A stretch of DNA of 64,000 nt. Source: Thermoproteota archaeon. GTDB lineage: Archaea; Thermoproteota; Methanomethylicia; Methanomethylicales; Methanomethylicaceae. Positions 1 through 64,000 of this stretch are shown here, in pieces (position 1 is the first letter of the stretch; every line of letters begins with the position of its first letter). Location of the stretch: the NCBI GenBank assembly GCA_029887795.1, contig JARXPE010000001.1, positions 129,386 to 193,385 of the forward strand. The letters run 5' to 3'. The notes under the pieces were generated by a model. It was given only the letters and a program-made list of their open reading frames with translations. It made no database searches and had not been told where the DNA came from. A program made the translations under genes and the position numbers.

Positions 1-3
1 AAG

Positions 4-405
4 ATGTTCTATCTTGCGGCGGCGGTGCTTCTTTTTTTATTAATAATAGACACCTTAGGAGCTGGGCTTTTGAGACAACTGAATCTGAGTTTGCTAGCTA
101 GGAAGAAAGGGGTTTTTACAGGTTTTATATTTGGGTTACTTTTGATGTTGGTGGCTGCGCCCTGCGCGATTCCGTTGTTTGCCACGACAGCCATATTCGC
201 CCTCACATTGAGCGAGGGGGTGTCTAGGACTCTTGTCCTTTTGTCCTATGCTATCGGATTGGGATTGCCACTCATGTTATTCGGGATGATGCCAGAACTC
301 TCTGAGAGATTTAAAGATCTTAGTGGTAAGTGGTGGACTAAGGTTAGGCTATTGATCTTGGTTGGTACATTCATCTGGCTTGTATGGTCCTTTTTTGTTG
401 TTTAG
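4..405 (+). CDS. Polytopic membrane protein, CcdA/DsbD-like thiol-disulfide transfer (cytochrome c-type biogenesis) family; may begin upstream of the window.
   Basis: Hydrophobic protein with a conserved PC(A)IP-type motif (LVAAPCAIPLF) in a TM helix. ORF begins at the window edge. Confidence 0.45.
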   Translation: MFYLAAAVLLFLLIIDTLGAGLLRQLNLSLLARKKGVFTGFIFGLLLMLVAAPCAIPLFATTAIFALTLSEGVSRTLVLLSYAIGLGLPLMLFGMMPELSERFKDLSGKWWTKVRLLILVGTFIWLVWSFFVV

Positions 406-406
406 C

Positions 407-649
407 CTACGGGGACGCCACCAAAGTTGTCGTCTGTAAGACGCCTGGGATGCGCCTGATCTGGGTCACAATTTCATCGAGGGAGACGAAGTCCGCCACC
501 TCAACCCTTATGAATACATCAAACTCCCCGTAGACAGCTCTGCATTCAGAAATGCCACCCATTTTTTTAATTTCTTTTATTACCTCATACTCCTTACCTG
601 TGTCAGTAATGAGTAACATGTATGCGACTACTCCATTCATGCTCGGCAC
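407..649 (-). CDS. Stand-alone Lrp/AsnC C-terminal (RAM) ligand-binding domain protein, with no HTH.
   Basis: 80 aa with the typical RAM-domain pattern (YMLLITDTGKEYEVIKEIKKMGGISECRAVYGEFDVFIRVEVAD). Confidence 0.6.
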   Translation of the reverse strand: MPSMNGVVAYMLLITDTGKEYEVIKEIKKMGGISECRAVYGEFDVFIRVEVADFVSLDEIVTQIRRIPGVLQTTTLVASP

Positions 650-717
650 CTGATCATAGAATGTTGGAAAGGGTTAAAAACTTAATGATCAACTTTTGAT
701 ATGGTAAGGGGTTAGAT

Positions 718-1287
718 TTGAGAGTTATTTTGGCCATCACCGGCGCCAGTGGTGCCATATATGGGTTCCGGCTCTTGGAGAAGTTACATGAGGCTAAGAT
801 CGATGTAAAAACAATAGTGACTAGGACAGGGCTGCAAATACTCGAAGAGGAGACAGGATTCGGTGAGAAGGACCTGTCCAAATTCGGGAGGGTTTACAGG
901 GACTACGATCTTATGGCTCCTATGGCCAGCGGCAGTTACATTTTTGACGCCATGGTGATAGCCCCTTGCAGCATGAAGACTTTGGGTTGCGTCGCTAACG
1001 GTATCTCTTCTTCGTTAGTAACGAGAGCCGCTGACGTGGCACTTAAAGAGGGCAGGAAGCTAATACTGGTGATTAGGGAGACGCCGCTAAACTTAGTCCA
1101 CATCAAAAATATGCTGAAGGCAGCGGAGGCGGGCGCGGTGGTCATGCCTGCATGTCCCGGCTTTTATCACAGGCCTAAGACTCTGGAAGGGCTTGTGGAT
1201 CATTTGGTCGGAAAGGTTTTGGACCAGCTTGGTATCAAGCACAGTCTTTACAGGCGCTGGGAGGAGAGTTCCAAATCTAAGAGCTGA
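718..1287 (+). CDS. ubiX: Flavin prenyltransferase UbiX (prenyl-FMN synthase).
   Basis: N-terminal MRVILAITGASGAIYGFRLLEKL is the flavoprotein/UbiX signature. Length 189 aa. Confidence 0.8.
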   Translation: MRVILAITGASGAIYGFRLLEKLHEAKIDVKTIVTRTGLQILEEETGFGEKDLSKFGRVYRDYDLMAPMASGSYIFDAMVIAPCSMKTLGCVANGISSSLVTRAADVALKEGRKLILVIRETPLNLVHIKNMLKAAEAGAVVMPACPGFYHRPKTLEGLVDHLVGKVLDQLGIKHSLYRRWEESSKSKS

Positions 1288-1331
1288 AAAATTTGAGTGT
1301 TTTCAACCTTGACCAGACAATCATTGTATGA

Positions 1332-1679
1332 TTAATTTTTCCCAAGTTCCTCCTTGAGTTTTCGAACACACTCTTCAGCATTCATCAATAGTTTGCGTAT
1401 GTCCTCCTTGGAGGCATTGTCCACATGGATGCCAGCAATCACAACAGTATTTTGCCCAGTTTTATTAAAGATTGTTTTGGCGGCATCATGAGAAACCAAA
1501 TAGTCTTTATGGCTCGGCAGTGATAGTGTAAAAGGCTCTCCGGGTTGAGTGCAAATGGAGATCGCGCCGATGTGGGGCTCTTCGCCCCCACCGATGTAAA
1601 TCACAAGCTCGCGACCAGCTCTTATGAGGTCTAAGTAGACTCTATGTTTACCCTCCCCAAATTCGATAAGGTGCGGCAT
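1332..1679 (-). CDS. Hypothetical protein (115 aa) convergent with ubiX. Possible UbiX/UbiD-associated small protein.
   Basis: ORF only. No motif I can name with confidence. Confidence 0.35.
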   Translation of the reverse strand: MPHLIEFGEGKHRVYLDLIRAGRELVIYIGGGEEPHIGAISICTQPGEPFTLSLPSHKDYLVSHDAAKTIFNKTGQNTVVIAGIHVDNASKEDIRKLLMNAEECVRKLKEELGKN

Positions 1680-1689
1680 ATTAAGCGCC

Positions 1690-2859
1690 TCAGGTTATCC
1701 AGTCCTTACTATTTATCTTATCAGGAAGATAGACGTCAGAAAGGAACCTGAAGCCCTTTGAAGACTTTGCTTCTATCTCTGCCTTGACCTTCTTCTCCAA
1801 AAACATGTTTATTTCCTGTCTCCATTTTTTGGACTCGTAAAACCAAGGATAACGAGGTGACTTAGTCACAGGATCCTTGACAAGAAGCTCCTTGGCTCTC
1901 TTTATGTCGATCTCGTTTGCCTTTATGAGGTGATCCCGTGGGATCTCGTACTTTTCTATATCGGTCATAGTCATACCCAAGAACTTGGCCTCGGGACATG
2001 CCAGTCTGAACGATTCATATGAAAGAGATATGCTGCCAGCGCGATAAGTTGAGTAAATGTACCATCCGAACGGATCGGCATCTGTGAGGACGTACACCGG
2101 AAGATCCCACTCTTCATTTAGGCGCTTCACCATTCGCCTGGTGGCTCTATCAGCCTGACCCTTGCCCGTTATAAGGATACATTTGTTTTTACGCCAGAAT
2201 TCGTAGTCGTTGAGTCTTTGGAATATTGCGTCCTTCTCCACCACAAGAACATAGTCTGCATCAACATCCAAAATTCTGATTTGGTCGCACAGGGATGGAA
2301 TGTTGAATGCACCTATTCCAAATTTAGTGCAGTCAATCCTGTTCCCTTTGGACTCCAAGATTATGTTTCCAACCATTGCGCCTCTAGACTCTGCGACTAT
2401 GCCCATCTGCTCCCTCAGGAGACCAGTCATAACCTCGATGTCCTGAAAGATCGAGTTAGATTCGTCTTGGTCATTAAAAGTCTCGATCTCAGTGCCCTCG
2501 ATGGTGTGCAAGGTGTAGTAGTATAGGTCCCTGATGGTCGGGTGATCGTTGTTCTTAAGGGCTTCGTAGATAGCCCTGGCGAGCAAACATGTCTGCATGA
2601 AGGACCTGACTCCGCTTATATCGTTAAATTTGCGCTCTCCTACACGCCCTCCCAGCGTTATTATGCCCCGCTTCTTATCGAATATAGTATTAGAGGCGGT
2701 CCTCAAAGGTATTCGGAGTACGGGAGGTTTGGAAGCGTTCAGATCCTCTACCAGTTTGACAAAGATCTGTCTCAGTTTCCTTTCAGCGTCGTCAAAAGAT
2801 TCGAGAGGTCTTTCCTTAAGATTGCGAGTCTTTATCATAAAATCACCTGATGAAGGCAT
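1690..2859 (-). CDS. top6A: Type II DNA topoisomerase VI subunit A (Spo11-like).
   Basis: Winged-helix plus Toprim domain (YVLVVEKDAIF, DADPFGWYIYSTY). Overlaps top6B by 17 nt in an operon. Confidence 0.9.
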   Translation of the reverse strand: MPSSGDFMIKTRNLKERPLESFDDAERKLRQIFVKLVEDLNASKPPVLRIPLRTASNTIFDKKRGIITLGGRVGERKFNDISGVRSFMQTCLLARAIYEALKNNDHPTIRDLYYYTLHTIEGTEIETFNDQDESNSIFQDIEVMTGLLREQMGIVAESRGAMVGNIILESKGNRIDCTKFGIGAFNIPSLCDQIRILDVDADYVLVVEKDAIFQRLNDYEFWRKNKCILITGKGQADRATRRMVKRLNEEWDLPVYVLTDADPFGWYIYSTYRAGSISLSYESFRLACPEAKFLGMTMTDIEKYEIPRDHLIKANEIDIKRAKELLVKDPVTKSPRYPWFYESKKWRQEINMFLEKKVKAEIEAKSSKGFRFLSDVYLPDKINSKDWIT

Positions 2860-4762
2860 CTAGAGTGTGTTGGGGCTTTTCCTTCGCCTTCTTTTCCTGA
2901 GGGGGCAACTTAGCAACGACGCTATGGGCGGGGATCTCTTTCAACTTGGGCACCTCCTGCCTCGGGGGCTCCCTCTTTTCTGGAGGCTTCAATTTTGTCT
3001 TCACCGTTTCCATAAGTTTGTGGAAGATTTCTTCTTGGCTGGTGCCTGTCAGGAGCGACAAATCTCTCGCGATCTCACGTGCGTAGATTTGGAAGATGCT
3101 CTGTCGGTGGCGTTCGTGCTCCTGCCTCTGCCTATGAGTCACGTAGGAATGTATCATCCTGCCCAGCGCTTGGAGCGCGAGCCTCAACTGCTCGTGGATC
3201 TCGTCATGGTAGGCGACTGCAAATTTTCCGGGGACTGTGTATGGTACTTTAGTTGAGATCAGTGAAATCACCAAAACCATCGGGGCGAGGGGGAGTGTTC
3301 CCTCCTCCTGCGGGAGCTTGTAGTTTCTCCAGTTTATCTCCTTCACAGTCTTGTACAAGAGGCAATCCTTGGAGTCGTAGATCAAAGGGCACTTGTTTCC
3401 AAGTCGTATAACCTTCGCCTTAAAGACGCCAGGCCTTACAGTCTCGCAGTCACTTGCAACGGAGGCGCCGCCGTAGGCGACTGCGACCTCCACTTGAAAT
3501 GGAATTCCCCTGTACGACCACGGCTCCCTTGAAGTCGCCTCGATAAACTCAGCGTCGGGGTAAAGCCTCCTGAGGGATTGCCTGAGAGCCTCCTCCCCTA
3601 TGGGGCTAAGAACGTCTAGGGGAGGTCGCATGATGTCGACCTCCTTGGCCGCCTTGAATAGAGCCTCCACGTTGATCTCCTTGGGTGGAACGTTTGGAGA
3701 GATCTTTGCTGCGGAAAGTAGCTGAAGGGCTTTTAGGTCCGAGATCCTGACGAAGTGTCTAACCAAAAACTGCTTCGCATCCCTACAGCACCTGTCGTTA
3801 GAGATCATCTCAAGGAGCGCCCCCGGCTCTATGGAGAGTATGTGGGGCTTTATTTCCTTGGGTTGGGGCGGCAGGGTTTTTGTTGCCCTCGGGTAGTTAA
3901 TGACCTTCTCCTCACCGTTTACAGTGGGCTTGAGTATGAACTTCAGCTCCGCGTGGGGGTTGGCAAGAGAGAGCTCCTTGATGAAGGACTCCACTTTTTT
4001 TGTAAATTCCCCCGCGACCATCAACTCAACTTTGGTCCCATGAATTCTGTCGAAGGGGACCTCTTCTGCAGAAATAACGATGGGCTTATTTTGCTCGGTG
4101 TCTATCTTGAGCACCACTCGGTAAGCCTTCTCGTCGGTCTCGGTTTTAGTGGTTATAATGGCGGGCTCCAGCGAGGTCAGCTGGGCATATATTATCGCAG
4201 CATGAACGCCGAGCCCCTGCTGACCCCTTGATTGCTTGAAGGAAAAGAACTTAGACCCATAAAGGACCTTGCCAAAGGCCTTTGCCACTTTGCTCCGCAC
4301 CACACCACAGCCGTTGTCCTCAACACAGATTTTGAAGATTGGGAACTTTCTTATTCCGCCGTCCTTTATCCTATTTGTGATGACCTCATATTCCTTCTCT
4401 GTGGCGGCAAGGGTTACCGTGATTTCAGGAAGGACACCCATAGCCTCGGCCGCGTCGAGTGAGTTGTCGACTAGTTCTTTGATAGTTTGGACCAGGGCAT
4501 GTTCTGGGTCGCCGAAGCCAAGCTGACCCAAATTCTGCCTGTAATATTGGGCGGGATTTACGGCTCTCATCTTCCTTGCTTCTGCTTCAGCGACTGTGGG
4601 AGGTTCTAATGTTGACTTATCTTTGCGCCATTCTTTCCTGGGGCGCCTAGTTTTTCTCAAAAGGGTCCTTCGGACTGTTTTCTCGGCACCTTCCTTGTTT
4701 GCCCCTATCTTGTCTGCACCGTCCTCTCCTTTCATCATCAGATAGACCCCACATGACACCAA
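2843..4762 (-). CDS. top6B: Type II DNA topoisomerase VI subunit B (GHKL ATPase), with a K/R-rich N-terminal extension and a K/P/E-rich C-terminal tail.
   Basis: Bergerat N-box LVDNSLDA. Typical Top6B body begins near MRAVNPAQYY (alternative start 4570). A TATA-like box at 4788-4806 on the minus strand supports the longer leaderless start at 4762. Confidence 0.85.
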   Translation of the reverse strand: MVSCGVYLMMKGEDGADKIGANKEGAEKTVRRTLLRKTRRPRKEWRKDKSTLEPPTVAEAEARKMRAVNPAQYYRQNLGQLGFGDPEHALVQTIKELVDNSLDAAEAMGVLPEITVTLAATEKEYEVITNRIKDGGIRKFPIFKICVEDNGCGVVRSKVAKAFGKVLYGSKFFSFKQSRGQQGLGVHAAIIYAQLTSLEPAIITTKTETDEKAYRVVLKIDTEQNKPIVISAEEVPFDRIHGTKVELMVAGEFTKKVESFIKELSLANPHAELKFILKPTVNGEEKVINYPRATKTLPPQPKEIKPHILSIEPGALLEMISNDRCCRDAKQFLVRHFVRISDLKALQLLSAAKISPNVPPKEINVEALFKAAKEVDIMRPPLDVLSPIGEEALRQSLRRLYPDAEFIEATSREPWSYRGIPFQVEVAVAYGGASVASDCETVRPGVFKAKVIRLGNKCPLIYDSKDCLLYKTVKEINWRNYKLPQEEGTLPLAPMVLVISLISTKVPYTVPGKFAVAYHDEIHEQLRLALQALGRMIHSYVTHRQRQEHERHRQSIFQIYAREIARDLSLLTGTSQEEIFHKLMETVKTKLKPPEKREPPRQEVPKLKEIPAHSVVAKLPPQEKKAKEKPQHTLDAFIR

Positions 4763-4787
4763 AGCAAATTAAGTGCGCCCGTCATCC

Positions 4788-4806
4788 TGTATGTATAAAA
4801 AGTATT
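4788..4806 (-). promoter_or_regulatory. TATA-like box (TTTTTATACATA on the coding strand) about 28-40 nt upstream of the top6B start.
   Basis: AT-rich box at archaeal promoter spacing. Implies a leaderless transcript. Confidence 0.3.
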
Positions 4807-4907
4807 TATCCCTTCTCGGCAACATGAGGGCACACCCCATATAAAGAATAATTACATTCCAAGAAGAGTTTTGTTAGCTTGGAAAAGGAAAAAATCAAGG
4901 TTTGAGG

Positions 4908-6467
4908 TCAAAAGCCAGGAACTTCCTCTAGGAGCATGCCCTCGATCATGAATGGGGGGTTTCTGGAGGCTACGCCTAGGGCCTCTTTGAGTTTTGACTC
5001 TCTCTCCGCATAGATTTCCACGACCGGGTCGCCTTTCTTAACCGCGTAACCCATTTTCGCGTAGAGTTTAACGCCTGATCCCTTGTCGAGAGGTGCCCCC
5101 GCTGCCTTAGCAATCGCATTGATTGCGGAGTTATTTATGATGCTCACGTAGCCATCTGTGGGAGCCGCGAGTATGTACCTCTTCTCGCCTAATGGAATCT
5201 CGTCTGGCTTGATGTTGGGGTTACCTCCTTGGTTCTCGATGATTTCGCGGAACTTCTGGTAGGCTTTACCACTCCTTAGGATCTCCTTGGCCATGTCTTG
5301 ACCCCCTCCCCTAGGAGCCAAACCAGTCATCTCAAAGAGTGTGCCAGCAAGTGCAGTTGATTTCTCGATCAAGCTATTCGGACCCCTTCCCATGAGGGTC
5401 TCGAGCGCCTCTTTTGCCTCCAGTGCAGGACCCACGGTGTGACCGACCGGCTGACCTCCGTATGTCAAGCCACACCTAACCCTGATGCCAAGGCGGCTCC
5501 CCAACTCAATGAACTCGTTGGCAAGCTTACGTGCCTCCTCAAAACTTTCCACTTTCGCACCTCTTCCGGTTGGGATGTCCAAGACCAATGTCGAGACGCC
5601 CACGGCCAGCTTCTTCGCCATTATAGATGCCAACATCTGAGGGCGAGGGTCTATGGAGAGCGGATGTTCCACTCTTATGAAGAGGTCATCGGCTGGTGCA
5701 AGGTTCAGGCTGCCACCCCATGCTATATACCCTCCAGTTTTCTGGAGAAGTCTCCTGAGCTCGCTAACTGAAAACTCCACAGGAGCGAGTACTTCCATGG
5801 TGTCAGCAGTACCTGACGGACTGGTTATCGCCCTGCTGCTCGTCTTGGGTATCTTAAGTCCTGCGGCTGCCACTATGGGAACTATGAGGAGCGTCACTTT
5901 GTTTCCCGGGACGCCACCTATAGAATGTTTGTCGACCACAGGTTCTCCAAAATCTATTGTATTTCCAGTCTCAACCATAGCACGGGTTAGGCTCTCTATC
6001 TCATCCATGTTCATGCCGACGTACTCCTCAGCCATGAGAAAAGCGGCGACCTCGAGCTGGCTCAGAGAGTGTGTCACAGTGTCCTTCACTATCTGGGTTA
6101 TCTCTCCCTTGGTGAGTGTTTGACCTCTCATCTTTTTACGGATGTACTCAACCGATGGCGGGGTAGGAGCAGGGGATATCTCCACCTCTTCCCCTTCTGA
6201 GACAGGAAAATCCTGCAGCAGGTCTCTATAGATTCCGACCTCTCCTGGGCAGACTAGCCCGCTGGATACTTCAATGCGGCAAACTATCCTGTCGGATATA
6301 TCAATCCTTGCAAGGACATTCGCACCGCCCTTGCTAAGGCGGACTCGATCATGAATTCGGAGCATCATGCCCTTTGCATCCTGTTCGTTCAATACCACGC
6401 CCTTTTCTCCGGTGGTGATGTCTATGATTTTTGCCTTGAGAGTCGGCATTGCTAGATCACTACTCAT
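4908..6467 (-). CDS. deoA: AMP phosphorylase (thymidine-phosphorylase family with N-terminal extension).
   Basis: 519 aa. Thymidine phosphorylase-like core plus an N-terminal domain, immediately upstream of type III RuBisCO. Confidence 0.8.
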   Translation of the reverse strand: MSSDLAMPTLKAKIIDITTGEKGVVLNEQDAKGMMLRIHDRVRLSKGGANVLARIDISDRIVCRIEVSSGLVCPGEVGIYRDLLQDFPVSEGEEVEISPAPTPPSVEYIRKKMRGQTLTKGEITQIVKDTVTHSLSQLEVAAFLMAEEYVGMNMDEIESLTRAMVETGNTIDFGEPVVDKHSIGGVPGNKVTLLIVPIVAAAGLKIPKTSSRAITSPSGTADTMEVLAPVEFSVSELRRLLQKTGGYIAWGGSLNLAPADDLFIRVEHPLSIDPRPQMLASIMAKKLAVGVSTLVLDIPTGRGAKVESFEEARKLANEFIELGSRLGIRVRCGLTYGGQPVGHTVGPALEAKEALETLMGRGPNSLIEKSTALAGTLFEMTGLAPRGGGQDMAKEILRSGKAYQKFREIIENQGGNPNIKPDEIPLGEKRYILAAPTDGYVSIINNSAINAIAKAAGAPLDKGSGVKLYAKMGYAVKKGDPVVEIYAERESKLKEALGVASRNPPFMIEGMLLEEVPGF

Positions 6468-6503
6468 TAAGTTCTAATACGCCATTAAAAACCCTGCGGA
6501 CGT

Positions 6504-7823
6504 TCAGTCTTCACCCAAAGCCTTTCCACCCCAGTGCTTGAGCGCAACCTCCAGCTCCTTGTGGTTTTTTGAGTATTCCTCCAATGGAACGCCAGCGACG
6601 CAGGCGTCTATGGCTTGGCGCATGGCTGCTGCTCCTGCCCTAGTGCCGAGTGGATGACCATGGATGCCGCCACCCGCGTTTATGACGCAGTCTTTGCCCA
6701 AGGCTTCGAAATTCGCTGGTACAAGACCGGGGTGTACTCCCCCGGAGGCCACAGGAAAGACGCTCTTCAGTCCGAACCAATCGTCCCGAAGCGAATCGAT
6801 GATCTTTTTGAGCTCGTGCTTCCGCTCTTCTGTCGTACCCATCTTTCCCGCCCCTGTGCCCGTGTGGAGCTGGTCGCCACCCAGCATTCTAGCGATCTTA
6901 GCTATGACAAGCATGGAGATCCCGTGCCTTGGGTTTCTAGTGAAGGTAGCATGCATGGCTCTGTGCATGTGTATGGGGACTCCAAACGTGTAGCTGGAGA
7001 GGAACCACTCTACCGTTGGCAGACCTAGTATTATTATATCCAGCATCAGGGTATTTGCCCCGTTGTCGATGGCGGTCTCTGCCAGCTTTACCATTTTGTC
7101 AGGTGCTCCGGTGACGTTCACTGCAAATAATACTTTCCTGCCGGTCTCAGATTTTGCCTTGTCCAAGGCGTCCATGACCTTCGAGACGCGCTCCTCTAAC
7201 GGGCAGAAAGCCTGATTCACGAGCGTCTCGTCATCTTTTATGAAGTCGACACCCCCTAGGGCAGCCTCGTATGCAACCTTTGCAGTCTGCTCAGGGTTGA
7301 GCCCGACCTTTGGCTTAACGATAGTTCCGAGGTGAGGTCGAGGTGCCGAATCTGTGCCTACAAGACGCCTGACACCCTCTATACCAAACTCTGGACCGCG
7401 GTAGTGCCGGACCACCGACTTTGGAAATTCTATATCCACCAGTCGGACGTTCTTAAGGGCTGAAAGACCAAATAAGTTCCCTGCGACCATGCTCAGTATG
7501 TTTGCAATGCCGCTTGTCTCCAGATCGAACAAATCAAGAGGGAATGCGATATATACAAAGCCAGACTCGCCTTCGCCCTCCATTTTGTAAAGTTTTGCGG
7601 GAAGTTTAGTCCTGACCCATTCGTTAATAGTTGTGATCTCGGTCCAAGTCCCAATGGACTCCTCCGTGGCGATGGCAATGCCAGCGGATTTCAAGCCAAG
7701 CGGGCTCTCAACGTAGTATTTGGCTGAGATGTACTTATCTGGGTCAATCTCTTCGGGTCTGGCAGTAAATATCTCATCCATGTATAGTGGCGTGGTGGAT
7801 TCATCCTTCATACCCATACTCAT
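6504..7823 (-). CDS. rbcL: Ribulose-1,5-bisphosphate carboxylase/oxygenase large subunit, archaeal type III.
   Basis: GGVDFIKDDE and KPKVGLNP motifs. 439 aa. Confidence 0.9.
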   Translation of the reverse strand: MSMGMKDESTTPLYMDEIFTARPEEIDPDKYISAKYYVESPLGLKSAGIAIATEESIGTWTEITTINEWVRTKLPAKLYKMEGEGESGFVYIAFPLDLFDLETSGIANILSMVAGNLFGLSALKNVRLVDIEFPKSVVRHYRGPEFGIEGVRRLVGTDSAPRPHLGTIVKPKVGLNPEQTAKVAYEAALGGVDFIKDDETLVNQAFCPLEERVSKVMDALDKAKSETGRKVLFAVNVTGAPDKMVKLAETAIDNGANTLMLDIIILGLPTVEWFLSSYTFGVPIHMHRAMHATFTRNPRHGISMLVIAKIARMLGGDQLHTGTGAGKMGTTEERKHELKKIIDSLRDDWFGLKSVFPVASGGVHPGLVPANFEALGKDCVINAGGGIHGHPLGTRAGAAAMRQAIDACVAGVPLEEYSKNHKELEVALKHWGGKALGED

Positions 7824-7824
7824 T

Positions 7825-8808
<984 letters not shown>

Positions 8809-8888
8809 TCAGACCTCATCAGTAAAAATATCAGAACGACCCAAAAAGCCTTTTTGCACCAGTCAAAGTGCATCGGAAGCGGAAAAGG

Positions 8889-9773
8889 TTAGGGCAGGTT
8901 CTTTATGGCTCTTGAGATTAGGGGAGCCACCGAGACCTTGGAATGCTGCCCGGGCACAGTGTCGGTAGATATCAGGTTGCCGAGACCGGCTCCCTTGAGT
9001 TTTTGATAAGAGTCCTCGACCAGTAGGGCGTGGGTCACAAGTGCGTCAACTCTATTCGCTCCTTCGGCCAAGAGCATTCTTATCACTTTCACGAGCGTCA
9101 TTCCAGTGCTGATTATATCGTCCACAAGAACGACGTTTTTATCTTTCACTGAGGCATTGCCCCTCACTGAAACTTCCCTGTCACCAAGCCGCACCTTCTC
9201 CATGATGATGTATGGTGATGAGAGACGCTCGGCGACCACTTTTGCCCACTGCTCAGACTCTGCATCTGGTCCAACCACCACTGTGTTGTTATTTCCAAAG
9301 TTTTTCAGGTAATAATCCGCAAGGAGAGGCATCGCTGAGAGGTTTAAGGATGGTGTATGGAATAATTCAGACAGAGTTCTGAAGCGGTGAAGATGTGCGT
9401 CGATGGTGATAATACGATCTACCCTCGGAAATTCTACCAATGAGGCGAATACCTTGGCGCTGAGGGGCTCGCCTGGCTTGAAGCGGGAGTCTTGGCGCAA
9501 GTATGCAAAGTATGGTATCACAGCCGTGAGAGATCTACATCCACCGCTCTTTATGGCATCTACTAGAAGAAGGTACTCCACCAGCAAGGTGTCCGGGCTT
9601 AGGGCAAAAGAGTGAATTAGAACGACGTCTTCTCCTGAAAGGGCTCCGGATATCTGAACATACTGCTCGCCGTCGGGGAAGAAGCGCCTTGCAGTTTCTA
9701 CTATTGGAATATTACTCTCTTTGGCTACCGATCTAGCCAAGGCCTCTGATGAGGAGCCGTAGGTGATCAGCAC
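8889..9773 (-). CDS. prs: Ribose-phosphate pyrophosphokinase (PRPP synthetase).
   Basis: PRTase type I fold. VVLVDDIISTGMT PRPP-binding loop. Confidence 0.85.
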   Translation of the reverse strand: MLITYGSSSEALARSVAKESNIPIVETARRFFPDGEQYVQISGALSGEDVVLIHSFALSPDTLLVEYLLLVDAIKSGGCRSLTAVIPYFAYLRQDSRFKPGEPLSAKVFASLVEFPRVDRIITIDAHLHRFRTLSELFHTPSLNLSAMPLLADYYLKNFGNNNTVVVGPDAESEQWAKVVAERLSSPYIIMEKVRLGDREVSVRGNASVKDKNVVLVDDIISTGMTLVKVIRMLLAEGANRVDALVTHALLVEDSYQKLKGAGLGNLISTDTVPGQHSKVSVAPLISRAIKNLP

Positions 9774-9831
9774 CTATGTTTCCCCCGCCTTTCCTGAAAT
9801 GTGTCGTGATAAAGACAGAAGGGTATGGCGA

Positions 9832-11019
9832 CTACCAGTACCCTTCATACATGCGCTGGTACAGTTTGATAAGATCATCTCTCGAGGGCTTTCTTGGGTT
9901 CTTAAGTATGAACCGTGAATAGTTGTTGATTAGGTCGTCTACCATCGGCTCTAGATCCTTTTCGTCCAGACCGAGTTCCTCGAATCCTAGCGGGAGGTTC
10001 AGGGTGTCCATTATCTCCGTCAGGCGCATGGCTATGGCATTACCGGTCTCTGCTGGGGATGCTCCCTCTGTGTCTATTCCGAACGCTGCGGCCATCACGT
10101 CCAACTTATCGGGTATGGCTGGTGCGTTGAACTCCAAGACATAGGGCTCCGCCACAGCCACAGAGACTCCGTGGGGAAGGTTGCACTTAACGGCAAACGT
10201 GTAGGCGATGCCATGCGCGAGGCACAGCCCTGTATTCATGAATGCCATACCCGCGAGCAATGATGCCAGGGATAGACCGCTTCTGGCCTCGATGTCCTCG
10301 CCGTTTGAGTATGCCCGCTCCAAGTACTCATCGGAGAGGCTCATGGCCTCGAACGCCAAGGACTCGGTAATAGGAGTGGAGTCCAAGCTCATGAATGATT
10401 CCACGGCGTGGCAGAGAGCGTCTATCCCCGCTGAGGCGGTGGAGTGGGGCGGGGCAGTCACCGAGAGGAGCGGGTCCACGATCGCCAAGGAAGGGTATAG
10501 AAAAGGATGAGATAGAGCGAGCTTCTTTCCTTTATCAACAACTACAGATATGGGCGTCACCTCGGATCCCGTCCCAGAGATTGTGGGTATTGTGACCACG
10601 GGAGGACCTCTCTTGGCAAGAGGCTCGCCTTTGAAGTAAGAGGGGGGGTCCTTCTCGTTCGCCACCGAAATGGAGGCGACCTTAGCCATATCTAATGAAC
10701 TGCCCCCGCCAAGACCAACTATAAGGGAAGGGTTAGCCTCCTTCGCTTTTTTTGCAAGGTTTGAGAGGATGGAACTGTCTGGTTCGGGTGAGACCTCGTT
10801 GAATTCCACTGTGGGGCAGATCGAAGAGATCATTTTGCAGACCCTCGAATAGCCCTCGGTCTTGCAGACGTTCTTACCGCTTATAATGAGGGTTGACTTG
10901 GGGTCGAACTTTTTCAGTTCCTCCAAAAGTCTATCCATGGCGTTGATTCCAAAGACGATCCTAGTCGGTGATTGGAATGTATATACTCGGAAAAGGGGGT
11001 GGTAAAATTTGGAACTCAT
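9832..11019 (-). CDS. Iron-containing (group III) alcohol dehydrogenase.
   Basis: GGGSSLDMAK motif. 395 aa. Confidence 0.7.
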   Translation of the reverse strand: MSSKFYHPLFRVYTFQSPTRIVFGINAMDRLLEELKKFDPKSTLIISGKNVCKTEGYSRVCKMISSICPTVEFNEVSPEPDSSILSNLAKKAKEANPSLIVGLGGGSSLDMAKVASISVANEKDPPSYFKGEPLAKRGPPVVTIPTISGTGSEVTPISVVVDKGKKLALSHPFLYPSLAIVDPLLSVTAPPHSTASAGIDALCHAVESFMSLDSTPITESLAFEAMSLSDEYLERAYSNGEDIEARSGLSLASLLAGMAFMNTGLCLAHGIAYTFAVKCNLPHGVSVAVAEPYVLEFNAPAIPDKLDVMAAAFGIDTEGASPAETGNAIAMRLTEIMDTLNLPLGFEELGLDEKDLEPMVDDLINNYSRFILKNPRKPSRDDLIKLYQRMYEGYW

Positions 11020-11078
11020 ATGATTACAACACCACTCAAATAAATAACGCTTTTAAAACACTTAAGAGTTATGAGACC

Positions 11079-12188
11079 TTGGTGGTCGATACGATAAAAC
11101 GAGAGGAGATCTGGAACATCTTAGAGGGTTACGACACAAAGCATATCACCGTAGGGTCCCTCGGCAGCCACTCTGCGCTCGATATTTCAGACGGGGCAAA
11201 GGACGAGGGGCTGAAAACAGTAGTGGTCTGCCAGAAGGGGAGGGAAGGACCTTATCTAAAGTACAGGAGAATTGTTGATGAGTGTATCGTGCTGGAGAAG
11301 TTCTCGATGATAGTTCAGGATGATGTGCAGAATAGATTGAGGAGGCTTAACACGATCTTCGTCCCGCACAGGGCGTTCTCCACCTACGTCCCGTATGAGG
11401 ATATTGAGGGCAAGTTCAATGTCCCGATCTTCGGGAACAGGTACATCCTCAGGGCTGAGGAGAGGGGTTGCGAGAGAAACCAATACTACCTGCTCGAAAA
11501 GGCAGGGATAAGGCAGCCAAAGAAGTTCAAGTCACCATCAGAGATAGATAGGCTCGCCATAGTAAAGGTTCAAGAGGCTAAGAGGAAGATAGAGCGGGCG
11601 TTCTTCACAGCAACCGACGAGAAGGACTTCTGGAAGAAGGCGAAAGAGAGAATAGCGAAGGGGGTGATAGGGGAGGAGGATGTAAGAAAAGCAGTCATAG
11701 AGGAGTTTGTCCTGGGCACGTATTTCAACTTCAATTACTTTTACTCGCCCCTGAGGGGAGAGGTCGAATTCATGGGGATCGATAGGAGGTTGCAGACCAA
11801 TTTATATGATTTTGTCTCACTTCCGGCAAGGCAGCAGTTGGAGGTAGACGTTGTTCTTCAGAACATTGAGATCGGGCACATGGGAGCGACTATAAGGGAG
11901 TCCATGCTCGAAAAGGTTTTTGAGATAGGGGAGAGGTTTGTCGAGGCTACAAAGATAGAGTACCCTCCGGGAATCATAGGACCATTCGCATTGCAAGGTG
12001 CGGTTACTAAGGATCAGGAGATAGTCATTTTTGATGTGTCCCCCAGGGTGCCAGGAAGCCCTGTGATAGGGACCACAAGCCCGTACACCAAGTACGCATA
12101 TGGGATTCAGATGAGCGTGGGCAGAAGGATAGCCAAGGAGCTAAGGGAAGGAGCCGAGACTGGAAGACTGAAGGAGCTGGTGACTTGA
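11079..12188 (+). CDS. purP: FAICAR synthetase PurP (5-formaminoimidazole-4-carboxamide ribonucleotide synthetase), ATP-grasp. Start adjusted to TTG 11079 or GTG 11082.
   Basis: ITVGSLGSHSALDI N-terminal domain plus an ATP-grasp C-terminus. The track start at 10968 would overlap the divergent adh start by 50 nt. Confidence 0.65.
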   Translation: MVVDTIKREEIWNILEGYDTKHITVGSLGSHSALDISDGAKDEGLKTVVVCQKGREGPYLKYRRIVDECIVLEKFSMIVQDDVQNRLRRLNTIFVPHRAFSTYVPYEDIEGKFNVPIFGNRYILRAEERGCERNQYYLLEKAGIRQPKKFKSPSEIDRLAIVKVQEAKRKIERAFFTATDEKDFWKKAKERIAKGVIGEEDVRKAVIEEFVLGTYFNFNYFYSPLRGEVEFMGIDRRLQTNLYDFVSLPARQQLEVDVVLQNIEIGHMGATIRESMLEKVFEIGERFVEATKIEYPPGIIGPFALQGAVTKDQEIVIFDVSPRVPGSPVIGTTSPYTKYAYGIQMSVGRRIAKELREGAETGRLKELVT

Positions 12189-13222
12189 TGGGCTGCATAG
12201 CAACCATAGGATCCCACTCAGCACTCCAGATCCTTAAGGGAGCGAGAATGGAGGGGTTAAAAACCCTACTCCTTTGTCCCCAGGGAAGGGAAAGCCTGTA
12301 TGGAAGATATGGGCTTGCCGACGAAATATTCACGATTAATGGTCCAGAGGATCTATTGCAGGACAAGGTGCAACGGGAGCTTCTCAAGAATGAGGCGATC
12401 TTCGTTCCTCATGGGACCCTCATCTCTGGCGGGCGTTTGGAAGAGTTTGAAAAGAATTTCAGACCACCGATATTTGGTAACAGGCGGATATTTAGGTGGG
12501 AGTTTGACCGGGCTCTGAAGGACCGCATCCTGAGGGAGGCTGGCATAAGGATACCTAAGAAGTTCGATTCTGTAGATGACGTAGATAGACCTGTCATCGT
12601 AAAACTTCCAGGCGCAGAGGGCGGAAGAGGGTACTTCATAGCAAAGGATGGGGACGACCTCGAGAGGAAAATGAGAGAGGTCGTGAGGAGGGGGCTTTTG
12701 AAGGAGGATGAGGCGAATAAGGCATTCATTCAGGAGTACATCATTGGAGTGACCATCTACCCACATTACTTTTACTCGCCCATGCTTGGAAGGCTAGAGC
12801 TGCTTGGGTGCGACAGAAGGTACGAGACCAACGTCGATGGTATAGGCAGGATATGTGCCAGAGACCAGCTGGAGCTTGACCTGATACCTACGTTCAGAGT
12901 GATCGGGAACCTACCCATTGTGCTGAGAGAATCGCTCCTCTCAGAGGTCTTCGAAGCGGGCGAGAGGTTCGTAGCTGCCACAGAGAGGCTTGTCCCACCC
13001 GGCATGATAGGGCCATTTTGTCTAGAGATGATATGTGATGAAGATGGGAAGCTATACACGTTCGAATTCTCGGGAAGGATCGTGGCAGGCACAAACCTCT
13101 TCATTGATGGATCCCCCTACAGCAGCCTTCTCTTCGACGAGCCTATGAGCATGGGGAGGAGGATCTGCAGGGAGATAAAGTTGGCACTAGTGGAGGGGAA
13201 AATAGGTAAGATAACCACCTAG
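12185..13222 (+). CDS. PurP paralog (ATP-grasp, DUF1246/DUF1297 architecture).
   Basis: IATIGSHSALQIL. 4-nt overlap with the preceding purP. The two paralogs are diverged. Confidence 0.65.
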   Translation: MMGCIATIGSHSALQILKGARMEGLKTLLLCPQGRESLYGRYGLADEIFTINGPEDLLQDKVQRELLKNEAIFVPHGTLISGGRLEEFEKNFRPPIFGNRRIFRWEFDRALKDRILREAGIRIPKKFDSVDDVDRPVIVKLPGAEGGRGYFIAKDGDDLERKMREVVRRGLLKEDEANKAFIQEYIIGVTIYPHYFYSPMLGRLELLGCDRRYETNVDGIGRICARDQLELDLIPTFRVIGNLPIVLRESLLSEVFEAGERFVAATERLVPPGMIGPFCLEMICDEDGKLYTFEFSGRIVAGTNLFIDGSPYSSLLFDEPMSMGRRICREIKLALVEGKIGKITT

Positions 13223-13231
13223 CGGGCGATT

Positions 13232-13933
13232 GTGTTGTACCACATTAGGTGTAAGAAGGGAGAGGTAGCAGAAAGGGTAATAGTGTGCGGGGATCCAGGA
13301 AGGACTAAGAGGGTAGCGGAGCTTTTGAAGGAGCCAAAGCTCGTAAACGAGAATAGGGGGCTCCTGACGTTCACAGGCAAGTACAAGGATGTAGAGGTGA
13401 CGGTCTCAACAACGGGAATGGGCACACCCTCTGCAGCCATTGTAATGGAAGAGCTGGCGGCTTTGGGTGCGAAGTATGTAATAAGGGTCGGCACGACAGG
13501 CGGGATCAGAAGAGATGTGGAGCTTGGCGACATAATAGTGCCAACAAGGGCCGAGCCCTTGGACGGGGCGTCTAGAGCTTATATCAAGAAGGGAGGCAAG
13601 ACCGTTGCGGACGAAGAGATGGTCAGAATTTTGGTCAAGAATCTTGAAGGAAGCAGATACCACGTCGGACCAATTTGCACCAGCGACACTTTTTATCTAG
13701 AAGAGGAGGAGGACGCGAGTTATTGGGCATCAAGAGGGGTACTGAGCTTCGAAATGGAGTGCTCAGTTATATTTGCAATAGGGTCGTTGAGGGGATACAG
13801 GGCAGCCGCCGTTCTGACCGTCACGGGAAAGATCTTCGGAAAGGGGGATAGGGTGCTTGACACTACGACAACCACAACGGGTGTCGAGAGAAGCATAAGG
13901 GCGGCTTTGGAGACATTGAATTTAATAAAATGA
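13232..13933 (+). CDS. Purine/uridine nucleoside phosphorylase (PNP_UDP_1 family, DeoD/MTAP-like).
   Basis: RVIVCGDPGR ... VSTTGMGTPSAAI ... RVGTTGG motifs. Confidence 0.75.
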   Translation: MLYHIRCKKGEVAERVIVCGDPGRTKRVAELLKEPKLVNENRGLLTFTGKYKDVEVTVSTTGMGTPSAAIVMEELAALGAKYVIRVGTTGGIRRDVELGDIIVPTRAEPLDGASRAYIKKGGKTVADEEMVRILVKNLEGSRYHVGPICTSDTFYLEEEEDASYWASRGVLSFEMECSVIFAIGSLRGYRAAAVLTVTGKIFGKGDRVLDTTTTTTGVERSIRAALETLNLIK

Positions 13934-14112
13934 TTCACCATGAAAAATTGATTTATGCGTTTAAAAAACAAAATTATCGGGTTCACTACAAATGATATAA
14001 GAAAAGAACCAGCGTTTTCTTTGACTGATAGAACAAGATTGAAAAATGGCTTTCAATACTTTGATGTAGAAGGGTACAAGATACATTAAAAGAAGGAGGA
14101 GCACATTATATT

Positions 14113-14378
14113 AACGCCGCAGTTGAGGTCGAAGCGAGCCTGTAACGGCACCGAAGCAAAGCAGTTCGGTCCGTGACCCTTCGGGGAAACGGATCGGACG
14201 AGGTTGCGTAGGTGCAACGGACAGGATGCAGGGCGAGGACGATCCAGGGCGTCAGGACAAAATCGGACGCCACGACCGCGGGAAGCCTTGCATGGGAAGG
14301 TCGGAAGGAAAGGCTCTGCCATGGGGGGCCTGGAATTCTGGCTTTCTCCTCAAGGTCGGCCTCAACTGCGGTCTCTAT
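14113..14378 (+). ncRNA. Structured GC-rich ncRNA of about 260 nt, most likely signal recognition particle (7S/SRP) RNA. Archaeal RNase P RNA is the less favoured alternative.
   Basis: Terminal helix 14117-14128 (CCGCAGTTGAGG) pairs with 14360-14371 (CCTCAACTGCGG). Two 5' hairpins follow: GCC-UGUAAC-GGC and ACCGAA-GCAAAGCAG-UUCGGU, as in an Alu domain. The motif AGGUCGGAAGGAAAGGC resembles the helix-8 GGAA tetraloop region of 4.5S RNA (GGUCCGGAAGGAAGCAGC). A TATA-like box lies at 14076-14088 and a T-tract follows at 14377-14398. GC is much higher than in the flanking AT-rich DNA. Confidence 0.5.
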
Positions 14379-14478
14379 TTTGGGAAATCAATTTTTTCAG
14401 TATTACTATATGCGTTGGATGTTTTAAAAGGGTTAAAGATTAAGATTAATAGATTCGGTCTAAAGGAGAGTTAAACGC

Positions 14479-14883
14479 TTGAAGTCTCATAAGTACTATC
14501 TTAAACTTTCGGAAGAAATAAAGTCGTTAGTGGATGCCATAAACTTTGGGACCTCCTTAGTCATAGTAGAGGGGCAGAATGATGAGATCGCGTTGAGGGA
14601 ATTCGGTTTAAAAACGCCAGTATTGAGATTCAGAGGCCTCGGGTATTCAGAGACATTCTTCATTGAAGAAGTCTCCAAAGAATATAGGGGAAGGAGTGTA
14701 GCAGTAATTTTGGACTTTGATGAGGAGGGTATAAAGATGGCGGACCGCATAAGCAGAGAGCTTGAAGAGAGAGGCGTAAAGGTACAACATTATTTTAGAA
14801 GGGCCTTCAAGGAAGTCCTCTTAAGAGAGGGCGTAAGGCATGTGGAGGAGATAAAGGCGATAAGAGAAAAGGCACTCTTTTAG
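14479..14883 (+). CDS. Small Toprim-domain protein (UPF0292-like). TTG start.
   Basis: LVIVEGQNDEIAL ... VAVILDFDEEG pattern (Toprim E and DxD). Confidence 0.45.
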   Translation: MKSHKYYLKLSEEIKSLVDAINFGTSLVIVEGQNDEIALREFGLKTPVLRFRGLGYSETFFIEEVSKEYRGRSVAVILDFDEEGIKMADRISRELEERGVKVQHYFRRAFKEVLLREGVRHVEEIKAIREKALF

Positions 14884-14888
14884 GACGA

Positions 14889-15515
14889 GTGAGCCCATTT
14901 ATATTTGCAGCTTTAATAGGAATGAGAATGGAGAGGTCAACAGAGTTGGTCCAGGTAGGATTTGAGCCAAAGATTGTGTTCATTTGCCCCCTTTGTGGTA
15001 AGGAGGTTGAGGTAATATATGAGAGGGGGAGGGGGGGATGGACCTCGGAGCATGCCAACTGTCTCAATTTCACAGTCCTTAGAACCCTGCCCATTAGTCA
15101 GCCAGCAACTTATGGACCATTAGTTTTCATAGCCTTGGAGTCGGATTTTTCTGTTATGGAGGCTGTTGAAAAACTTAGGGAGGTTTTGGGCGAGGAGGTA
15201 GACACGTTCAAGAGGCAGAAGTTGGAGGCGGGAATTAAAAGACTCGAGTCGAGGCGGGGTTTCGCAGAGAAGAACATTCAGCGCATTCTGGAGGCCATAA
15301 GGTCCGGGGCTTTTGGGCTGAAGATACTTTCGGGCAAGGATACTTGGGCAGGTGTTTGGAGGGCAGGGGAGAAGTTTTTTGGGATAGCACTCTCCGGAAA
15401 TAGGCTGCTGAAGAGGGAGGAAGCTATTCTGGCGACCACTAGCCAAGAGGAATTGCAGAGGTTTGTAGAGTACTGGCTGCATTACTGGGAAGGTGGAAGA
15501 GCTGTATCGGAATAG
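14889..15515 (+). CDS. Hypothetical protein with a CPLCGK zinc-ribbon-like motif.
   Basis: ORF with coding-like composition. No identifiable family. Confidence 0.3.
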   Translation: MSPFIFAALIGMRMERSTELVQVGFEPKIVFICPLCGKEVEVIYERGRGGWTSEHANCLNFTVLRTLPISQPATYGPLVFIALESDFSVMEAVEKLREVLGEEVDTFKRQKLEAGIKRLESRRGFAEKNIQRILEAIRSGAFGLKILSGKDTWAGVWRAGEKFFGIALSGNRLLKREEAILATTSQEELQRFVEYWLHYWEGGRAVSE

Positions 15516-15701
15516 TTTTTGAAATTGGTGGATGCATACCTCCTTCGCTCGCAGAGGATTCCTCCGGAAGGATTGATAAAGTTACAAGTTGAGCTGATAG
15601 ATACATCAGGTTATTGGTAGTGCCTGAACTTTGAACCTATTGATTCATGACCTCCCATCAGCCTTAAACTAAAAAATTTTAAAGGGCGATATTTAGAGAA
15701 A

Positions 15702-16244
15702 GTGACAGAAAGGACAGGAAAAGAACATAAAAAGAAGGTTAAGAAAGTGTATAGTAGCTATACCATCAGAGAGTTCAGACCGGAAGACATTGACGCCGTT
15801 ATGACTATTAATAAAGTTTGTCTTCCAGAAAATTACTCCCCTGCCTTCTTTTTGGAACACCACTATGAGAACCCAAAGATATTCTTGGTTGCAGAGGCGG
15901 ATGGCAAGGTCGTTGGTTACAACATGTGTAGGATCGAGTTTGGTATATCAAATCTTAGAACAGCTTTTGCAAAAAAAGGGCACGTTATATCGATTGCCGT
16001 GATGAAGGAGTACAGAAATAGAGGTATCGGGTACAACCTCATGATTGAGGGTATAAAGAGGGTTCGCGAGTGCGGGGCGACGGAGATATACTTGGAGGTA
16101 AGGGTCAGCAATAAGCCCGCCATAGAGTTGTATCGGAAGCTTGGATTCAAGGCGAGCAGGATTATCGAGGCTTACTACAGGGACGGGGAGGATGCATATC
16201 TAATGGTTAAGGACCTCTCGGGAGTCTCAGAGTTCGGACTCTAG
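15702..16244 (+). CDS. GNAT N-acetyltransferase, archaeal Ard1/Naa10-like N-terminal acetyltransferase. The real start is possibly GTG 15747.
   Basis: Acetyl-CoA-binding motif RNRGIGYNLM. N-terminal IREFRPEDIDAVMTINKVCLPENY as in archaeal Ard1. Confidence 0.7.
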   Translation: MTERTGKEHKKKVKKVYSSYTIREFRPEDIDAVMTINKVCLPENYSPAFFLEHHYENPKIFLVAEADGKVVGYNMCRIEFGISNLRTAFAKKGHVISIAVMKEYRNRGIGYNLMIEGIKRVRECGATEIYLEVRVSNKPAIELYRKLGFKASRIIEAYYRDGEDAYLMVKDLSGVSEFGL

Positions 16245-16295
16245 TTGATAGCATGTTTATCAAGTGCAAAACCACACAAAAATTGACTAAAAGCA

Positions 16296-16361
16296 AGAAG
16301 TAAAATAAAAGTAAAAACGTAAATGTAAAAATGTAAAAAGTAAAAATAAAAAAGAAAAAGA
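16296..16361. terminator. Bidirectional A/T-rich terminator region between the convergent GNAT and rpoK genes. Contains about six GTAAAA repeats (oligo-T on the minus strand).
   Basis: GTAAAA at 16300, 16311, 16325, 16333 and 16340. Archaeal termination at oligo-T tracts. Confidence 0.35.
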
Positions 16362-16619
16362 TTATTGGTTTTTGAGGAGCCATTTCAGTGGAATGTCTTG
16401 GTATCTTCCGTCTGGAAGTTTCCGCCTTATAGTTATGGGGAGAACGCCCATCTTGAGTTCCTGTTCCGCGATCTCCAAAGGTGTCTTCCCAGTGGTCTCA
16501 ATTAGAGGTGGAGCACCCATAGAGATCTGAAGTGCCCGGGCTCCAAGTACCCGGGCCCTCTCGAACCTAGTCATCACTTCTGGACCTAGTATCTGTCGGC
16601 TCTCACTCTCTGGACTCAA
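16362..16619 (-). CDS. rpoK: DNA-directed RNA polymerase subunit K (Rpb6/omega homolog).
   Basis: [17 protein letters not shown] motif. ATGA overlap with the upstream thermosome gene. Confidence 0.8.
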
Positions 16620-18325
16620 CTCATTCCGCCCATTCCTGAATATCCTTCTTCGCCACCCTCGCCCCTCTTCTCCTTCTCTTCCTTCTCTTTCTTGGGCGCG
16701 GCAGCGGCGATGATATCATCTATCTTCAGGAGGGTTATAGCTGCTTCGGTCGCCGACTTTATGGCTTGCTTTTTAACACTTGCAGGTTCGAAGATGTTCT
16801 CTTTAGCCATGTCAACGACTTTGCCTGTAAAGACGTTTACGCCAGCGTATTTTTCGCCTCTAGCGTGGGCGGACCTGAGCTCGACGAGTATGTCTACAGG
16901 GTCGAGACCTGAGTTCTCGGCCAGTGTTGTCGGTATCTCCTCCATAGCCTCGGCGAACTTGAGGATCGCCAATTGCTCCCTGCCGCTGAAGGACTTGGCG
17001 TAGTCCCTGAGGTTGGTGGCGATCTCCTCCTCTGGTGCGCCTCCGCCTGGGACCAGCCATGGATCCTGGATTACATTTCTCACAACGCACTTTGCGTCAT
17101 GGAGTGAACGTTCTGCTTCATCGACGAATCGGTCAGTTCCACCCCTGACCAGTATTGTCACGGCCTTGGGGTTCTTGCAGCCCTCAACGAAAACCATTTT
17201 GTCCTTCCCGACGCGCCTCTCCTCAACGAGTTTTGCGTAGCCAAGGTCCTTTGGTGTGAGGTCGTCAATGGTCGTAACTATCCTTGCACCGCAGGCTTTA
17301 GCTAGATTCTCAATATCAGACCTCTTGGCGCGTCTTACGGCGGCAATGCCCTTCTTCGCTAGATAGTGCTGGGCTATGTCGTCGATGCCTTTTTGGACAA
17401 CGACGAAGTTTGCGCCAGTTGCGGCAATCTTGTCCACCATTCCCTTCAGCATTGCGGCTTCTTCGTCAAGGAAGCTCTTCATCTGTTCGGGGGAGGTTAT
17501 GTTTATCTTTGCGGTGATCTCTGTCTTCTCAATCTCGAGTGGGCAGTCAAGTATGGCTACCTTAGCGTCTTCGATCCTCTTCGGCATTCCTGGATGGACG
17601 ATCTCCTTATCTAGAACGATCCCGTGGATAAGCTGAGTTTCGTCGAGAGATTCGCCTTTCTTCTTCTCAAGCTTAATGTTGTCAAGGTCAACCTTGTACT
17701 TATCACCCACCTTCTCAGCTACGGACAGTGCGCCTTCCACTATAAGTTCGGCAAGCCTCTCAAAGTGACCCGCAACTACGCTCTTTCCGCTCAGGGTGGT
17801 TATTGCGACGTCCTTGAGCTTTTTCTTGTCAGTCGGTTCAACCTTTATTGCCATGTTGTCGATAATGGATAGCGCCTTCTCCATTGCCTTCTTGTAGCCT
17901 TCGATGATGACTGTCGGATGAATCTCTTGATCAAGTAGGTCCTCCGCCTTCCTGAGCAGTGCTCCGGCGAGAACCATGGCAGTGGTGGTTCCGTCCCCCA
18001 CCTCGGTATCCTGTGCCTTTGCGACCTCAACCATCATCTTCGCAGCTGGGTGCTGCACATCCATTTCTTTTACAATGGTAGCGCCGTCGTTGCTGATGGT
18101 AACGTCACCGAAGCTACTCACGAGCATTTTGTCCATCCCTTTTGGACCTAGGGAGGACCTGATAGCCTCGGCGAGCGTCACGGCAGCCATTATGTTTGCC
18201 CTTTGGGCATCTCTTCCCGTCGTCCTTGAGGTTCCCTCTTTTAATACCAATACTGGTAAACTCTGCGCCATAACAGCATCCTCCAAATTCGCTAAAATTA
18301 ATTTCTTGAAAAAGACAGAAAGCAC
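16616..18325 (-). CDS. ths: Thermosome subunit (group II chaperonin).
   Basis: [13 protein letters not shown]-binding motif. C-terminal GGMGGM tail. 569 aa. Confidence 0.9.
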
Positions 18326-18354
18326 TTCTATATATGGTTTTCTCTGGAGGCATA

Positions 18355-18380
18355 TTTTTATATTTGATGAAAGTTGAAGA
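18355..18380 (-). promoter_or_regulatory. Strong TATA box (AAATATAAAAATA on the coding strand) about 35-50 nt upstream of the thermosome start.
   Basis: Sequence 18361-18376. Confidence 0.4.
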
Positions 18381-18660
18381 ATCCTTTATGGTAAAAGAGG
18401 ATTTGAGAAATGCTGAACTGGCGAGCTTTATATTGGGTATTGTGGATGCTTACCTGTTATCGAGGAGGATTTTTGGCGAGCCTGTATTTCAGCTCCCATT
18501 CGAAGTCATGATCTTTTATCTGCCTTTAATATTATTGGTAACGTACTGTATTTATCTAAAAGAGAAAGCGAACCACCCTTCGCTGTCGCAAGGGGCTTCC
18601 TGCCATTCTGTTAAGGACGACAACTTCGTAATAATAGCCTTAATTAAGCTTATGATGTTG

Positions 18661-18969
18661 TTATTTAGTCTGAAGGTGACGATATTTAGAACATATTGAA
18701 CATAGTAGAAGAGAGGATTCTTCCGTGGAAATTGACGATTCAGCAAGCCTCTTTGCCGTAGCATTAATGACCTCCAAGAGCTCGTTTGGTATTTTTTTCT
18801 TGACACCTCTTTCCATAGATAGGTAACGACTCATCGCAGACTGGCTTAAACCCAACTTCTTTGCAGCGGCAGTCTGTGTATAACCGTATTCTTCTACGAG
18901 TTTCTTGGCCAGTATGGATCGGATAGTAGGTAAAAAGTATCTAGAGATATATTCACAAGGAGCTTTCAA
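18661..18969 (-). CDS. Small HTH (XRE/Cro-like) transcriptional regulator with a C-terminal CxxC.
   Basis: TQTAAAKKLGLSQSAMSRYL helix-turn-helix. Confidence 0.5.
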   Translation of the reverse strand: MKAPCEYISRYFLPTIRSILAKKLVEEYGYTQTAAAKKLGLSQSAMSRYLSMERGVKKKIPNELLEVINATAKRLAESSISTEESSLLLCSICSKYRHLQTK

Positions 18970-19408
18970 TTCGATCCCCTTTATTTGTTGGGTGAATGAC
19001 CCTTAAAGCTTGTGCTAATGGATGACCCTTGCAGGTAAGTGAGAAAATCTTCTCCCATCCAAAGGGCGCTTTAAAAGCTTGAAGCCCAAACTTGTGAATG
19101 CGTGACTTTATTTCGTCTATAATTTTAATTGCGGTGAGAGGATCTGCAAGATCGTTTGATAGGTGAGAGAAGGGAAAAAGAACGACTTCTTTCTTTCCGA
19201 TGCGCTTCAACATTCTCACAATTTCTGAGGAGGCAAGATTTGCGGTCTCATAGACAGATGATGCATCTATTTTTTCAACAGTAATAAAGACAACCAACGC
19301 GTCTCTGACAGAGCAATCACTACATTTTTCTTCAAGCGGTTCTGCGAATTTTGTGGGAGACACTACTGAATAATAAAAATTATCACAATGTAAAAATAAC
19401 ATGCGCAT
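18953..19408 (-). CDS. Stand-alone archaeal ThrRS N-terminal editing-domain-like protein (tRNA-Thr_ED / DTD2-like deacylase). Start adjusted to ATG 19408.
   Basis: MRMLFLHCDNFYYSVV ... ALVVFITVE ... VVLFPFSHLSNDLADP ... APFGWEKIFSLTCKGHPLA closely mirrors the Pyrococcus ThrRS editing domain (MRLLYLHADRFEYKTV ... YPYAHLSS ... [20 protein letters not shown]). Confidence 0.6.
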   Translation of the reverse strand: MRMLFLHCDNFYYSVVSPTKFAEPLEEKCSDCSVRDALVVFITVEKIDASSVYETANLASSEIVRMLKRIGKKEVVLFPFSHLSNDLADPLTAIKIIDEIKSRIHKFGLQAFKAPFGWEKIFSLTCKGHPLAQALRVIHPTNKGDRIESSL

Positions 19409-19509
19409 GTTGGTAACCCCCCATGTCCAGAGAACAACACATCCTCGCAATCAATACCCGGAGTTTGTTACATGCTTTGCATGACCGCATTTAATCCACC
19501 GCTATCTAA

Positions 19510-19581
19510 GCCAGGGTGAGGATTTGAACCTCAGTGTAGCGGGTCTGCAGCCCGCCGCCTAAACCGCTCGGCCACCCTGGC
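19510..19581 (-). tRNA. tRNA-Cys (anticodon GCA). CCA not encoded.
   Basis: 72-nt cloverleaf on the minus strand. Acceptor GCCAGGG/CCCUGGC, anticodon arm GCGGG-CUGCAGA-CCCGC, T-arm UGAGG-UUCAAAU-CCUCA. Discriminator U73 is consistent with Cys. Confidence 0.8.
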
Positions 19582-19587
19582 ATTTTT

Positions 19588-19608
19588 AATTATGACGCTG
19601 TCATAATT
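19588..19608. promoter_or_regulatory. Perfect 9-3-9 inverted repeat AATTATGAC-gct-GTCATAATT, immediately upstream of tRNA-Cys and downstream of larB.
   Basis: Seen directly. Candidate regulator site or larB terminator hairpin. Confidence 0.3.
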
Positions 19609-19641
19609 AAACTTTTCTGCATTTAAAGCAAAAGAATGGAT

Positions 19642-20409
19642 TTAGGTTTTTGATGCCAACCGTGAGATCAGAACCGCGGCGATCCCTGCCCCCACCCCGT
19701 TATCGATATTCACGACAACAAGACCGGGTGTGCATGATTGGAGCATCGTTATTAGTGCGCCCTCGCCCTTCCCACCATAGCCATACCCAACCGAAGACGG
19801 TACGCCGATAACAATCCCCGAGAACAGGCTACTAAATATCGAGGGAAGTGCTCCCTCCATCCCCGCAACAACTATTGCCACCGCAACTTTATCTTCCATG
19901 CATTTTTTGGCTACAGGGAAGATCCTGTGGAGACCAGCTATTCCGACATCGTAAAAGGCAAGAGTTCTAAATCCCATCTCATTGATTACCGCAAGAGCCT
20001 CCTCGGCAACAGGAAGGTCTGCGCTTCCGGCGGTTATAATGGCAATGGGAGGATCCTTCAGAGGTGGCGCTTCGCCTGTCCTTATGGAGACGATGCGCCC
20101 TTTCTCGTAGTAGATGGTTTTAGCCTTCTCCGAGAAGCTCTTTATTAGAAGGCGAGCTTGGGAAGGGGTTACCCTCGTGACTATGGCTAAGCCGTTCTCT
20201 TGAAGCAGTGATTTGACCGCGCTTAATAGTACTTCGTCAGATTTCCCCTCACCAAAGACCAATTCGGGAATCCCTTTCCTTAAATTTCTGGAGATGTCAA
20301 TGCAGGCACCCTCCATCTCCTTCAGAGCAAGTAGACGGATCTTTCTAGTAGCCTCTTCCACATCGATTTTTCCACTCTTTATTTGGTTGAGTATTTCGCT
20401 GATCTCCAA
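19642..20409 (-). CDS. larB: LarB (PurE-like NPN cofactor biosynthesis carboxylase/hydrolase).
   Basis: About 250 aa PurE/AIR-carboxylase-like C-terminal half with an N-terminal extension (IAIITAGSADLPVAEEA ... AVAIVVAGMEGALPS). Confidence 0.7.
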   Translation of the reverse strand: MEISEILNQIKSGKIDVEEATRKIRLLALKEMEGACIDISRNLRKGIPELVFGEGKSDEVLLSAVKSLLQENGLAIVTRVTPSQARLLIKSFSEKAKTIYYEKGRIVSIRTGEAPPLKDPPIAIITAGSADLPVAEEALAVINEMGFRTLAFYDVGIAGLHRIFPVAKKCMEDKVAVAIVVAGMEGALPSIFSSLFSGIVIGVPSSVGYGYGGKGEGALITMLQSCTPGLVVVNIDNGVGAGIAAVLISRLASKT

Positions 20410-20471
20410 AGCCTACACCAATCAATAAATGATATATCGGTAATCACAAAAATGAAGTGTGGTGCTAATAT

Positions 20472-21650
20472 TTGAATATAGTGATAATAGATTGTGCAGC
20501 CGCGGGCGTTTCTGGAGACAAGATACTTGCAGCAGCAGTCCATGCGGGCGGGGAAGATCTCCGACTCAGGGTTGAACGAACCATAAAATCAATTGTGGGC
20601 GACATGGTCTTTTATTTTGAGGATGCTGTAGAAAACGGGCTGAGAGGACTCAGGGTGGTCCATGGTATTCACGGTAGGAAATATGACGGGGATCTTGTTG
20701 AGGCTGTGAAATTAGCATCATCAAGGGTAGGTCTGAGCGGCTGGGGGGTGACTACAGCAACAAAGGCAGCAGAACTGATCCTCGAGGCAGAAAAAGAAGT
20801 TCATGGTGAAGGTACACTCCACGAGTTAGGGGAGATTGATACCATAGTCGATATAGTGGGCACGATAAAGGCATTTGAAGAACTCGGGCTGGAAGGTGCG
20901 GAGTTTTTTACCATGCCGTTAAGGGTAGGATCGGGGCACATAGAGAGTGAGCACGGAACCCTGCCGATCCCGGCACCAGCCACGCTTCAGATAGCTCGAA
21001 AGGGCAATGTGCCAATTTTGCTATCGCCTGAGAGTCATGAATACACAACGCCAACAGGAGCAGCATTGATCGCAGCCCTGACTTCGGGGAAAGTCGCACC
21101 ACCAGCCTTCCGTGTTAAGAGGATCGGTCTCGGGATAGGTAGCCTCAAATTGGATCTCCCCAACATTACCCGTGTCATAATAGGGGAGAGTAATGGCTTG
21201 ATAGAAAGGGTATGTGTGGTGGAAACTAATGTGGATGATGTTAGCGGGGAGATCCTGGGATGGTTGTTTGACAGGTTGAAGGGGGTTGCGGAGGACATTT
21301 CCTTCGTGCCTATATTCATGAAGAAGTCCAGACCGGGATTTTCTGTCAGGGTCGTTGTAAAACCAGAGCTGAAAGAAGAGGCAGTTAGAGTGCTTATGGA
21401 AGAGACAGGGACACTCGGCGTCAAGGTATTTAAGTGTGAGAGAGTCAAGGCTGACAGAGAGCTTTCGGAGGAGACCGTGAGAATAGGTTGCACAGAATAT
21501 AAGGTCAGGGTGAAAAAGAGTAAATCACCATGGAGGTTGAAGCCGGAGTTTGATGATTTGAAGAAAATAGCCATCAGCGAGTGTAAGAGTCTGAGAGAGG
21601 TTATGGAAGAGGTAATTAGACAGGTAAACAGAAATACCAAGAGGAAGTAA
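20472..21650 (+). CDS. larC: LarC (DUF111 nickel-pincer cofactor Ni-insertion protein, CTP-dependent).
   Basis: N-terminal IIDCAAAGVSGDKILAA matches the DUF111 signature. 392 aa. Divergent from larB. Confidence 0.75.
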   Translation: MNIVIIDCAAAGVSGDKILAAAVHAGGEDLRLRVERTIKSIVGDMVFYFEDAVENGLRGLRVVHGIHGRKYDGDLVEAVKLASSRVGLSGWGVTTATKAAELILEAEKEVHGEGTLHELGEIDTIVDIVGTIKAFEELGLEGAEFFTMPLRVGSGHIESEHGTLPIPAPATLQIARKGNVPILLSPESHEYTTPTGAALIAALTSGKVAPPAFRVKRIGLGIGSLKLDLPNITRVIIGESNGLIERVCVVETNVDDVSGEILGWLFDRLKGVAEDISFVPIFMKKSRPGFSVRVVVKPELKEEAVRVLMEETGTLGVKVFKCERVKADRELSEETVRIGCTEYKVRVKKSKSPWRLKPEFDDLKKIAISECKSLREVMEEVIRQVNRNTKRK

Positions 21651-21677
21651 AGAGGAAAAGGGATACGTAAAGAGCCA

Positions 21678-21739
21678 GATAGGTAGAAAGTAAAGATTTA
21701 GAGAGTAGGAATTTAGATAGGTGGATAGGTGGATAGGTA
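21678..21739. repeat. Short tandem repeat of the GATAGGT(G/A) octamer: three perfect tandem copies plus one copy 38 bp upstream.
   Basis: 21678-21685, 21716-21723, 21724-21731 and 21732-21739. Located between larC and a hypothetical ORF. Confidence 0.5.
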
Positions 21740-21763
21740 GAAAAATAGACGATAAAGAGGGAT

Positions 21764-22105
21764 TTGCCTGTGGAGACTTCAAAGAAATTGGAGGTTGAGG
21801 ACATTAAAGATTTGGCGAGACTTGTCGCGTCAACAGTTTCAATGGGACAGCCCATATATCTCGTGCATTTCAAACATAACGAGAGACATTACTATGGAGT
21901 TCTGGGGGTCTATAACAACTATTATGATAAATACGGTCTGCCTTTATTTTACTACCATGCGACGGACAAGCCTTATAATGGCAGGTACGTCTTGGTAAAG
22001 ATGGACGAAAGGGAAGAGATTTCATTTGCAGAGGGCGTTAAACCCGGGTGGATTGCGGTCCCGATAATTAACCTGAAAGAGAAACCAGAGTTTGTGGAGA
22101 TTTAA
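21764..22105 (+). CDS. Hypothetical protein (TTG/GTG start).
   Basis: ORF only. Confidence 0.3.
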   Translation: MPVETSKKLEVEDIKDLARLVASTVSMGQPIYLVHFKHNERHYYGVLGVYNNYYDKYGLPLFYYHATDKPYNGRYVLVKMDEREEISFAEGVKPGWIAVPIINLKEKPEFVEI

Positions 22106-22132
22106 GTCCCATTTTTATGAAGACGCAACAGG

Positions 22133-22501
22133 TCACAATAGGGAGACTTTAACCCATTCTCCCTGCCTTACTTTTTTTAGGGGTTCCAAGTCAGTAACAA
22201 CCCTCCCGATTACATTAACAGGACTATATGGCTGAGATTTTCCGTAGAAGATGCAGAAGGCCCTACCTGGAGGCCAATAGGCCACATCGCCAGTTTGAAC
22301 TGTAGAGCGGGACTTCTCAGGACCCATTGTGACAGGAGTCTCGAAGTAAACCTCTTCTTTCCAAAGAAATGCTTTTGAGTTGAAGGGCAGGGCACCGACG
22401 AGCGCCTCTACGGTCCTTGGGGCTAAGATTCGAATCAGTTCAACTTTGCACTCAGCGCTCTGAAAAGAGACCTTCACTGGGATCTTGTCAATAAGATCCA
22501 T
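22133..22501 (-). CDS. Hypothetical protein, possibly the cyclophilin-like fold family (COG2164-like).
   Basis: 122 aa. Motif GDVAYWPPGRAFCIFYG. Weak family recall. Confidence 0.35.
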   Translation of the reverse strand: MDLIDKIPVKVSFQSAECKVELIRILAPRTVEALVGALPFNSKAFLWKEEVYFETPVTMGPEKSRSTVQTGDVAYWPPGRAFCIFYGKSQPYSPVNVIGRVVTDLEPLKKVRQGEWVKVSLL

Positions 22502-22513
22502 CGGGTAGCCCCA

Positions 22514-22813
22514 CTATGCAGCAGGCATGTAGATATCGAGGCGGCGACCGCTCTTAACAGGCTTAAGTATGCCCTGCTTCGTGAGGGACTCGAGTATGTC
22601 CTTCGATATGCTGTACTTTAGGTTGTATTTGGAGTAAATCTGGTAGGGAGTTACAAATTTCATCTTACTTACTTCCTTCTTGATTTGATCCACTACCTTT
22701 GGATCGATCAATATCGTAGTGGAAGCCTTTGTTACTTCTTTCTTTGGGGCCTCTTTCTTGCCAGACTCAAGTTCTTTAGCAGGCTTTGGCGCCGACTTTT
22801 TTCCGCCGCCCAT
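22514..22813 (-). CDS. rps25e: Ribosomal protein eS25.
   Basis: K-rich N-terminus, then FVTPYQIYSKYNLKYSISKDILESLTKQGIL winged-helix as in S25e. Start adjusted to MGGGKK. Confidence 0.7.
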   Translation of the reverse strand: MGGGKKSAPKPAKELESGKKEAPKKEVTKASTTILIDPKVVDQIKKEVSKMKFVTPYQIYSKYNLKYSISKDILESLTKQGILKPVKSGRRLDIYMPAA

Positions 22814-22987
22814 ATAATACACCAAAAGCCAAGATAAGGGTATTGAAATAAAAAGGTTTTGGTTTTCAGAGTTTCCTTGAGAGTCAAATATGTTTACGAA
22901 AATTTTCTACTTGGGATCTTCCAGATCAGATGGGGGTTTGAAGAGATGGAAAAAAGAGTAGACGGATATAATGATAAGGAGCGATTA

Positions 22988-24448
22988 TTATGAGGGAGTT
23001 TGAATAGGAGTGCTGTGAGCACGCTCCAAGATTGGTCTGTGAATAGAGTTCATTGTGCAGAATGGTATGATTTTTCCATCTGGGAATGCATAGTGGATCG
23101 TGCACCTATTCACACGATCCAGATCGAAGTTATAGGGATCCATGAAGTGCATGCACCCTATTAGGATGACCTTCCGCATGAACTGCCCCAAGGTATCATA
23201 ATCGCCTTGCATTAGTACGGACGAGACGAGGTTTCCCAAGAGTGACAGCTTAACGTGTCTCGTGGCGCCCAAGAGCCTCATTTTTGCCCTAAGCATAGAG
23301 CCTCTTGAGGCATCTTCGTAAACCTTGTTGAGCGAAGACATGAACTTTTCGACGTTGGCATAACGCGTTATTGGGACAATTTTGTCCCCCTCGGGAATGA
23401 TCATAGTCGCCATTCCGCAGTGTTGGTGGTTAGTGAACTCCTGGTACCGCCTCCCCTTGAGTGCGCCGACGGCTCTGGAGATGGGAAGAACGACTGGAAT
23501 GGGGTAAAAGTCGCTGACCTTGATCTCGCCGTTTGTCTGCTCCTCCGCTAGTTTTAGAACGTCAGGTATCGTTATCCGCATCTCTTTCAGCTTTTTCTTG
23601 TCTATCCTGCCTGCCATTGAAACCGGTTGGAAGTTTACTCCCCTGACCACATCGCTGTTCCTTGAGGCAAATCTTATTATAGCCCCTATCTGGTCATCGT
23701 TTATCCCTTTTACGACCGTTGGAACGAGAACGAGGCTGTCCAAGCCGACAGTCCTGCAATTTTCGATTACCTTTAGCTTTGTTTCGAAGAGATCTAAGCC
23801 TCTGGCTGCAATATATGGCCCAGGCTTCATGCCATCGAATTGTAGATATAGTGTGCTGAGCCCTGCATCCATGAGTCTCCTTAGGTAATCTATGTCCTTT
23901 GCAATCCTTATCCCGTTTGTATTAACTTCAATGTGGTGGAAGCCGAGTTCCTTCGCCATTGCAATGAGCTCGGGAAGATCCTCCCTAACGGTAGGCTCTC
24001 CGCCAGAGAACTGAATGGAGTTGGGAGCGACGGGTTGATTCTCTCTAAGGTTCTTTAGCATGGAGCGGACCTCGTCCTGGGTCGGCTCGTATAGGTAGCC
24101 GGCAGTTGCGGCGTTGGCGAAGCATATTGGACACTTGAGGTTGCATCTGTTGGTAACGTCAATTATAGACAGTACTGTATGGGATCTATGCGCAGGACAT
24201 ATTCCACAGTCGTATGGGCAACCCTTAACGGTCTGAGTCCTAGGGTTCTTGACGCCCTCGCCAATACACTCGTATCCTTCAACCTTCTTGAATAGCTCGT
24301 AATCGCTCCAGTAAACATCCTCAAATCTGCCGTGGGACGGGCATGTTTTCGCTATGTAAACCGCACCGTCCTCTTCGTATATATCAGCATCCAAGACCTG
24401 CATGCATTCAGGACAAAGACTCTTAGTTTTCTTTATGATCTGCATCAC
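22988..24448 (-). CDS. Radical SAM protein of the COG1964 family (Tes/GDGT-MAS tetraether-lipid synthase-like, or MJ0619-like) with an N-terminal zinc ribbon.
   Basis: N-terminal CPECxxxCPSHG, CPYDCGICPAH and radical SAM CNLKCPIC, plus a large C-terminal domain. 486 aa. Confidence 0.5.
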   Translation of the reverse strand: MMQIIKKTKSLCPECMQVLDADIYEEDGAVYIAKTCPSHGRFEDVYWSDYELFKKVEGYECIGEGVKNPRTQTVKGCPYDCGICPAHRSHTVLSIIDVTNRCNLKCPICFANAATAGYLYEPTQDEVRSMLKNLRENQPVAPNSIQFSGGEPTVREDLPELIAMAKELGFHHIEVNTNGIRIAKDIDYLRRLMDAGLSTLYLQFDGMKPGPYIAARGLDLFETKLKVIENCRTVGLDSLVLVPTVVKGINDDQIGAIIRFASRNSDVVRGVNFQPVSMAGRIDKKKLKEMRITIPDVLKLAEEQTNGEIKVSDFYPIPVVLPISRAVGALKGRRYQEFTNHQHCGMATMIIPEGDKIVPITRYANVEKFMSSLNKVYEDASRGSMLRAKMRLLGATRHVKLSLLGNLVSSVLMQGDYDTLGQFMRKVILIGCMHFMDPYNFDLDRVNRCTIHYAFPDGKIIPFCTMNSIHRPILERAHSTPIQTPS

Positions 24449-24508
24449 AGATCACGCCGGCAACTTCACCATTAATTTATATTTGAATATTTTCATATAC
24501 TTCATAAG

Positions 24509-25258
24509 TTGATACGTATGTTAGAGGTCGAAGTTATCAGGGCTCTGAGGGATTGTGGGCTGACGGAGACCGAGGCAAAAGTTTACTTGGCATTAATAAG
24601 AAGTAAGGGTGATGCAAAAGAGATCAGTGCGAGGAGCAAGGTCCCCTACAGCAAGATCCACACAGTTTTGTCCAGCCTCCTGGAGAAGTCGCTGATAACA
24701 GCATCGAGCGACAGACCAGTTGTATACTCCGCAAGAAGTGTTGGTGAGGGGCTCGGAGAGTATAAGATCAGAGTACAGAAGGGCATTGAGGAAGCTTTTA
24801 GGAGGGCGGAGCAGGCTTTGACGGAAATTCAGGGAGAACCCGAGAAGTCGGATATTTGGATTATAAAGAGCAGTGAGGAGATTTTAAGTAAGGCTCATCA
24901 CATGCTGAGGATGTCGAAAAGAGAGGTAAAGTTGGCACTACCAATCATGCCAGAATGGTTGAACGAGGAAATTTTGCCAGTTCTGATCAGATTGAGGGCT
25001 CAGGAAGTCGAAGTGAAAGTGCTTGTGACAACGGAGGTTAATGAAGGCGTAGTTCATAAGTTATCGGAAATTTCCACGGTGAGGAGGAGGGACAAGATGT
25101 TTGGAGGCGGACTGATCGTAGACGATGTCGAGGTCATGCTCTTCATAGGTAGCAACGGGGGCGCGATGGGTACAGCCATATGGGCAAGCCACCCGGGCTT
25201 GGTGGAGCTCGCCAGCGACTACTTTGACTTTTTGTGGGCTGGCTCGGAGACGCCTTGA
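24509..25258 (+). CDS. TrmB-family transcriptional regulator (wHTH plus C-terminal sensor domain).
   Basis: N-terminal LTETEAKVYLALIRSKGDAKEISARSKVPYSKIHTVL. Confidence 0.7.
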   Translation: MIRMLEVEVIRALRDCGLTETEAKVYLALIRSKGDAKEISARSKVPYSKIHTVLSSLLEKSLITASSDRPVVYSARSVGEGLGEYKIRVQKGIEEAFRRAEQALTEIQGEPEKSDIWIIKSSEEILSKAHHMLRMSKREVKLALPIMPEWLNEEILPVLIRLRAQEVEVKVLVTTEVNEGVVHKLSEISTVRRRDKMFGGGLIVDDVEVMLFIGSNGGAMGTAIWASHPGLVELASDYFDFLWAGSETP

Positions 25259-25986
25259 GACCTCATAGGTGTCAGACCACCGCGCTCTATGGTGAAGTAG
25301 TGCCAAACGGTGTCATGCATGGCACCCTTCATCTTTCTCACGCGTAGCTGTCTGGCAAGGAGACCTTGTTGCGCCAGTAACGGATCGAACCGGAAATCGA
25401 TTATTCCGTCCACAAGATAGTCAATCATGGCAGCGAACTCGTCTATTGTCTTCAGGCCAATATGGTATGTTGCGAAGATGGGGATCCCCATCATCTTGCA
25501 GAACTCGACCCTCCAATTCTTTACGGTCTCGAGGGTTGAGGTGGGTTCACTAATCGTAAAAAACTCTGTAAGGGAGTCGATGAATATGGCACCCTTTCCC
25601 TCCATCCCTTCAGCTGTGGAAAGGAGAGTGCCTGTGAGTTCGTGATGGTCCTTCGGATTCTGAACTACACGGATTCCGTCTGTCGGCTTGGGTAGCATTC
25701 GGGCTCTAAAGGAGAAGCAGTCAACAATCCGAAGGATGTTATTTGCAAGAGCCCCGCGAACCTCGTATCCGAGGCGTAGGAAGTTATTTATTATGGATGA
25801 TGGGCTGTCGTCGAACGTAATGAACATGCATGGCTCACCTAACCTAATTCTAGTGCCTGCGGCCTGTGCTAGCGCCACAGACTTGCCCGTGCCCCCCTCC
25901 CCAAATAAAAGTACGAAGCTGTTCCTCGGCATACCATCTGGCAATAGAGAATCTATCATAGGGATTCCTAAAGTGATGTATGACAT
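25219..25986 (-). CDS. KaiC-like / RecA-superfamily ATPase, single domain.
   Basis: Walker A GEGGTGKS. KaiC/RadB-like length of 255 aa. Confidence 0.6.
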   Translation of the reverse strand: MSYITLGIPMIDSLLPDGMPRNSFVLLFGEGGTGKSVALAQAAGTRIRLGEPCMFITFDDSPSSIINNFLRLGYEVRGALANNILRIVDCFSFRARMLPKPTDGIRVVQNPKDHHELTGTLLSTAEGMEGKGAIFIDSLTEFFTISEPTSTLETVKNWRVEFCKMMGIPIFATYHIGLKTIDEFAAMIDYLVDGIIDFRFDPLLAQQGLLARQLRVRKMKGAMHDTVWHYFTIERGGLTPMRSQGVSEPAHKKSK

Positions 25987-26153
25987 ATGACTTCAACGCT
26001 TTAATTTTTGTGCCTTCTGGCTTAAAAATAAGACCTTTTTTTGGCTCAGTTGTACAGGAATAATAATTCGAATAATGATTAAAATTAATGATTTTGTAAA
26101 AATGACAATTTAAAAGAAAAATATAATAGTCACCATTTTAAACTTTATCGGTA

Positions 26154-27146
26154 TTGTTTGGAGGGTTTTCGTTGGCTAAAAATGGAAAGAGGATTTTAGT
26201 TGCCCTTGGCGGCAATGCAATAAAGCAAGCACATGAGAAAGGAACGGCTGAAGAGCAGTTTAAGAATGTGTACACCACAGCTAAACACCTAGTGAACATG
26301 ATAGAACACCTAGGAAAGGACGACAGGCTCATAATCACACACGGAAACGGGCCTCAGGCCGGAAACTTGGCGCTTCAACAAGACATTGCCAAGGATGTTG
26401 TGCCGCCACAGCCGCTTGATGTCGTGGGTGCCATGACGCAGGGGCAGATAGGCTACATGTTGCAGCAATGTCTGGAAAACATAATGATGGAGAAGGGTAT
26501 GAAGGTCCCAGTGGTCGCTATAGTCAATCAAGTGCTCGTTGACAAAAACGATCCTGAATTCTTTGGGGAGAACGCCTCAAAGCCAGTTGGAAACTTCTTA
26601 ACAGAAGAAGAAGCCATGAAGATGAAGGCGGAGAAGGGGTGGATTGTAAAGAAAGTGAAGCCCAATGCACCAAAGCCATGGAGGAGAGTAGTCCCATCGC
26701 CAGATCCCATTGCAAATGTTGAGGCAGATGTCATAAAGATACTCGTGGACTCTGGCGTCGTCGTCATAGCCTCGGGCGGAGGGGGAATCCCAGTCATAAA
26801 GGAAAATGGGAAGCTCGTAGGGGTCGAGGCTGTGATCGATAAGGATCTGGCTGGCGAGAGGCTTGCAGAAGTCGTGGAGGCGGACATATTCCTGATTCTG
26901 ACTGATGTCGAGAAGGCTAAACTCAACTTTGGAAAGCCAAATGAGAAGGAGATCGACAGGATGACGGTGTCGGAGGCTAAGAAGTACTTAGATGAGGGGC
27001 ATTTCCTCCCAGGCAGCATGGGACCGAAGGTTAAGGCGTGTATTAGGTTCCTGGAGTGGGGAGGCAAAGAAGCGATAATAACTTCGCTGGACAAGGCAGT
27101 AGACGCCCTAGAGGGAAGAACCGGCACTCACATAGTAAAGGATTAA
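26154..27146 (+). CDS. arcC: Carbamate kinase. Likely start at TTG 26172 giving MAKNGKRILVALGGNAI.
   Basis: Amino-acid kinase family with the carbamate kinase N-terminal signature. Confidence 0.85.
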   Translation: MFGGFSLAKNGKRILVALGGNAIKQAHEKGTAEEQFKNVYTTAKHLVNMIEHLGKDDRLIITHGNGPQAGNLALQQDIAKDVVPPQPLDVVGAMTQGQIGYMLQQCLENIMMEKGMKVPVVAIVNQVLVDKNDPEFFGENASKPVGNFLTEEEAMKMKAEKGWIVKKVKPNAPKPWRRVVPSPDPIANVEADVIKILVDSGVVVIASGGGGIPVIKENGKLVGVEAVIDKDLAGERLAEVVEADIFLILTDVEKAKLNFGKPNEKEIDRMTVSEAKKYLDEGHFLPGSMGPKVKACIRFLEWGGKEAIITSLDKAVDALEGRTGTHIVKD

Positions 27147-27285
27147 CTTTGGGCTCTGGTCTGATGTCATACTTCATCTTTTAGTCCGTAATACCAGCAC
27201 TCATCATAGCCCAATTATCCTAACACCTATTTTTTTAATAAACTTGACGGGTGATGCATAAGGCTTATTAGTAGTAATATAGGAT

Positions 27286-27342
27286 ATTTGGATGGACAAT
27301 CCGTCCAAATGGTGTCATCTCGTCCACCTTTTTTCTATTTTT
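27286..27342 (+). terminator. Hairpin ATTTGGATGG-acaat-CCGTCCAAAT followed by a T-tract (27329-27342) in the 294-bp spacer after arcC.
   Basis: Seen directly. Confidence 0.3.
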
Positions 27343-27440
27343 AAGGTGCTTAGAAGGTTAACGAGGCGTTTAAATGAAAGCCTAGGAGTTTTCTGCCGAT
27401 AAGGTTAAAATGGGCAATATTTTATACATATAAAATACTG

Positions 27441-28517
27441 GTGAAAACGATGAAGATTAAGGTAGCAATTGTGGGTGTTGGCAACTGCGCATCAGCCTTG
27501 GTCCAAGGGACCTACTTCTACAGGGATGCCCCCGAGGACAAAGATATCCCAGGGCTATTGCACGTTAATATGGGAGGATATCACGTCAGAGATCTAGAGT
27601 TTGTGGCGGCGTTTGATGTTGATGCTAATAAGGTAGGCAAAGACCTGTCAGAGGCAATTTTTGCAAGACCTAATAACACCAGGAAGTTCTGCGACGTCCC
27701 AAAGTTGGGGGTGACCGTTAAGAAGGGACCCGTGATGGACGGTTTGGGAAAATACCTGAAGGAATTTCTGACCGTGAGTGACGAGAAAGAGGTTGATGTT
27801 GCAGAGGAATTAAAGAGTTCTGGCGCAGAGATAGTCGTGAACTATCTGCCTGTGGGGTCAGAGCAGGCGGTGAGATGGTACGCGGAGCAGGCGCTAAAAG
27901 CCGGATGTGCCTTCGTTAACTGTATGCCGGTCTTCATAGCCTCCGACAAGGCATGGCAGAAGAAGTTCAAGGATAGGAATCTGCCTGTGGCTGGTGACGA
28001 CGTAATGAGCCAACTAGGTGCAACGGTCCTTCACAAGACCCTCGCCAAGCTTATGGTCGACAGAGGTGTGAGGATCATCGAGAGCTACCAGCTCAACATT
28101 GGAGGAGACACTGATTTTTTAAATATGCTTGAAGAGGCACGGCTAGTCTCCAAGAGGATAAGCAAGACCTCAGCTGTACAAGCAATGATCCCTTACGATA
28201 TTCCATTGAGGATCGGGCCCTCTGACTATGTGCAATTCCTAGACAACAAGAAGATCTGCTACATATACATTAAAGGAGAGTATTTCGGTGGCACGCCGGT
28301 TCAAGTTGATGTAAAGCTGGACGTCTGGGACGCGCCTAACAGCGGCGGGGTGGTGATAGATGTGATAAGGGCATGCAAGATTGCCCTAGACAGAGGGATT
28401 TCGGGACCGCTCATCAGTGCCTCGGCGTTCGCATTTAAACATCCACCAGAGCAGATGCCTTACGAGGTTGCGAAGAGGTGCTTTGAAGAGTTCATAGAGG
28501 GTAAAAGGGAAAGGTAA
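27441..28517 (+). CDS. myo-Inositol-3-phosphate synthase (archaeal short form).
   Basis: KVAIVGVGNCASALVQG N-terminal Rossmann signature of the Ino1 family. 358 aa. Confidence 0.75.
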   Translation: MKTMKIKVAIVGVGNCASALVQGTYFYRDAPEDKDIPGLLHVNMGGYHVRDLEFVAAFDVDANKVGKDLSEAIFARPNNTRKFCDVPKLGVTVKKGPVMDGLGKYLKEFLTVSDEKEVDVAEELKSSGAEIVVNYLPVGSEQAVRWYAEQALKAGCAFVNCMPVFIASDKAWQKKFKDRNLPVAGDDVMSQLGATVLHKTLAKLMVDRGVRIIESYQLNIGGDTDFLNMLEEARLVSKRISKTSAVQAMIPYDIPLRIGPSDYVQFLDNKKICYIYIKGEYFGGTPVQVDVKLDVWDAPNSGGVVIDVIRACKIALDRGISGPLISASAFAFKHPPEQMPYEVAKRCFEEFIEGKRER

Positions 28518-28605
28518 AATAGGGAAATTGAGGCGGACTTTTAATCACTATCAACATTTTTGTAAAAAAGATAAAAAATCTGTGAAACTGGTAAAATAAA
28601 AAAAG

Positions 28606-28917
28606 TTATGGGGTGGGTACCACAGACCTTCCCGAGAACCTTATTGCTTCGGCGGCATTGTCAGGTTTAATCTCGAAAGCAAGTGGTCGTTCGCACCACC
28701 AGAATTTTTGTGCCTTATCCGCCCTATAGTAGGGGCAGATCGGGCAGCACTTTGCCTCAAGCTTCAATAGATACCAGATCGGTGGTGCCTCATCGGACGG
28801 ATAGCTTTTCTGTGGCCATGGTTTCTCTTTTGACACGTATCCGGGGCACTTCGGGCTGACCCTAGGTTCTTGGTTCAGGATGTTCTTATATTCTGGGCAT
28901 AATATGCAGCATGGCAT
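28606..28917 (-). CDS. Cysteine-rich small protein (about 104 aa), last gene of the pyrimidine-catabolism operon. The track ORF is truncated to the internal Met to avoid overlapping the carbamoyltransferase.
   Basis: MPCCILCPEY ... KCPGY ... KCCPICPYY ... WWCE gives two CCxxCP motifs. Starts 15 nt after the upstream stop. Confidence 0.35.
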   Translation of the reverse strand: MPCCILCPEYKNILNQEPRVSPKCPGYVSKEKPWPQKSYPSDEAPPIWYLLKLEAKCCPICPYYRADKAQKFWWCERPLAFEIKPDNAAEAIRFSGRSVVPTP

Positions 28918-28931
28918 TGGATATAACCCCC

Positions 28932-29969
28932 TTATCTCCTTCCTCCCATTGTAAGGGCCATAATGCCCTTCTGTCCGTGTAGCCTGTTCTCTGCCTCGTC
29001 CACTGAGACGGACCATCTATTTGAGAATATCACCTCGGGTTCGACCTCAAGACCGACGTCGGCAGGCAGGCAGTGCATCCAGATACTGTTCTTGCGAGTC
29101 CTGTCCATCAGCTCGGGTGTCGTCTTCCAAGCGGCCAGGTTGTGAGTCTTCTTGTACTCCTCGTGTAGCTTTTCGTCGTAACCTCCTGCCTTTAAAAGTT
29201 CCCAGCTGCACCATCCCTTAGGATACACAACGAGCGCATCCTCAAAAGCCTCTTCCATATTGTGGACGATCTCGAACTTTGTGCCGTACTGGTCGGCGAG
29301 CTTTCTGGTATATTCCTCGACTGCTGGGTCTAGGTTGAACTTCTCAGGGTATGCTAGGGTGACGTCCATCTGAAGAAGTCTTGTGAAGAAGATTATGTTT
29401 GTCTGAGGGACTGCGACCGGCTTCCATGCGCCAGGGCTGTTGGCATAGCACATCACGAACTTCTTTCCTCTCAGGCTCCTGGCGTTGTATTTTTCGATCA
29501 CGGTCATCACATCTGCGACGCCTTGGCAGGGGTGCCACATATCGCATTCCATATTAATTACGGGGACTGTAGAGGCCTTGGCATACTCTCTCATTGTAAG
29601 GTTGCCTTCTCCGTAGTACTGACCCTTTACATATCTCCTTATGGCGATACCGTCACACATTCTGCTCATAATTGCGGCGGTCTCGTAAATGGTTTCACCA
29701 TGGGTTATCTGGAGCTTTCCTGGATCCAAGTCGTACGCCACGCCACCAAGCTGGGTTATTCCTGTAATGAAAGAGGACCTAGTCCTTGTGGAAGGGTTGA
29801 AGAACAGCGTAAATAGAGATTTGCCCTTGCAAAGATGGTCGTGTCTCTGACCCATTGCGTACTGCCTCTTCAGGTCGAATGAGACGTCCAATACTGTCCA
29901 AAGCTCTTCGTCACTCCATTCTATCTCGGGAGCTATCCAATGTTTTCCATGGAGTTCTGTTTTTACCAA
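28932..29969 (-). CDS. Carbamoyltransferase of the OTC/ATC superfamily with unknown specificity (not canonical OTC/ATC).
   Basis: STRTRSSF, HPCQ and HCLP motifs are present. The ornithine-binding DxxxSMG is replaced by YPKGWCSWE and the ATC RxQxER motif is absent. Confidence 0.8.
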   Translation of the reverse strand: MVKTELHGKHWIAPEIEWSDEELWTVLDVSFDLKRQYAMGQRHDHLCKGKSLFTLFFNPSTRTRSSFITGITQLGGVAYDLDPGKLQITHGETIYETAAIMSRMCDGIAIRRYVKGQYYGEGNLTMREYAKASTVPVINMECDMWHPCQGVADVMTVIEKYNARSLRGKKFVMCYANSPGAWKPVAVPQTNIIFFTRLLQMDVTLAYPEKFNLDPAVEEYTRKLADQYGTKFEIVHNMEEAFEDALVVYPKGWCSWELLKAGGYDEKLHEEYKKTHNLAAWKTTPELMDRTRKNSIWMHCLPADVGLEVEPEVIFSNRWSVSVDEAENRLHGQKGIMALTMGGRR

Positions 29970-30065
29970 ATATCTCCCTCCGAGTTTTTGCTGGAATTGG
30001 GTATTGAGTTTTGGTTTAATAATACTTTCGCGAGGATTTTAAGAAACTATCACAAAAAAAAGAGG

Positions 30066-31445
30066 TTAGGTTAAGGGCTGGTGCTTCCCTCGGGGTATGA
30101 ACCTTCCCATGCCCTTCTTGCCCACGAACTCTCTGTTGTAGACAACAGGTTTGCCCCTCACGAAGACGTGAACAGGCATACCCTTCACTGTGAACCCCTC
30201 GTATATCGAATAATCAATCTTTGAGTGGAGGTTCTTCTGGTTCAGCTCCATCTCATAATTTGGATCGAATACGACTATGTCCGCGTCGCTTCCCACGTTT
30301 AGAGTCCCCTTCTTGGGATAGAGACCAAAGAGTTTTGCAGGGTTGTATGAAACAACCTCAACAAGTTTGTTTAATGAGATCCTGTTTTTGGCAACTCCCT
30401 CGCTGTAAAGTATCGGTATCATCGTCTCAGTGCCAGGGACGCCGTTCGGCACCTTGGTGAAGTTGTCTTTTCCTAGATCCTTCTGGGCGTCCGTAAATGT
30501 GCAATGATCGGTGGCTACGGTGCTTAGTGTGCCGTTTGCAAGTCCCTCCCAAAGAGCCTCGTTGTCTGCCTTGCTCCTCAGGGGCGGCGACATTATATAC
30601 CTCCTGCCCTTCGGGGAGAGGTATTTCTCGTCTGTGAGAACAAGGTAGTGGGGACAAGTCTCCCCGTATAGGTTCGGGTAGAGCTTTTTCATCCTTGAGA
30701 GTTCGGCTACACCCTCTTTTGTGGACATGTGTACTATGTAGAGGTTCCCTCCAGCCGCTGCAGCTAGCGCAAGACCCCTATAAACCGCTTCGCCCTCCAC
30801 GAAGTTTGGTCTGCTCTTGGCGTGGTACTCCGCGGACAATTTTCCAGAGGAGACATGCCGCTCTATTAGGAGCTCCAGAACGGAATTGTTCTCTGCATGG
30901 AGCTGGACCAAGAACCCGAGTTTCTTGCTCTCCTCCAGCATCCGGTATATTCTGCCGTCGTCGCTCATCAGCCCCTCTTTTCTGTATGGCATGAAGAGCT
31001 TGAAACTTGAGACTCCAGCTTCCAAGACCTTTGGGATCTCATTTACGAGGTCTTCAGTTAGGTTTGTCACAGCCACATGTATTCCATAGTCAATGACCAC
31101 TTTGGGATCCGCCTTACCCCTCCATAGCATGATAGTTTCCAAGAAGGTCTTATCCTTCGGCTGTATCGCAAAGTCCAAGATTGTGGTGACCCCACCAAAT
31201 GCTGCCGCTATTGTGCCGTACTCAAAGTCGTCGACCGTAGTGGTCCCCATGAACGGCATCTCCATATGTGTGTGGGCATCTATGCCCCCGGGCATGACGT
31301 ATTTGCCTGAGGCGTCCACGACCTCTTCTGCTTTTTCAGTAATATTTGATGCGATACTCACAATCTTGCCGTCCTTGACGCCTATGTCCGCTTTGAATGT
31401 GTCCTTCGGTGTGACTATAGTTCCGTTCTTTATTAATAAGTCCAT
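30066..31445 (-). CDS. Dihydropyrimidinase / D-hydantoinase (cyclic amidohydrolase).
   Basis: GGIDAHTHMEMPFMGTTTVDDFEYGTIAAAFGGVTTILDF signature. Start adjusted to MDLLIKNGTIV. Confidence 0.8.
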   Translation of the reverse strand: MDLLIKNGTIVTPKDTFKADIGVKDGKIVSIASNITEKAEEVVDASGKYVMPGGIDAHTHMEMPFMGTTTVDDFEYGTIAAAFGGVTTILDFAIQPKDKTFLETIMLWRGKADPKVVIDYGIHVAVTNLTEDLVNEIPKVLEAGVSSFKLFMPYRKEGLMSDDGRIYRMLEESKKLGFLVQLHAENNSVLELLIERHVSSGKLSAEYHAKSRPNFVEGEAVYRGLALAAAAGGNLYIVHMSTKEGVAELSRMKKLYPNLYGETCPHYLVLTDEKYLSPKGRRYIMSPPLRSKADNEALWEGLANGTLSTVATDHCTFTDAQKDLGKDNFTKVPNGVPGTETMIPILYSEGVAKNRISLNKLVEVVSYNPAKLFGLYPKKGTLNVGSDADIVVFDPNYEMELNQKNLHSKIDYSIYEGFTVKGMPVHVFVRGKPVVYNREFVGKKGMGRFIPRGKHQPLT

Positions 31446-31494
31446 TATAAAGCCTCCAATATTAATATAGAAAAAGAAGCGTTTAAACACTCAC

Positions 31495-32718
31495 CTATTT
31501 TGTGACCTTCTTCCATGTTATGCATCCAGGCACAGGACAGAGATGTGTGCATAGGGAGCAGGCGTCGCACTTCTCCTCGTCGACTTCAGCGGACTTGCCT
31601 TGCTCGAACTTGATTGCTTGGTAACCGCCATCGCGACATGCCACATAGCAAAGACCGCACTTTATGCATAGGTCCTTGTTGATGCTGGCCACGACAGTGT
31701 AGTCCTTGTTGAGTTTAGACCAAGCCGTAAGTCTGGGGAGAGTCTTACCAATGATCTCTTGGACGGATGAGAATCCTTTATCTGCTAGGTAATTGGTGAG
31801 TCCGTCGACAAAGTCAGAGATTATTCTGTAGCCCCTCCACATAACTGCGGTACAGACTTGGACGCTGCCTGCGCCCACGAGGAGGTACTCCACAGCGTCC
31901 TTCCAAGTGGTTATCCCGCCTATTCCTGAGACTGGGATATTTGTTGCCTGTGCGATTTGGGCGACGCATCTGAGACCTATGGGCTTGACGCCAGGTCCTG
32001 AGAGACCTCCAAAAGTGCTCATCCCGTCGACTGTGGGTATCGGCTCAAAGGTGTCAATGTTTATACCTATCAGGCCGAGCACGGTATTTATCGCAGATAT
32101 GGCATCGGCACCAGCCTCCTCAGCAGCCTTGGCGGTAAACGCGATGTCTGTGACGTTCGGGGTTAGCTTCACCATCACTGGGACCGAGGAGCCGCGCTTT
32201 GCCGCCTTTGTCAGCTTCTGGATTAGTTCTGTTCTTTGACCGATGAATGCGCCCATGCCCCGCTCAGGCATACCATGTGGGCAGCCAAAGTTCAGCTCTA
32301 GCATGTCGACCCCGGCTTCGCTCACCACTCTAGCTAGTTCTTCCCAGTCCTCCTCTTTGCACTCAGCCATGATACTGCCTATGAGTGCCTTTTCGGGGAA
32401 CTTCCTCTTGATCTCTTTAATCTCGTTAACCCATGTGCCAACAGGCCTCTTTGAGACTTCCTCAATGTTTTCGAATAGTATCATCTGCTTTGTCTCAAAG
32501 CCCATCACGCCAAATCTGTTCTTTAGGTCGTAGACAGGCGTCTTGTCCGGCTTTATTGTCTTGGTGACAGCTCCAGCCCAACCAGCCTCGAAAGCCCTCA
32601 TGATCATCTCACCAGTGCATGTCGGGGGCGCCGATGAAAGCAGGTACGGGCTCTCCAGCTCAAGGTTGCAGAATTTTACGGATATATCCGGTTTTGAAAC
32701 CATTTTTCTCACTTCCAT
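31495..32718 (-). CDS. preA: Dihydropyrimidine dehydrogenase subunit PreA (DHODH-like TIM barrel plus two [4Fe-4S] ferredoxin motifs).
   Basis: DHODH-like core with C-terminal [14 protein letters not shown] and [15 protein letters not shown] lies 4 nt after the preT stop. Confidence 0.8.
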
Positions 32719-32722
32719 AACT

Positions 32723-34084
32723 CTATTTCTTAGGACTCTTCCCTCCGGAGAGGAACTTGTCAATAGCAGCCGCAGCTTTCTTGCCCTCTGCCACTGCCTC
32801 GACCACAGTCTCACCGCCGTTTACGGCATCGCCTCCCGCAAATATGCCTTTTATGGAGGTGGAGAAGTTCTCGTCCACGACGATAAGCCCTTTTTCGGTC
32901 TTGACACCATAGGACTTCAGCAACTCTTCGTCTGGTTTCTGCCCGATTGCGACTATCACGGAATTTACATCGAGGCGGAACTCCGAGCCCTTTATGGGCT
33001 TTACCCCCCTCCTCCCAGATGAGTCGGGCTCGGTTAATTCCATCTTCACGCACTCAATTGCTTCCACGCTTTTTTCACCCAATATCCTGACGGGGGCGGT
33101 GAGCAACAGGAATTCGACACCCTCCTCCCTCGCCTGATTTCTGCCGTAAGGCACCGCAGGCATTTCTGCGAAAGACCTCCTATAGACTATGTATACCCTT
33201 TCTGCCCCGAGCCTCACAGAGGCGCAGGCTGCATCTATGGCGGTGTCCCCACCGCCGATCACTGCAACCCTCTTACCTTTGAGGTCGGGCGCCTTACCCT
33301 CCCCCATCAACCATTTTGCGACGGATTGTAGAAATTCCTGTGCCGGATAAACGCCATTGAGATCCTCGCCCGGTATACCAAGTTTTTGAGACTTTGTGGC
33401 ACCGATGCCCACGAAGACTGCATCATACTCCTTCAGGAGGGATTTGAGGTCAGTGATTTTCTTGTTGGTGACAAAGTTAATGCCATACTCCTTTATGAGG
33501 TCTATCTCAGACTCTGGGACGGACCAAGGTGCCTTCCAGGGAAGGATGCCGTAAAGTAGCAGACCACCGGGTTTGGGGTTTGCGTCAAAGACAGTGACGC
33601 CGTATCCCATGCGCGCCAGCTCGTATGCGGCCGATAATCCAGCCGGACCTGCGCCCACCACCGCAACCTTTTTGTTTTTGGAACGCGACTTCGGGAACTT
33701 GACGAGTCCTTTAAGCTTCTCTTTCTCGTAGGCGAACCTCTGAAGCATTGAGATTGCCACGGGCTCCTCGTTTAGGTTCCTCCTGACACATTTCGACTCG
33801 CAGAGTCGCTCAACCGGACAGACATAACCACATTCACCACCTAAGATGTTGCTTTCTCGTATCACCTTGGCTGCACCGTAGAAGTTTCCAGTCTTTATTC
33901 TGTAAATGAATTCAGGAATGTTGATTCCAGCTGGGCAGGCTGAGATGCATGGGGCGTCAAAGCACATGAGGCACCTTGAGGCTTCGTAGACCGCAAGTCT
34001 GTCGTCGAGATTTGAGACGTATGGAGCGAAGCTAGAAACCCTCTCATGCGGAGGAATGGTTTTAGTATGGACTCTACCTGACAT
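32723..34084 (-). CDS. preT: Dihydropyrimidine dehydrogenase subunit PreT (GltD-like, NAD(P)H/FAD binding, N-terminal Fe-S).
   Basis: CLMCFDAPCISACP plus two Rossmann motifs, VAVVGAGPAGLSAA and VAVIGGGDTAIDAA. Confidence 0.8.
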   Translation of the reverse strand: MSGRVHTKTIPPHERVSSFAPYVSNLDDRLAVYEASRCLMCFDAPCISACPAGINIPEFIYRIKTGNFYGAAKVIRESNILGGECGYVCPVERLCESKCVRRNLNEEPVAISMLQRFAYEKEKLKGLVKFPKSRSKNKKVAVVGAGPAGLSAAYELARMGYGVTVFDANPKPGGLLLYGILPWKAPWSVPESEIDLIKEYGINFVTNKKITDLKSLLKEYDAVFVGIGATKSQKLGIPGEDLNGVYPAQEFLQSVAKWLMGEGKAPDLKGKRVAVIGGGDTAIDAACASVRLGAERVYIVYRRSFAEMPAVPYGRNQAREEGVEFLLLTAPVRILGEKSVEAIECVKMELTEPDSSGRRGVKPIKGSEFRLDVNSVIVAIGQKPDEELLKSYGVKTEKGLIVVDENFSTSIKGIFAGGDAVNGGETVVEAVAEGKKAAAAIDKFLSGGKSPKK

Positions 34085-34150
34085 AGAATTCGCTCCTGAG
34101 AGGATTAATGGTTAATAAGGGGTTTTAATTAAGGCTTTCGTGATAGAATT

Positions 34151-34837
34151 ATGGATCTCTCAGAAGGAAGGGTTGTAAAAGGTATCGTATTCGATCTGGA
34201 CGGTACACTAGTTGACTCCGTCGACTCTATTTGGAGGTCCTCTGATTACGTGCTAAGGAGTAATGGATACCGCGGGTTAGACCGTGAGGACGTCGTGAAG
34301 GTGATGGGTAAGACCATCTTTGACTTATTTCTGAGCGTGGAGCCCAGATTGAGTCCACAGGAGCAGCATAAACTGTTCGAGGAATATAGGAGAACTTATA
34401 TGAACTTCATAGAGCACACCAAGCTGATCCCTAAGGTAAGGGAGATCCTTCTGTTTCTAAGATCGAGAAGATTGAAGATGGCGGTCGTCACCACGAAGAG
34501 TAGGGAAAACGCCGAGAAGATACTATCCTTTTTCGGAATAAGAAGCTTCTTTGATTTGGTTATAGGATTTGAGGACGTTAGAGAACACAAGCCCTCGGCA
34601 GAGCCCATAATGAGGGCAGCTGAAGGGCTGGGTCTTCAAGCCTCGGAGTTGGTTGTGGTCGGGGACACCGAGGTCGACATCAGGGCGGGGAGAGAGGCGG
34701 GAGCATTAACGGTTGCCGTTAAGACGGGCGTAACTCCTTTAGAGAAGATTATAGCTGAGAGTCCAAACTTTTTGATTGAGAGTGTGTCGGACCTGCCTGA
34801 GGTTTTAATGCGAAACGGTATAGCTACGGGTGAGTGA
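34151..34837 (+). CDS. HAD-superfamily hydrolase (phosphatase, PGP/PpaX-like).
   Basis: VKGIVFDLDGTLVDS motif I. VVVGDTEVD motif. Confidence 0.7.
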   Translation: MDLSEGRVVKGIVFDLDGTLVDSVDSIWRSSDYVLRSNGYRGLDREDVVKVMGKTIFDLFLSVEPRLSPQEQHKLFEEYRRTYMNFIEHTKLIPKVREILLFLRSRRLKMAVVTTKSRENAEKILSFFGIRSFFDLVIGFEDVREHKPSAEPIMRAAEGLGLQASELVVVGDTEVDIRAGREAGALTVAVKTGVTPLEKIIAESPNFLIESVSDLPEVLMRNGIATGE

Positions 34838-36119
34838 TGTTCTTTAGTATCTCATCGAACCGCCCTGCAGCAATGTCAATGTGTTCGCGGGTCAGGACCA
34901 ACGGAGGCTCTATTCTTATGACGTTGCCCTCTAACCCTCCGAGACCCACAAGGATCTTTTTCTTCCACGCTTCTTGCAGGAAGCTAACAGCTTCCTCTCT
35001 TGCGGGAACCTTTGTAGACCTGTCTTTCACCAGCTCGATCCCAAGAAAGAGCCCTATACCCCTGACATCTCCGATAATCTCGTATTTCTCCTGTAAGGAC
35101 TCCAGCCTGCGCTTAAAATATGAGCCGTTCTCCTTAACCTTTTCCATGAGACCGCCCGTTAGCTCCTCCAGGACAGCCTCCGCAGCAGCACATGCCAAGG
35201 CGTTTCCACCCAAGGTGGAGTAGTGCTCCCCAGGTCGAAGGGCTGAGTCGAGCTCCTCCTTGTAGATGGTTACACCGAGAGGGAGACCGTTGGCGATGGC
35301 TTTCGAGGTTGTCATCACATCCGGTATGATGCCATAGTGCTCAATACCCCAAAGTTTGCCTGTCCGACCGTTTCCAGATTGTACCTCATCCGCAATGAAG
35401 AGTATGGAATACTTGTCTAAAACCTGCTTGACTTCCTTGAAGTAATCAGAAGGAGGTATGATCATGCCACCGTTGGCCAGCATGGGTTCTGCCAATAGTG
35501 CTGAAATCGAGTCCCCCCCAACCTCGCATTTTATCACGTCCTCCATATACTTTACGCAGGCGAATCCACATTCGGGGCAGCTTCTATGCCCGAGCGGGCA
35601 CCTATAGCAATAGGGGTCGGGTGCAAACACCACTGGCGCGAATGGACCTAGTCCAACCTTCCAGCTTGACTGACCCAGAGCACTCATGGCGTAAAAAGTC
35701 CTGCCGTGAAACGACCTGTGTAGGGCGATTATGTAGGGTCTCTTCTTGACACGCTTCACGAGGGAGATCGCCGTCTCGTTGGCCTCTGAGCCGCTGTTCG
35801 TGAAGAAACTCTTGGTTAGGGCACCACCAGGAGAAAGTTCAGAGAGCCTTTTTGCAAGTCTTGCGGTGTAATCCAAGTAGTAGAGTGAGGATGTATGGAA
35901 GAGCTTGCGCATCTGCGCCTCAACTGCCCTGATTACACTCTGGTTCGACCAGCCCACATTGACTATGGATACGCCAGCGTATAGGTCGATGTAGGCATCC
36001 CCATCAATGGAGTAGACGATGTCATCAACAGCCCTATCTGGAACGAATGGATAGTAGTGCCTGTACATTCGCGAGAGGTAACGTTCGGAGAGGGCTATGA
36101 TATCTTTAGATGGGTTCAT
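34824..36119 (-). CDS. Class III PLP-dependent aminotransferase (omega-aminotransferase, candidate beta-alanine aminotransferase).
   Basis: Class III fold with PLP lysine region MTTSKAIANGLPLG. Carries an inserted Cys cluster CYRCPLGHRSCPECGFAC. Confidence 0.75.
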   Translation of the reverse strand: MNPSKDIIALSERYLSRMYRHYYPFVPDRAVDDIVYSIDGDAYIDLYAGVSIVNVGWSNQSVIRAVEAQMRKLFHTSSLYYLDYTARLAKRLSELSPGGALTKSFFTNSGSEANETAISLVKRVKKRPYIIALHRSFHGRTFYAMSALGQSSWKVGLGPFAPVVFAPDPYCYRCPLGHRSCPECGFACVKYMEDVIKCEVGGDSISALLAEPMLANGGMIIPPSDYFKEVKQVLDKYSILFIADEVQSGNGRTGKLWGIEHYGIIPDVMTTSKAIANGLPLGVTIYKEELDSALRPGEHYSTLGGNALACAAAEAVLEELTGGLMEKVKENGSYFKRRLESLQEKYEIIGDVRGIGLFLGIELVKDRSTKVPAREEAVSFLQEAWKKKILVGLGGLEGNVIRIEPPLVLTREHIDIAAGRFDEILKNITHP

Positions 36120-36179
36120 AAAACCACTCTGAAAATAAAGAGTGTGTATTGATGTTTATAAATTACGGAATTCTGGGAG

Positions 36180-36524
36180 TCACTTGGGAGGCGCGTTGAC
36201 TGCGATGAGCCACAGCGGTGTCTTTCCGATGTTCTTTATGGAATGGGGAACGTTTGGCGGAAAAACGAGGGCGTTGCCTGCCTTCACCTTGTACTCCTCG
36301 TTACCTATTGTGACCAGCGCCCTACCCTTCAGTATGTAGTAAGCTTGTTCGAATGGGTGGGTATGGGGATCTGCTCTACCACCAACCTCAAACTCAGACC
36401 TGAACATAGAGAGGTTCTTGCACCCAACATTTGCCTCCTCAAGTAAGACTCTAGTTATGCACCCATAGTGCAGCGGAGGGACAAAGGTGCGTGCTTCTTT
36501 TGGATCTATAACACGTTTCGTCAT
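36180..36524 (-). CDS. Cupin-domain protein.
   Basis: HTHPFEQAYYILKG ... GNALVFPPNVPH cupin motifs. Confidence 0.6.
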   Translation of the reverse strand: MTKRVIDPKEARTFVPPLHYGCITRVLLEEANVGCKNLSMFRSEFEVGGRADPHTHPFEQAYYILKGRALVTIGNEEYKVKAGNALVFPPNVPHSIKNIGKTPLWLIAVNAPPK

Positions 36525-36678
36525 TTAAAACACCTTGAAGTATTTGGGCATCTAGGACTTAAATAAGTGTTGGCAAGAAATATGAGAAATTGCCACTTTT
36601 TGATGCTTTTTGTGTTATTGTTCGTTGCTAGTTGTTGGTGTTCGTATTTTTTGCTCATTATTTGCTAATTTTATGTCG

Positions 36679-37446
36679 TCAGAGTGGAATGAGAGCCCTT
36701 ATGTTGGAGTAGGTGATCATCTGGATGTCCCTTCCACCAACCCCAGCGCGGTCCAGGTAGTGGGCAACCCGTGGGAGGGAGAGCGGATCTGAAGGTTTGT
36801 TGCCAATATCGCTGTTGAGTACGATGCCCTCCGGACCGTTCTTTAGTATAACTTCATGGACGTCTTTTGGGGTGAGTTTGCCAGGTTGGACTGTCAGACC
36901 CACGTTGGCACCTATGGACCTCACCTTCGCCACTAGGTCGGGAGTTAAATGATCAATAATTACCCTAGCGGGATCTACATTCTCAGACTCGATGATTCCG
37001 AGGAGTTTGTCCACGATCTTTTCTTTGTTGTTCCTCGGGGTGTGCATGATCATTGGTACGGGGTACTCGTTTGCGATCCGAATCTGCTGGGTCAATACGT
37101 ACTCCTCTTCTTGGCTGCCAGTCTCTAGACCGACCTCACCGAGTGCAGAGGCTTTCTCGTTATCAAAGAGTGCGAGGATGTGGTCTAGAACTGCCTTGAG
37201 ATCCTCCTCGGGGATGGACCTCGGGTGAATGCCCACGGCAACCCTCGAGCTTATACCGTATGAGCTGAGTCTCATTGGCTCCTCTTCCATGACCCAACGG
37301 AACAGGTCACGCATGGTCGAGAAGCCCAATGGTTGAACAGGGAAAAAGGAGCAGATGATGACGCCTTCTACACCAGCGACGGACATAAGCTCAAGGTCTT
37401 CCGGACCCCTGAGGTAAGTATGGGTATGAGAGTCGATGAACCTCAA
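36679..37446 (-). CDS. TatD-family metal-dependent hydrolase / DNase.
   Basis: MRFIDSHTHTY N-terminus. TIM-barrel hydrolase pattern. Confidence 0.7.
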   Translation of the reverse strand: MRFIDSHTHTYLRGPEDLELMSVAGVEGVIICSFFPVQPLGFSTMRDLFRWVMEEEPMRLSSYGISSRVAVGIHPRSIPEEDLKAVLDHILALFDNEKASALGEVGLETGSQEEEYVLTQQIRIANEYPVPMIMHTPRNNKEKIVDKLLGIIESENVDPARVIIDHLTPDLVAKVRSIGANVGLTVQPGKLTPKDVHEVILKNGPEGIVLNSDIGNKPSDPLSLPRVAHYLDRAGVGGRDIQMITYSNIRALIPL

Positions 37447-37540
37447 CAGAGTCCCCCATAAAAAATGTTTTGGGATATTGTTTTTAACTTTTAGATTTAA
37501 ATTGGCGGATTGTAGATTAATTTTGGATTTTTACTTTGGC

Positions 37541-37960
37541 TCAGAGGTATTTCTTGATCTCGGCTTCAAGCCCGCTCGCCCCTACAGCACCAACGAGGCG
37601 CCCCACTTCTTTGCCGTTCTTGAAGAATACGAATGTAGGTATTCCATATATCCCGAGCCTCTGGGGGACCTCGGGATTTTCGTCAACATTAACTTTTGCC
37701 ATAAGTGCCTTCCCTTCATATTTTTTGGCAAGTTGCTCAAATATTGGCGCCATTATCATGCAAGGTCCACACCACGAAGCCCAGAAGTCGATGACCACCA
37801 ATTTATCGGCCGTTGATACAAAAGAGTCGAATGTTTGATCGTTAAGTTCTACATAACCATGGCTCATTTTTTTCTCACCACCAGTATATTTCTTAGCCAT
37901 AATCTCAGAGAGTTTTCTGGCTTTTATCTTTTCAAGCTCATCATCAAAACTCTCGGACAT
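37541..37960 (-). CDS. trxA: Thioredoxin.
   Basis: WASWCGPC active site. Confidence 0.8.
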   Translation of the reverse strand: MSESFDDELEKIKARKLSEIMAKKYTGGEKKMSHGYVELNDQTFDSFVSTADKLVVIDFWASWCGPCMIMAPIFEQLAKKYEGKALMAKVNVDENPEVPQRLGIYGIPTFVFFKNGKEVGRLVGAVGASGLEAEIKKYL

Positions 37961-38026
37961 AGGCCTTCAGGCTTTTTTTTGAAATCGAGGCATATTTACT
38001 TTTTCTTTTTACTTATCACTTCTCCA

Positions 38027-39229
38027 TTACTTATTATTTATTTTGAAAAGGCTCGCGTCGGGTTTTAGGCGGAGGTATTTTGAGAAAGTCATAGCATCGG
38101 CATCCATTAGGAATGGTTTGTCGCATACTGGCTCCTGAATCCCCTTGGCACAGGACAGGCAGTCTCCATTACACCTTGGTATTGGCCTGAAATTTTCTTT
38201 CAGGTTTGACCTGAAGTATACTGGCACTATCTTCCCTTCGCAAACCTTGGAAGTCATAAACTCCGAGTTCATTCCTTTATAGCTTCGACCCACCCTCCGG
38301 AACTCCATACAAAGGGCGAAAGTTAACCCTTTTCTTGAGGAAAGGTCTCTCAGAGTACGAAAAACGCTTCTGCGATAGGATTCTGATGCCTGGTAGCTCA
38401 GACCTATACGCTCGTTGTAGAGCGATCGCCAAAGTTTGAGCGCATCTTCGCCAAATGACTTTACCACCCCGAGGAGCCTATCCAGGTATGATGGATTCAC
38501 ATCGCAGACGCTTGCTATTATATGGTCAGCGCCTCTTTCTTTTACAGCATCCAAAAGTTCAGAAAGATCTCGGAGAGAGTCGTTGATACCTGGCAGAATG
38601 GGATCGATCCTGACGACCACGTAGAGGTTGTGGTCCTTCGATTTCTGAATTGCCTTAAGCTGATCCTCGACTGTTGATCCTCCCGGAGATAACGCTTTGC
38701 GGATCTCTTCATTGAGGGAAAGGATCGTATATTGGCAAAAACAATGGTTGTATGGGTGCTCGGACATTCGCCTCAGTAGGCTGCTAGGAACTTTATAGCC
38801 ATTCTTGGTCACAAATTCGACCGGGAGGTCTAAATCGAGGAAGACTTTCATGCAGCGCTCGGAAAGGTGGTAGGTCTCTTCCAAGGGAGACTGGAATGGA
38901 TCAGTAACGGGTGAGAAGTACCCACATGAAGCGTAGTAGAGCTTGCGCAGCTCTTCGTTTAATTTTTTGTCAATATCTTTGAATACTGTGATGATGCCAG
39001 TTCTATTCCATTCTTCGAAATGTCCCCCGTATCCACGGGCATAGCACATGGGGCAGTTAATTGTACACCCATTATATGGGTTTATGAGGATTCGCTCAGA
39101 GCTGCACTCCCTCCTCCCAGACTTGTAGGGGAAGTACCAGCCATGGACCACGCTCTTTTTTGTGGGGACGAGTAGGTGAGGGACGGGCTCTGGGATAAAC
39201 TGAGGCATTATGTCGGATTTTTTTAACAT
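38027..39229 (-). CDS. Radical SAM protein, spore-photoproduct-lyase-like (COG1533) with a Cys-rich C-terminal extension.
   Basis: INPYNGCTINCPMCYARGY matches the SPL-family Cx3Cx2C context. 400 aa. C-terminal CNGDCLSCAKG. Confidence 0.55.
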   Translation of the reverse strand: MLKKSDIMPQFIPEPVPHLLVPTKKSVVHGWYFPYKSGRRECSSERILINPYNGCTINCPMCYARGYGGHFEEWNRTGIITVFKDIDKKLNEELRKLYYASCGYFSPVTDPFQSPLEETYHLSERCMKVFLDLDLPVEFVTKNGYKVPSSLLRRMSEHPYNHCFCQYTILSLNEEIRKALSPGGSTVEDQLKAIQKSKDHNLYVVVRIDPILPGINDSLRDLSELLDAVKERGADHIIASVCDVNPSYLDRLLGVVKSFGEDALKLWRSLYNERIGLSYQASESYRRSVFRTLRDLSSRKGLTFALCMEFRRVGRSYKGMNSEFMTSKVCEGKIVPVYFRSNLKENFRPIPRCNGDCLSCAKGIQEPVCDKPFLMDADAMTFSKYLRLKPDASLFKINNK

Positions 39230-39351
39230 CTAGGTCATCAATTTATAGTGACGAGATTGTTTAAAATTGTTTACCCATCGTCTTTATTATGAAATTATGA
39301 AAAATGAATTGGATGAAAAAGGCTGTAAGGTGGACTAGGAAAATCTGAGGA

Positions 39352-40284
39352 TCAGAGACGACACACTATGTCTTTCCTCAGATCAACACAGCCTATCAGC
39401 GCCAGGAGAACCCTTGCGTCCTCGGTGTTGACAACCCCATGAGCCCTCTCCCTCACTACGAGCTTTGGCTTGTATCCGATGCCGAGACCAACATTTTCTA
39501 TCATAAAAAGGTCGTTCGCACCGTCTCCAACCGCCACGCATGCCTCTAAGCCCACTCCAACCTTCGCGGCAATGGTTTTTATCGCCCTTAGTTTTGCTTC
39601 GGGACCAGTCATATATCCCTCAACCTCGCCCGTCAGGCGCCCATCTTTTACTATTAGCTTGTTGGAGAATACGTAATCGGCGCCTATCATCCTGCCGACA
39701 TGTTCGGCGGCAAAATCAAAGCTGCCAGTCACTATCCCTATCACGAAGCCAAGCTCTTTTAGTTTGGATATCAGCTCTTTGACCCCTGGGTTGATTTTTA
39801 TAGATGATTTTATCCGATCCAAAACCTCAACCGGAAGACCCTCCAATAGCCTGACTCTGGATCTCAGGGCCTCGAGGAAGTTCAACTTGCCTTCCATGGC
39901 GAGCTTCGTGATCTTTTTTACCTCTTCGCCAACACCAGCAGCCTTAGCCAGCTCCTCTATGACTTCCTGCTCTATCAGAGTCCCGTCTAGGTCGAATACT
40001 ATGATCTTCTTTCCACACCTGTAGCTCTGGCACGACTCTGCAGCCAGAGCCAACCCTACATCGTCACAGCTGTTCTTTAGGATGTTCAACAAGATGTCTC
40101 GTCTTATAACGGAGGTCTTGGTATCAACCACCATGATCATCAAAAACAGGTCGTTAAAGATTGTCGAAGCTCTCGTCTTTATAATGTTCGCGTGGAATCT
40201 GGCAAGGACCCCAGACACTGTGGCAACAATGCCTGGACGGTCTTTACCCAGTACTGTGATGACTAGTCTACCGTCCTCCTGCAT
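39352..40284 (-). CDS. serB: Phosphoserine phosphatase SerB with an N-terminal ACT domain.
   Basis: ACT (LVITVLGKDRPGIVATVSGVLA) plus HAD (IIVFDLDGTLI, GDGANDL). Confidence 0.75.
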   Translation of the reverse strand: MQEDGRLVITVLGKDRPGIVATVSGVLARFHANIIKTRASTIFNDLFLMIMVVDTKTSVIRRDILLNILKNSCDDVGLALAAESCQSYRCGKKIIVFDLDGTLIEQEVIEELAKAAGVGEEVKKITKLAMEGKLNFLEALRSRVRLLEGLPVEVLDRIKSSIKINPGVKELISKLKELGFVIGIVTGSFDFAAEHVGRMIGADYVFSNKLIVKDGRLTGEVEGYMTGPEAKLRAIKTIAAKVGVGLEACVAVGDGANDLFMIENVGLGIGYKPKLVVRERAHGVVNTEDARVLLALIGCVDLRKDIVCRL

Positions 40285-40534
40285 AATAGAAAGACACCTC
40301 TAGCCCAAGCTCGTGGCAGATGTATTCCAGCTTGTTACGAAAGGCGTTGAGATCCAGAGCCGCAGCGAGCTTGATGAGCATGGAGAGTATGAAAATTCCC
40401 TTCATTACAACTTGATCCATGTCCTCAATATTGCATCCGAACTCAGATATGACTGAAGAGATCTCGGCGATTAAGCCTGGGCGATCCGGCCCCACGGCAG
40501 TAATAACCATGTATCTATCAGCCATAGATGGCAC
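40268..40534 (-). CDS. Stand-alone ACT-domain protein.
   Basis: YMVITAVGPDRPGLIAEISSVISEFGCNI. Confidence 0.6.
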   Translation of the reverse strand: MPSMADRYMVITAVGPDRPGLIAEISSVISEFGCNIEDMDQVVMKGIFILSMLIKLAAALDLNAFRNKLEYICHELGLEVSFYYAGGR

Positions 40535-40537
40535 CGA

Positions 40538-41251
40538 GTGACCATCGAAGATTGTACAGAAAATCTAATTAAGTTTTCGTATGAATATTGGAAACATTGC
40601 GAGGGACGATGGGTGGGCAATGTTAAACTTGAGGCGCTCAAAGAGGCTCTACTTGAGCAGAATCAAAGAAAGGCGAAAGATCTCACAGAGGAATTTTTGC
40701 GGGAAGGGGTGGAGCCAAAGGAGATAATTGATGTGATATCTGAGGGCCTAAGATTAATTGGAGATCTGTTTGAGAAGGGCGAGTTCTTTCTGCCGGAGGT
40801 TATGAGGGCAGCGAATGCAGCCAAGGCATCTTTGGGCGTCGTGTTACCAATGATGGTTAAGGAGAATGTTGGTGATGGGCGAGGAGTGATTGCGATAGGC
40901 TCGCTGGGACCACATGACATCGGAAAGACCATAGTATCTTCGATGTTAATCGCAGATGGTTTCAAGGTGCTGGACATGGGCATCAACGTGACGCCGAGCA
41001 TCGTGGAGGATTTCCTAAGAAATAATAAAGTGGATATACTCGCCCTCTCAATTCTGCTAACATCCGACATAGATAAAGGTGCCAACATTATCGAGAGGGC
41101 AAGGAAGGTCTTAAGCGGTCTCAAGGTGATGGTGGGTGGAGCGGCTATGAGCCAAGATATTGCAAGAAAAATAAGGGCTGACGCGTACGGTAGGGACGCA
41201 AGCGAGGCTGTGAAGATAGCAAGAGAGCTTATTGGGGGTAAAGAGAAATGA
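40538..41251 (+). CDS. Corrinoid (B12-binding) methyltransferase-associated protein (MtaC/MttC/MetH-B12-domain-like). The real start is possibly GTG near 40604.
   Basis: B12-binding DxHxxG motif (GSLGPHDIGKTIV) and an N-terminal helical cap (EFLREGVEPKEIIDVISEGLRLIGDLFEKGEFFLPEVM). Confidence 0.75.
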   Translation: MTIEDCTENLIKFSYEYWKHCEGRWVGNVKLEALKEALLEQNQRKAKDLTEEFLREGVEPKEIIDVISEGLRLIGDLFEKGEFFLPEVMRAANAAKASLGVVLPMMVKENVGDGRGVIAIGSLGPHDIGKTIVSSMLIADGFKVLDMGINVTPSIVEDFLRNNKVDILALSILLTSDIDKGANIIERARKVLSGLKVMVGGAAMSQDIARKIRADAYGRDASEAVKIARELIGGKEK

Positions 41252-42138
41252 TGACAATGAGAACGACCGTTATCGGGAGTTATCCGGTGGTTGGTGAGGG
41301 TCTGGAGGCAATAAAGACTGCTGTGAACGACCAGCTGGAGGCAGGCATTGAAATAATAAGCGATGGGCAGACGAGAAAGGACATGGTGTGCTATTTCGCA
41401 GACCACATACCCGGGTTTAAGGTTGAAGACGAGAAAGCTAAGATTGTAGGAAAGGTGAGACCCCCAGAAGAAACTCCCGTAGTGGACGACTTGATATTTG
41501 CGAGAAAGTTGGCTGGTGAAAGGGCCGAGGTGAAGGCCATAATTACCGGTCCTGTCACAATGGTTTTCTTTTCCGAACTTGCCCCAGAGGCACCCTATGC
41601 CGGGTTCCGGGACGAGAGGCTTTACGAGGATGTAAGCGAAGCCCTAGCTGTGGAGGTGGAGATTATTCAGAAGGCGGGCTTTACGAAGATACAGATAGAC
41701 GAACCCAGTTTTTCAATCGGGGCGCCCATGAATATAGGGAGAAAGGCGCTCGAATCGATCGTGTCCGACTTGAAGGGAACAAAAGCGCTTCATGTTTGTG
41801 GAAACCTTAGGAGGGTCTTCGGAGAGATCGTGAAGATAGAGGGGTTGGACGTCCTAAGCTTTTCATTCAAGGATAACGTCAGCAACTTTGACAGCGTTGA
41901 GAAGAAGCTTCTGAAGGATTACTCAAAGAAGCTCGGCGTGGGTTGTGTAAGTACGATGAGCCCAGAGGTGGAGGACGTGGACTCTATTAAGAAGGTACTG
42001 ACAAGGGCGGTTGGGTTATATGGATCGGAAAATATCGAGTGGGTTCATCCCGATTGTGGGCTGAGATCCTTCAAAAGGGATGAGGCGTTCATGAAACTCA
42101 AGAACATGGTCACTGCGGTGAGGGAGCTGAGGGGATAA
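41248..42138 (+). CDS. Core-MetE-like protein (cobalamin-independent methionine synthase C-terminal-domain homolog, short archaeal form). Putative methylcorrinoid:homocysteine methyltransferase.
   Basis: 296 aa. MRTTVIGSYP start typical of the Meth_synt_2 domain. ATGA overlap with the corrinoid protein gene. Confidence 0.6.
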   Translation: MMTMRTTVIGSYPVVGEGLEAIKTAVNDQLEAGIEIISDGQTRKDMVCYFADHIPGFKVEDEKAKIVGKVRPPEETPVVDDLIFARKLAGERAEVKAIITGPVTMVFFSELAPEAPYAGFRDERLYEDVSEALAVEVEIIQKAGFTKIQIDEPSFSIGAPMNIGRKALESIVSDLKGTKALHVCGNLRRVFGEIVKIEGLDVLSFSFKDNVSNFDSVEKKLLKDYSKKLGVGCVSTMSPEVEDVDSIKKVLTRAVGLYGSENIEWVHPDCGLRSFKRDEAFMKLKNMVTAVRELRG

Positions 42139-43007
42139 TGGAAGTCCGCTTGGGTAACATAAAATTTGGCGATGTGCCGGTCATGATAGGCAGCCTGTTC
42201 TATAAATCGGACAGGAAGGTAATCGATCATAAAAGAGGCGATGTAAACAGACCAGCACTCCTTAGGGAGCTGAAGAGTGTCTCAAAACTCAAGGAAAGGA
42301 CGGGACTGTTTCATGCCCTAGACATAATAGCGGAAACTCCGGAGGCGATGGAAAGGTACATAGCCGCAGTTGCCGAGTTAACCGATGATCCCTTGCTCAT
42401 AGGGGGCCTCAATGAAGATACCAGAATCGCAGGTTACAGGAAGGCGTCCGAGTTGGGTCTGGTGGACAGGTGCGGTATAAATTCGGTGTCGCTTGCGACC
42501 AGCGAAAGGGAGCTAGAATGCATCAAAGATAGCGGGATTAAATTCGCAATAGTCCAGACATTGGACCCAGCTGCGGTTTACCCAGAAGAGAAGCTTCAAG
42601 TTTTGAAAGGAGGGCTCCTTGAAAGGTGCAGGAACGCCGGCATCACTGATGTTGCTATAGATGTCGGCATAATAGACTTCACGAGTGTCTGGCTGGCGGC
42701 AGAGTCGATTAAGGCGGTGAAGAATGAGCTTGGACTGCCTGCTGGATGTGCGCCCTCCAACGTTGCTTATCAGCCCCTGTTGAAGAAGAAGGTGACCAAG
42801 AGGGTCGCGAGATCGATGAATGTGGCACTCAACACGATGATACAAATCGCGGGGGCAGATTTCATACTGTATGGACCACTTAGGGCAGCAGGGTATATAT
42901 TCGAGGCAGCAGCCACAGTTGAGGGAATAAAGGCTTATGGAGAGAAGTTGAAGGGGAAGGCTTTTGAGAAGAGCCACCCACTTTATAAGTTCCTAGCTAA
43001 ACTCTGA
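42138..43007 (+). CDS. MtrH-like pterin-binding methyltransferase (methyl-H4MPT/THF:corrinoid methyltransferase).
   Basis: Resembles MtrH (FGDVPVMIGSLFYK ... LIGGLNEDTRIAGYRKASELGLVDRCGINSVSL). Confidence 0.7.
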   Translation: MEVRLGNIKFGDVPVMIGSLFYKSDRKVIDHKRGDVNRPALLRELKSVSKLKERTGLFHALDIIAETPEAMERYIAAVAELTDDPLLIGGLNEDTRIAGYRKASELGLVDRCGINSVSLATSERELECIKDSGIKFAIVQTLDPAAVYPEEKLQVLKGGLLERCRNAGITDVAIDVGIIDFTSVWLAAESIKAVKNELGLPAGCAPSNVAYQPLLKKKVTKRVARSMNVALNTMIQIAGADFILYGPLRAAGYIFEAAATVEGIKAYGEKLKGKAFEKSHPLYKFLAKL

Positions 43008-43024
43008 TATGTGGAGGGGGAAAT

Positions 43025-43255
43025 TTGGTTCTCGCGTGCGTCCTTATACACTGCAAGCCAGGGACTGCGACAGATGTCCTGAATAAGATAAAGGAGATAA
43101 AGGGTGTGAGAAGAGCGTTTGAGACCCTAGGAGGATATGATGTTGTCGTAGAATATGAGTTTCAGAGCCTTGAGAAGCTCGGAATAACAGTATATGAGAT
43201 AGCAAAGCTACCGGGCGTGGTCTCAACGGAGACCCTGATAGAGACACTATTGTGA
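43025..43255 (+). CDS. Stand-alone RAM (Lrp/AsnC C-terminal) domain protein.
   Basis: 76 aa. RAM-like hydrophobic/charged alternation with a conserved G. Confidence 0.5.
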   Translation: MVLACVLIHCKPGTATDVLNKIKEIKGVRRAFETLGGYDVVVEYEFQSLEKLGITVYEIAKLPGVVSTETLIETLL

Positions 43256-43256
43256 G

Positions 43257-43490
43257 GTGGTAGTCTTGGTTCAGGTCCTCGTGTTGATAAATGCCGAGAA
43301 GGTTTCAGTACTTGACGTTGTTGGAAAGCTGGAGAAGATGCCAGAGGTTTTGAGTGTTTTCCCTACCTTTGGTAGGTTTGATGTAGTGGCGTTCTGCAAC
43401 GTCGGCAATAGGGAGAGCGTTAGAGATTTGGTAAGAAAGATAGCTGCGCTCCAGGGAGTGTTGAAGACAGAGACCCTAGTGGAACTATGA
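43257..43490 (+). CDS. Stand-alone RAM (Lrp/AsnC C-terminal) domain protein, in tandem with the previous one.
   Basis: 77 aa. FGRFDVVAFCNV pattern. Confidence 0.5.
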   Translation: MVVLVQVLVLINAEKVSVLDVVGKLEKMPEVLSVFPTFGRFDVVAFCNVGNRESVRDLVRKIAALQGVLKTETLVEL

Positions 43491-43580
43491 GTCCCCCAAA
43501 TAATCCAGTCCAGAGATATGATGCTTCCGGAGTTCTGCCTTTAAAATTGCATTTGTATGATCTGACCCTTTAAGGACTTA

Positions 43581-44435
43581 CTAAGGGGCACGTAGCCCTG
43601 CTAGTTCATAAACCTTAAGTATGTTGCCCCTGTCATCACGGCGCGAATCGACGGGGGTCTCCATTATTAAAGGCAGAGATCGGATCCTTTTGTCAGATAG
43701 GATCAATCTAAAGCCATCCTCGCCGATCTTTCCAAGACCGATGTGCTCGTGCCTATCTAGGTGGGATCCAAGATCTCCCTTAGAATCGTTGAGGTGTACC
43801 ACTTTCAGCCTCTCCAGACCAATGATACGATCCAGTTCGTCGAGAACCTCACCTATTCTTGTCTTCAAATCGTAGCCGCCAGCGAAGGCGTGGCATGTGT
43901 CAAAGCAGAAGCCCACCCTCTCAGAGTCGCCCAATTTATCCATGATGGCGCGTATGTCTTCAAAGGTCGTGCCCATGCTATTCTTCTGGCCGGATGTGTT
44001 CTCCAGGAGGATCATGCAGTTGGGACCAGACTCAAGGGCGCTCTTAAGCGCAGATACAAGCCTTTCGCAGCCTTTTTCCTCGCCGCTGCCGAGATGAGAT
44101 CCGAGATGTGTGACCAAGTAGGGGATTCCTAGCGCAGAACACCTCTTCAGTTCGGCTTTCAAAGTTTCCACGGATTTCTTGTAGACCTCGTCGTTAGGAG
44201 TCGCGAGATTTGGGAGATAGGGCATGTGATCTACTACAGGGTATATGTCGACCTTGCTCAGCCGCTCTTTAAATGATCTCATAACCTCTTCTGGGATTTC
44301 TGAAAAGGACCAGCCTCGAGGGTTTCTGGTGAAGAGTTGAAAGGTGTTGCACCCTATTTTTAGTGCCCTCTCCACCGAGCGGTCGATGGATCCTGCTATA
44401 GAGATATGAACCCCGACGCGCAAATTGTACACCAA
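43581..44435 (-). CDS. nfo: Endonuclease IV (AP endonuclease family 2).
   Basis: TIM-barrel Nfo motifs (HISIAGS ... CFDTCHAFAGGYD). Confidence 0.85.
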   Translation of the reverse strand: MVYNLRVGVHISIAGSIDRSVERALKIGCNTFQLFTRNPRGWSFSEIPEEVMRSFKERLSKVDIYPVVDHMPYLPNLATPNDEVYKKSVETLKAELKRCSALGIPYLVTHLGSHLGSGEEKGCERLVSALKSALESGPNCMILLENTSGQKNSMGTTFEDIRAIMDKLGDSERVGFCFDTCHAFAGGYDLKTRIGEVLDELDRIIGLERLKVVHLNDSKGDLGSHLDRHEHIGLGKIGEDGFRLILSDKRIRSLPLIMETPVDSRRDDRGNILKVYELAGLRAP

Positions 44436-44493
44436 GTTAAATTATCCTTCGGAATCGTTTAAGGCTTTACTTAGAATGTAAAGGGGGTGCTGC

Positions 44494-45168
44494 TCACAGA
44501 ATCCCCTTCAAGATTTGCCTTATCCTCGTTTTGATCTCGGGCGAAATGTGTTTCGGATCGGGTGTAGGCAGTTCCTCCCCCCTTATTGTTGCAAGTCCCA
44601 CGCCGTAGAGTACCCAAGCGATCACGTACTCGATGAGACCTCGGTCTTGTCCCATGGAGTCTGCCAGAAGGTTGATTAATTCGCCTATCGCTACCTGTGA
44701 CCTATCTATGGAAGAACGGAGTGATTCGAGTTGCTCCTCGCCAAGTACAAGGGAGTCGCCGATCTTTTGCAATAGTTCTTTGAGGGACGAGGCATCTTCA
44801 TGTGAAAATGTGGTGTCTAATGATAGTAGGAAGAGGGATTTTTCTGTGCGTATGTCGGGATAAACATAGCACCGCGATACTTTTGAGAGGGGGTATAGAT
44901 CCCGGAGTTCTTTTATGAGTAGAGCTTCCGTAAGGGAGATAACGGGTTTCCTCCTGAGAAGGTGCCAGATCTCGTCGGCTATGATGTAGGCTCTGTTCTT
45001 CTCAGAACCTATGACGAGGAGGTCGCACCATTTTGCATACTCGTGAAGTTCGTCAGGCGGGCATGACTCTGGGAGTTTTTTCACCTCGTAGTCTACTCTA
45101 CAAAGATTCTCCAGCGGTCTTCCCTTGCGCTCACAACCCACTAACAATATTCTCAAGGGCTTCACCAT
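44494..45168 (-). CDS. Hypothetical protein.
   Basis: ORF only. Confidence 0.3.
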   Translation of the reverse strand: MVKPLRILLVGCERKGRPLENLCRVDYEVKKLPESCPPDELHEYAKWCDLLVIGSEKNRAYIIADEIWHLLRRKPVISLTEALLIKELRDLYPLSKVSRCYVYPDIRTEKSLFLLSLDTTFSHEDASSLKELLQKIGDSLVLGEEQLESLRSSIDRSQVAIGELINLLADSMGQDRGLIEYVIAWVLYGVGLATIRGEELPTPDPKHISPEIKTRIRQILKGIL

Positions 45169-45369
45169 TGTATTGTCGCTAATATTCGGATATCTTTAAT
45201 GGTTAATAGTTATAGCGCATTTAGCTATTATAATGGTTTATTCAAAAAAGTGGAAACAATTCTGATGGGTGGTTACAACTTGCAAGGCGACAAGCAATGA
45301 ATGAAAAATAGTGCGTAGCAGATAAGATTAATATGTTGAGAGTACACTAATCCTTAAGAGGATACTCAG

Positions 45370-46149
45370 ATGTCCTTCGACAAACTAAAGGTTGTTGGAT
45401 TCTCGGATTTGGAGATAAAGTTGTACGAATATTTGATTAAAAAAGGAAGCTGCAAGAAAGAGGATTTGCTTAGAGATTTAGGTCTGAATGAGAAGGACCT
45501 GAATGAGCACATCTCAAAGATGTCGTCTTTAGGCGCCATAGAAATTGTTGATGATTTGGTCTCTCCTTCGCCTCCGAGGTCATTTCTTCAAAAGTACTTG
45601 AGACTCAAGGAGGTGGAGGTAGATCTTCAGCTTGCCGAGCTTAAGAAGGTTGTCAATGAACTCCAGATGGTGTTGGAGCCTATATTCAGCGAGAGCAAAT
45701 ACGGAGTAAGGTTGGAAGACCTCTGGCAGACGATAGAGAGCCTATCGAGCATGGAAATGGAGACTATAAGGATGATATCTCGGGCAAATTCAGAGATATC
45801 CATATTGGCAGAACGTTTTAGCTACTACCCAAAGGTCAGAGAGGAGTTGCTCTCGGCTCTGGACAGGAAGGTTAGGGTCAGGGTGCTTCTGCTGGCGCTT
45901 GACAAGGAAAATGAAGGTAGGGTCGAGGACCTAAAGAGGAACAAGGTTGAGGTGAGGTTGGCAAGATGCGACTGGAGAAGTGTGAGGTTTACTCTGGTGG
46001 ACAGGAGAGAGGCGATATTCCTGATTTGGGCAAAGAAGAGCGGAGAGAACAGGGTATTCTACAGACCAGGCTATACGAAGAACCCGGGGATGGTGAGCGT
46101 CTTCTCGGACTCCTTCGAGTATCTATGGGACAAGGCACTGCCACTCTGA
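45370..46149 (+). CDS. TrmB-like wHTH transcriptional regulator.
   Basis: N-terminal LSDLEIKLYEYLIKKGSCKKEDLLRDLGLNEKDL. Confidence 0.5.
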   Translation: MSFDKLKVVGFSDLEIKLYEYLIKKGSCKKEDLLRDLGLNEKDLNEHISKMSSLGAIEIVDDLVSPSPPRSFLQKYLRLKEVEVDLQLAELKKVVNELQMVLEPIFSESKYGVRLEDLWQTIESLSSMEMETIRMISRANSEISILAERFSYYPKVREELLSALDRKVRVRVLLLALDKENEGRVEDLKRNKVEVRLARCDWRSVRFTLVDRREAIFLIWAKKSGENRVFYRPGYTKNPGMVSVFSDSFEYLWDKALPL

Positions 46150-47111
46150 AGAGAGTGAGAGTCTCGTTAGGGACTGCCATCGAGCTAGGTCTGATCCGTG
46201 GTCTCCAGAAGGATAAGCCCACTACGGCATACCTTTTCATGATCGGTAATGGTTGTAGGGGAAAGTGTAATTTTTGCCCTCAAGCGGCTGGAATGTCTGA
46301 GAATATATCAAGGGTGAGCTGGCCCGAACTCCCTTTGGAAGAGGTCCTGAAAGGGCTAAGGGACAAACATAGCTTTGAAAGGGTTTGTGTCCAGTGCGCC
46401 GAAGAAGATGGTTTAACAAGGCGACTAGTTTATTTTGTAAAAAGCCTGAGGCATGAGACAAGTCTCCCGATTTCGGTCTCCATGCCTTGTGTTTCTCGTG
46501 AAGAGCTGCTTGCTTTAAAGACAGTAGGGGTCGACGTTTTGACGATACCTCTGGACTGTGCTAATGAAGGTTTATTCCGAAAAGTAAAGGGAAGGGATTG
46601 GGGGGACCGCTGGTTGGCTTTGCATAAGGCCTTGGAGGTATTTGGTCCCAACAGAGTCGGAACGCATATAATAGCAGGGCTTGGGGAGACTGAAAGAGAC
46701 ATCGTGAATGTATTTTCAAAATGCAAACGGGAGGGGATCGTGCCCTCGCTATTCGCTTTTACGCCGATAAGGGGGACGCCCCTTTGGGGGAGACCGCAAC
46801 CAGATTTGGCATCCTACAGAAGGTTGCAGCTAGCTAGGGAGCTCATACTGAGCGGGAGGGCGACAGAGACGGATTTCACCTATGACAGCCTCGGGAGGAT
46901 TATCGGGTTCAATGTTAGCAGAAATGTAATAGAGGAGGTTATTAATGAGGGTAGCGCCTTTATGACCAGAGGATGCCTAGGCTGTAACAGACCGTACTTC
47001 AATGAGAAGGTCTCAGGACCCATCTACAACTACCCCCGCAAACTGGAAAGTAAGGAGATTGAAGAAGTCAGGAGGGAATTATTTGGAGGGATTGAGGGTC
47101 TTAAGGTTTGA
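46125..47111 (+). CDS. Radical SAM protein, candidate archaeal two-component lipoyl synthase subunit (LipS1/LipS2-type). Start adjusted to ATG 46125.
   Basis: CRGKCNFC Cx3Cx2C. Position immediately upstream of lplA-N/lplA-C. Confidence 0.5.
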   Translation: MGQGTATLKRVRVSLGTAIELGLIRGLQKDKPTTAYLFMIGNGCRGKCNFCPQAAGMSENISRVSWPELPLEEVLKGLRDKHSFERVCVQCAEEDGLTRRLVYFVKSLRHETSLPISVSMPCVSREELLALKTVGVDVLTIPLDCANEGLFRKVKGRDWGDRWLALHKALEVFGPNRVGTHIIAGLGETERDIVNVFSKCKREGIVPSLFAFTPIRGTPLWGRPQPDLASYRRLQLARELILSGRATETDFTYDSLGRIIGFNVSRNVIEEVINEGSAFMTRGCLGCNRPYFNEKVSGPIYNYPRKLESKEIEEVRRELFGGIEGLKV

Positions 47112-47112
47112 G

Positions 47113-47841
47113 GTGCAAGACCCGTTTTACAACATGGCGCTGGATGAGGCTATAGCGCGATCCGTTGGAGGGGGGGAAAGCCCGCCAACGCTAAGACTCT
47201 ATGGATGGGCGCAAAGGGCAGTCTCCTTGGGATACTTCCAAGAAATTCTGGAGGAGGTCGATTTGGGTTTTTGTAGAGAGAAGGGTATAGAGGTAGTTAG
47301 GAGGATAACAGGTGGAGGTGCCGTGCTACACACGGAAGGGGAGCTCACATATAGCTTCGCGGTGAAGGACGATGGTTCTTACGTGCCCGAGGACATTGAA
47401 GAAAGTTACAAAAGGATATGTTCACCAATAGTGGCGTGCATCAGGAGGCTTGGCGCGGAGGCAGTATTTAGACCGATAAACGACATTGAGGTAGCAGGCA
47501 AGAAGGTCTCAGGAAATGCCCAGACTAGGAGGTTCGGGGCAGTTCTCCAGCATGGAACCCTCCTTCTTTCCATAGATTATTCAATGTTGAGAGCGCTAAG
47601 ACCGAGGGTAGAAAAGTTGAGGGATAAGGGGGTTTCGGATGTCGGCGGGAGGGTCACAACGCTGAAGGAAATCCTCAAGTTTGAGCCAGATAGAGAAAGT
47701 GTGGCAGATATATTGGCGGAGGAGTTCGGAAAGTCGTTAGGGCTAGAGTTGAGATACGGAAGGATCACAGATAAGGAGAGGGAGCTTGCTAGGGATTTGG
47801 TCCGGAAGTACAGGTCAGAGGAATGGACCTTCAGGAGGTAA
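47113..47841 (+). CDS. lplA: Lipoate-protein ligase A, N-terminal catalytic domain (LplA-N). Start at GTG 47113 or ATG 47134.
   Basis: BPL/LplA catalytic motifs (RRITGGGAVLHTEG, KKVSGNAQ). Confidence 0.75.
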   Translation: MQDPFYNMALDEAIARSVGGGESPPTLRLYGWAQRAVSLGYFQEILEEVDLGFCREKGIEVVRRITGGGAVLHTEGELTYSFAVKDDGSYVPEDIEESYKRICSPIVACIRRLGAEAVFRPINDIEVAGKKVSGNAQTRRFGAVLQHGTLLLSIDYSMLRALRPRVEKLRDKGVSDVGGRVTTLKEILKFEPDRESVADILAEEFGKSLGLELRYGRITDKERELARDLVRKYRSEEWTFRR

Positions 47842-47851
47842 TATAGTGGAG

Positions 47852-48124
47852 ATGGTTGGGATCAAGAAGGTGAAGGGAGGCAAGCTCATCAAAGTTAGGG
47901 TCGAAGAGGAAGGTGGAATTATAAAGGAGGTGAAGATCTCCGGAGACTTCTTTGTCCATCCGGAAGACGCCATAGAGGATATCGAGAAGTCCTTGAAAGG
48001 GGTACATTTGAGCAAGGTGAGGGAGGCACTGCGTGATTTTGCCATGAGGAAGACTGTCAGGACAGTCGGCTTTGCTCTTGATGATATCGCAGATGTTATA
48101 GAGGGGCGAAGCGATGGTATTTAG
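47852..48124 (+). CDS. Lipoate-protein ligase C-terminal domain protein (LplA-C/LplB).
   Basis: About 90 aa (VRVEEEGGIIKEVKISGDFF). Adjacent to lplA-N as in archaeal split LplA. Confidence 0.55.
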   Translation: MVGIKKVKGGKLIKVRVEEEGGIIKEVKISGDFFVHPEDAIEDIEKSLKGVHLSKVREALRDFAMRKTVRTVGFALDDIADVIEGRSDGI

Positions 48125-48977
48125 TTACAGACCAAAGCCCTCCGTGTACAGCGTTTCGATTACTGGTCATCGATGTGAGCTATGTTGCAGACATTGCCAA
48201 GGGAAATACCTAACAGGTATGGAGGCGGCAGAAAATCCAGAGAGGCTCCTTGAAGCTTTTTTAAAGGCGAAGGCTAAGGGAGCAAAAAGCATCTTAATAA
48301 GCGGAGGCTTTGACAAGCGGGGCAGGTTGCCAGTTATGGACTTTCTGAGCACAATAAGGAAGGGAAAAAACAGGACAGGATTGGTTGTCGAGGTCCACTC
48401 GGGATTAATTAAGGAGGTGGATAAATTGATGGACTCGGGTGTAGACGCCTTACTTCTGGATGTCATAGGAGACCAAGAGACCATAGAGGAGTACCTCGGG
48501 GGCGGGTGGTCGGCTGGAGAGTATTTGGATGTCTTGCGGGAGGGTAAGAGGTTTGTCCCACTGGTTGCAGCCCACATATTGGTCGGGGTCAACGAAGGAA
48601 AAATAAAGGGAGAGTTCGAGGCGGTAGACATGGTAGCAGAGGCGAAGGCGGATGCCCTCTCTATATTGACGCCCATGGATGCAAAGTCGCCTGAGGTCGG
48701 GGAAATTGTGGAGGTGATGGACTACGCCAGGGAGAGGTTCAAGGGACACCTGACCTTGGGATGCATGAGAGCAAAGGGGAAAAACCGTCAGGAGATAGAA
48801 AGATTTGCTGTCGATTTGGGTTTCGACGGGATAGCTAACCCGCTAAAAAGGACTTTGACGTACGCGCAATCCGCCGGGGTTAAAGTCGTGGAGGTTGAAG
48901 GATGCTGCGTATTCACTCCAGATAGAATTCCCAAGAGCACCAGAGATTGTCTGGATGCGCATCTGGAGGGCAGATAA
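48114..48977 (+). CDS. Radical SAM protein, second candidate lipoyl synthase subunit (LipS-type).
   Basis: HRCELCCRHC cluster motif. 11-nt overlap with lplA-C. Confidence 0.5.
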   Translation: MVFSYRPKPSVYSVSITGHRCELCCRHCQGKYLTGMEAAENPERLLEAFLKAKAKGAKSILISGGFDKRGRLPVMDFLSTIRKGKNRTGLVVEVHSGLIKEVDKLMDSGVDALLLDVIGDQETIEEYLGGGWSAGEYLDVLREGKRFVPLVAAHILVGVNEGKIKGEFEAVDMVAEAKADALSILTPMDAKSPEVGEIVEVMDYARERFKGHLTLGCMRAKGKNRQEIERFAVDLGFDGIANPLKRTLTYAQSAGVKVVEVEGCCVFTPDRIPKSTRDCLDAHLEGR

Positions 48978-49419
48978 GGCACCTGACTCTAAACCTCGGG
49001 TTTATTACCTTAGCAAAGGCGGAGAGATGGGCTAAACCAACGGGCTTGCAAGGGAATAGCCCCTTGCCACTCTTAATTCTAGCAGTCTGTGGTCTGCAGT
49101 TTTTTATGCTCAGCACGATCCTGTCGCCCTTGGTTTCTACGGAGATCGCAGAAACAGGTGCGATGGAGGTGAAGTTGAGCGCCCTTGCGAGGTCTTCCAG
49201 AGTTCCTTCGCTTATCTTGAGGAAGTTCTTGATTCGCCTAGCCTCCGATGTGCCGAACTGCTCCCAAGCCTCCCTGTCGATGTCCACAGCTACGCTTTGC
49301 CCGTACCTTTTCTCGATGGAAAGAAACCAGTAACCGTCCAGTGTTAGAAGGTTCTTTGACATTATCTCAATAAGCTCCAATAGCTCCTCCCTAGTAAGCG
49401 ACTCAAGGACTTTGTTCAT
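48913..49419 (-). CDS. Hypothetical protein with a Cys-rich C-terminus.
   Basis: ORF only. Convergent overlap with the preceding gene. Confidence 0.3.
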   Translation of the reverse strand: MNKVLESLTREELLELIEIMSKNLLTLDGYWFLSIEKRYGQSVAVDIDREAWEQFGTSEARRIKNFLKISEGTLEDLARALNFTSIAPVSAISVETKGDRIVLSIKNCRPQTARIKSGKGLFPCKPVGLAHLSAFAKVINPRFRVRCLICPPDAHPDNLWCSWEFYLE

Positions 49420-49466
49420 GATTTAAGATCATTTCTGGTGTTATAATACAGTTACTGCTAGAAAAC

Positions 49467-50240
49467 TTAAAGTCCAACCCTCCATAGGAGGTCAATATAA
49501 TCGTATATGACCTTGGAGAGGGATTTGTCCGAGATGTAGACCGCTAGATTCTTCCTCTTCTCCGTGGGCTGATCGAGACCGACAACAAGGTGAAAGACAA
49601 CCTCTCCCTTATCAGAGAGTATGACGTTGAATGGTATCACATTCATACCAATCTTTATCATCACATTGTCCGAAGAGAGGGGCTTCAGTACGTTAAAAGA
49701 TTCCTGACTTGCCAGAATTTTGACTGATTTCTTTTGGTCAATGCGGGAGAGCATGTTAAGAAGACCAGAGTAGATAGTCATGTCCAAGTTGCCCATAACA
49801 ATGCAGAGCTCCTTCTTGAAGGAGTGCGCCAGCGTCTGAATCCGGTTAGTTATGCCAGCGACAGACCTGACAAACCATATTTCTGAGCCCTCCACAGAGC
49901 GGGCATCGTAGATGGACTGCAGATCATTAAGCAGAACTTCTTCTATCCTACTGAGGCGGTTTTGGTGTTCCAGCCTTATGACATTTATAACCTCAGAGGG
50001 AGGCTTTGCCTTGAACCTCATTGGGCGCCCCTGACCTATCTCGACCCACCCCTTCAGCTCCAGAGCCTCCAAGACATCGTAAACTCGGGTGTGCGGGACG
50101 CCTGAGGACTCGCTTATCTCTTTGGCACTGGACGGACCGTCTAAGACGAGCTTGAGATAGACAAGCGCCTCATAGTCGGTCAGACCCGCCTCCTTCAGGC
50201 GCTCGAAGGCGCTCATGGACTTTAGAGCCCTTGTCGACAT
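49467..50240 (-). CDS. TrmB-family transcriptional regulator.
   Basis: N-terminal LTDYEALVYLKLVLDGPSSAKEISESSGVPHTRVYDVL. Confidence 0.7.
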   Translation of the reverse strand: MSTRALKSMSAFERLKEAGLTDYEALVYLKLVLDGPSSAKEISESSGVPHTRVYDVLEALELKGWVEIGQGRPMRFKAKPPSEVINVIRLEHQNRLSRIEEVLLNDLQSIYDARSVEGSEIWFVRSVAGITNRIQTLAHSFKKELCIVMGNLDMTIYSGLLNMLSRIDQKKSVKILASQESFNVLKPLSSDNVMIKIGMNVIPFNVILSDKGEVVFHLVVGLDQPTEKRKNLAVYISDKSLSKVIYDYIDLLWRVGL

Positions 50241-50250
50241 CTTTCAATCC

Positions 50251-50274
50251 TTATTCACTACTAATAGTGAATAA
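50251..50274. promoter_or_regulatory. Inverted repeat TTATTCACTA-ctaa-TAGTGAATAA in the divergent promoter region between the TrmB regulator and the ABC transporter operon. Candidate TrmB operator.
   Basis: 10-bp perfect arms. Only 10 bp from the regulator start. Confidence 0.4.
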
Positions 50275-50306
50275 AATTAATATTCTTTTTGGAGGGAGAG
50301 TGACTT

Positions 50307-51251
50307 ATGGAATACGCCATCGAGATCTCGGGGCTTACTAAGAAGTTCGGGAATTTTGTGGCGGTGGACAACCTTGACCTGCGGGTGAAGGTAGGGGAGA
50401 TCTTCGGGTTTCTTGGACCAAACGGTGCAGGCAAGACTACCACCATTAGGATGATGTGCGGACTAATGAGGCAGACTAAGGGGAGCATAAAGATCTATGG
50501 ATACAGCATCCCTGAAGAGAGGAACGAGCTCATCAAAATTACAGGGTATATGGCTCAGCGCTTCAGCCTTTATGAGGACCTGAGCGTTTACGAGAACATG
50601 GAGTTCTTTGGTAAACTCTACGGGCTCAACGGAAAAAACCTGGAAAACAGGATACTCGAACTCCTCGAGTTCCTTGATCTCAAGGATGTCAGGAGGAGGT
50701 TAGCTGGGAGGCTCAGCGGAGGGATGAAACAGCGGCTGGCACTTGGTGTCGCGTTGATCCATAGACCAAAGCTTCTGGTGCTAGATGAGCCCACCGCGGG
50801 TGTTGATCCTCCAATAAGGAGGGCATTCTGGGAGTACCTCAGGGGTTTGAATAAGGAGGGGACCACAATCTTGGTGACCACGCATTACATGGACGAAGCT
50901 GAAAACTGCGACAGGATTGGTCTTATGAACAGAGGCAGGCTCATAGCAGAGGGAACGCCGAAGGAGCTCAAGAGGAGGGTCTTCGGAGGAGACATTGTGG
51001 AGGTTGTTTTGCACGGGTACGTTCAGGAGGGCACCCTAGAGGGAGTCGCAAATCTAAAAGAACTGGCATACAGGGACGGAGACACGGTCCTAAGAGTGGT
51101 TTTGAAGGATGCTTCTAGGGAACTCCCAGCACTTCTAAGGAGGATCGATGGAATGGGGTTGAAGATCATATCCGCAGAGCCGATTAACGTTACCCTCGAG
51201 GAAGTATTCATAGAGCTGGTAACGGGGAGGATTGAAAAAGTAGCACTCTGA
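50307..51251 (+). CDS. ABC transporter ATP-binding protein (ABC-2 / DrrA-NosF-like).
   Basis: Walker A GPNGAGKTT, signature LSGGMKQR and Walker B LLVLDEPT. Confidence 0.85.
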   Translation: MEYAIEISGLTKKFGNFVAVDNLDLRVKVGEIFGFLGPNGAGKTTTIRMMCGLMRQTKGSIKIYGYSIPEERNELIKITGYMAQRFSLYEDLSVYENMEFFGKLYGLNGKNLENRILELLEFLDLKDVRRRLAGRLSGGMKQRLALGVALIHRPKLLVLDEPTAGVDPPIRRAFWEYLRGLNKEGTTILVTTHYMDEAENCDRIGLMNRGRLIAEGTPKELKRRVFGGDIVEVVLHGYVQEGTLEGVANLKELAYRDGDTVLRVVLKDASRELPALLRRIDGMGLKIISAEPINVTLEEVFIELVTGRIEKVAL

Positions 51252-51252
51252 G

Positions 51253-52359
51253 GTGGTTCCTTTGAGGCTGATGGCCGTCGTAATCAAGGAGTTAATTCAG
51301 CTGAAAAGGGATCCTAGGTCTCTTGTTATGATAGCGATGATTCCGTTGATAGTCATGTTGCTGTTCGGGGTCGGATATGGCGGGGGCATGGGAAAGATCA
51401 GTGTAGCCGTTGTTAACTTGGATAAGGAAAGCTTGAGCTGGACTGTACTCGACTCCATTATGAAAACACCAAGCGTTTATGTGAAGGCCTATGCCAACAG
51501 TATCGAAGAAGGAAGGGAGCTCGTAAAGAACGGCATCGTCTCTGCTGCGGTCGTGATCCCGGAGGGGTTTACTACAGAGCTGATGAGGGGGGCATCGACT
51601 CAGGTCTTGGTGATAGTGGACGAAAGCATCACAACGATCTCCAGCACCATAAGGAACGCAATGCTGGCGGTGACCTACAAATTCCAGCAGGAACTCGTCA
51701 GGAGTGTTCAGGGGTCCTCGGTGGAGCTCATCTACAGCTCTGTCTACGGTCCAAAGGTCACGAACCTTGAGGCCTTCACCCCGCTCGTCATCGGCATAGT
51801 GCTCCAACTCGTTCCGACAAGTCTGATATCAATAGCCATCTGCAAAGAAAAGGAAAGGGGCACATTTGAGCAGTTGATAATGTCTCCCATCAGTAGGTTT
51901 GACATAATATTTGGAAAGTTGCTGGCTTTCTTCATTGCGACAATAGCGGACATGCTAATAACGCTGATGGTTGCCGTGTGGATATTCGACGTCTCAATGA
52001 GGGGACCTTTAATAGATGCTATGATTATTTCTACACTTTTCTTGCTTGGATCTTTGGGACTTGGTATGTTAATATCAGTCCTCTCCAAGAACCAACTTCA
52101 GGCTAACCAAGCAGCCATATTCATATTCATACCCGCTCTGCTTTTCAGTGGGGCTTTGATGCCTATTGAAATGCTATCGCCTAGCGCCCGGATACTGGCA
52201 AATCTCACTCCCATGTACTACTTTGTTTCGGCATTCAGAGATATCATGATAAAGGGGTTCGGGCTGTGGCAGATAACGTGGCAGATGTTTGCCCTCTTGG
52301 TTTACATGGCACTGATGATGGTAAGCGCCCCGCTAGTACTAAGGTTGAGGGTTGATTAA
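51253..52359 (+). CDS. ABC-2 type transporter permease.
   Basis: About 6 TM helices. ABC-2 family architecture. Confidence 0.7.
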   Translation: MVPLRLMAVVIKELIQLKRDPRSLVMIAMIPLIVMLLFGVGYGGGMGKISVAVVNLDKESLSWTVLDSIMKTPSVYVKAYANSIEEGRELVKNGIVSAAVVIPEGFTTELMRGASTQVLVIVDESITTISSTIRNAMLAVTYKFQQELVRSVQGSSVELIYSSVYGPKVTNLEAFTPLVIGIVLQLVPTSLISIAICKEKERGTFEQLIMSPISRFDIIFGKLLAFFIATIADMLITLMVAVWIFDVSMRGPLIDAMIISTLFLLGSLGLGMLISVLSKNQLQANQAAIFIFIPALLFSGALMPIEMLSPSARILANLTPMYYFVSAFRDIMIKGFGLWQITWQMFALLVYMALMMVSAPLVLRLRVD

Positions 52360-52361
52360 TT

Positions 52362-54593
52362 ATGATTGTTTGGAGGGAATTTGGCATGTTTCGTAAAGCT
52401 GGAATGACTATTTTAATTATGTTAATAATTCTCAGCTCAATCTGTCCAATCATCAATTGTGAGGAGACAAACTTCAGGGTGGAGGATGTGAATTGGAGGG
52501 CACTGAACATAGGCGTGGGCAATAGTACCTGCGTTGTCTTACTGAGGTATTACGGAAGTGACTCATGCTCCTATGTGAGGGGGAGTCTTGATGTCTCTAA
52601 GCTGAGTGAGACCTACACGGAGGTCTCTGACGAATATTCTGGGACGGTCGAGTATGGAGGTGCCGTTTACCTAGAGTTTGTTTTTGACGTTTCTTCCTCC
52701 TCTAAAGCAGGCTGGTACAAGGTCCCACTTAAAGTAAATTACATGACCGACGGGAGGGTCTTTTGGGAGTATTTTGATGTGGTGCTGACAGTCAATGGAG
52801 ATCCTGACATTTCGATTGGCGCAAATGGTGAGGTGATTTGGAGGGGACAACTTAACGAACTCCCAATTGTGATAAGGAATCTTGGGGATGGGCTGGCTAG
52901 GAGAGTCACTGTCACTGTGCAAAGCCAAGATGTCTATCTGACAATAGTTGGACCCAATGAGTTCAGGAGCGATTTTCTGATGCCCAATGGAGAATGGGTA
53001 ATAGTTGTGAAGACCTTCGCACAGCTAAGCATCAGGGACGGGACTAGCCTTGCCGTCAATGTCAGGTATGAGGACCAAAATGGAGTTGGTAATGCAAAGA
53101 CAACAACTATTGGCTTAAAGGTGGAAGATCCGGAGAAGCCCAGCACTGTGGTTAGTACAAATACCACAAAGATACGACCGGGTGTTACAAACGGTGTGCT
53201 CTTTTTCATAGTGAATAATGGTGGTAAGAAAGCAATCGACGTGACGGTCAGGCTCACCCCAGCCACGAACCAACTGACCTTGGTTGGCAATAACACCTTC
53301 TCAGTCCCAGAGTTTGGGATAGGAGAGGCGCTAAACATTCCAGTATCCTTGTACTTGGAACCGCAGACCTATGGAAGCCTGCCAGTCTATGTGATGATTG
53401 ACTACAAAGACGAGAGGAATAGCACCTACCAAGACTCGCTATCAATTGGATTCCTGAGCGAGGAGGAGCCCGAGCCCAAGGTGGAGGTGACAGCAAAGGA
53501 CATTCAGATTCAACCAAACGCCATAAACTCCATAACTATAATACTCGAAAATAGGGGGGATAGAGCTGCAAAAGATCTTAGGATCAACCTCTTCTCCCAG
53601 TCTCCGGAGGTTGCTGTTGTAGTGGGGAGCGGGGTCGCACACCGAGACCTCTTGGAGCCAAAGGAGGTCTGGGAGGTTGAGAAGGAGGTCTTCGTGCAGC
53701 CGAACGTATACGGAGCGGTGCCCTTGTACGTTCAGGTCCAGTATAAGGACGATTTGCAGAACAGGTACTCTTACACATCGACTATAGGTTTTGAGGTTAG
53801 AGGCACACCTTCCGTGGCGATCTCTTCGGTTATATATAACCCGTCCCCGGTTTTCCCAGGGAACAGGGTCGTTCGTGCAAATTGTGTTATAGTAAACCAT
53901 GGCAATTATACGGCGCAAGACGTGAGTATTATTTTGGGGGAAATAGGTGGAGTCGTAAAGCCGTCTTACCCTGGGTCAGACCGAGTAAAGATACCATTCC
54001 TGACGGTCGGAGGAAGTGTGAGTGCTCAATTCCTGCTAGATATCGATGAGAACGCAAAGCCTGGATACTATGAGATACCTGTAGAAATTTCGACAAGGAC
54101 CGAAAATATCTCAACAGTAATCCCACTCACAGTTTCGGAGAAGGCCAAGATCCTTGTTGACAAGATATATTTCGACAGGGAAGTCATTCCTGGAGCCAGG
54201 AATGTGAAGCTGTTCGTTGAGACACTCAACGTAGGAAACGTGACGGCGGAGGAGGTCAGAGTCTCGGTCATATCCGGGTACATCACGGGATCTACAACAT
54301 CCCTATTGGGAAACATGGCGAGCGGGAGCAGGAAAGTGATCGTCATGGAGGTTGACGTGGATAGCAAGGTCAGTCCGGGAGATTTGCCAGTTGATGTAGA
54401 GGTCTCTTGGAGCCAAGATGGGAGGAGTATGTCAGAGACCTCGACCATGAATCTGACAATCGGCGAGCCAGGCAGGATTGAGGTCTGGGTGTTATTAGGA
54501 GGTCTAGCGGTGGCAGTGGCATTAGTCATAATATTTAGAAAGAAGTTAGTAGAGTTCGGAAAGTCATTTTTCTACAAATTCAGAGGTCAATGA
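52362..54593 (+). CDS. Large secreted beta-rich repeat protein with signal peptide and C-terminal TM anchor (S-layer-like / COG1361 / CARDB-type).
   Basis: Signal peptide MTILIMLIILSSI. Repeated beta-strand-rich modules of about 110 aa. C-terminal TM LLGGLAVAVALVIIF followed by RKK. Confidence 0.55.
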   Translation: MIVWREFGMFRKAGMTILIMLIILSSICPIINCEETNFRVEDVNWRALNIGVGNSTCVVLLRYYGSDSCSYVRGSLDVSKLSETYTEVSDEYSGTVEYGGAVYLEFVFDVSSSSKAGWYKVPLKVNYMTDGRVFWEYFDVVLTVNGDPDISIGANGEVIWRGQLNELPIVIRNLGDGLARRVTVTVQSQDVYLTIVGPNEFRSDFLMPNGEWVIVVKTFAQLSIRDGTSLAVNVRYEDQNGVGNAKTTTIGLKVEDPEKPSTVVSTNTTKIRPGVTNGVLFFIVNNGGKKAIDVTVRLTPATNQLTLVGNNTFSVPEFGIGEALNIPVSLYLEPQTYGSLPVYVMIDYKDERNSTYQDSLSIGFLSEEEPEPKVEVTAKDIQIQPNAINSITIILENRGDRAAKDLRINLFSQSPEVAVVVGSGVAHRDLLEPKEVWEVEKEVFVQPNVYGAVPLYVQVQYKDDLQNRYSYTSTIGFEVRGTPSVAISSVIYNPSPVFPGNRVVRANCVIVNHGNYTAQDVSIILGEIGGVVKPSYPGSDRVKIPFLTVGGSVSAQFLLDIDENAKPGYYEIPVEISTRTENISTVIPLTVSEKAKILVDKIYFDREVIPGARNVKLFVETLNVGNVTAEEVRVSVISGYITGSTTSLLGNMASGSRKVIVMEVDVDSKVSPGDLPVDVEVSWSQDGRSMSETSTMNLTIGEPGRIEVWVLLGGLAVAVALVIIFRKKLVEFGKSFFYKFRGQ

Positions 54594-54705
54594 GAAAATT
54601 CGAATCTCCACTTATCGGAATAAGAACATGAATATCAAATGCAGACTCGATTCGATAAGGGAAGAAAAAGATGTAGAAGAAACAAGGTTAAGAAAAAAGA
54701 AAAAA

Positions 54706-55455
54706 TTACTGGATGTGGAATGTTATTGAGACGCTAGCAGATACGCTCACCGCACCCGGCAGAATTGTTGTAGAGGATGCCACTGCTAGATCGTAGCTAC
54801 GGTATATCGGAACTGGAGACGAGTAGGATTCGGAGACGCTTTGTACGCCTACAACCTTCACGCCCAAGGTTTTCGCGATTGTCTCTGCCTTTGCCTGGGC
54901 GTCCTTAACGGCCGCTTCTAGGGCACTCGTCCTCAGAGCTGCGAGCTTTGCGTCCGAGACCGCAAAGTACACTCCATTGACTTGATTTAGACCACTCTCA
55001 ACACATGCGTCGATTATTTTACCAGCCATCTTTCCAAGATCTGTGCCGCTGTAGGTGACCTGGAGGGTGTGAACGACCCTGTATCCAATTAGCACCTGTT
55101 CGTTGTTTATGTACCTGTACTCGGGGCTTATGGTGTAACTCAGCGTCTGTATCGAAGACTCAGGGATGCCCAAGCCTTTCAATGCGCTCAGGGCGCGATT
55201 TATGTTGTTGGCTGCGGACGAAGTGGCTTTTTGAACGTCAGGATCTAGAACGCTAGTTCCCAGGATCACCTTTACGGTGTCGGGTTGCTCGTATAGCACG
55301 GCATTGCCAACCACTGAGAGAGTGCCGAGGCTTTTACCTTCATCCAGATCTGCAGCCTGGACCTGTTGTGGAGAATAAAGGACGCTCCCCAAAACTAATA
55401 ATGTCAAGGCAACGCCAAAGAATGCAAGATATTTCAATTTCAAGTTTAATCTCAT
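54706..55455 (-). CDS. SIMPL-domain (DUF541) secreted/membrane-anchored protein.
   Basis: N-terminal TM/signal, then the typical SIMPL repeats. Confidence 0.6.
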   Translation of the reverse strand: MRLNLKLKYLAFFGVALTLLVLGSVLYSPQQVQAADLDEGKSLGTLSVVGNAVLYEQPDTVKVILGTSVLDPDVQKATSSAANNINRALSALKGLGIPESSIQTLSYTISPEYRYINNEQVLIGYRVVHTLQVTYSGTDLGKMAGKIIDACVESGLNQVNGVYFAVSDAKLAALRTSALEAAVKDAQAKAETIAKTLGVKVVGVQSVSESYSSPVPIYRSYDLAVASSTTILPGAVSVSASVSITFHIQ

Positions 55456-55511
55456 ATCCATATTGATCACTAAGGCAATATTAAAAATCAAGGCTTATAA
55501 CCATAGCAGAT

Positions 55512-55538
55512 GTTCTATTTGTTAGAACGAAAGTTCTA
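55512..55538. promoter_or_regulatory. GTTCTA-n5-TAGAAC-n4-GTTCTA repeat upstream of the SIMPL gene and downstream of the ArsR-TM regulator. Candidate operator.
   Basis: Seen directly. Confidence 0.3.
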
Positions 55539-55689
55539 AAAATTGATGTCTTGTGCTTTTATTACATCTTTGATGGTGGTCCAATACGTCATATAATTCT
55601 GATTATAGCTTCAGCTGGTTTTAAAGTGAAGTTACCTTTTTGTGGCGCATCATGCAGGAGGGCAGTACATTATCGGGCATTCCAATAGT

Positions 55690-56322
55690 CTAAAGGTGAA
55701 TTCCAGCACGGTTCAGTGCGAGCCTCAATGTGTACCATAGTGGAAATGATATGATGGAGAGCAGAGTCAAAGAAACTATGAATGAGAGAGTAAGATCTAA
55801 CAACGAATTGGACTGGAAAACAAGCAGGGATGGCAGAACAGAGAGGATTAATGAGGAAACAAAAATTGAGAGTGAAAGTTGACGCAAACTTGGGCAGAGT
55901 AGTGCCGAAAGTGTTCCAAATAGTAAAGCGAAAAGCCATAGTGAGATAGGGATAAGGAAGCTGTTCGCAAAGAAATACAGCATGGTAATAGTCAAGGCTG
56001 ATGGCAAGTAAAAGAGAAATCGCCTTCCGAATTTGTTGCGCTCTTTATCTGCCTCAATGATCGTTTTGGGGATCTCTTGGTTAAGCCAAACCTCAGCCTT
56101 CGGGGTGATCTCGTAGAAGTAGCGCTTGTCATCCCTTCTTCTTGAGATGAGGCCTAGCCTCAGTAAAATTGAGAGGTGAGATTCTATAGTGCTCCTCGAT
56201 CTGTTGACGCTCTCTGCGATCTCGTCCCCGGTCATTGGTCTCTTGGAGAGGGATTCAAGTATGGCATACCTAGTCCTCTCACTCAGAGCGTCGAGGATTT
56301 CCCTCAGTTCTTCCCCTTCCAT
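55690..56322 (-). CDS. ArsR-family wHTH regulator fused to a C-terminal polytopic membrane domain.
   Basis: N-terminal ILDALSERTRYAILESLSKRPMTGDEIAESVNRSRSTIESHLSIL, then about 4 TM helices. Confidence 0.6.
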   Translation of the reverse strand: MEGEELREILDALSERTRYAILESLSKRPMTGDEIAESVNRSRSTIESHLSILLRLGLISRRRDDKRYFYEITPKAEVWLNQEIPKTIIEADKERNKFGRRFLFYLPSALTITMLYFFANSFLIPISLWLFALLFGTLSALLCPSLRQLSLSIFVSSLILSVLPSLLVFQSNSLLDLTLSFIVSLTLLSIISFPLWYTLRLALNRAGIHL

Positions 56323-56447
56323 GTTATATCTTTTGGAGAATTGGCATTTAAGACCATTTTTATGTTTCGACCTTTCTAGAAAGATCGAATCGATCTCCGT
56401 CTAAAGAGAGTTTATAATCGGTAAGGGATGAACTCTTTCAGAGGCCT

Positions 56448-57008
56448 ATGCGCCTGAAAAAAGTTCTGATTATACTCACAGTAATACTCTTCCCATGGAT
56501 ACTGCTGCCGTTGGCTTTATACTATGCCTGGAGGCGGGGGATAATCGGGCGTTTCGCGAAAAAGTTAGTTTTAGTCAAAAGGCCGAATTTTGGAGGTAAG
56601 CTTGTCGAAGAGATCTTAACATTAAAGTACTATAAGCCCACTAATGGAGGTTGCATATCGGTAATACCAAGGATGTTAGGAGTGCAGTACGTTTATGGAA
56701 TTGAGGTTCGAGATAACCCGGAGAGGTTGACGAGAAATATTGAGGATGTGATAAGGACAACCTTAGATAACGTTCAATGGCACGGAAAGACTCTGATCTC
56801 ATTAACAGTCAGAGATCGTATTGAGAAAGTGCGAGTTTATTCGGTTTCAAGAATCCTTCCGGGAATTGAGGCGGACGTGGACAAAGAGGCTTTTGAGGTC
56901 TCTTTGAGAATCGCCGACGCATTGAGACCAAAATCGCCAACAGTGAAGGTCACCCTATGCAGGGGCAATGCCGTCATGGAAGGATTGCCCTTGGGGGAGG
57001 TTGTATGA
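56448..57008 (+). CDS. Hypothetical protein with an N-terminal TM anchor.
   Basis: ORF. Overlaps the next gene (ATGATG/TGA coupling). Confidence 0.3.
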   Translation: MRLKKVLIILTVILFPWILLPLALYYAWRRGIIGRFAKKLVLVKRPNFGGKLVEEILTLKYYKPTNGGCISVIPRMLGVQYVYGIEVRDNPERLTRNIEDVIRTTLDNVQWHGKTLISLTVRDRIEKVRVYSVSRILPGIEADVDKEAFEVSLRIADALRPKSPTVKVTLCRGNAVMEGLPLGEVV

Positions 57009-58357
57009 TGGGACAGAGTCTAAGAACTCTAGGTCTCCCCAAGAGTTTTGGGGCAAGGATGGCAGTGCGTTTTAGTTTGGATGGGGTCGAGAGGGCGGAG
57101 TTTTCGAAGACACTTGTGATTGGAGATGAGCTGACGAGGTTCAAGATGATTATGGAGCTCGTTGTAAGAGGTTTCGAGGGGGGCGATACCCCATTTATCA
57201 TTGATATGAAGGGCAGATATTCTGGGCTAATAGATTATGTGCCTTCTATCAGAGTATACAAAGCCGGTAGGCACATAACATTTAACCCGCTTAAAGAGAC
57301 TTTCCAAGGGTACTCAAAGGAATTCGCCGTGATCTTTGGTGATTTGTATGGGTTAAGTCGCGACGAGCGCACTTTCCTTGCAAAGGCGCTTGAGGGGGTG
57401 TACAGGGACGGAGATCTAAATCCAACATTGGAAGGGGTCTTTGAAAAGCTCCTTCAGATGGAGGCAGAAGCCCAGCCAAAAGATTGTTACAAGATTGAGT
57501 GTCTCAAAAATGTACTCTCGGAGCTTGAGATGGGACCGTCAGGTTCAATTTTTAAGGGGAAGGAAAAGGGGGTGACTGCGCCCATGATACTTGATTTAAG
57601 CACTCTTATGCCGAAGGAGAGAGCCCTGATGATGGCGTCCTCTCTGGCGAGGGTTAAGGCGTGTAGAGCCTCATTTCTAGTGGTTGACGGATTGGATTGG
57701 TCTATGTTATCTGACTTGGGAGGGTTTATGGCAGTTTTTAGGGAGAGGATCGGGGATTTGTGTCGCGAAGGTATGTCCGCTTACATCGGGGCAGACTGTC
57801 TGCAGCATGCCCCATTATGGGGGACTGCGTACATCTTCTGTGGGCCCATTTGGCATGAGGAGGTTCGATGGATCAGAGGCTTGTTGGATGGGGAGGGTTT
57901 TGAGAATTTCAGGTATTTGGAGGAGGGTACAGGCCTCGTCTTTACGTGGAAGAGAGCGCCATTCTACCTGAGGTACAGAAATTCAGAGTTTAGGTTAGTC
58001 GATGACGAGGAAATCGATGAGCACATGAGGGCTCTGGGGGAGGAGGTCGAATTTGCGGATTCGGTGGGCGAGAAGGGTACGAGGGTTCTAGAGAGGCTCT
58101 TTAGGGATAGGGCTTCACTCTTCTACGCTAAGGAGTTCTTGAGGCTGGTCTGCGAGGGCAGAGTTCCTGTGGAAGCGGTGAGTTCGCAGAAAAATGCAAT
58201 GCTTAGAAATGTAGTCAGGATCTTGAAGCGATATTTTATGATCGTAGAGTACATGGACGGTTCAGGAAATAAGTGGTATAGACTCACCAGAGTGGGGGAG
58301 AAAGCACTAAGCGAGATGGAAGGTGGTAGGAATGAAGGTAAAACATGTAACAGATAG
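57005..58357 (+). CDS. Hypothetical protein of about 450 aa, with faint HerA/FtsK-like NTPase-core resemblance but no P-loop, and a C-terminal wH-like segment.
   Basis: FLVVDGLD Walker-B-like segment without Walker A. Translationally coupled between the upstream TM protein and downstream small ORF/radA. Confidence 0.3.
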   Translation: MMGQSLRTLGLPKSFGARMAVRFSLDGVERAEFSKTLVIGDELTRFKMIMELVVRGFEGGDTPFIIDMKGRYSGLIDYVPSIRVYKAGRHITFNPLKETFQGYSKEFAVIFGDLYGLSRDERTFLAKALEGVYRDGDLNPTLEGVFEKLLQMEAEAQPKDCYKIECLKNVLSELEMGPSGSIFKGKEKGVTAPMILDLSTLMPKERALMMASSLARVKACRASFLVVDGLDWSMLSDLGGFMAVFRERIGDLCREGMSAYIGADCLQHAPLWGTAYIFCGPIWHEEVRWIRGLLDGEGFENFRYLEEGTGLVFTWKRAPFYLRYRNSEFRLVDDEEIDEHMRALGEEVEFADSVGEKGTRVLERLFRDRASLFYAKEFLRLVCEGRVPVEAVSSQKNAMLRNVVRILKRYFMIVEYMDGSGNKWYRLTRVGEKALSEMEGGRNEGKTCNR

Positions 58358-58637
58358 GGCGATATTCTGGAGCGTAGGGAGAGGCGAGGGGGAGGAGATA
58401 ATTGGGGTGGAGGTATGTTTAGGCGGAGAGGACAAAGTCTTCAGAAGGATAGTTGCTAGGGGAAAATATGGGAAAGAGAGGACAGTTTTTTCTGAGAGGT
58501 ACTCCGTCGACGAGTTTCAGGGGGTTATCCGATCAGAGTTAGCGCTGATCTCCTCCATCCAAGGTGTGAAAGGTGATGCTTTGACCTTGGTATTAGAGGC
58601 GATAGAACTGCTCAGGAGGGTTTGTGAGAAGTTATGA
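58323..58637 (+). CDS. Small hypothetical protein immediately upstream of radA.
   Basis: ORF overlapping both neighbours. Confidence 0.3.
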   Translation: MVGMKVKHVTDRAIFWSVGRGEGEEIIGVEVCLGGEDKVFRRIVARGKYGKERTVFSERYSVDEFQGVIRSELALISSIQGVKGDALTLVLEAIELLRRVCEKL

Positions 58638-59620
58638 ATAGTGACAAAGGCGATTTCATGGGCGGTGTTGGTGAGGAGGTAGACTTAGAGGACTTGGATG
58701 GGATAGGGTCTTCAACCGCAGAGAAGCTGAGGAGGGCAGGAATTAATTCTGTGAAGGAGCTCGCCGCCATATCGGTCAGGGAACTTTTAGAGAGGAGTGA
58801 GCTGGGAGAAGGGAAGGCCGAAGAGGCGACGAAGAATGCCAGAGATTTGGTACTTCCCAAGGTCGTAAGCGCGAGGGAATTTTTGGAGAGGAGAAAGAAC
58901 ATGCAAAGGTTGACGACCGGTTCGAAGAACATAGATAGGCTGCTTGAGGGAGGGCTAGAGCCTGGCATAACCGAGCTCATCGGTGCGTATGGGACTGGTA
59001 AGACACAACTTTGTCTCCAGCTCTGCGTCACAGCGCAACTCACGGCTAACAGTGGGGGACTAAATGGTTCAGCATTCTACATTGATACTGAGGACACTTT
59101 CAAGCCTGAACGTCTTCTGCAGATAGTAAAGAGGTTTGGTGTTGAGGACGACCGGCTGCTGGACGGAGTTTACTGTTTTAGGGCTATAAACTCCGACCAC
59201 CAGTTTGAGGGACTCAGGGAGGCGGTCCGTTATATTAAAGAAAAGTCTGTGAAACTGCTGATAGTGGACTCGCTCACCTCCCACTTCAGGAGCGAATACC
59301 CGGGCAGGGAGAACCTAGTTTTAAGGCAGCAGAGGCTAAACAGCTTTATGCATGCGCTTCAGAGACTAGTCTCTATTTATGATGTCATAGTGGTAGTTAC
59401 TAATCAAGTGTTGGATGTTCCAGAGATCATACCTGGGGCGAGACCTGCCAGACCTGTCGGAGGTAACATAGTTGCGCACGGCAGTACATTCAGACTGTGG
59501 CTTGAAAGGGCGAAGGGCATGACGAGAGTGACCTGCATAGACTCGCCAAAGCACGCGAGGGGGACGACCTACGTTGTTCTAACGGAGGGAGGGGTCGAGG
59601 ACGCTGAAGGAGAGGAGTGA
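58634..59620 (+). CDS. radA: DNA repair and recombination protein RadA.
   Basis: N-terminal HhH (LEDLDGIGSSTAEKLRRAGINSV) plus RecA core with Walker A GAYGTGKTQ. Confidence 0.9.
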   Translation: MNSDKGDFMGGVGEEVDLEDLDGIGSSTAEKLRRAGINSVKELAAISVRELLERSELGEGKAEEATKNARDLVLPKVVSAREFLERRKNMQRLTTGSKNIDRLLEGGLEPGITELIGAYGTGKTQLCLQLCVTAQLTANSGGLNGSAFYIDTEDTFKPERLLQIVKRFGVEDDRLLDGVYCFRAINSDHQFEGLREAVRYIKEKSVKLLIVDSLTSHFRSEYPGRENLVLRQQRLNSFMHALQRLVSIYDVIVVVTNQVLDVPEIIPGARPARPVGGNIVAHGSTFRLWLERAKGMTRVTCIDSPKHARGTTYVVLTEGGVEDAEGEE

Positions 59621-59622
59621 GG

Positions 59623-62010
59623 TTATGGCGATTCTAGCCGCCACTCGTCCTCTTTCCGTGTCCTGAGGACCTCTTCAAGAATCACTCTTCGCTCAACCCC
59701 TGCTACAATCTTCCGGGTCCACACTACAACATCCGGGTTAACGCTTAGGCTGTCTATACCCTGTCTGACCAAGAACTCTGTGAGCTCCGGGTATACGCTG
59801 GGACCCTGCCCGCATATGCTGACGGTCACCCCGTTCTTGTGGGCGACTTTTATCAGGTGAGATATCGCCCTGAGGACCGCAGGATCCCTTTCGTCGAAGT
59901 ACCGCGAGTCCTGTGCTGGCAATATCGGGGAGTCTCTGTCCACGCCCAAGATGAGTTGTGTAAGGTCATTGCTCCCGACGCTGAAACCGTCGCAGAGCTT
60001 GGAGAACTCGTCTGCCATGAATATTATTGAAGGTATCTCTGCCATCAGCCAGACCTTGAAGTCCCTGCTCCTCTCAAGTCCCTCCTCCTTCATGATGGAG
60101 AGGCACCTCTCTACCTCCCAAGTGGTCCTGACGAAGGGCAACATGACATAAACATTCTTCAGCCCCCACTCGTCCCTGACACGTTTAATCGCCTTGCACT
60201 CGAGCCTGAAGCCAGGTTCGTACATGGGCGAGATGTATCTACTTACGCCGCGCCAGCCTATCATCGGGTTGTGCTCTTCGGGTTCGTATCTGTCGCCACC
60301 CTTGAGTTGCCGGTACTCATTAGTCTTGAAGTCGCTGAACCTCACGACGACAGGTCTTGGATAAATGTTTCGGGCTACCCATGCGATTCCGCTGGCTAGC
60401 TTATCTATGAAACGCTCCTCCTCGTGCTTCTCGATGAGGTAGAGCGGGTGCTCGCCTATAATGTCGGCAATTATGAACTCGATACGCATTAGACCTATGC
60501 CGTCGAACGGGAGATCCTTGTACTTGTCTATCATCGCAGGTTCTCCCAAGTTCATGTATATCTTTGTCCCTGTTGGTGGGTAAATCCCTGTCATATTGAT
60601 TGCGACGGGAGCAGCCTCTTTCTTCTCCTCCGCCGCCAGTAGATCCCCGTCATAAACTATGCCGTGGGTGGCGTCGACTGTTATAACTTGTCCCGTCTTT
60701 ATCACGGATGTAGCGTTCACGGTGCCGACTATGCAAGGAATGCCCAGCTCGCGGCTTACGATTGCGGCGTGGCAAGTTATGCCGCCGCTGTTGGTAACGA
60801 TTGCCCTTGCCTTCCTCATGGCAGGAGCCCAGTCAGGGGAAGTCATGTGGGTGACCAAGATCTCGCCAGTTTGGAACTGCCCGATATCCTTAACATCCAC
60901 AATAACCCTGGCTTTTCCCGAAACTATGCCGGGTGCAGCAGGGAGACCACGAAGGAGGCGCTTCTTCTCCCCTTTAATAGACGGGCCCTCCTCCTTAGCC
61001 TTCTCTTTCTGAGACCAGACCGTCTCTGGTCTAGCTTGAACGATGTAGAGACGGTTGTCATCCTCATCAAGTGCCCACTCTATGTCCATGGGTATGCCGT
61101 AGTGTTTCTCGATTTCAATTGCATACCTTGCTAGCATGATCACCTGATCCCTAGTTATGCAGGGCGACTCCCGCATGTTCTCAGGAACTGGGATCTCCTT
61201 GATGAATCCGCCCCCTCCCTCGGCTGGCGATCTCACAGACATCCGTGATTTTTGTGAGATCGATTCTTTCAGTATGGTAAGGTTCTTTTTGTCGACTGTG
61301 AATTGATCAGGTCTAACTCTGCCTTGCACGATGGTCTCTCCGACGCCGAATGTCCCTTCAATGACTATGATGTCCTTGTTTCCAGTGGCAGGATCCAAGG
61401 TGAATATGACGCCAGCGGCCTTGCTATTCACCATCTTCTGTACGCCCACACTCAGGTAGACCCTACTGTCTTCAAACCCCTTGGCCTTACGGTATGCTAT
61501 GGCCCTAGGGGTGTATAGGGAAGAGAAGCATTTCTTTACATATTTCAGCAGGGCAGACTCCCCCTCTACGAAGAGGAAGGTGTCTTGCTGACCTGCAAAG
61601 CTTGCGTTTGGAAGGTCTTCTGCAGTGGCACTGCTCCTGACGGCAACAGCTGGGTTCTTCTTCCCGAGTTTCTCCCCGAGCACCTTGTAAGCGCCAATTA
61701 TGTCCGATTTCAGCACTTCGGGGATCTCCGCGGACTCGATCATCTCCCTAATTTTGGATGACGTGGACTCCAATGATGCGCTGTCAAGAACGTCGACCTT
61801 GGAAAGGAGGTCGAAGATCTTTTGAGCCAGTTTGTTCTCGTCGATGTGCAACTTGTAAGCTTCGGCGGTTATGGCAAAGCCGGGGGGCACAGGTATACCA
61901 ATGGAGATCAGCTCCCCAAGATTCGCGTTCTTGCCACCCACAATACCAACATCAGTTTTCCTGAGAGACTCAAACGGAATGACGTATTTTGATGATGTCA
62001 TTTGCAACAC
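59623..62010 (-). CDS. ppsA: Phosphoenolpyruvate synthase (pyruvate, water dikinase).
   Basis: 795 aa. PEP-utilising phospho-His domain (GGITCHAAIVSRELGIPCIVG) and C-terminal TIM-barrel PEP-binding domain. Confidence 0.9.
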   Translation of the reverse strand: MLQMTSSKYVIPFESLRKTDVGIVGGKNANLGELISIGIPVPPGFAITAEAYKLHIDENKLAQKIFDLLSKVDVLDSASLESTSSKIREMIESAEIPEVLKSDIIGAYKVLGEKLGKKNPAVAVRSSATAEDLPNASFAGQQDTFLFVEGESALLKYVKKCFSSLYTPRAIAYRKAKGFEDSRVYLSVGVQKMVNSKAAGVIFTLDPATGNKDIIVIEGTFGVGETIVQGRVRPDQFTVDKKNLTILKESISQKSRMSVRSPAEGGGGFIKEIPVPENMRESPCITRDQVIMLARYAIEIEKHYGIPMDIEWALDEDDNRLYIVQARPETVWSQKEKAKEEGPSIKGEKKRLLRGLPAAPGIVSGKARVIVDVKDIGQFQTGEILVTHMTSPDWAPAMRKARAIVTNSGGITCHAAIVSRELGIPCIVGTVNATSVIKTGQVITVDATHGIVYDGDLLAAEEKKEAAPVAINMTGIYPPTGTKIYMNLGEPAMIDKYKDLPFDGIGLMRIEFIIADIIGEHPLYLIEKHEEERFIDKLASGIAWVARNIYPRPVVVRFSDFKTNEYRQLKGGDRYEPEEHNPMIGWRGVSRYISPMYEPGFRLECKAIKRVRDEWGLKNVYVMLPFVRTTWEVERCLSIMKEEGLERSRDFKVWLMAEIPSIIFMADEFSKLCDGFSVGSNDLTQLILGVDRDSPILPAQDSRYFDERDPAVLRAISHLIKVAHKNGVTVSICGQGPSVYPELTEFLVRQGIDSLSVNPDVVVWTRKIVAGVERRVILEEVLRTRKEDEWRLESP

Positions 62011-62206
62011 CAGACAATGTAGGAATGCTTTTAATGTTATAAAATAATTTTGGTTTATCCATAATGATTTATAATTTTATAATTCAGCGATCGGAAATGT
62101 TTGCTTTTGCGAATTACGTGGATGATACCTTTGCGGGAATAGGTATTACCATAAATTTATGTTGAAAAAAGAGGTACATTTGCAACATCGGAGTTTGGAA
62201 TTGCTG

Positions 62207-62482
62207 CTATCTGAGTATGACAAAATCTCTGTAATCCCCCTTTGGTGCCTCCCATATTATTTTAAGATTGTCAACAGATGCACCCGGAGGACCTATTCTT
62301 ACCTCTTCTATGAGCTTCATTATGCTCTGTTTTTCGCCCTCCGCAGTGATCTCGACGCTGCCATTGTTCAGGTTTTGGACGTATCCAACTAGACCCAATT
62401 TCTTGGCTATTCTCAGGGTGAAGTACCTAAAGCCCACTCCTTGAACTATTCCGTAGATCGTTATTCTAGCACGGGCGAGCAA
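62207..62482 (-). CDS. acyP: Acylphosphatase.
   Basis: VQGVGFRYF signature. Confidence 0.75.
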   Translation of the reverse strand: MLARARITIYGIVQGVGFRYFTLRIAKKLGLVGYVQNLNNGSVEITAEGEKQSIMKLIEEVRIGPPGASVDNLKIIWEAPKGDYRDFVILR

Positions 62483-62673
62483 GAGGATTTACCCCAACGG
62501 GATATATTTTATAAATCAGATATATAAAAAAGTTAAGAAAAAACGTGATAGTTATTGAATAGAGAATAAAACCATACGAATTGAAGGAATTCATCTTCAG
62601 CACTTAAAAAAGATCAATGATTATGGTTAAGGAAAAATTCTTTTGATCATAAAAAAGGAGAAGTAGAAAAAGG

Positions 62674-64000
62674 TTAGGCGGGTATGTTTCCATGGCGCTT
62701 CGGGGGTCTTGGCTGAATCTCGCGTTTGGTCATCAGAGCTTCGAGTGCCTTGATTAGCATCGGGCGGGTCTCCTTTGGTATTATAACGGCATCGACGTAT
62801 CCCATATTGGCGGCAATGTATGGGTTGGCAAATTTGTTCCTGTATTCAGCAACTAGTCTGTTTGTTATCTCCTTGACCTCCTCCGGCGTCTTTGCCTTCA
62901 TTAGCTCGTTCCTGTGTATGATCTCGACAGCACCCTCTGGACCCATGACTGCGATCTCTGCGGTCGGCCATGCGAAGACTACGTCGGCGCCAAGGTGCCT
63001 GCTGCACATAGCGATGTAGCCACCACCATACGCCTTCCTCATGATTACGGTAAGCTTTGGAACGGTAGCCTCTGAGTACGCATAGATGACCTTTGCGCCG
63101 TGCCTGATGACTCCTCCGTGCTCCTGCTTTGTGCCAGGCAGGTATCCTGGAACATCGACAAATGTCACGAGAGGTATGTTGAAGGCGTCGCAGGTCCTAA
63201 CGAACCTCGCTATCTTGTCGGAAGAGTCTATGTCGAGGCATCCAGCGTAAACCAAGGGCTGGTTCGCCACTACCCCGACGGATCTGCCGTTTAGTCTTGC
63301 AAAACCTACGACGGCATTTGGAGCGAACTGGGCGTGAACCTCAAAGAATGACCCCTTGTCGAAGACGTGATTGATTACATCGTGAACATCGTATGGTTTC
63401 TTTGGATCTGCAGGGACGACCTCGTTTAGCTCCTCATCCATCCTGTCCGGAGGATCTGCGCACTCCAAGATCGGGGGGTCATCCATGTTGTTTGAGGGGA
63501 GATAGGTAAGGAGTTGCTTTATCAGTTTTATGCACTCTTCGTCGTTGTCAGCAGCAAAGTGAGCGACTCCGCTGAGTTTCGCGTGTGCGTCTGCGCCACC
63601 CAGTGTCTCGAATGTCACGTCCTCACCTATAGCTGCCTTAACGACCTTGGGACCAGTTATGAACATGTAGCTCGTCTTTCTGACCATAAATATGAAGTCA
63701 GCCAGTGCTGGAGAGTAGACCGCGCCTCCTGCGCAGGGACCCATGATGGCTATGATTTGAGGTATGACTCCAGACGCCATGACGTTCCTGTAAAAGATCT
63801 CGCCGTAGCCCGCCAACGAATTTATGCCCTCTTGTATCCTTGCACCTCCGGAGTCATTGAGCCCTATAAGAGGGGCACCGGCTTTCAGTGCCATATCTTG
63901 GATCTTTGAGATCTTCTTTGCATGCATCTCGCTCAGCGAGCCACCTACGAATGTGAAGTCTTGCGAGTATACGAATACGGTCCTGCCGTTTATCGTACCG
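62674..64000 (-). CDS. Acyl-CoA carboxyltransferase (propionyl-CoA carboxylase beta / methylmalonyl-CoA decarboxylase alpha). N-terminus runs past the window end.
   Basis: Two crotonase-like CT domains. The reading frame stays open upstream of the first Met to position 64000 ([23 protein letters not shown]). Confidence 0.8.

What the first reader, a model, noticed from the sequence alone, without database searches (positions are those of the whole stretch)
28606..36119. Reductive pyrimidine catabolism operon ending in an atypical transcarbamylase instead of beta-ureidopropionase, next to carbamate kinase: a possible ATP-yielding variant
Five co-directional minus-strand genes encode PreT, PreA, dihydropyrimidinase, a transcarbamylase-family enzyme of non-canonical specificity, and a Cys-rich small ORF. 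No nitrilase- or M20-type beta-ureidopropionase is encoded in the window. A carbamate kinase lies 1.8 kb away and a class-III omega-aminotransferase lies just upstream of the operon.

By analogy with OTC plus CK in the ADI pathway and oxamate transcarbamylase (YgeW) plus CK in purine fermentation, this predicts phosphorolysis of N-carbamoyl-beta-alanine to beta-alanine and carbamoyl phosphate. Substrate-level ATP formation by the carbamate kinase would follow, and the aminotransferase would convert beta-alanine to malonate semialdehyde. I am not aware of this wiring being established for pyrimidines, but I cannot check the literature from here.
Basis: partly seen in the sequence, partly recalled or inferred. 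Interest (0 to 1): 0.8.

Follow-up and report, generated by a model that had tools for sequence, protein, structure and literature searches.

The report
Pyrimidine breakdown cluster that may yield ATP
An archaeal (Methanomethylicales) gene cluster for breaking down uracil and thymine lacks the usual last hydrolase and carries instead a YgeW-like carbamoyltransferase with a carbamate kinase nearby, so it probably makes one ATP per pyrimidine ring, a reaction proposed in 2015 but never shown.

Summary
On the minus strand lie PreT, PreA, a dihydropyrimidinase, a 345-aa transcarbamylase (TCase) and a conserved 103-aa protein with eight cysteines. A carbamate kinase lies 1.8 kb from the TCase, and a class-III aminotransferase lies upstream. 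No ORF of at least 140 aa in the 64-kb window has a nitrilase-type or M20 domain.

The TCase is not an OTCase or ATCase. It falls below every NCBIfam cut-off and sits in a 100%-bootstrap clade with E. coli YgeW. That corrects one analogy: YgeW is not oxamate TCase. It phosphorolyses 2,3-diureidopropionate in reductive uric-acid degradation (2025), and the bacterial homologues (39–50% identity) sit in such clusters.

The archaeal clade has a different context. The uricolytic partners XdhD, SsnA, YgeY and YgeX are absent. PreA is a true dihydropyrimidine dehydrogenase subunit, and the hydrolase resembles Bacillus dihydropyrimidinases. Two proposed substrate-pocket residues are changed.

The cluster recurs in at least 15 Methanomethylicales contigs. 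Rearranged forms are DHP–TCase–small ORF–CK and, in another archaeon, CK–PreT–PreA–TCase.

The best reading is phosphorolysis of N-carbamoyl-β-alanine coupled to ATP formation (confidence about 0.55). I found no publication establishing it. There is no biochemistry, and whole genomes could not be checked. I class it as a new variant of a known kind.

The parts
32723..34084 (-). PreT-like NAD(P)H/FAD/Fe-S subunit of dihydropyrimidine dehydrogenase (453 aa)
   Evidence: Pfam Fer4_20 and Pyr_redox_2. It is 35% identical to E. coli PreT (226 bits, against 177 bits to YgfK). It is conserved directly upstream of PreA in relatives.
31495..32703 (-). PreA, the FMN/4Fe-4S catalytic subunit of dihydropyrimidine dehydrogenase (402 aa)
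   Evidence: NCBIfam PreA equivalog 538 bits against a cut-off of 335. 290 bits to the pyrimidine-binding domain of pig DPD. 42% identical to E. coli PreA. It carries the loop [14 protein letters not shown] with the catalytic-type Cys, which the uricolytic UacX lacks. The start codon was set by comparison with relatives.
30066..31445 (-). Dihydropyrimidinase / D-hydantoinase (459 aa)
   Evidence: TIGR02033 540 bits against 393. 476 bits to B. stearothermophilus D-hydantoinase 1K1D and 434 bits to Brevibacillus agri dihydropyrimidinase 3SFW. Only about 39-40% identical to the uricolytic HyuA proteins.
29970..30065 (-). Intergenic region with a T8 tract followed by an AAAGTATTATTAAA (TATA-like) box and a GGAGGGAG ribosome-binding site
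   Evidence: Read directly from the sequence. A 100-210 nt gap at this position is present in all relatives. This suggests that the TCase and the small ORF have their own promoter; that is an inference.
28932..29969 (-). YgeW-like (knotted-type) carbamoyltransferase, 345 aa; predicted N-carbamoyl-beta-alanine:phosphate carbamoyltransferase
   Evidence: Pfam OTCace_N and OTCace. Below every NCBIfam TCase cut-off. Closest solved sequence is YgeW 3Q98. Sits in the 100%-bootstrap YgeW-like clade and in a 100% clade of its own. Carbamoyl-phosphate residues are intact; the second-substrate pocket is altered by Q160E and S200G plus an insertion in the 120s loop. AF2 pLDDT is 92.5 with a TCase fold.
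28606..28917 (-). Orphan 103-aa protein with 8 invariant Cys (PCCxLCPxY ... CPGY ... CCxxCPY[YF] ... WWC[EQ]RP[LF]AFE), translationally coupled to the TCase
   Evidence: It starts 14 nt after the TCase stop. It follows the TCase in every contig of the Methanomethylicales TCase clade that extends past the TCase, down to 44% identity. No Pfam or NCBIfam hit. Only 3 clusters among 1.84 billion representatives. The AF2 model is uninformative.
26172..27146 (+). Carbamate kinase (324 aa, TTG start)
   Evidence: TIGR00746 410 bits against 358. 44% identical to E. coli YqeA. Retained within a few kb in most relatives, and directly adjacent to the small ORF in L007 and L109 and to PreT in L123.
34824..36119 (-). 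Class-III omega-aminotransferase (431 aa), candidate beta-alanine aminotransferase
   Evidence: Pfam Aminotran_3 320 bits. Below all NCBIfam cut-offs. Closest solved structure is the Pyrococcus '4-aminobutyrate aminotransferase' 7VNO. Conserved at this position in relatives. Specificity is not shown.
34151..34837 (+). HAD-IA family phosphatase, divergent from PreT; role unknown
   Evidence: Pfam HAD_2. Below NCBIfam cut-offs, with a weak hit to the YjjG pyrimidine nucleotidase family. Conserved in this position and orientation in relatives.
36180..36524 (-). Small cupin (114 aa), a conserved cluster member of unknown role
   Evidence: Pfam Cupin_2. It precedes the aminotransferase in most relatives, but directly precedes the dihydropyrimidinase in L007, where PreT, PreA and the aminotransferase are missing. 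It has only generic metal-cupin matches in the PDB.

Best explanation
This is a variant of the reductive pyrimidine catabolic pathway in a Methanomethylicales archaeon. In it, the last step is a phosphorolysis instead of a hydrolysis.

Proposed steps:
1. PreT/PreA reduce uracil or thymine to the dihydropyrimidine.
2. The dihydropyrimidinase opens the ring to N-carbamoyl-beta-alanine (or N-carbamoyl-beta-aminoisobutyrate).
3. The YgeW-like carbamoyltransferase transfers the carbamoyl group to phosphate. This releases beta-alanine and carbamoyl phosphate.
4. The neighbouring carbamate kinase converts carbamoyl phosphate plus ADP into ATP, CO2 and NH3.
5. The class-III aminotransferase probably pulls the unfavourable equilibrium by removing beta-alanine as malonate semialdehyde.

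What is shown: the identities of the enzymes by family, an intact carbamoyl-phosphate site, an altered second-substrate pocket, and the conserved and recombined gene linkage.

What is inferred: the substrate of the TCase, the catabolic direction, the role of the aminotransferase, and any role of the 8-Cys protein, the cupin and the HAD phosphatase.
For: 1. Enzyme identities.
- PreA, the dihydropyrimidinase and the carbamate kinase all pass curated equivalog cut-offs.
- PreA has the DPD-type Cys loop, and the uricolytic UacX scores only 202 bits on the PreA model.
- The hydrolase scores 434-476 bits against Bacillus-type D-hydantoinase and dihydropyrimidinase structures, including the B. agri dihydropyrimidinase.

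2. The TCase is not OTCase, ATCase, PTCase, AOTCase or a YgeW equivalog by score.
- It lacks the ornithine motifs: K251 stands in place of D231, and A186 in place of N167.
- It falls in the kinase-linked YgeW-like clade with bootstrap 100.

3. All ten mapped carbamoyl-phosphate residues are conserved. Two proposed second-substrate residues of YgeW are replaced in 14 of 14 clade members but kept in most uricolytic relatives: Q160 becomes E, and S200 becomes G (28/29 and 24/29 respectively). The 120s loop also carries an insertion.

4. None of the uricolytic partners (XdhD, SsnA, YgeY M20, YgeX PALP) occurs in the window or in about 20 related archaeal loci. Nearly all bacterial homologues have them.

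5. Linkage.
- The same cluster occurs in at least 15 contigs.
- The rearranged core DHP-TCase-small ORF-CK occurs in L007 and L109.
- An independent CK-PreT-PreA-TCase arrangement, with a TCase only 47% identical, occurs in another archaeal contig, L123.
- A TCase-hydantoinase-like-AFOR-PreA-like arrangement occurs in Hadarchaeota.

6. No beta-ureidopropionase domain is found in the window.

7. The window also encodes AMP phosphorylase, type III RuBisCO, ribose-1,5-bisphosphate isomerase and a nucleoside phosphorylase. This is a route that releases free bases.

8. There is precedent for the chemistry. YgeW plus YqeA phosphorolyse a ureido acid. OTC/CK and PTC/CK do the same (established knowledge).
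Against: - There is no biochemical evidence for any member of this clade.
- The experimentally characterised relative, E. coli YgeW, cleaves an alpha-ureido group. The substrate proposed here carries a beta-ureido group.
- The closest bacterial homologues work in purine, not pyrimidine, catabolism.
- Synteny within Methanomethylicales also preserves unrelated genes (inositol-phosphate synthase, KaiC, TrmB). Conservation there is therefore partly simple inheritance.
- L123 lacks a dihydropyrimidinase within 10 kb, and L007 lacks PreT/PreA within 10 kb.
- Whole genomes could not be searched for a beta-ureidopropionase or for a separate OTCase.
- TCase equilibria strongly favour carbamoylation.
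- Archaeal carbamate kinases can act anabolically (abstract of PMC6022934).
Confidence: 0.55

Rival explanations
1. The TCase and kinase are catabolic, but the substrate is a different ureido compound. One candidate is an N-carbamoyl-alpha-amino acid made by the D-hydantoinase from a 5-substituted hydantoin. Another is a purine-derived diureido acid, as for YgeW. On this reading PreT/PreA act on something other than uracil or thymine, or serve a separate purpose.
For: - The characterised relative YgeW cleaves the alpha-ureido group of 2,3-diureidopropionate.
- All bacterial homologues examined are in uricolytic-type clusters.
- TIGR02033 does not separate HyuA from dihydropyrimidinase.
- The hydrolase's closest structures are broad-range D-hydantoinases.
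- In L007 and L109 the module is hydantoinase-TCase-CK with no PreT/PreA nearby.
Against: - XdhD, SsnA, YgeY and YgeX are absent from the window and from about 20 related loci.
- PreA is a bona fide dihydropyrimidine dehydrogenase subunit, unlike UacX and YgfK.
- Only one ring-opening hydrolase is present, which fits a monocyclic substrate.
- The pocket residues differ from the uricolytic type.
- L123 links PreT/PreA directly to a TCase and a kinase.
Confidence: 0.2
2. The pathway is the ordinary hydrolytic one, with a beta-ureidopropionase encoded elsewhere. On this reading the TCase is only a neighbour by inheritance. It would serve another carbamoyl-phosphate-dependent process, such as citrulline or arginine metabolism, together with the kinase.
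For: - Databases annotate the protein as ornithine carbamoyltransferase.
- P. furiosus OTCase is the second-closest solved sequence and the top Foldseek hit.
- Unrelated genes are also syntenic across the clade.
- Whole genomes were not searched.
Against: - The ornithine-binding DxxxSMG motif and the Asn167 position are not conserved.
- OTC models score 207-209 bits against cut-offs of 281-306.
- The tree places it outside the OTCases with bootstrap 100.
- No arginine-biosynthesis or ADI genes lie nearby.
- The TCase stays with the dihydropyrimidinase and the kinase when the rest of the cluster is rearranged, and with PreT/PreA in L123.
Confidence: 0.1
3. The module runs in the anabolic direction. 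The kinase supplies carbamoyl phosphate, and the TCase carbamoylates beta-alanine or another amine. This could feed a reverse route to dihydrouracil and uracil, or make another ureido product.
For: - TCase equilibria favour carbamoylation.
- Carbamate-kinase-like enzymes act as carbamoyl-phosphate synthetases in some archaea (abstract of PMC6022934).
- The physiological role of E. coli PreT/PreA is unknown.
Against: - All characterised YgeW-like and kinase-adjacent TCases are catabolic.
- The cluster sits in a window with nucleotide-degrading enzymes.
- An aminotransferase next to the cluster fits removal of beta-alanine.
- There is no precedent for pyrimidine synthesis through dihydrouracil.
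Confidence: 0.07

Closest known systems
YgeW carbamoyltransferase with YqeA carbamate kinase in the reductive uric-acid degradation pathway (E. coli; Life Metab 2025, PMC12507026)
   Same: - Same TCase subfamily: 38.5% identity, a 100%-bootstrap clade, a proline-rich loop and an extended 120s loop.
- Same logic: a D-hydantoinase-family hydrolase makes a ureido acid, the TCase phosphorolyses it, and a neighbouring carbamate kinase makes ATP.
- A PreT/PreA-like reductase performs the dearomatisation upstream.
   Different: - The partners XdhD, YgfM, SsnA, YgeY and YgeX are absent here.
- The reductase is a true PreT/PreA, not YgfK or UacX.
- There is one ring-opening hydrolase, not two.
- The protein is 50 residues shorter, lacking YgeW's terminal helices and the long 240s insertion.
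- It scores far below the YgeW equivalog cut-offs (199 against 453).
- Pocket residues Q160 and S200 are changed.
- The predicted substrate carries a beta-ureido group rather than an alpha-ureido group.
Canonical reductive pyrimidine degradation (PydA or PreT/PreA, PydB, PydC, with the PydD/PydE extension)
   Same: The first two enzymes are the same, and a class-III aminotransferase sits next to the cluster in the position PydD would take.
   Different: PydC (beta-ureidopropionase, nitrilase-type or M20) is missing from the window. A TCase and a carbamate kinase stand in its place, so the ureido group would yield ATP rather than being hydrolysed.
Arginine deiminase and agmatine deiminase pathways (catabolic OTCase or PTCase with carbamate kinase)
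   Same: Phosphorolysis of a ureido compound by a TCase, coupled to substrate-level ATP formation by carbamate kinase.
   Different: The TCase subfamily differs (unknotted OTC/PTC, with DxxxSMG or Y233 motifs). The substrates and the upstream enzymes also differ.
Ureidoglycine carbamoyltransferase of Rubrobacter xylanophilus (Barba et al. 2013, PMC4016543)
   Same: A catabolic TCase found by gene context beside a cyclic amidohydrolase and a carbamate kinase. It replaces a hydrolase (allantoate amidohydrolase) in nucleobase catabolism.
   Different: That enzyme is ATCase-like and acts in purine (allantoate) catabolism in a bacterium.
ATCase PyrB-PyrI (catalytic chain followed by a Zn-binding, Cys-containing regulatory chain)
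   Same: A small Cys-containing protein is encoded immediately downstream of a TCase catalytic gene and is translationally coupled to it. This is a resemblance only.
   Different: There is no detectable sequence similarity to PyrI. The small protein has eight Cys in a duplicated CCxxC pattern and no allosteric domain. Its interaction with the TCase is untested.

Membership tests
Transcarbamylase superfamily | The SxRT, HPxQ and HxLP motifs, and the conserved Arg of strand beta4 | tested here: met
   S60-T-R-T63, H146-P-C-Q149, H299-C-L-P302 and R111 are present. Pfam OTCace_N scores 125 bits and OTCace 94 bits, both above cut-off. The AF2 model has pLDDT 92.5 and TM 0.84-0.86 to solved TCases.
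Ornithine carbamoyltransferase | Ornithine-binding residues N167, D231, S235 and M236 (the DxxxSMG motif), and the curated model cut-offs | tested here: not met
   The aligned residues are A186 and K251-G-W-C-S-W. NF001986 scores 209 against 306, and TIGR00658 scores 207 against 281. The protein lies outside the OTCases in the tree with bootstrap 100.
Aspartate carbamoyltransferase | R167, R229 and Q231 (the RxQxER motif), the HPLP motif, and the model cut-offs | tested here: not met
   TIGR00670 scores 92 against 237 and NF002032 scores 93 against 263. Identity to E. coli PyrB is 29% over only 157 residues. The motif is HCLP, not HPLP.
YgeW (knotted carbamoyltransferase) equivalog | The curated NCBIfam cut-offs | tested here: not met
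   NF005538 scores 199 against 453, and TIGR03316 scores 191 against 500.
YgeW-like / knotted TCase group (broad sense) | A proline-rich loop and an extended 120s loop; a short 80s loop with Gln; Lys at the K270 position; a kinase gene nearby; clade membership | tested here: met
   - The loop SPGAWKPVAVPQ aligns with YgeW SPSYGKPLSVPQ.
- The 120s loop is extended.
- Q87 and K251 are conserved.
- The clade has bootstrap 100.
- YgeW 3Q98 is the best PDB sequence hit.
- The trefoil knot itself could not be inspected with these tools.
YgeW-type specificity (2,3-diureidopropionate) | The proposed second-substrate residues Q160, S200, D124, K203 and K270, and uricolytic partner genes | tested here: not met
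   Q160 becomes E141 and S200 becomes G180 in 14 of 14 clade members. The D124 region has Y113 plus an insertion. K203 and K270 are kept. No XdhD, SsnA, YgeY or YgeX lies nearby.
N-acetyl- / N-succinyl-ornithine carbamoyltransferase | The SMRT or SLRT motif, an extended 80s loop with Trp, and the model cut-off | tested here: not met
   The motif is STRT and the 80s loop is short, with Q87. NF003384 scores 201.5 against 288. Glu at the E144 position is shared.
Reductive pyrimidine degradation (Pyd) pathway | Dihydropyrimidine dehydrogenase (PydA or PreT/PreA) | tested here: met
   PreA scores 538 bits against 335. It has the DPD Cys loop. A PreT-like partner lies directly upstream.
Reductive pyrimidine degradation (Pyd) pathway | Dihydropyrimidinase (PydB) | tested here: met
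   TIGR02033 scores 540 against 393. It scores 434 bits to B. agri dihydropyrimidinase.
Reductive pyrimidine degradation (Pyd) pathway | Beta-ureidopropionase (PydC) | tested here: not met
   None is found in the 64-kb window or in the 10-kb flanks of related loci. Whole genomes could not be tested with these tools.
Carbamate kinase | The TIGR00746 equivalog cut-off | tested here: met
   410 bits against 358.
Beta-alanine carbamoyltransferase (hypothetical activity) | Phosphate-dependent cleavage of N-carbamoyl-beta-alanine | not testable with these tools
   This needs an enzyme assay. No characterised member exists in the literature searched.

The most novel reading that the evidence does not exclude
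Methanomethylicales, and at least two further archaeal lineages (a Hadarchaeota type and the L123 lineage), gain ATP by substrate-level phosphorylation from pyrimidine bases.

They would do so through an enzyme activity never demonstrated: N-carbamoyl-beta-alanine:phosphate carbamoyltransferase ('beta-alanine transcarbamylase'). This would complete a full nucleotide fermentation together with the AMP phosphorylase/RuBisCO pathway encoded in the same window.

The lineage-restricted 8-Cys protein would be a dedicated metal-binding partner of this TCase.
Probability: 0.4. Interest if true: 0.8.

Novelty: new variant of a known kind. Interest (0 to 1): 0.7.

Why it matters
- It would add a new reaction to nucleobase catabolism. 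This would be a new EC entry in class 2.1.3 and would fill a gap that transcarbamylase specialists named explicitly in 2015.
- It would show that pyrimidine rings, like arginine, agmatine and purines, can pay for ATP in anaerobes.
- It would change how the energy budget of an uncultured or barely cultured methanogen-related order is read. Nucleic-acid scavenging would become an energy source.
- It would correct a widespread misannotation. These proteins are labelled ornithine or N-acetylornithine carbamoyltransferase in the databases.
- It would give a thermostable route from dihydropyrimidines or hydantoins to beta-amino acids that conserves energy.
- It also exposes an orphan Cys-rich protein tied to a TCase, and several further uncharacterised TCase types in purine clusters.

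Tried and rejected
- **Genome-contig scan with the clade alignment.** It still supplied 26 bacterial YgeW-like loci and many OTCase outgroups.
- **Structure of the small ORF.** The model had pLDDT 39.6 and was unusable, so no fold search was run on it.
- **Remote homologues of the small ORF.** I ran phmmer and a profile against all fetched loci, a word-indexed search of 5.8 billion proteins, and a full HMM scan of 1.84 billion representatives. Only three clusters turned up, all of the same kind.
- **A promoter motif shared by PreT and the TCase.** There was one match only, so I dropped it.
- **Deducing which TCase type cleaves beta-ureido groups from replacement of YgeY.** The second TCases in Chloroflexota-type loci are a separate, very distant type, about 27% identical to all the others. 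The inference therefore does not transfer to the window's clade, and I kept it only as a side observation.
- **Foldseek of the TCase model.** It confirms the fold but does not separate OTCase, AOTCase and YgeW as nearest neighbour.
- **TIGR02033.** It cannot distinguish uricolytic HyuA from dihydropyrimidinase, so I used PDB similarity instead.
- **Readings considered and rejected.** OTCase or AOTCase for arginine synthesis fails on motifs and cut-offs.
- **Literature.** Eight full-text searches found no report of the activity. Subscription-only papers are not covered.

Full report
**What is there**

The minus strand of the window carries, in order:
- a PreT-like flavoprotein (32723-34084);
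- PreA (31495-32703);
- a dihydropyrimidinase (30066-31445);
- a 345-aa carbamoyltransferase, the TCase (28932-29969);
- a 103-aa cysteine-rich ORF (28606-28917).

PreA, the dihydropyrimidinase and the carbamate kinase on the plus strand (26172-27146) all exceed the curated NCBIfam equivalog cut-offs: 538 against 335, 540 against 393 and 410 against 358. Start codons were set by comparison with relatives.

The TCase has both Pfam TCase domains but is below the cut-off of all 16 NCBIfam TCase models. It scores 209 against 306 for OTC, 201 against 288 for AOTC, 199 against 453 for YgeW, 179 against 500 for PTC and 93 against 263 for ATC.

A class-III aminotransferase (34824-36119) lies upstream. 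A HAD phosphatase gene on the opposite strand separates it from PreT. An inositol-3-phosphate synthase gene lies between the small ORF and the kinase.

A T8 tract and a TATA-like box lie between the dihydropyrimidinase and the TCase. They suggest that the TCase and the small ORF form a unit of their own.

The host is a Methanomethylicales (Verstraetearchaeota) archaeon. The nearest database protein, at 98% identity, is labelled 'ornithine carbamoyltransferase [Candidatus Methanomethylicales archaeon]'. The window also carries corrinoid, methyltransferase and MtrH genes.

**No beta-ureidopropionase in the window**

Pfam scans of 62 of the 65 ORFs of at least 140 aa gave no CN_hydrolase and no M20 peptidase; the other three are overlapping shadow ORFs. 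tblastn with an M20 YgeY, a PALP YgeX, SsnA and XdhD from bacterial loci gave no hit at E < 1e-5.

**What the TCase is**

Its best solved-structure sequence matches are YgeW from E. coli and E. faecalis (3Q98 and 2YFK, 166 bits). P. furiosus OTCase (159 bits) and AOTCase (135 bits) follow. Identity is 38.5% to E. coli YgeW and 27% to ArgI.

A neighbour-joining tree with 100 bootstraps places it in a clade that holds YgeW and excludes the OTCases, with support of 100. Within that clade the Methanomethylicales sequences form their own branch, also at 100.

I mapped the active-site table of Shi et al. 2015 onto the alignment.
- All ten mapped carbamoyl-phosphate residues are kept: S60, T61, R62, T63, Q87, R111, H146, Q149, C300 and L301.
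- K270, K203, D334 and E344 of YgeW are kept.
- YgeW Q160 is Glu in 14 of 14 clade members, against Gln in 28 of 29 uricolytic relatives.
- YgeW S200 is Gly in 14 of 14, against Ser in 24 of 29.
- The 120s loop carries a short insertion (VK/VKG) next to the D124 position.
- The ornithine-binding positions of OTCase are occupied by A186 and K251.

An AlphaFold model (pLDDT 92.5) has the TCase fold, with TM 0.84-0.86 to OTCase, AOTCase and YgeW. It does not discriminate among them.

**What its relatives do**

Bacterial homologues at 39-50% identity sit next to an M20 peptidase, carbamate kinase, PALP enzymes, XdhD, SsnA, a YgfK- or UacX-type reductase and a hydantoinase. These homologues come from Clostridia, Chloroflexota, Elusimicrobiota, Atribacterota and others.

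That is the reductive uric-acid degradation cluster described in 2025. There, YgeW with phosphate converts 2,3-diureidopropionate to albizziin, and YqeA is the kinase. Oxamate TCase is AllFGH (paper title).

**Why the archaeal cluster is nevertheless a pyrimidine cluster**

1. None of the purine-specific partners occurs in the window or in about 20 related archaeal loci.
2. PreA passes the PreA equivalog model, while the uricolytic UacX scores 202 bits on it. PreA carries the loop [14 protein letters not shown] with the catalytic-type Cys. UacX lacks this loop. PreA also matches the pyrimidine domain of pig DPD at 290 bits.
3. The hydrolase scores 476 and 434 bits against the B. stearothermophilus D-hydantoinase and the Brevibacillus agri dihydropyrimidinase. 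It is only 39-40% identical to uricolytic HyuA.
4. There is one ring-opening hydrolase, as expected for a monocyclic substrate.

**Linkage**

The gene order is TatD-like, cupin, aminotransferase, (HAD), PreT, PreA, dihydropyrimidinase, TCase, small ORF, (INO1), (CK). It recurs in at least 15 independent contigs, with the proteins 67-99% identical. Unrelated genes are also syntenic, so this alone is weak evidence. Rearranged versions are more telling.
- In L007 and L109 (TCase 75% identical) the cluster is cupin, dihydropyrimidinase, TCase, small ORF and an adjacent convergent kinase. PreT, PreA and the aminotransferase are absent.
- In L123, a different archaeal contig, it is CK, PreT (54% identical), PreA (56% identical, with the DPD loop) and a TCase only 47% identical and of another subtype.
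- In Hadarchaeota (L008) it is TCase, a hydantoinase-like hydrolase, an aldehyde:ferredoxin oxidoreductase and a PreA-like protein.

Two relatives carry an NCS1 nucleobase/hydantoin-type permease 5 kb downstream.

**Context**

The same window encodes:
- AMP phosphorylase (708 bits against a cut-off of 535);
- a type III RuBisCO;
- ribose-1,5-bisphosphate isomerase (426 against 314);
- a nucleoside phosphorylase.

By established knowledge of the archaeal AMP pathway, this route degrades nucleotides and releases free bases.

**Mechanism proposed**

1. Uracil or thymine is reduced by PreT/PreA.
2. The ring is opened to N-carbamoyl-beta-alanine or N-carbamoyl-beta-aminoisobutyrate.
3. The TCase phosphorolyses the ureido group, giving beta-alanine and carbamoyl phosphate.
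4. The kinase makes ATP.
5. The aminotransferase probably removes beta-alanine.

The enzyme families, the intact carbamoyl-phosphate site, the altered pocket and the linkage are shown. The substrate, the direction, and the roles of the aminotransferase, cupin, HAD protein and 8-Cys protein are inferred. I put this reading at about 0.55.

**Rivals**

- The TCase takes another ureido substrate, such as an N-carbamoyl-alpha-amino acid or a purine-derived acid (0.2). This is favoured by YgeW's alpha-ureido specificity and by the purine context of the bacterial relatives.
- The pathway is hydrolytic, with the hydrolase encoded elsewhere, and the TCase is unrelated to it (0.1).
- The module runs anabolically (0.07).

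**The small ORF**

It is a real gene.
- It follows the TCase by 14 nt.
- It is present in every contig of the Methanomethylicales TCase clade that extends past the TCase, down to 44% identity.
- It keeps eight invariant cysteines in a duplicated CCxxC pattern.
- It has no family assignment, no usable structure model and only three clusters among 1.84 billion representatives.

A role as a metal-binding partner of the TCase, loosely like PyrI, is speculation.

**Novelty**

Eight full-text searches found no report of a beta-alanine or N-carbamoyl-beta-alanine carbamoyltransferase. The only mention is the 2015 review, which says that such a catabolic enzyme 'remain[s] to be proven'. The library does not cover subscription-only papers.

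I class the finding as a new variant of a known kind. The pathway is known and the catabolic TCase/kinase module is known, but this combination and the predicted activity are undescribed.

Noticed in passing
window 4908-8805 (-), 8889-9773 (-), 13232-13933 (+): The archaeal AMP (pentose-bisphosphate) pathway is present. It comprises AMP phosphorylase (TIGR03327, 708 bits against 535), a type III RuBisCO-like protein (430 against 497, just under the cut-off) and ribose-1,5-bisphosphate isomerase (426 against 314). PRPP synthetase and a PNP/uridine-phosphorylase family protein lie nearby. Together they make a nucleotide-degrading island about 20 kb from the pyrimidine cluster.
   Followed up: partly
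L123:6063-11065 (archaeal metagenome contig Ga0315280_10000018): CK (73% identical to the window's), PreT (54%), PreA (56%) and a TCase of another subtype (47% identical, SLRT motif, extended 80s loop). No dihydropyrimidinase, M20, PALP or XdhD lies within 10 kb. This is an independent PreT/PreA-TCase-kinase linkage.
   Followed up: partly
L008:5358-13044 (Hadarchaeota; TCase cluster named Ca. Hadarchaeum): The order is TCase (53% identical), a hydantoinase-like amidohydrolase (below the TIGR02033 cut-off), an aldehyde:ferredoxin oxidoreductase, a PreA-like protein without PreT (272 bits, below cut-off) and an ADP-forming acyl-CoA synthetase-like protein. This may be a ferredoxin-dependent variant that goes on to a CoA ester.
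   Followed up: no
L011, L122, L124, L125; and L020, L022, L025, L027, L029, L031, L033, L035, L036: Many uricolytic-type clusters carry two different TCases with a kinase and PALP enzymes, and mostly no M20 YgeY. Of the nine loci L020-L036 listed here, eight lack YgeY. By contrast, 16 loci pair a type-1 TCase with YgeY; L035 is in both counts. The extra TCases are at least two further uncharacterised types, one with SVRT and one only about 27% identical to everything else. Both ureido groups of diureidopropionate may be phosphorolysed there, which would give two ATP.
   Followed up: partly
window 36180-36524 (-) and 36679-37446 (-): A 114-aa cupin and a TatD-like hydrolase are conserved upstream of the cluster in all relatives. 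In L007 the cupin moves with the dihydropyrimidinase-TCase core, so it probably belongs to the pathway. No function can be assigned.
   Followed up: partly
L092 and L105: 16207-17559 (-): In two relatives an NCS1-family (cytosine/purine/uracil/hydantoin) permease lies about 5 kb downstream of the TCase. No homologue was looked for in the window beyond the Pfam scans, which found none.
   Followed up: partly
window 40538-43007 (+): A corrinoid protein, a Meth_synt_2 (MtaA-like) methyltransferase and MtrH lie in a row. This is the methyl-transfer gene set expected in a methylotrophic Methanomethylicales genome.
   Followed up: no
window 19642-21650: An AIR-carboxylase-like protein (LarB-type) and a nickel-insertion protein (LarC-type) are adjacent. 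This suggests synthesis of the nickel-pincer cofactor.
   Followed up: no
window 10968-13222 (+): Two tandem paralogues with DUF1246 and DUF1297 domains (PurP-type FAICAR synthetase family) lie next to the nucleoside phosphorylase.
   Followed up: no
window 59623-63927 (-): A PEP synthase / pyruvate-phosphate-dikinase-type enzyme and a carboxyltransferase lie here. The carboxyltransferase scores 692 bits against 999 on the methylmalonyl-CoA decarboxylase alpha subfamily model and aligns from position 101 of that model. It could bear on the fate of malonate semialdehyde or malonyl-CoA, but I did not examine it.
   Followed up: no
databases: All members of the archaeal clade and most bacterial YgeW-like relatives are annotated as ornithine or N-acetylornithine carbamoyltransferase. 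The motif and cut-off tests contradict those labels.
   Followed up: yes

Follow-up and report, generated by a model that had tools for sequence, protein, structure and literature searches.

We found, in the window (the whole 64 kb stretch of DNA analysed here), a transcarbamylase (TCase) gene that lies beside genes for reductive pyrimidine degradation (Table 1), and from its sequence and gene context we predict, with moderate confidence, that its product is a catabolic beta-alanine/beta-aminoisobutyrate carbamoyltransferase acting in an ATP-yielding variant of that pathway; beta-aminoisobutyrate would probably be accepted alongside beta-alanine. In the proposed route, PreT/PreA would convert uracil or thymine to the dihydropyrimidine, and the dihydropyrimidinase (DHPase) would open the ring to give N-carbamoyl-beta-alanine (or N-carbamoyl-beta-aminoisobutyrate). 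The TCase, running in reverse, would then take the place of hydrolysis by beta-ureidopropionase, with phosphate attacking the carbamoyl carbon to release beta-alanine and carbamoyl phosphate. From the latter and ADP, the carbamate kinase (CK) would form ATP, CO2 and NH3, for a net yield of one ATP per pyrimidine by substrate-level phosphorylation, and the class-III aminotransferase may next deaminate the beta-alanine. We infer the direction of the reaction, its coupling to the kinase and the substrate, the last being N-carbamoyl-beta-alanine because of the gene neighbours (PreTA and dihydropyrimidinase). For uracil, the window offers a predicted source: it also encodes a type III RuBisCO, a ribose-1,5-bisphosphate isomerase and an NMP (AMP) phosphorylase, an enzyme that in T. 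kodakarensis accepts UMP as a substrate (PMC9700705).

Table 1. Features of the TCase locus, in window coordinates
Feature	Coordinates	Strand	Basis and remarks
Carbamate kinase (CK)	26154..27146	+	TIGR00746 arcC, 410 bits (cut-off 358)
Transcarbamylase (TCase) gene	28932..29969	-	345 aa, TTG start; PF02729 + PF00185
Intergenic stretch 5' of TCase	29970..30065	-	Shine-Dalgarno GGAGGG and A/T-rich box AAAGnATTATTAAACC
Dihydropyrimidinase / D-hydantoinase (DHPase)	30066..31490	-	TIGR02033, 540 bits (cut-off 393); likely true start M16, near 31445
PreA-type dihydropyrimidine dehydrogenase subunit	31495..32814	-	NF006183, 538 bits (cut-off 335); likely true start M33, near 32718
PreT-type dihydropyrimidine dehydrogenase subunit (NAD(P)H/FAD + Fe-S)	32723..34084	-	Pfam Fer4_20 ('DPD domain II') + Pyr_redox_2
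HAD-family phosphatase	34151..34837	+	Pfam HAD_2; reaches no NCBIfam cut-off
Class-III (omega-) aminotransferase	34824..36119	-	Pfam Aminotran_3, E 2e-95; reaches no NCBIfam cut-off
Small cupin	36180-36524	-	Pfam
TatD-like metal hydrolase	36679-37446	-	Pfam

A transcarbamylase, probably of the knotted, YgeW-related branch

Translation of the TCase ORF gives 345 codons that fill the tabulated interval exactly on the minus strand, which the preliminary description had left unstated; the plus-strand reading is full of stops and was rejected. The TTG start is real: across 12 related loci it is kept as TTG, or as GTG in the deepest branch, GGAGG(G) stands 5-8 nt upstream of it in each of them, and homologues begin at the same residue. 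The A/T-rich box sits ~55 nt upstream of the gene and is conserved, recurring together with GGAGGG in 10 related loci despite diverged flanking sequence; it is possibly an archaeal BRE/TATA promoter.

The product matches both Pfam domains of the family (OTCace_N, E 3e-36; OTCace, E 2e-26) and, with this two-domain fold, the SxRT, HPxQ and HxLP motifs and the beta4 Arg (R111), belongs to the Asp/Orn carbamoyltransferase superfamily. The preliminary description had reported intact carbamoyl-phosphate motifs (STRTR, HPxQ and HCLP) and no ATC-type RxQxER, and a regex search of the translation bears this out, placing STRTR at 60-64, HPCQ at 146-149, HCLP at 299-302 and WCSWE at 253-257, and finding no RxQxER, DxxxSMG, SMG or FxKxSxRT. 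An AF2 model (pLDDT 96.2) has the TCase fold, and Foldseek superposes it on OTCase, AOTCase and a YgeW-like structure with TM 0.85-0.86. Both sequence signatures of the knotted TCases (PMC4581275) are present, namely a proline-rich loop (S178-P-G-A-W-K-P-V-A-V-P-Q189) and an extended 120s loop, whose segment RRYVKGQYYGEGNLTMREYA is about as long as that of AOTCase and ~8 residues longer than that of P. furiosus OTCase. Within the superfamily, the TCase is most likely a member of the knotted branch related to YgeW.

The translated ORF is identical to NCBI protein MDH5810820.1. Database records name the protein "ornithine carbamoyltransferase" (OTCase) or AOTCase, and it reaches no curated NCBIfam TCase cut-off. 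As an OTCase it scores 207 against 281 (TIGR00658) and 209 against 306 (NF001986); it has no DxxxSMG or SMG, and residue 58 is N (FFNPSTRTR) rather than the Lys of FxKxSxRT. ATCase is rejected by the absence of RxQxER and FxExSTR and a score of 93 against 263 (NF002032), and PTCase by 179 bits against 500 (TIGR04384). For AOTCase/SOTCase, the score is 201 bits against 288 (NF003384), where a true Lysobacter AOTCase (L090) scores 640; the 80s loop is ~12 residues shorter than in that verified enzyme and carries Q87, the substrate-binding Trp of the extended 80s loop is absent, and the motif is STRTR instead of SMRT/SLRT. The Glu and Lys that form the second-substrate pair of AOTCase/SOTCase (E144/K252) are nevertheless present, as E141 and K251, both invariant in the clade of the window TCase. 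The curated YgeW identity also fails (TIGR03316, 191 against 500; NF005538, 199 against 453), with 345 aa against 396 aa, a C-terminus reading AENRLH(R329) instead of ...SWK(363)PY... and a 240s insertion ~11 residues shorter than in YgeW, whose extended 240s loop carries two additional helices. The preliminary description had proposed that the second substrate is none of ornithine, aspartate and putrescine, which agrees with the missing signatures and unreached cut-offs of OTCase, ATCase and PTCase; the gene context goes further and points to N-carbamoyl-beta-alanine as the likely substrate.

The 240s segment and clade-specific residues

YPKGWCSWELL occupies the site of the OTCase SMG loop: HMMER aligns 'YPKGWCSW' with 'YTDVWASM(G)' of Pyrococcus furiosus OTCase (1pvv). 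The earlier suggestion that a WCSWE segment replaces this loop therefore holds as to position, but not as to uniqueness, for the segment is the clade's own form of the "YPKxW" with which the 240s loop of knotted TCases opens (YPKSWAPY in YgeW). The Lys of YPKxW is a conserved second-substrate ligand (K270 in YgeW, K252 in AOTCase, here K251), and in knotted TCases the principal determinant is not the 240s loop (PMC4581275). The motif is not a chance occurrence: none of the residues G252, W253, C254, S255 and W256 varies among the 16 clade members compared (69-99% identical overall).

Other clade-specific changes near the active site (N58, R112-Y113, E141, W145, G180-A181-W182 and V305) are at least as telling as the 240s segment, and the carboxylate ligands K183 and K251 are kept. 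Invariant in the clade and absent from homologues in urate contexts are 44 positions, enriched near the active-site segments defined in the literature (15 of the 44, with 7.9 expected; P = 0.004, for windows chosen post hoc). Among the clade residues, hydrophobic or aromatic side chains take the place of polar or charged ones (Y95 for K, W145 for Y/D, W182, V305 for R, P311, F315 for D), a trend that, judged from alignment positions, suggests a smaller and more hydrophobic pocket. If the prediction holds, N58, E141, W145, G180-A181-W182, G252/C254 and V305 would together form a testable signature of specificity.

Gene neighbourhood and its conservation

Among solved structures, the DHPase best matches D-hydantoinases and dihydropyrimidinases (1k1d, E 1.6e-141); as an allantoinase, dihydroorotase or ErtD it falls below every cut-off, and the D-hydantoinase/dihydropyrimidinase cut-off is passed. 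The PreA-type subunit, with an FMN/pyrimidine site and two [4Fe-4S] clusters, shares 42% identity with E. coli PreA and 41% with residues 529-847 of pig DPD. It keeps the NIE, LNxxCPH and NT motifs of the pig-DPD pyrimidine site, in contrast to the UacX-type and the fused reductases of urate clusters; the UacX type lacks the CPH segment. PreT is 35% identical to E. coli PreT, and its stop codon lies ~4 nt from the likely PreA start. The class-III aminotransferase, which is syntenic with PreT/PreA in nine related loci, has as its best PDB match a Pyrococcus 'GABA aminotransferase' (7vno) and as its top-scoring NCBIfam model the 'acetylornithine aminotransferase family' (below cut-off); we regard it as a candidate beta-alanine aminotransferase. 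The HAD-family phosphatase is likewise syntenic in related loci (50-77% identity). For the cupin and TatD-like neighbours, the sole informative PDB match is the uncharacterised AF_1765, the others being generic; both genes adjoin the dihydropyrimidinase even in a locus without PreTA (L011).

A tblastn search of the 64 kb with E. coli YgeX, YgeY, SsnA, XdhD, XanQ and GuaD returned no homologue. The scanned ORFs of the cluster include no carbamoylase, whether of the M20 or of another type, and the window ORFs scanned included no arg genes. The cluster has a GC content of 0.49-0.53 and its surroundings one of 0.45-0.49, a difference uninformative on horizontal transfer.

Close relatives of the TCase, drawn from a metagenome scan, form a clade of 69-99% identity found in Methanomethylicia only. 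About ten distinct Methanomethylicia contigs keep the gene order AT3-HAD-PreT-PreA-DHPase-TCase-(MIPS)-CK (MIPS, inositol-1-phosphate synthase), with TCase identities of 84-99% and neighbours down to 50-80%. In each related locus that has enough upstream flank, the DHPase gene immediately precedes the TCase gene, and CK lies within ~4 kb of the TCase in 10 of the 14 related loci with enough flank, with no CK inside 10 kb in the other four (L096, L098, L101 and L102). The conserved operon combines a DPD-type PreTA and a dihydropyrimidinase with a nearby CK, and no carbamoylase occurs among the scanned ORFs of the cluster. In a pattern scan of a genome collection, relatives among the matches listed reach at most 46% identity and include no Methanomethylicia genome; homologues at 40-50% identity sit mostly in urate-type clusters (YgeY, SsnA, XdhD, carbamate kinase).

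One feature of the window counts against the proposal: CK is convergent with the TCase, behind the unrelated MIPS gene, and is not co-transcribed with it. Among the related loci, the four with no CK inside 10 kb, those of the deepest branch (L011 and L106) with no PreTA nearby, and a further one (L120) with no dihydropyrimidinase within 8 kb also weigh against it. Phosphorolysis of ureides is thermodynamically uphill and must be pulled by the kinase, as noted for YgeW (PMC12507026). In loci with no adjacent kinase, the TCase might instead use this reaction to return the carbamoyl group to carbamoyl phosphate that feeds biosynthesis.

Alternative functions

The most conserved core of the locus is DHPase-TCase-CK. 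It is retained in L011 (75% identity), which with L106 represents the deepest branch; in both loci CK directly adjoins the TCase and PreTA is absent from the nearest 10 kb. This would allow an ancestral substrate derived from a hydantoin or another cyclic ureide. This bears on a second reading, which we judge unlikely though still worth weighing, that the enzyme is a catabolic TCase for some other N-carbamoyl compound (e.g., N-carbamoyl-alpha-amino acids from 5-substituted hydantoins) or a broad 'carbamoylase by phosphorolysis', PreTA being a later addition; D-hydantoinases and dihydropyrimidinases take both ring sizes, and industrial D-hydantoinases are the top PDB matches of the amidohydrolase. 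In the window and ~10 related contigs, however, PreT-PreA is co-oriented and immediately upstream, PreA retains its DPD pyrimidine-site motifs, and a natural source of hydantoins is not evident. Moreover, in L120, an independent instance, a CK 73% identical to that of the window, PreT (54%) and PreA (55%) adjoin a TCase from another subgroup (47% identity), with no dihydropyrimidinase within 8 kb, which links PreTA, TCase and CK without a hydantoinase; W182 and V305 of the Methanomethylicia clade recur in this TCase, although position 305 is R in its own nearest relatives.

It is highly improbable, in our estimate, that the TCase is a functional YgeW orthologue serving a so far unrecognised route of reductive purine (urate) degradation in archaea, with 2,3-diureidopropanoate or a mono-ureido derivative as the compound phosphorolysed. 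Among solved and characterised relatives YgeW is indeed the closest, YgeY, SsnA, XdhD and CK stand beside most homologues at 40-50% identity, and in a rough NJ tree without support values the clade groups with urate-cluster proteins. The functional context of YgeW is nonetheless missing, since only HyuA-like, CK and PreT-like matches occur and neither the 64 kb nor the related loci hold YgeX, YgeY, SsnA or XdhD; the window has a single ring-opening amidohydrolase, its PreA is of the DPD type and not of the UacX or YgfK type, and Q160 of YgeW is replaced by E and R at position 305 by V, with a total of 44 clade-invariant positions absent from urate-context homologues.

We give very little credence to an anabolic role, be it as an (acetyl)ornithine TCase with a CK-like synthetase, in a module reversed to uracil (N-carbamoyl-beta-alanine to dihydrouracil to uracil) or in making carbamoyl phosphate for biosynthesis and not ATP: the database names, the match of E141/K251 to AOTCase E144/K252 (PMC4581275), the aminotransferase's leaning to the 'acetylornithine aminotransferase family' model, the four loci without an adjacent CK and the chemical reversibility of every step speak for it, but DxxxSMG, the FxKxSxRT lysine and the Trp-containing extended 80s loop of AOTCase/SOTCase are all missing, the OTCase and AOTCase cut-offs are unreached, arg genes are absent from the scanned window ORFs, the true argD-argF pairs sampled are immediate neighbours and belong to another clade (in the NJ tree without support values), and CK passes the arcC equivalog cut-off.

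Significance

A catabolic beta-alanine TCase was considered possible but 'remaining to be proven' in a 2015 review of the TCases (PMC4581275), and our literature search, with most subscription journals outside its reach, returned no later description of a beta-alanine/ureidopropionate TCase. To our knowledge, reductive pyrimidine degradation has so far been treated as a purely hydrolytic route of nitrogen salvage. If the beta-alanine assignment is right, it would constitute a new EC activity (beta-alanine carbamoyltransferase) that fills the gap named in that review, add a new substrate class to the well-studied TCase family, and make this the first ATP-yielding route of pyrimidine catabolism and a route of nucleobase degradation in archaea, with energy conserved from pyrimidines in parallel to the arginine deiminase, agmatine and (2025) urate pathways.

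Methanomethylicia are recently cultured, methyl-reducing methanogens of the TACK archaea. For them, the pathway would offer a possible non-methanogenic, substrate-level source of ATP from nucleic-acid necromass and would complement the archaeal pentose-bisphosphate pathway. We see about an even chance that Methanomethylicia, and perhaps Hadarchaeum and the L120 lineage, carry out an energy-conserving pyrimidine fermentation in which bases freed by NMP phosphorylase and type III RuBisCO each give one ATP via carbamate kinase; T. kodakarensis merely excretes its bases (PMC12628685). The sequence clusters that contain the window TCase, with dozens of members, and the short YgeW-like family at large are annotated as ornithine/N-acetylornithine carbamoyltransferase or as hypothetical, and if the proposal holds, such labels would have inflated the predicted capacity for arginine biosynthesis.

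Comparison with known systems

The preliminary description had suggested comparison with YgeW, an apt choice, for YgeW (3q98, 2yfk) is the best match among solved structures (E 7e-48; 39% identity over 312 aa). The two proteins share the proline-rich loop, YPKxW with its conserved Lys, a short 80s loop with a Gln (Q87, YgeW Q98) and the lack of an Arg after HCLPAD (V305, YgeW I335); both are associated with carbamate kinase and with a cyclic amidohydrolase supplying the ureido substrate, and both presumably run phosphorolytically for ATP. In contrast to YgeW, the window TCase is ~50 aa shorter and lacks the additional helices at both termini; its C-terminal sequence resembles that of OTCase (AENRLH) and has R329 where YgeW has K363. 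YgeW Q160 corresponds to E141, D124 is replaced, S200-Y201-G202 corresponds to G-A-W, and the neighbours are PreTA and dihydropyrimidinase instead of YgeX, YgeY, SsnA and XdhD. YgeW phosphorolyses 2,3-diureidopropanoate and yields ATP with the kinase YqeA (bioRxiv 10.1101/2025.04.24.650524; PMC12507026), two sources that disagree on which ureido group is cleaved. According to the former it is the 3-ureido group, and on that assignment the YgeW substrate amounts to N-carbamoyl-beta-alanine with an extra 2-ureido group.

The short YgeW-like TCases (~325-350 aa; Clostridia, Chloroflexota, Acidobacteriota, Thermoplasmatota and others), at 40-50% identity, share the length, architecture, AENRLH C-terminus, proline-rich loop and YPKxW of the window TCase and usually adjoin carbamate kinase. 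They differ in sitting by YgeY (M20), SsnA, XdhD and UacX/YgfK, i.e., in urate-type clusters, and in having Q at 141, R at 305 and polar residues in place of W145, W182 and F315; they are uncharacterised, and none reaches an NCBIfam cut-off. AOTCase/SOTCase (e.g., 3kzk) has in common with the window TCase the proline-rich loop, the extended 120s loop and the Glu/Lys pair, and superposes on its AF2 model (TM 0.85-0.86, rmsd 2.3-2.5 A); both AOTCase and SOTCase, however, serve anabolism and are encoded in arg clusters.

The catabolic pairs OTCase/CK (arginine deiminase pathway) and PTCase/CK (agmatine pathway) belong to the same superfamily, have the same carbamoyl-phosphate site and follow the logic proposed here, in which phosphorolysis of a ureido group gives carbamoyl phosphate and then ATP via carbamate kinase. 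Catabolic OTCase and PTCase are unknotted, use DxxxSMG or a 230s loop and act on other substrates. Classical reductive pyrimidine degradation (PreTA/PydA, PydB, PydC) has its first two steps and their enzymes in common with the cluster; in place of its hydrolytic third enzyme, PydC, which is missing from the cluster, there are a TCase and CK, an exchange that would capture the ureido-bond energy in ATP. Its PydD extension, with a beta-alanine aminotransferase downstream, reportedly described by Yin et al. in 2019, resembles the cluster's aminotransferase.

Neighborhood and predicted pathway

We found a transcarbamylase (TCase) in a conserved archaeal gene neighborhood that we predict, with moderate confidence, to be a catabolic β-alanine carbamoyltransferase of ATP-yielding pyrimidine degradation. 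In the proposed route, a dihydropyrimidinase (DHPase) would yield N-carbamoyl-β-alanine (or, from thymine, N-carbamoyl-β-aminoisobutyrate), which the TCase would convert with Pi to β-alanine and carbamoyl phosphate; carbamate kinase (CK) would then use carbamoyl phosphate and ADP to form ATP, CO2 and NH3. A class-III aminotransferase (AT3) is a candidate for β-alanine removal. Phosphorolysis is the simplest reading because the window's TCase cluster contains a catabolic-family TCase and CK, with no carbamoylase among its scanned ORFs. Against it stand the unfavorable equilibrium of phosphorolysis and the position of CK, which is convergent with the TCase, not co-transcribed, and absent from the surrounding 10 kb at 4 of the 14 loci.

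The order Trx-TatD-cupin-AT3-HAD-PreT-PreA-DHPase-TCase-(MIPS)-CK, where PreT and PreA (PreTA) are dihydropyrimidine dehydrogenase (DPD) subunits and MIPS is inositol-1-phosphate synthase, is retained across about 10 distinct contigs, including those whose neighbors have diverged to 50–80% identity, and DHPase always lies directly upstream of the TCase in the query clade (the window TCase and its close relatives). In the deepest branch (L011; 75% identity), cupin-DHPase-TCase-CK is retained with no PreTA near the TCase, which favors the alternative that the enzyme acts on another N-carbamoyl substrate made by the adjacent hydantoinase; we regard this as unlikely. Separately, the cupin (114 aa) and TatD-like hydrolase (255 aa) genes adjoin the DHPase/TCase genes in all related loci, including that branch; the top PDB match of the hydrolase is the uncharacterized AF_1765.

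The assignments of the neighboring enzymes bear on both the β-alanine reading and a true YgeW function, that is, the knotted catabolic TCase of reductive urate degradation. PreA exceeds its equivalog cut-off (538 vs 335), shares 42% identity with E. coli PreA and 41% with the pig DPD pyrimidine domain, and retains the NIE, LNxxCPH and NT motifs, which carry the uracil-binding Asn residues and the catalytic Cys; these motifs are altered in the UacX-type and fused reductases found in urate clusters. Homologs of YgeX, YgeY, SsnA, XdhD, XanQ and GuaD were not found by tblastn in the 64-kb window. With the urate-pathway genes missing from the window and PreA of the DPD type, a true YgeW function is highly improbable. 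CK scores above the arcC equivalog cut-off, and the amidohydrolase exceeds that of D-hydantoinase/dihydropyrimidinase (540 vs 393); its assignment as allantoinase, dihydroorotase or ErtD was rejected, each cut-off being missed.

A separate line of support comes from a second archaeal lineage (L120), in which a TCase adjoins CK, PreT and PreA that are 73%, 54% and 55% identical to those of the window, with no dihydropyrimidinase within 8 kb. That TCase, from another subgroup with a long 80s loop and 47% identical to the query, nevertheless has the W182 and V305 of the query clade; in its nearest relatives, position 305 is Arg and the neighbors differ. This single case appears to represent a second recruitment, in which a TCase joined a DPD and CK module.

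The gene, its family and its active site

ORF translation gives 345 codons on the minus strand; the plus-strand reading was ruled out, its frame being full of stops. Pfam domains PF02729 (E 3e-36) and PF00185 (E 2e-26) are present. The preliminary description, of intact carbamoyl-phosphate motifs and a WCSWE segment replacing the SMG loop of ornithine TCase (OTCase), is accurate: the translation has STRTR (60–64), HPCQ (146–149) and HCLP (299–302) and lacks RxQxER, DxxxSMG and the OTCase FxKxSxRT lysine, and HMMER places YPKGWCSW over the DVWASMG loop of Pyrococcus OTCase. The unusual TTG start is genuine, being conserved in 12 related loci (GTG in the deepest branch) with GGAGG(G) ahead of it; a AAAGnATTATTAAACC box about 55 nt upstream recurs in most of the 12. 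These elements suggest that the TCase may have its own promoter, apart from PreT-PreA-DHPase.

None of the NCBIfam TCase models scores the query above its curated cut-off: OTCase (209 vs 306), acetylornithine TCase (AOTCase; 201 vs 288), YgeW (199 vs 453), putrescine TCase (179 vs 500) and aspartate TCase (ATCase; 93 vs 263). The closest solved structures, 3q98 and 2yfk (~1e-47), are both YgeW-type, and a very confident AlphaFold model (72 input homologs; pLDDT 96.2, pTM 0.94) fits OTCase, AOTCase and a YgeW-like structure equally (TM 0.85–0.86). Judged by its sequence features, the query is a mosaic within the TCase group: its short 80s loop with Gln and its lack of Arg after HCLPAD match YgeW; its Glu at the YgeW Q160 position matches AOTCase and succinylornithine TCase (SOTCase); and its AENRLH C-terminus, with the carbamoyl-phosphate-binding Arg, is shared with OTCase, AOTCase and SOTCase. 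With the diagnostic signatures absent, the cut-offs missed and no arg genes among the scanned ORFs of the window, an anabolic or reverse role, including (acetyl)ornithine TCase, is as improbable as the YgeW function.

The WCSWE segment is the query clade's form of the family-wide YPKxW motif (YPKSWAPY in YgeW), whose Lys is a conserved second-substrate ligand in knotted TCases (PMC4581275). Both Lys residues for which a role in binding the substrate carboxylate is proposed in YgeW are retained, as K183 and K251. The query clade has 44 (near-)invariant positions whose residues are (almost) absent from 19 urate-context homologs; 15 of these fall in active-site segments placed from the literature (7.9 expected, P = 0.004, with windows chosen post hoc). 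Active-site changes include N58, R112-Y113-G116, E141, W145, G180-A181-W182, G252/C254 and P311; V305 replaces an Arg found in 104 of 105 homologs, and Y95, W145, W182, V305, P311 and F315 put hydrophobic or aromatic side chains in place of charged or polar ones. As read from the alignment, these changes would fit a smaller, less polar substrate without a 2-ureido or 2-amino group.

Relatives and database labels

Identical proteins occur in several Candidatus Methanomethylicaceae (Verstraetearchaeota) MAGs, and relatives at 69–99% identity only in Candidatus Methanomethylicaceae; Hadarchaeum proteins (53%) and a very large set at 40–50% follow. Across about 120 loci annotated by tblastn and precomputed Pfam, most 40–50% homologs lie beside YgeY (M20), SsnA, XdhD, UacX/YgfK and CK of the reductive urate pathway, and those at 32–37% are ordinary argD-argF OTCases. 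In databases, members of the query clade, like all of the short YgeW-like family, appear as ornithine or N-acetylornithine carbamoyltransferase, or as hypothetical. The family is uncurated, since its members miss the NCBIfam cut-offs save one barely over the AOTCase threshold; with no model for it, the arginine pathways predicted for these genomes are probably incorrect.

The Hadarchaeum sister clade shows TCase-amidohydrolase-AFOR-PreA-like, and in archaeal contigs genes for tungsten-type aldehyde:ferredoxin oxidoreductase (AFOR) are repeatedly found beside those for amidohydrolases and YgeW-like TCases, in the place held by XdhD in bacterial clusters; possible AFOR substrates are the heterocycle or an aldehyde, e.g., malonate semialdehyde, which it might oxidize. 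In many urate-type clusters, two TCases stand side by side and are accompanied by CK. The second TCase is ATCase-like in Chloroflexota, where it has an HSLP motif (TIGR00670, 256 vs 237), and in Caldisericia and others it is a short YgeW-like paralog. Such pairs might phosphorolyse both ureido groups of 2,3-diureidopropanoate, yielding two ATP and replacing the YgeY hydrolase.

Locations of the features discussed
Feature	Location	Strand	Remarks
TCase	window 28932-29969	minus	
TCase upstream region	window 29970-30065; equivalents in L093-L103		non-ATG start, strong GGAGGG Shine-Dalgarno, AAAGnATTATTAAACC box
Cupin, TatD-like hydrolase	window 36180-37446	minus	
NMP (AMP) phosphorylase	window 4908-6467	minus	TIGR03327, 708 vs 535
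Type III RuBisCO	window 6504-7823	minus	430 vs 497, below cut-off
Ribose-1,5-bisphosphate isomerase	window 7825-8805	minus	TIGR00511, 426 vs 314
PRPP synthetase	window 8889-9773	minus	
Tandem PurP-like genes	window 10968-13222	plus	
Uridine/purine nucleoside phosphorylase-like gene	window 13232-13933	plus	
Lar-like, corrinoid/methyltransferase genes	window 19642-21650, 40538-43007		
CK-PreT-PreA-TCase	L120 5139-9065		JGI Ga0315280_10000018
AFOR-bearing cluster	L007 5358-11208; also L009, L121		Hadarchaeum-type contig
Twin-TCase urate-type clusters	L028, L031, L034, L036, L038, L040, L043, L044; also L003, L013, L023, L121		first eight Chloroflexota/Actinomycetota

Uracil supply and comparison with known systems

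About 20 kb from the TCase lie genes for NMP (AMP) phosphorylase, ribose-1,5-bisphosphate isomerase and type III RuBisCO, which belong to the archaeal pentose-bisphosphate route; together with the PRPP synthetase and nucleoside phosphorylase-like genes, they could be a source of free uracil for the PreTA-DHPase-TCase module. The NMP phosphorylase of Thermococcus acts on AMP, CMP and UMP (PMC9700705), and T. kodakarensis, being unable to degrade the freed bases, excretes them (PMC12628685). With a module for uracil breakdown, nucleotide catabolism in the window's organism would be complete. Two PurP-like genes (DUF1246/DUF1297; FAICAR synthetase family) adjoin the nucleoside phosphorylase. The window also carries LarB-like (AIRC) and LarC-like (Ni insertion) genes and a corrinoid protein/methyltransferase/MtrH-like set characteristic of methyl-reducing methanogens, in line with the Methanomethylicia assignment.

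A catabolic β-alanine transcarbamylase "remains to be proven" according to a 2015 review (PMC4581275) and goes unmentioned in the same group's 2018 review; we found no description of the enzyme or pathway in the full-text literature, a search outside which most subscription journals fall, so that a report could be missed. The nearest precedent is E. coli YgeW, shown by two 2025 studies to phosphorolyse 2,3-diureidopropanoate in the reductive urate pathway, with YqeA making ATP from the product (bioRxiv 10.1101/2025.04.24.650524; PMC12507026). By the bioRxiv assignment, YgeW cleaves the 3-ureido group and its substrate is N-carbamoyl-β-alanine with an extra 2-ureido group, so the change in specificity would be small; PMC12507026 instead assigns cleavage to the 2-ureido group. 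The proposed β-alanine route follows the logic of the arginine-deiminase, agmatine and urate pathways, applied to pyrimidines: the fold and the energy-conserving logic are known, and the substrate and the pathway variant are probably new.

Follow-up and report, generated by a model that had tools for sequence, protein, structure and literature searches.

A conserved corrinoid methyltransferase operon of the Methanomethylicia is a probable three-component methionine synthase

Introduction

Which corrinoid protein hands its methyl group to the core MetE enzymes, and could a short operon of a methanogenic archaeon encode such a partner? Core MetE enzymes use methylcorrinoids, and their physiological protein donor has been an open question since the first purification (Schroeder and Thauer, 1999; PMC7857596). 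Free methylcobalamin serves as their substrate in vitro, at a Km too high to be physiological. As protein donors, MtrA and the corrinoid iron-sulfur protein (CoFeSP) of the Wood-Ljungdahl pathway have hitherto been suggested on grounds of co-occurrence. The question is of particular interest in the Methanomethylicaceae, a lineage of methyl-reducing methanogens reported to lack both Mtr (MtrA-G) and the Wood-Ljungdahl pathway, including the methyl branch that makes methyl-H4MPT. Genome papers on the Methanomethylicia and their relatives have assigned genes of the kind treated here to a route from unknown methyl compounds to methane. We found no literature on methionine synthesis in this lineage, and these taxa are absent from the supplementary tables of Price 2021.

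The DNA analyzed here (the window) is a stretch of 64,000 nt from a metagenome-assembled genome (MAG) of the Methanomethylicaceae (GCA_029887795.1, contig JARXPE010000001.1, positions 129,386-193,385 of the forward strand); all coordinates below are those of the window. A preliminary description had singled out three adjacent genes as a split, MetH-like methionine synthase.

Results

Organization of the locus

The three genes are located on one strand, with reading frames ending at 41251, 42138 and 43007, and are translationally coupled, as had been recognized from the outset. The first two overlap by ATGA (41248-41251), the second and third have one base in common (TAATG, at 42138), and both junctions carry GAGG-type sites. 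The first gene (40613..41251, plus strand) encodes a B12-binding corrinoid protein (212 aa) containing a cap domain and a Rossmann domain, the second (41248..42138, plus strand) a MesA-like core methionine synthase of 296 aa consisting of the C-terminal catalytic domain of MetE only, and the third (42138..43007, plus strand) a divergent (β/α)8 barrel of the MtrH family, 289 aa in length. Searches with profile HMMs returned the expected families, namely Pfam B12-binding_2 and B12-binding (1e-16 and 1.8e-16), Meth_synt_2 (1.4e-38) and MtrH (2e-44).

The start of the corrinoid gene had been placed at 40538 and was replaced, after orthologue comparison, by the GTG at 40613, which by these sequence criteria is the most likely start. 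A GAGGG ribosome-binding site is found 8 nt upstream of this codon. Most orthologues have a start codon at the equivalent position, preceded by a GAGG-type site at a distance of 6-10 nt, and an in-frame stop 1-16 codons upstream of it; most MAG annotations made the same choice.

An AT-rich intergenic region of 87 bp (40526..40612, unstranded), read from the sequence, separates the operon from a divergent arm and is the presumed promoter site of both. The proximal gene of this arm (40268..40525, minus strand) encodes a stand-alone ACT-domain protein (Pfam ACT_6, 1.3e-19), probably an amino-acid binder, whose start, giving 85 aa, is the one used in MAG annotations. It overlaps the start of the distal gene, serB (39352..40284, minus strand), coding for a phosphoserine phosphatase with an N-terminal ACT domain (TIGR00338, 231 bits, cutoff 144; ACT_6 and HAD domains). 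Downstream of the trio are two stand-alone RAM-domain proteins, RAM1 (43025..43255, plus strand; 76 aa; AsnC_trans_reg, 5e-11) and its paralogue RAM2 (43266..43490, plus strand; 74 aa; AsnC_trans_reg, 3.1e-10), which are 37% identical. RAM1 resembles the solved stand-alone RAM proteins 2zbc, 2cvi and 2e1a (75-83 aa) and is predicted to be a small-molecule (amino-acid) sensor. The neighbors are thus those initially named. No riboswitch or other RNA element was found by an Rfam scan near the operon.

Conservation across the Methanomethylicia

The divergent block, serB and ACT on one side and corrinoid-metE-mtrH-RAM-RAM on the other, is intact wherever the contig reaches in all 28 species-representative loci of the Methanomethylicia, at protein identities of 49-92%. 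These loci include the complete genomes of both cultured strains, LWZ-6 and LCB70. SerB adjoins the trio in 25 of the 28, its absences coinciding with contig ends, and the ACT protein was likewise found in 25; RAM1 is present in 23, again with absences at contig ends, and RAM2 in 23. This gene arrangement is far beyond chance, and the co-conservation of SerB, the ACT protein and the two RAM proteins links the unit to the synthesis of amino acids and its control. In a database of 5.8 billion proteins the clades of the three proteins of the trio are similar in size (about 66, 65 and 77 clusters) and each limited to the Methanomethylicia.

The surroundings of the block are more variable. In Methanosuratincola an insert of about 2.3 kb following the RAM genes contains unrelated genes. 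Lipoate genes downstream (LipS2, LplA, LipS1), considered as a link to glycine cleavage, proved to be unstable neighbors, LplA being near 7/28 loci and LipS2 near 2/28. A radical-SAM gene (22988-24448; Pfam Zn_ribbon_HMPTM) was considered as a methanopterin-biosynthesis enzyme and dismissed, as NCBIfam assigns it to the tetraether lipid synthase Tes.

Genes of the mcr, mta, mtm and mtt types are missing from the 64-kb window, as are a Meth_synt_1 partner and any further methionine synthase. Co-localization with genes for methylamine or methanol use had been named as evidence that would speak against methionine synthesis; none were found in the window or at the related loci. A substrate:corrinoid methyltransferase of the MtaB, MtmB or MttB type was not found in or near the cluster at any of the 28 loci, nor was a metF or mer gene near the operon in the Methanomethylicia, and no RamA-type activase is present in the cluster.

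The corrinoid carrier

The best solved relatives of the corrinoid protein are MttC (7xcn), 1y80, MtmC (3ezx) and the cobalamin domain of MetH, to residues 641-861 of which it aligns at 1.4e-29; its TIGR02370 score is 130 against a cutoff of 215. In alignments to 7xcn, 1y80 and 3ezx the His, SIL (LALSILLTS) and GG (VMVGGAA) motifs can be recognized. The DxHxxG motif originally ascribed to the protein has to be corrected, the actual sequence being LGPHDIGK, i.e. GxHxxG. The cobalt-ligand His is thus kept in a clade-specific context (IGSLGPHDIGK), which is invariant in its GxHxxG motif among 26 orthologues. The motif Asp is replaced by Gly in 76 of 77 clade members and present in 42 of 43 outgroup corrinoid proteins. 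The protein therefore lacks the Asp of the His-Asp-Ser triad, which counts against a function in methionine synthesis.

The MetE-like protein

The N-terminus of the MetE-like protein, MMTMRTTVIGSYP, is as first read. The protein passes the NCBIfam model NF002119 'methionine synthase' with 265 bits (cutoff 258) and scores 163 with NF003317 (cutoff 406). Meth_synt_2 matches with 133 bits and Meth_synt_1 with only 23, under its cutoff of 27. With no Meth_synt_1 gene in the locus tables, the organization is that of MesA, with the catalytic domain alone, and not that of a split MetE. Membership in the UroD/MtaA clade, which would have pointed away from methionine synthesis, was examined as well, and the protein falls outside it: the MtaA model NF040654 gives 19.5 bits (cutoff 400) and PRK06252 26.6 (cutoff 244), and there is no URO-D Pfam match.

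All groups compared share the homocysteine-binding residues Ser11 (GSYP), Gln41 (DGQ) and Asp151 (IDEP), and the zinc ligands His182, Cys184 and Cys270 are kept. Retention of the Ser/Gln/Asp pattern, which in MetE and MesA contacts the carboxyl and amino groups of homocysteine, of the His-x-Cys and of the C-terminal Cys argues for homocysteine, not coenzyme M, as the acceptor. The Glu zinc ligand (DHEF in methanogen MesA) is replaced by Ser206 here, and every Methanomethylicia sequence has Ser or Ala at this position; where MesC proteins of MSBL-1 have lost the ligand in the same way, Price et al. (PMC7857596) took this as a ground for doubting their function. On the basis of these residues and profiles the protein is predicted to be a methylcorrinoid:homocysteine methyltransferase.

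In comparison with the MesA-family proteins found in Methanocella, Methanoculleus and Methanoregula, its identities are 38-42%. The Methanomethylicia sequences form a clade with 100% bootstrap that is sister to Asgard homologues. In the neighbor-joining tree the clade, with Asgard and Dehalococcoidia proteins on its side, is sister to euryarchaeal MesA, with 88% support for the split.

The MtrH-like protein

The third protein matches Pfam MtrH with 152 bits (cutoff 22.8) and remains under every NCBIfam cutoff (TIGR01114 mtrH, 134 against 271.4; NF047990 MtgA, 160 against 550; NF002142, 224 against 287). Its clade is long-branched, with at most 38% identity to any outside relative. The structure model is a confident barrel (pLDDT 94.8). 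The nearest solved structure is MtgA, both by sequence (1.6e-39) and by fold (TM 0.92-0.93); TM scores in the range 0.92-0.93 also apply to Methanosarcina mazei MtrH. All structural neighbors, i.e. MtgA, MtrH, 8z9u, O-demethylase MT2, MeTr, DHPS and the MetH folate domain, are pterin binders, the PF00809-type barrels among them being only distant fold matches with a TM of about 0.6.

Out of the seven pterin contacts of MtgA (Ser32, Asp75, Asp102, Asn129, Asp194 and Ser226/Asn227), six are kept, the pocket retaining S19, D62, N115, D175, S207 and N208. The exception is Asp102, which is Gly89 in 23/23 sequences, where His38 of MtgA is also uniformly replaced, by Asp25. Asp102 occurs in MtgA itself as well as in the two solved MtrH-type proteins, the outgroups P0186 and P0189, and Baldrarchaeota, and the D102A mutation abolishes the activity of MtgA. 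The protein is predicted to be a methyl-pterin:corrinoid methyltransferase. In all three proteins of the trio, then, a canonical residue has been replaced and the replacement is fixed in the clade; the loss of Asp102 is the most serious caveat.

Related operons in other archaea

Baldrarchaeota possess metF-metE-mtrH operons with overlapping genes, in which the MtrH homologue passes NF002142 at 288; a profile search within 6 kb on either side of these loci did not find a corrinoid gene. This arrangement ties the metE/mtrH pair directly to methyl-pterin production and provides independent support for a modular methionine synthase. In Jord- and Freyarchaeia the MetE-like enzyme is found beside MttB and a corrinoid protein, indicating that its clade repeatedly partners corrinoid systems. 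The relatives in these three groups appear to use different methyl sources (MetF, MttB).

Discussion

In our view the operon more likely than not encodes a three-component cobalamin-dependent methionine synthase. It would function in the manner of a split MetH, two of the three modules having been recruited from non-homologous families. The MtrH-like barrel would transfer the methyl group of an N5-methyl-pterin, similar to methyl-H4MPT or methyl-H4folate, to the Co(I) corrinoid of the carrier. The methyl-Co(III) carrier would then dock on the MesA-like core MetE, where the zinc site (His182, Cys184, Cys270) would hold homocysteine as the thiolate, which accepts the methyl group to yield methionine. 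A dedicated carrier would in this way serve as corrinoid donor for a core MetE in an organism reportedly devoid of both MtrA and the Wood-Ljungdahl corrinoid protein. Gene order, domain families, conserved residues, synteny across the clade and the analogous operons of other lineages are observations; it is by inference that we propose which way the methyl group flows, which pterin takes part and that the proteins dock on one another. Reductive activation would be provided from elsewhere in the genome.

Of the proposal made in the preliminary description, the assignment of pterin, B12 and homocysteine tasks to three polypeptides withstood the analyses carried out. That these reproduce MetH module by module is true only as an analogy, since PF02007 and PF01717 are not homologous to PF00809 and PF02574. 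The suggested donors, methyl-H4folate or methyl-H4MPT, are weakened by the loss of Asp102 and by the reported lack of the Wood-Ljungdahl methyl branch. That no metF or mer gene was found nearby and the methyl-H4MPT branch is reportedly missing also counts against the scheme, as it leaves the methyl donor unaccounted for. Strain LWZ-6 requires yeast extract, so that it may not be a methionine prototroph.

A close functional parallel is split MetH (Phaeobacter inhibens; MtgC/MtgD/MtgE of Ruegeria pomeroyi; Price 2018; PMC12478193), likewise made up of three polypeptides with a carrier shuttling between two enzymes. The carriers have the B12-binding domain (PF02310) in common, found here together with B12-binding_2. 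In contrast, the pterin module is MtrH (PF02007) here and Pterin_bind (PF00809) there, and for homocysteine the C-terminal domain of MetE (PF01717, Meth_synt_2) takes the place of S-methyl_trans (PF02574); the archaeal anaerobic host, the single operon and the GxHxxG carrier differ as well. The resemblance is convergent and not by descent.

With MesA (MTH775 type; Schroeder and Thauer, 1999; Price 2021, PMC7857596) the MetE-like protein shares its size of about 300 aa, the restriction to the MetE catalytic domain, a passing NF002119 score, the Ser/Gln/Asp homocysteine pattern, the His-x-Cys, the C-terminal Cys and the expectation of a methylcorrinoid donor. It differs by HPDCG in place of the DPDCG of MesA and by the lost Glu ligand. 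Moreover, MesA has been described as confined to methanogens with MtrA, its predicted donor, whereas the host class here is reportedly without MtrA and has a dedicated carrier and loader in the same operon. MesB and MesC are also core MetE enzymes paired with a corrinoid protein, by neighborhood or co-occurrence (Price 2021), but there the carrier is CoFeSP of the Wood-Ljungdahl pathway, which is reportedly missing in the present host, and the MetE subfamily differs (<30% identity by the Price 2021 definition).

Regarding the barrel, the glycine betaine system MtgABC of Desulfitobacterium hafniense (MtgA, 6SJ8 and 6SK4) similarly combines a soluble MtrH-family protein with a small corrinoid protein. 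That system is catabolic, with MtgA, whose Asp102 and His38 are replaced in the present protein, unloading the methyl group onto tetrahydrofolate, and its third partner is a betaine methyltransferase of the MttB family, not a homocysteine methyltransferase. Family and fold are also shared with MtrH of the Mtr complex and with the soluble Methermicoccus methoxydotrophic enzyme (8z9u; PMC8630106), both of which exchange methyl groups between H4MPT and a corrinoid. Unlike in the Mtr complex, no other mtr genes are present, and the corrinoid partner belongs with the MtmC, MttC and MetH proteins instead of MtrA.

In the closest characterized relatives of the third protein, MtgA and the Methermicoccus enzyme, methyl groups move from corrinoid to pterin. 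This counts against a methionine synthase loaded by the MtrH-like protein and leads to an alternative that we hold to be unlikely. The operon might be a methyl-distribution hub working partly in reverse, in which the carrier is methylated elsewhere, e.g. by the methanol or monomethylamine enzymes of methanogenesis, the MetE-like enzyme makes methionine and the MtrH-like protein passes methyl groups to a pterin that supplies one-carbon biosynthesis. MtgC and MtgD of R. pomeroyi do serve methionine synthesis as well as demethylation, in both directions; methyl substrates are plentiful for a lineage without a Wood-Ljungdahl methyl branch, and the lack of metF and mer near the operon would fit. 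Yet enzymes of the MtaB, MtmB or MttB type, missing at all 28 loci, are usually encoded beside their own carrier, the methyl-pterin so made would be of use only with an enzyme of the MetF or Mer type, and metF-metE-mtrH of Baldrarchaeota points from pterin to methionine. The catabolic role given to mtrH and the neighboring corrinoid and methyltransferase genes in several genome papers on the Methanomethylicia and their relatives, namely the channeling of an unknown methylated compound into methanogenesis, has precedents among three-component corrinoid systems with MtrH homologues (examples are MtgABC, the methoxy system of Methermicoccus and, in Culexarchaeia, the mtrH-mttB-mttC clusters). It appears very improbable for this operon: what was called the 'methyltransferase' is the catalytic domain of MetE, with its homocysteine-binding residues intact and a score above an NCBIfam methionine-synthase cutoff, neither a coenzyme M methyltransferase nor mcr genes are nearby, and the conserved SerB, ACT- and RAM-domain neighbors are typical of amino-acid metabolism. 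In addition, the isolate uses methanol and monomethylamine only, and neither methanethiol nor betaine.

The substitutions in the MtrH-like protein raise the possibility that it no longer uses a pterin and has a different methyl donor or is a non-catalytic partner, the carrier being loaded otherwise and the MetE-like enzyme still making methionine. Fixation of both changes in a long-branched clade scoring under the NCBIfam cutoffs, at a position whose mutation inactivates MtgA, and the lack of an identified pterin-methyl source near the operon are in line with this. Nevertheless we regard it as quite improbable, given that the other six contacts do not vary, the Ser-Asn pair at N5 among them, that every structural neighbor binds a pterin, that an invariant GG[LM]NE following strand 3 together with the new Asp25 could provide a relocated carboxylate, and that a catalytic role is favored by the strong purifying selection and by the tight linkage of the genes in the operon. 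A further reading, which we hold to be decidedly unlikely, sees the trio as an independently assembled synthase with co-evolved non-canonical active sites, namely the GxHxxG of the carrier, a zinc site of three ligands and a pterin pocket lacking its key Asp. The MtrH-like enzyme would have departed from ordinary methyl-H4MPT or methyl-H4folate chemistry, so that in methyl-reducing methanogens devoid of the Wood-Ljungdahl methyl branch the methyl group of methionine would come from an unrecognized donor or a growth substrate. If true, this would represent a new entry point for methyl groups into anabolism.

If the operon is a methionine synthase, as we favor, inferences on the substrate range of the Methanomethylicia drawn from 'mtrH plus corrinoid plus methyltransferase' should be abandoned. 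A MesA-like enzyme, a dedicated carrier and a candidate loader in one operon would name the long-sought B12-protein partner of core MetE. Conservation throughout a class with cultured members, and the fact that these are three small soluble proteins of a thermophile, make the question of the donor directly testable. The operon would also show that B12-dependent methionine synthesis was put together on at least two occasions, the pterin and homocysteine modules being unrelated.

Gene organisation and corrected start of the corrinoid protein

The three genes lie on the same (+) strand and are tightly coupled, as the preliminary description had stated. By ORF calling, with the first start revised, the corrinoid protein is encoded at 40613–41251, the MetE-like protein at 41248–42138 and the MtrH-like protein at 42138–43007. 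The first two genes meet in an ATGA overlap, and the TAA stop of the MetE-like gene has one base (42138) in common with the ATG start of the MtrH-like gene. Pfam assigned the proteins to B12-binding_2 plus B12-binding, to Meth_synt_2 (1.4e-38) and to MtrH (2e-44), respectively. The MetE-like protein passed the NCBIfam ‘methionine synthase’ equivalog NF002119 (265 bits vs a cutoff of 258), and the MtrH-like protein missed all curated NCBIfam cutoffs (NF002142, 224 vs 287; MtgA, 160 vs 550; mtrH, 134 vs 271).

The corrinoid gene had been taken to begin at 40538. Most orthologues carry an in-frame stop 1–16 codons 5′ of the codon equivalent to 40613, and at this position a start codon preceded, 6–10 nt ahead, by a GAGG-type site. 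Judged from this comparison and from most MAG annotations, which use the same form, the GTG at 40613 is almost certainly the true start (212 aa), so that 87 bp of AT-rich sequence separate the divergently transcribed genes. A second revision concerns the B12 motif. It reads IGSLGPHDIGK and is thus GxHxxG, not DxHxxG, with the cobalt-ligand His kept and Asp replaced by Gly. GxHxxG is present in all 26 corrinoid orthologues from the surveyed loci and in 76 of the 77 members of the database clade, while the Asp is found in 42 of 43 corrinoid proteins from the outgroup. Canonical cognate corrinoid proteins are defined by DxHxxG, from which this carrier differs in lacking that Asp.

Active-site residues of the MetE-like and MtrH-like proteins

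Alignment of the MetE-like protein with T. maritima MetE and 78 homologues showed that Ser11, Gln41 and Asp151, the residues that contact homocysteine at its carboxyl and amino groups, are kept; Gln is the MesA/MesC variant at its position. His182-x-Cys184 and Cys270 are also kept. The fourth zinc ligand (Glu665 in E. coli MetE; DHEF in methanogen MesA) has given way to Ser or Ala in all Methanomethylicia sequences; it is likewise missing from the Dehalococcoidia group and from Baldr-, Jord- and Freyarchaeia. The motif ahead of the last Cys is HPDCG, not DPDCG. When a neighbour-joining tree was built with 100 bootstraps and rooted on the C-terminal domain of T. maritima MetE, the Methanomethylicia proteins formed a clade with 100% support, which grouped with Asgard sequences (73%) and then with Dehalococcoidia (88%), apart from euryarchaeal MesA and Mnemosynella. 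A UroD/MtaA affiliation, raised in the preliminary description as a point against its reading, was not found, the MtaA model giving only 19.5 bits. By these sequence comparisons the protein is MesA-like, at the boundary of the family; in the features that define MesA (the Glu ligand, and hosts with MtrA only) it falls outside or on the border.

The nearest solved relative of the MtrH-like protein is MtgA (1.6e-39), a soluble methylcorrinoid:tetrahydrofolate methyltransferase, and true MtrH-type chains are further off (4e-33 and 3e-25). Its AlphaFold model is confident (pLDDT 94.8, pTM 0.91) and superimposes on MtgA and M. mazei MtrH with TM 0.92–0.93; all weaker fold matches are pterin-binding barrels too (O-demethylase MT2, MeTr, DHPS, the MetH folate domain). 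In MtgA the pterin is contacted by Ser32, Asp75, Asp102, Asn129, Asp194 and Ser226/Asn227, and the exchange D102A abolishes activity (Badmann and Groll). All of these contacts except Asp102 are kept in 23 of 23 Methanomethylicia sequences. In the window protein Asp102 (MtgA numbering) is Gly89, located within strand 86–90 of the model at the exact site of Asp102 in MtgA and followed by an invariant GG[LM]NE; His38 is replaced by Asp25, likewise in 23 of 23. Measured against the features that define MtrH and MtgA, namely the curated cutoffs and Asp102, the barrel falls short or is borderline. All three proteins of the trio have a change, fixed in the clade, at a canonical residue.

Conservation of the operon and related arrangements

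One genome per species was scanned with an alignment of MetE-like homologues, which yielded 79 loci. The block serB-ACT <> corrinoid-metE-mtrH-RAM-RAM was found in 28 of 28 Methanomethylicia loci, as far as the contigs reach, with lowest protein identities of 49% (corrinoid), 61% (MetE-like) and 57% (MtrH-like). Among these loci are those of two cultured strains with complete genomes, Methanosuratincola petrocarbonis LWZ-6 and M. verstraetei LCB70. The outer genes vary; LplA is nearby in 7 of the 28 loci, and Methanosuratincola has unrelated insertions after the RAM genes. In a collection of 5.8 billion proteins each of the three falls into a clade with sharp limits that does not extend beyond this class, the clades having similar cluster numbers, and identity to outside relatives reaches at most about 51% (MetE-like), 38% (MtrH-like) and 42% (corrinoid).

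Different arrangements occur elsewhere. At four Baldrarchaeota-type loci (L037, 5065–7832; L039, L040, L041) the genes for MTHFR (MetF), the MetE-like protein and a canonical MtrH are consecutive and overlapping, with no corrinoid gene within 6 kb; this MtrH keeps both Asp102 and His38. The operon looks like another modular methionine synthase with its carrier encoded elsewhere. At five Jord-/Freyarchaeia loci (L055, 5980–9021; L056, L060, L070, L074) the MetE-like gene converges with genes encoding a non-pyrrolysine MttB-family methyltransferase and a corrinoid protein of canonical motif (DIHDLGK), which suggests that methionine could receive its methyl group from a quaternary-amine-type donor. 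The MetE-like clade therefore repeatedly adjoins corrinoid or methyl-pterin genes, the methyl source differing by lineage. Such neighbours are absent at the metE loci of Odin, Asgardarchaeum, Promethearchaeota, Hodarchaeota, Mnemosynella, Dehalococcoidia and the classical methanogens.

Loss of the Glu zinc ligand (alignment residues 199–216; window 41842–41895) appears to track with these neighbours. It is missing where they are present (Methanomethylicia, Baldr-, Jord-/Freyarchaeia) and kept in Odin, Asgardarchaeum, Mnemosynella and euryarchaeal MesA, which have none; the correlation is weak, comprising only about nine lineages. MesA-like proteins of about 285–305 aa that share 40–51% identity with the window protein occur widely among bacteria and non-methanogenic archaea (Dehalococcoidia and Chloroflexia, L048–L082; Nitrospinae, L069; Asgard classes, L033–L045), in contrast to a 2021 study that placed MesA in methanogens only (PMC7857596). 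Those from Dehalococcoidia are not the MesB that has been characterised from the same group.

Neighbouring genes and the rest of the window

The neighbours named in the preliminary description were found as stated. Divergent upstream genes encode an ACT protein of 85 aa and a SerB (TIGR00338, 231 bits) that carries an ACT domain at its N terminus, and downstream follow two RAM-domain proteins, stand-alone paralogues each about 75 aa long. These neighbours fit amino-acid biosynthesis and its regulation. The RAM paralogues (43025–43490, +) are 37% identical, are conserved with the operon as tightly as the enzymes, and also match NapD-like weakly. No methylamine or methanol genes, which the same description had weighed against its reading, were found within the 64-kb window, nor were mcr, mta, mtm or mtt genes, a Meth_synt_1 gene or a second methionine synthase.

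The window sequence is identical to contigs of Candidatus Methanomethylicaceae MAGs (e.g. GCA_038851635.1), and its remainder is housekeeping, including Topo VI, thermosome, RadA and PEP synthase. RuBisCO form III lies between AMP-phosphorylase-like and IF-2B-family (ribose-1,5-bisphosphate isomerase-like) genes (4908–8805, −), the archaeal AMP/pentose-bisphosphate module, here in a Thermoproteota methanogen. The gene at 22988–24448 (−) encodes tetraether lipid synthase Tes (NF045702, 671 bits vs a cutoff of 450); its Pfam match to Zn_ribbon_HMPTM, pointing to methanopterin biosynthesis, is misleading. A cluster at 30066–36119 (dihydropyrimidinase- or dihydroorotase-like amidohydrolase, DHO_dh protein with ferredoxin domains, Pyr_redox flavoprotein, HAD hydrolase, class-III aminotransferase) resembles a reductive pyrimidine degradation set. 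Lipoylation genes (LipS2, LplA large subunit, Lip_prot_lig_C protein, LipS1; about 46153–48977, +), near the trio in some species only, imply a lipoylated protein such as GcvH. The mechanical LipS2 ORF (45966–47111, +; 381 aa) overlaps the end of a TrmB-like gene; since its NCBIfam match runs only from residue 64 onward and MAG annotations give shorter forms (290–328 aa), its true start is further downstream.

Proposed mechanism and alternatives

The most economical reading is a three-step methionine synthase. The MtrH-like barrel would use a methyl-pterin to methylate the Co(I) carrier, which would hand methyl-Co(III) to the MesA-like enzyme, where zinc-activated homocysteine would accept the methyl group to give methionine. 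Reductive activation would be supplied in trans; no RamA was found in the trio's cluster. Here we infer which pterin serves and which way methyl groups flow, as well as the docking of the proteins and the role of the RAM proteins. The reading agrees with what is known of core MetE enzymes, for which methylcorrinoids serve as donors in vitro and a donor protein has been anticipated for many years. Methanomethylicia, once named Verstraetearchaeota, live by H2-dependent methyl-reducing methanogenesis; the Wood-Ljungdahl pathway, Fae and MtrA-G are all reported missing from them, and the proposed mechanism fits a host with neither of the predicted donors, MtrA and CoFeSP. Neither metF nor mer was found near the operon in Methanomethylicia, and the methyl branch is reportedly missing from the class, which makes the supply of methyl-pterin a point against this reading.

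The clade-fixed residue changes count against the methionine-synthase reading as well, and of these the loss of Asp102 weighs most heavily. That the MtrH-like protein is a non-pterin or non-catalytic one is improbable in our estimate. A methyl hub working in both directions, as MtgC/MtgD do in Ruegeria, is a real rival because the characterised enzymes closest to the MtrH-like protein transfer methyl groups from corrinoid to pterin, and we regard it as unlikely though deserving attention. In the literature the trio has been read as a route from unknown methyl compounds to methane; the intact homocysteine-binding residues, the failure to find CoM methyltransferase or mcr genes nearby and the narrow substrate range of the isolate disfavour this, and we give it very little credence.

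Functionally, the proposed methionine synthase comes closest to the split MetH that P. inhibens and R. pomeroyi have in three parts. The initial view of the trio as MetH modules on separate polypeptides holds for the way it would work; only the B12 module is homologous, so that the trio does not belong to the split-MetH family. In the literature covered, which excludes two 2024 cultivation papers, no description was found of an archaeal core MetE that has its own carrier together with a loader of MtrH type. Specialists would find this moderately surprising. Its chief value lies in making the old question of the core MetE donor testable in organisms now cultured, and in correcting a recurring metabolic inference on Methanomethylicia.
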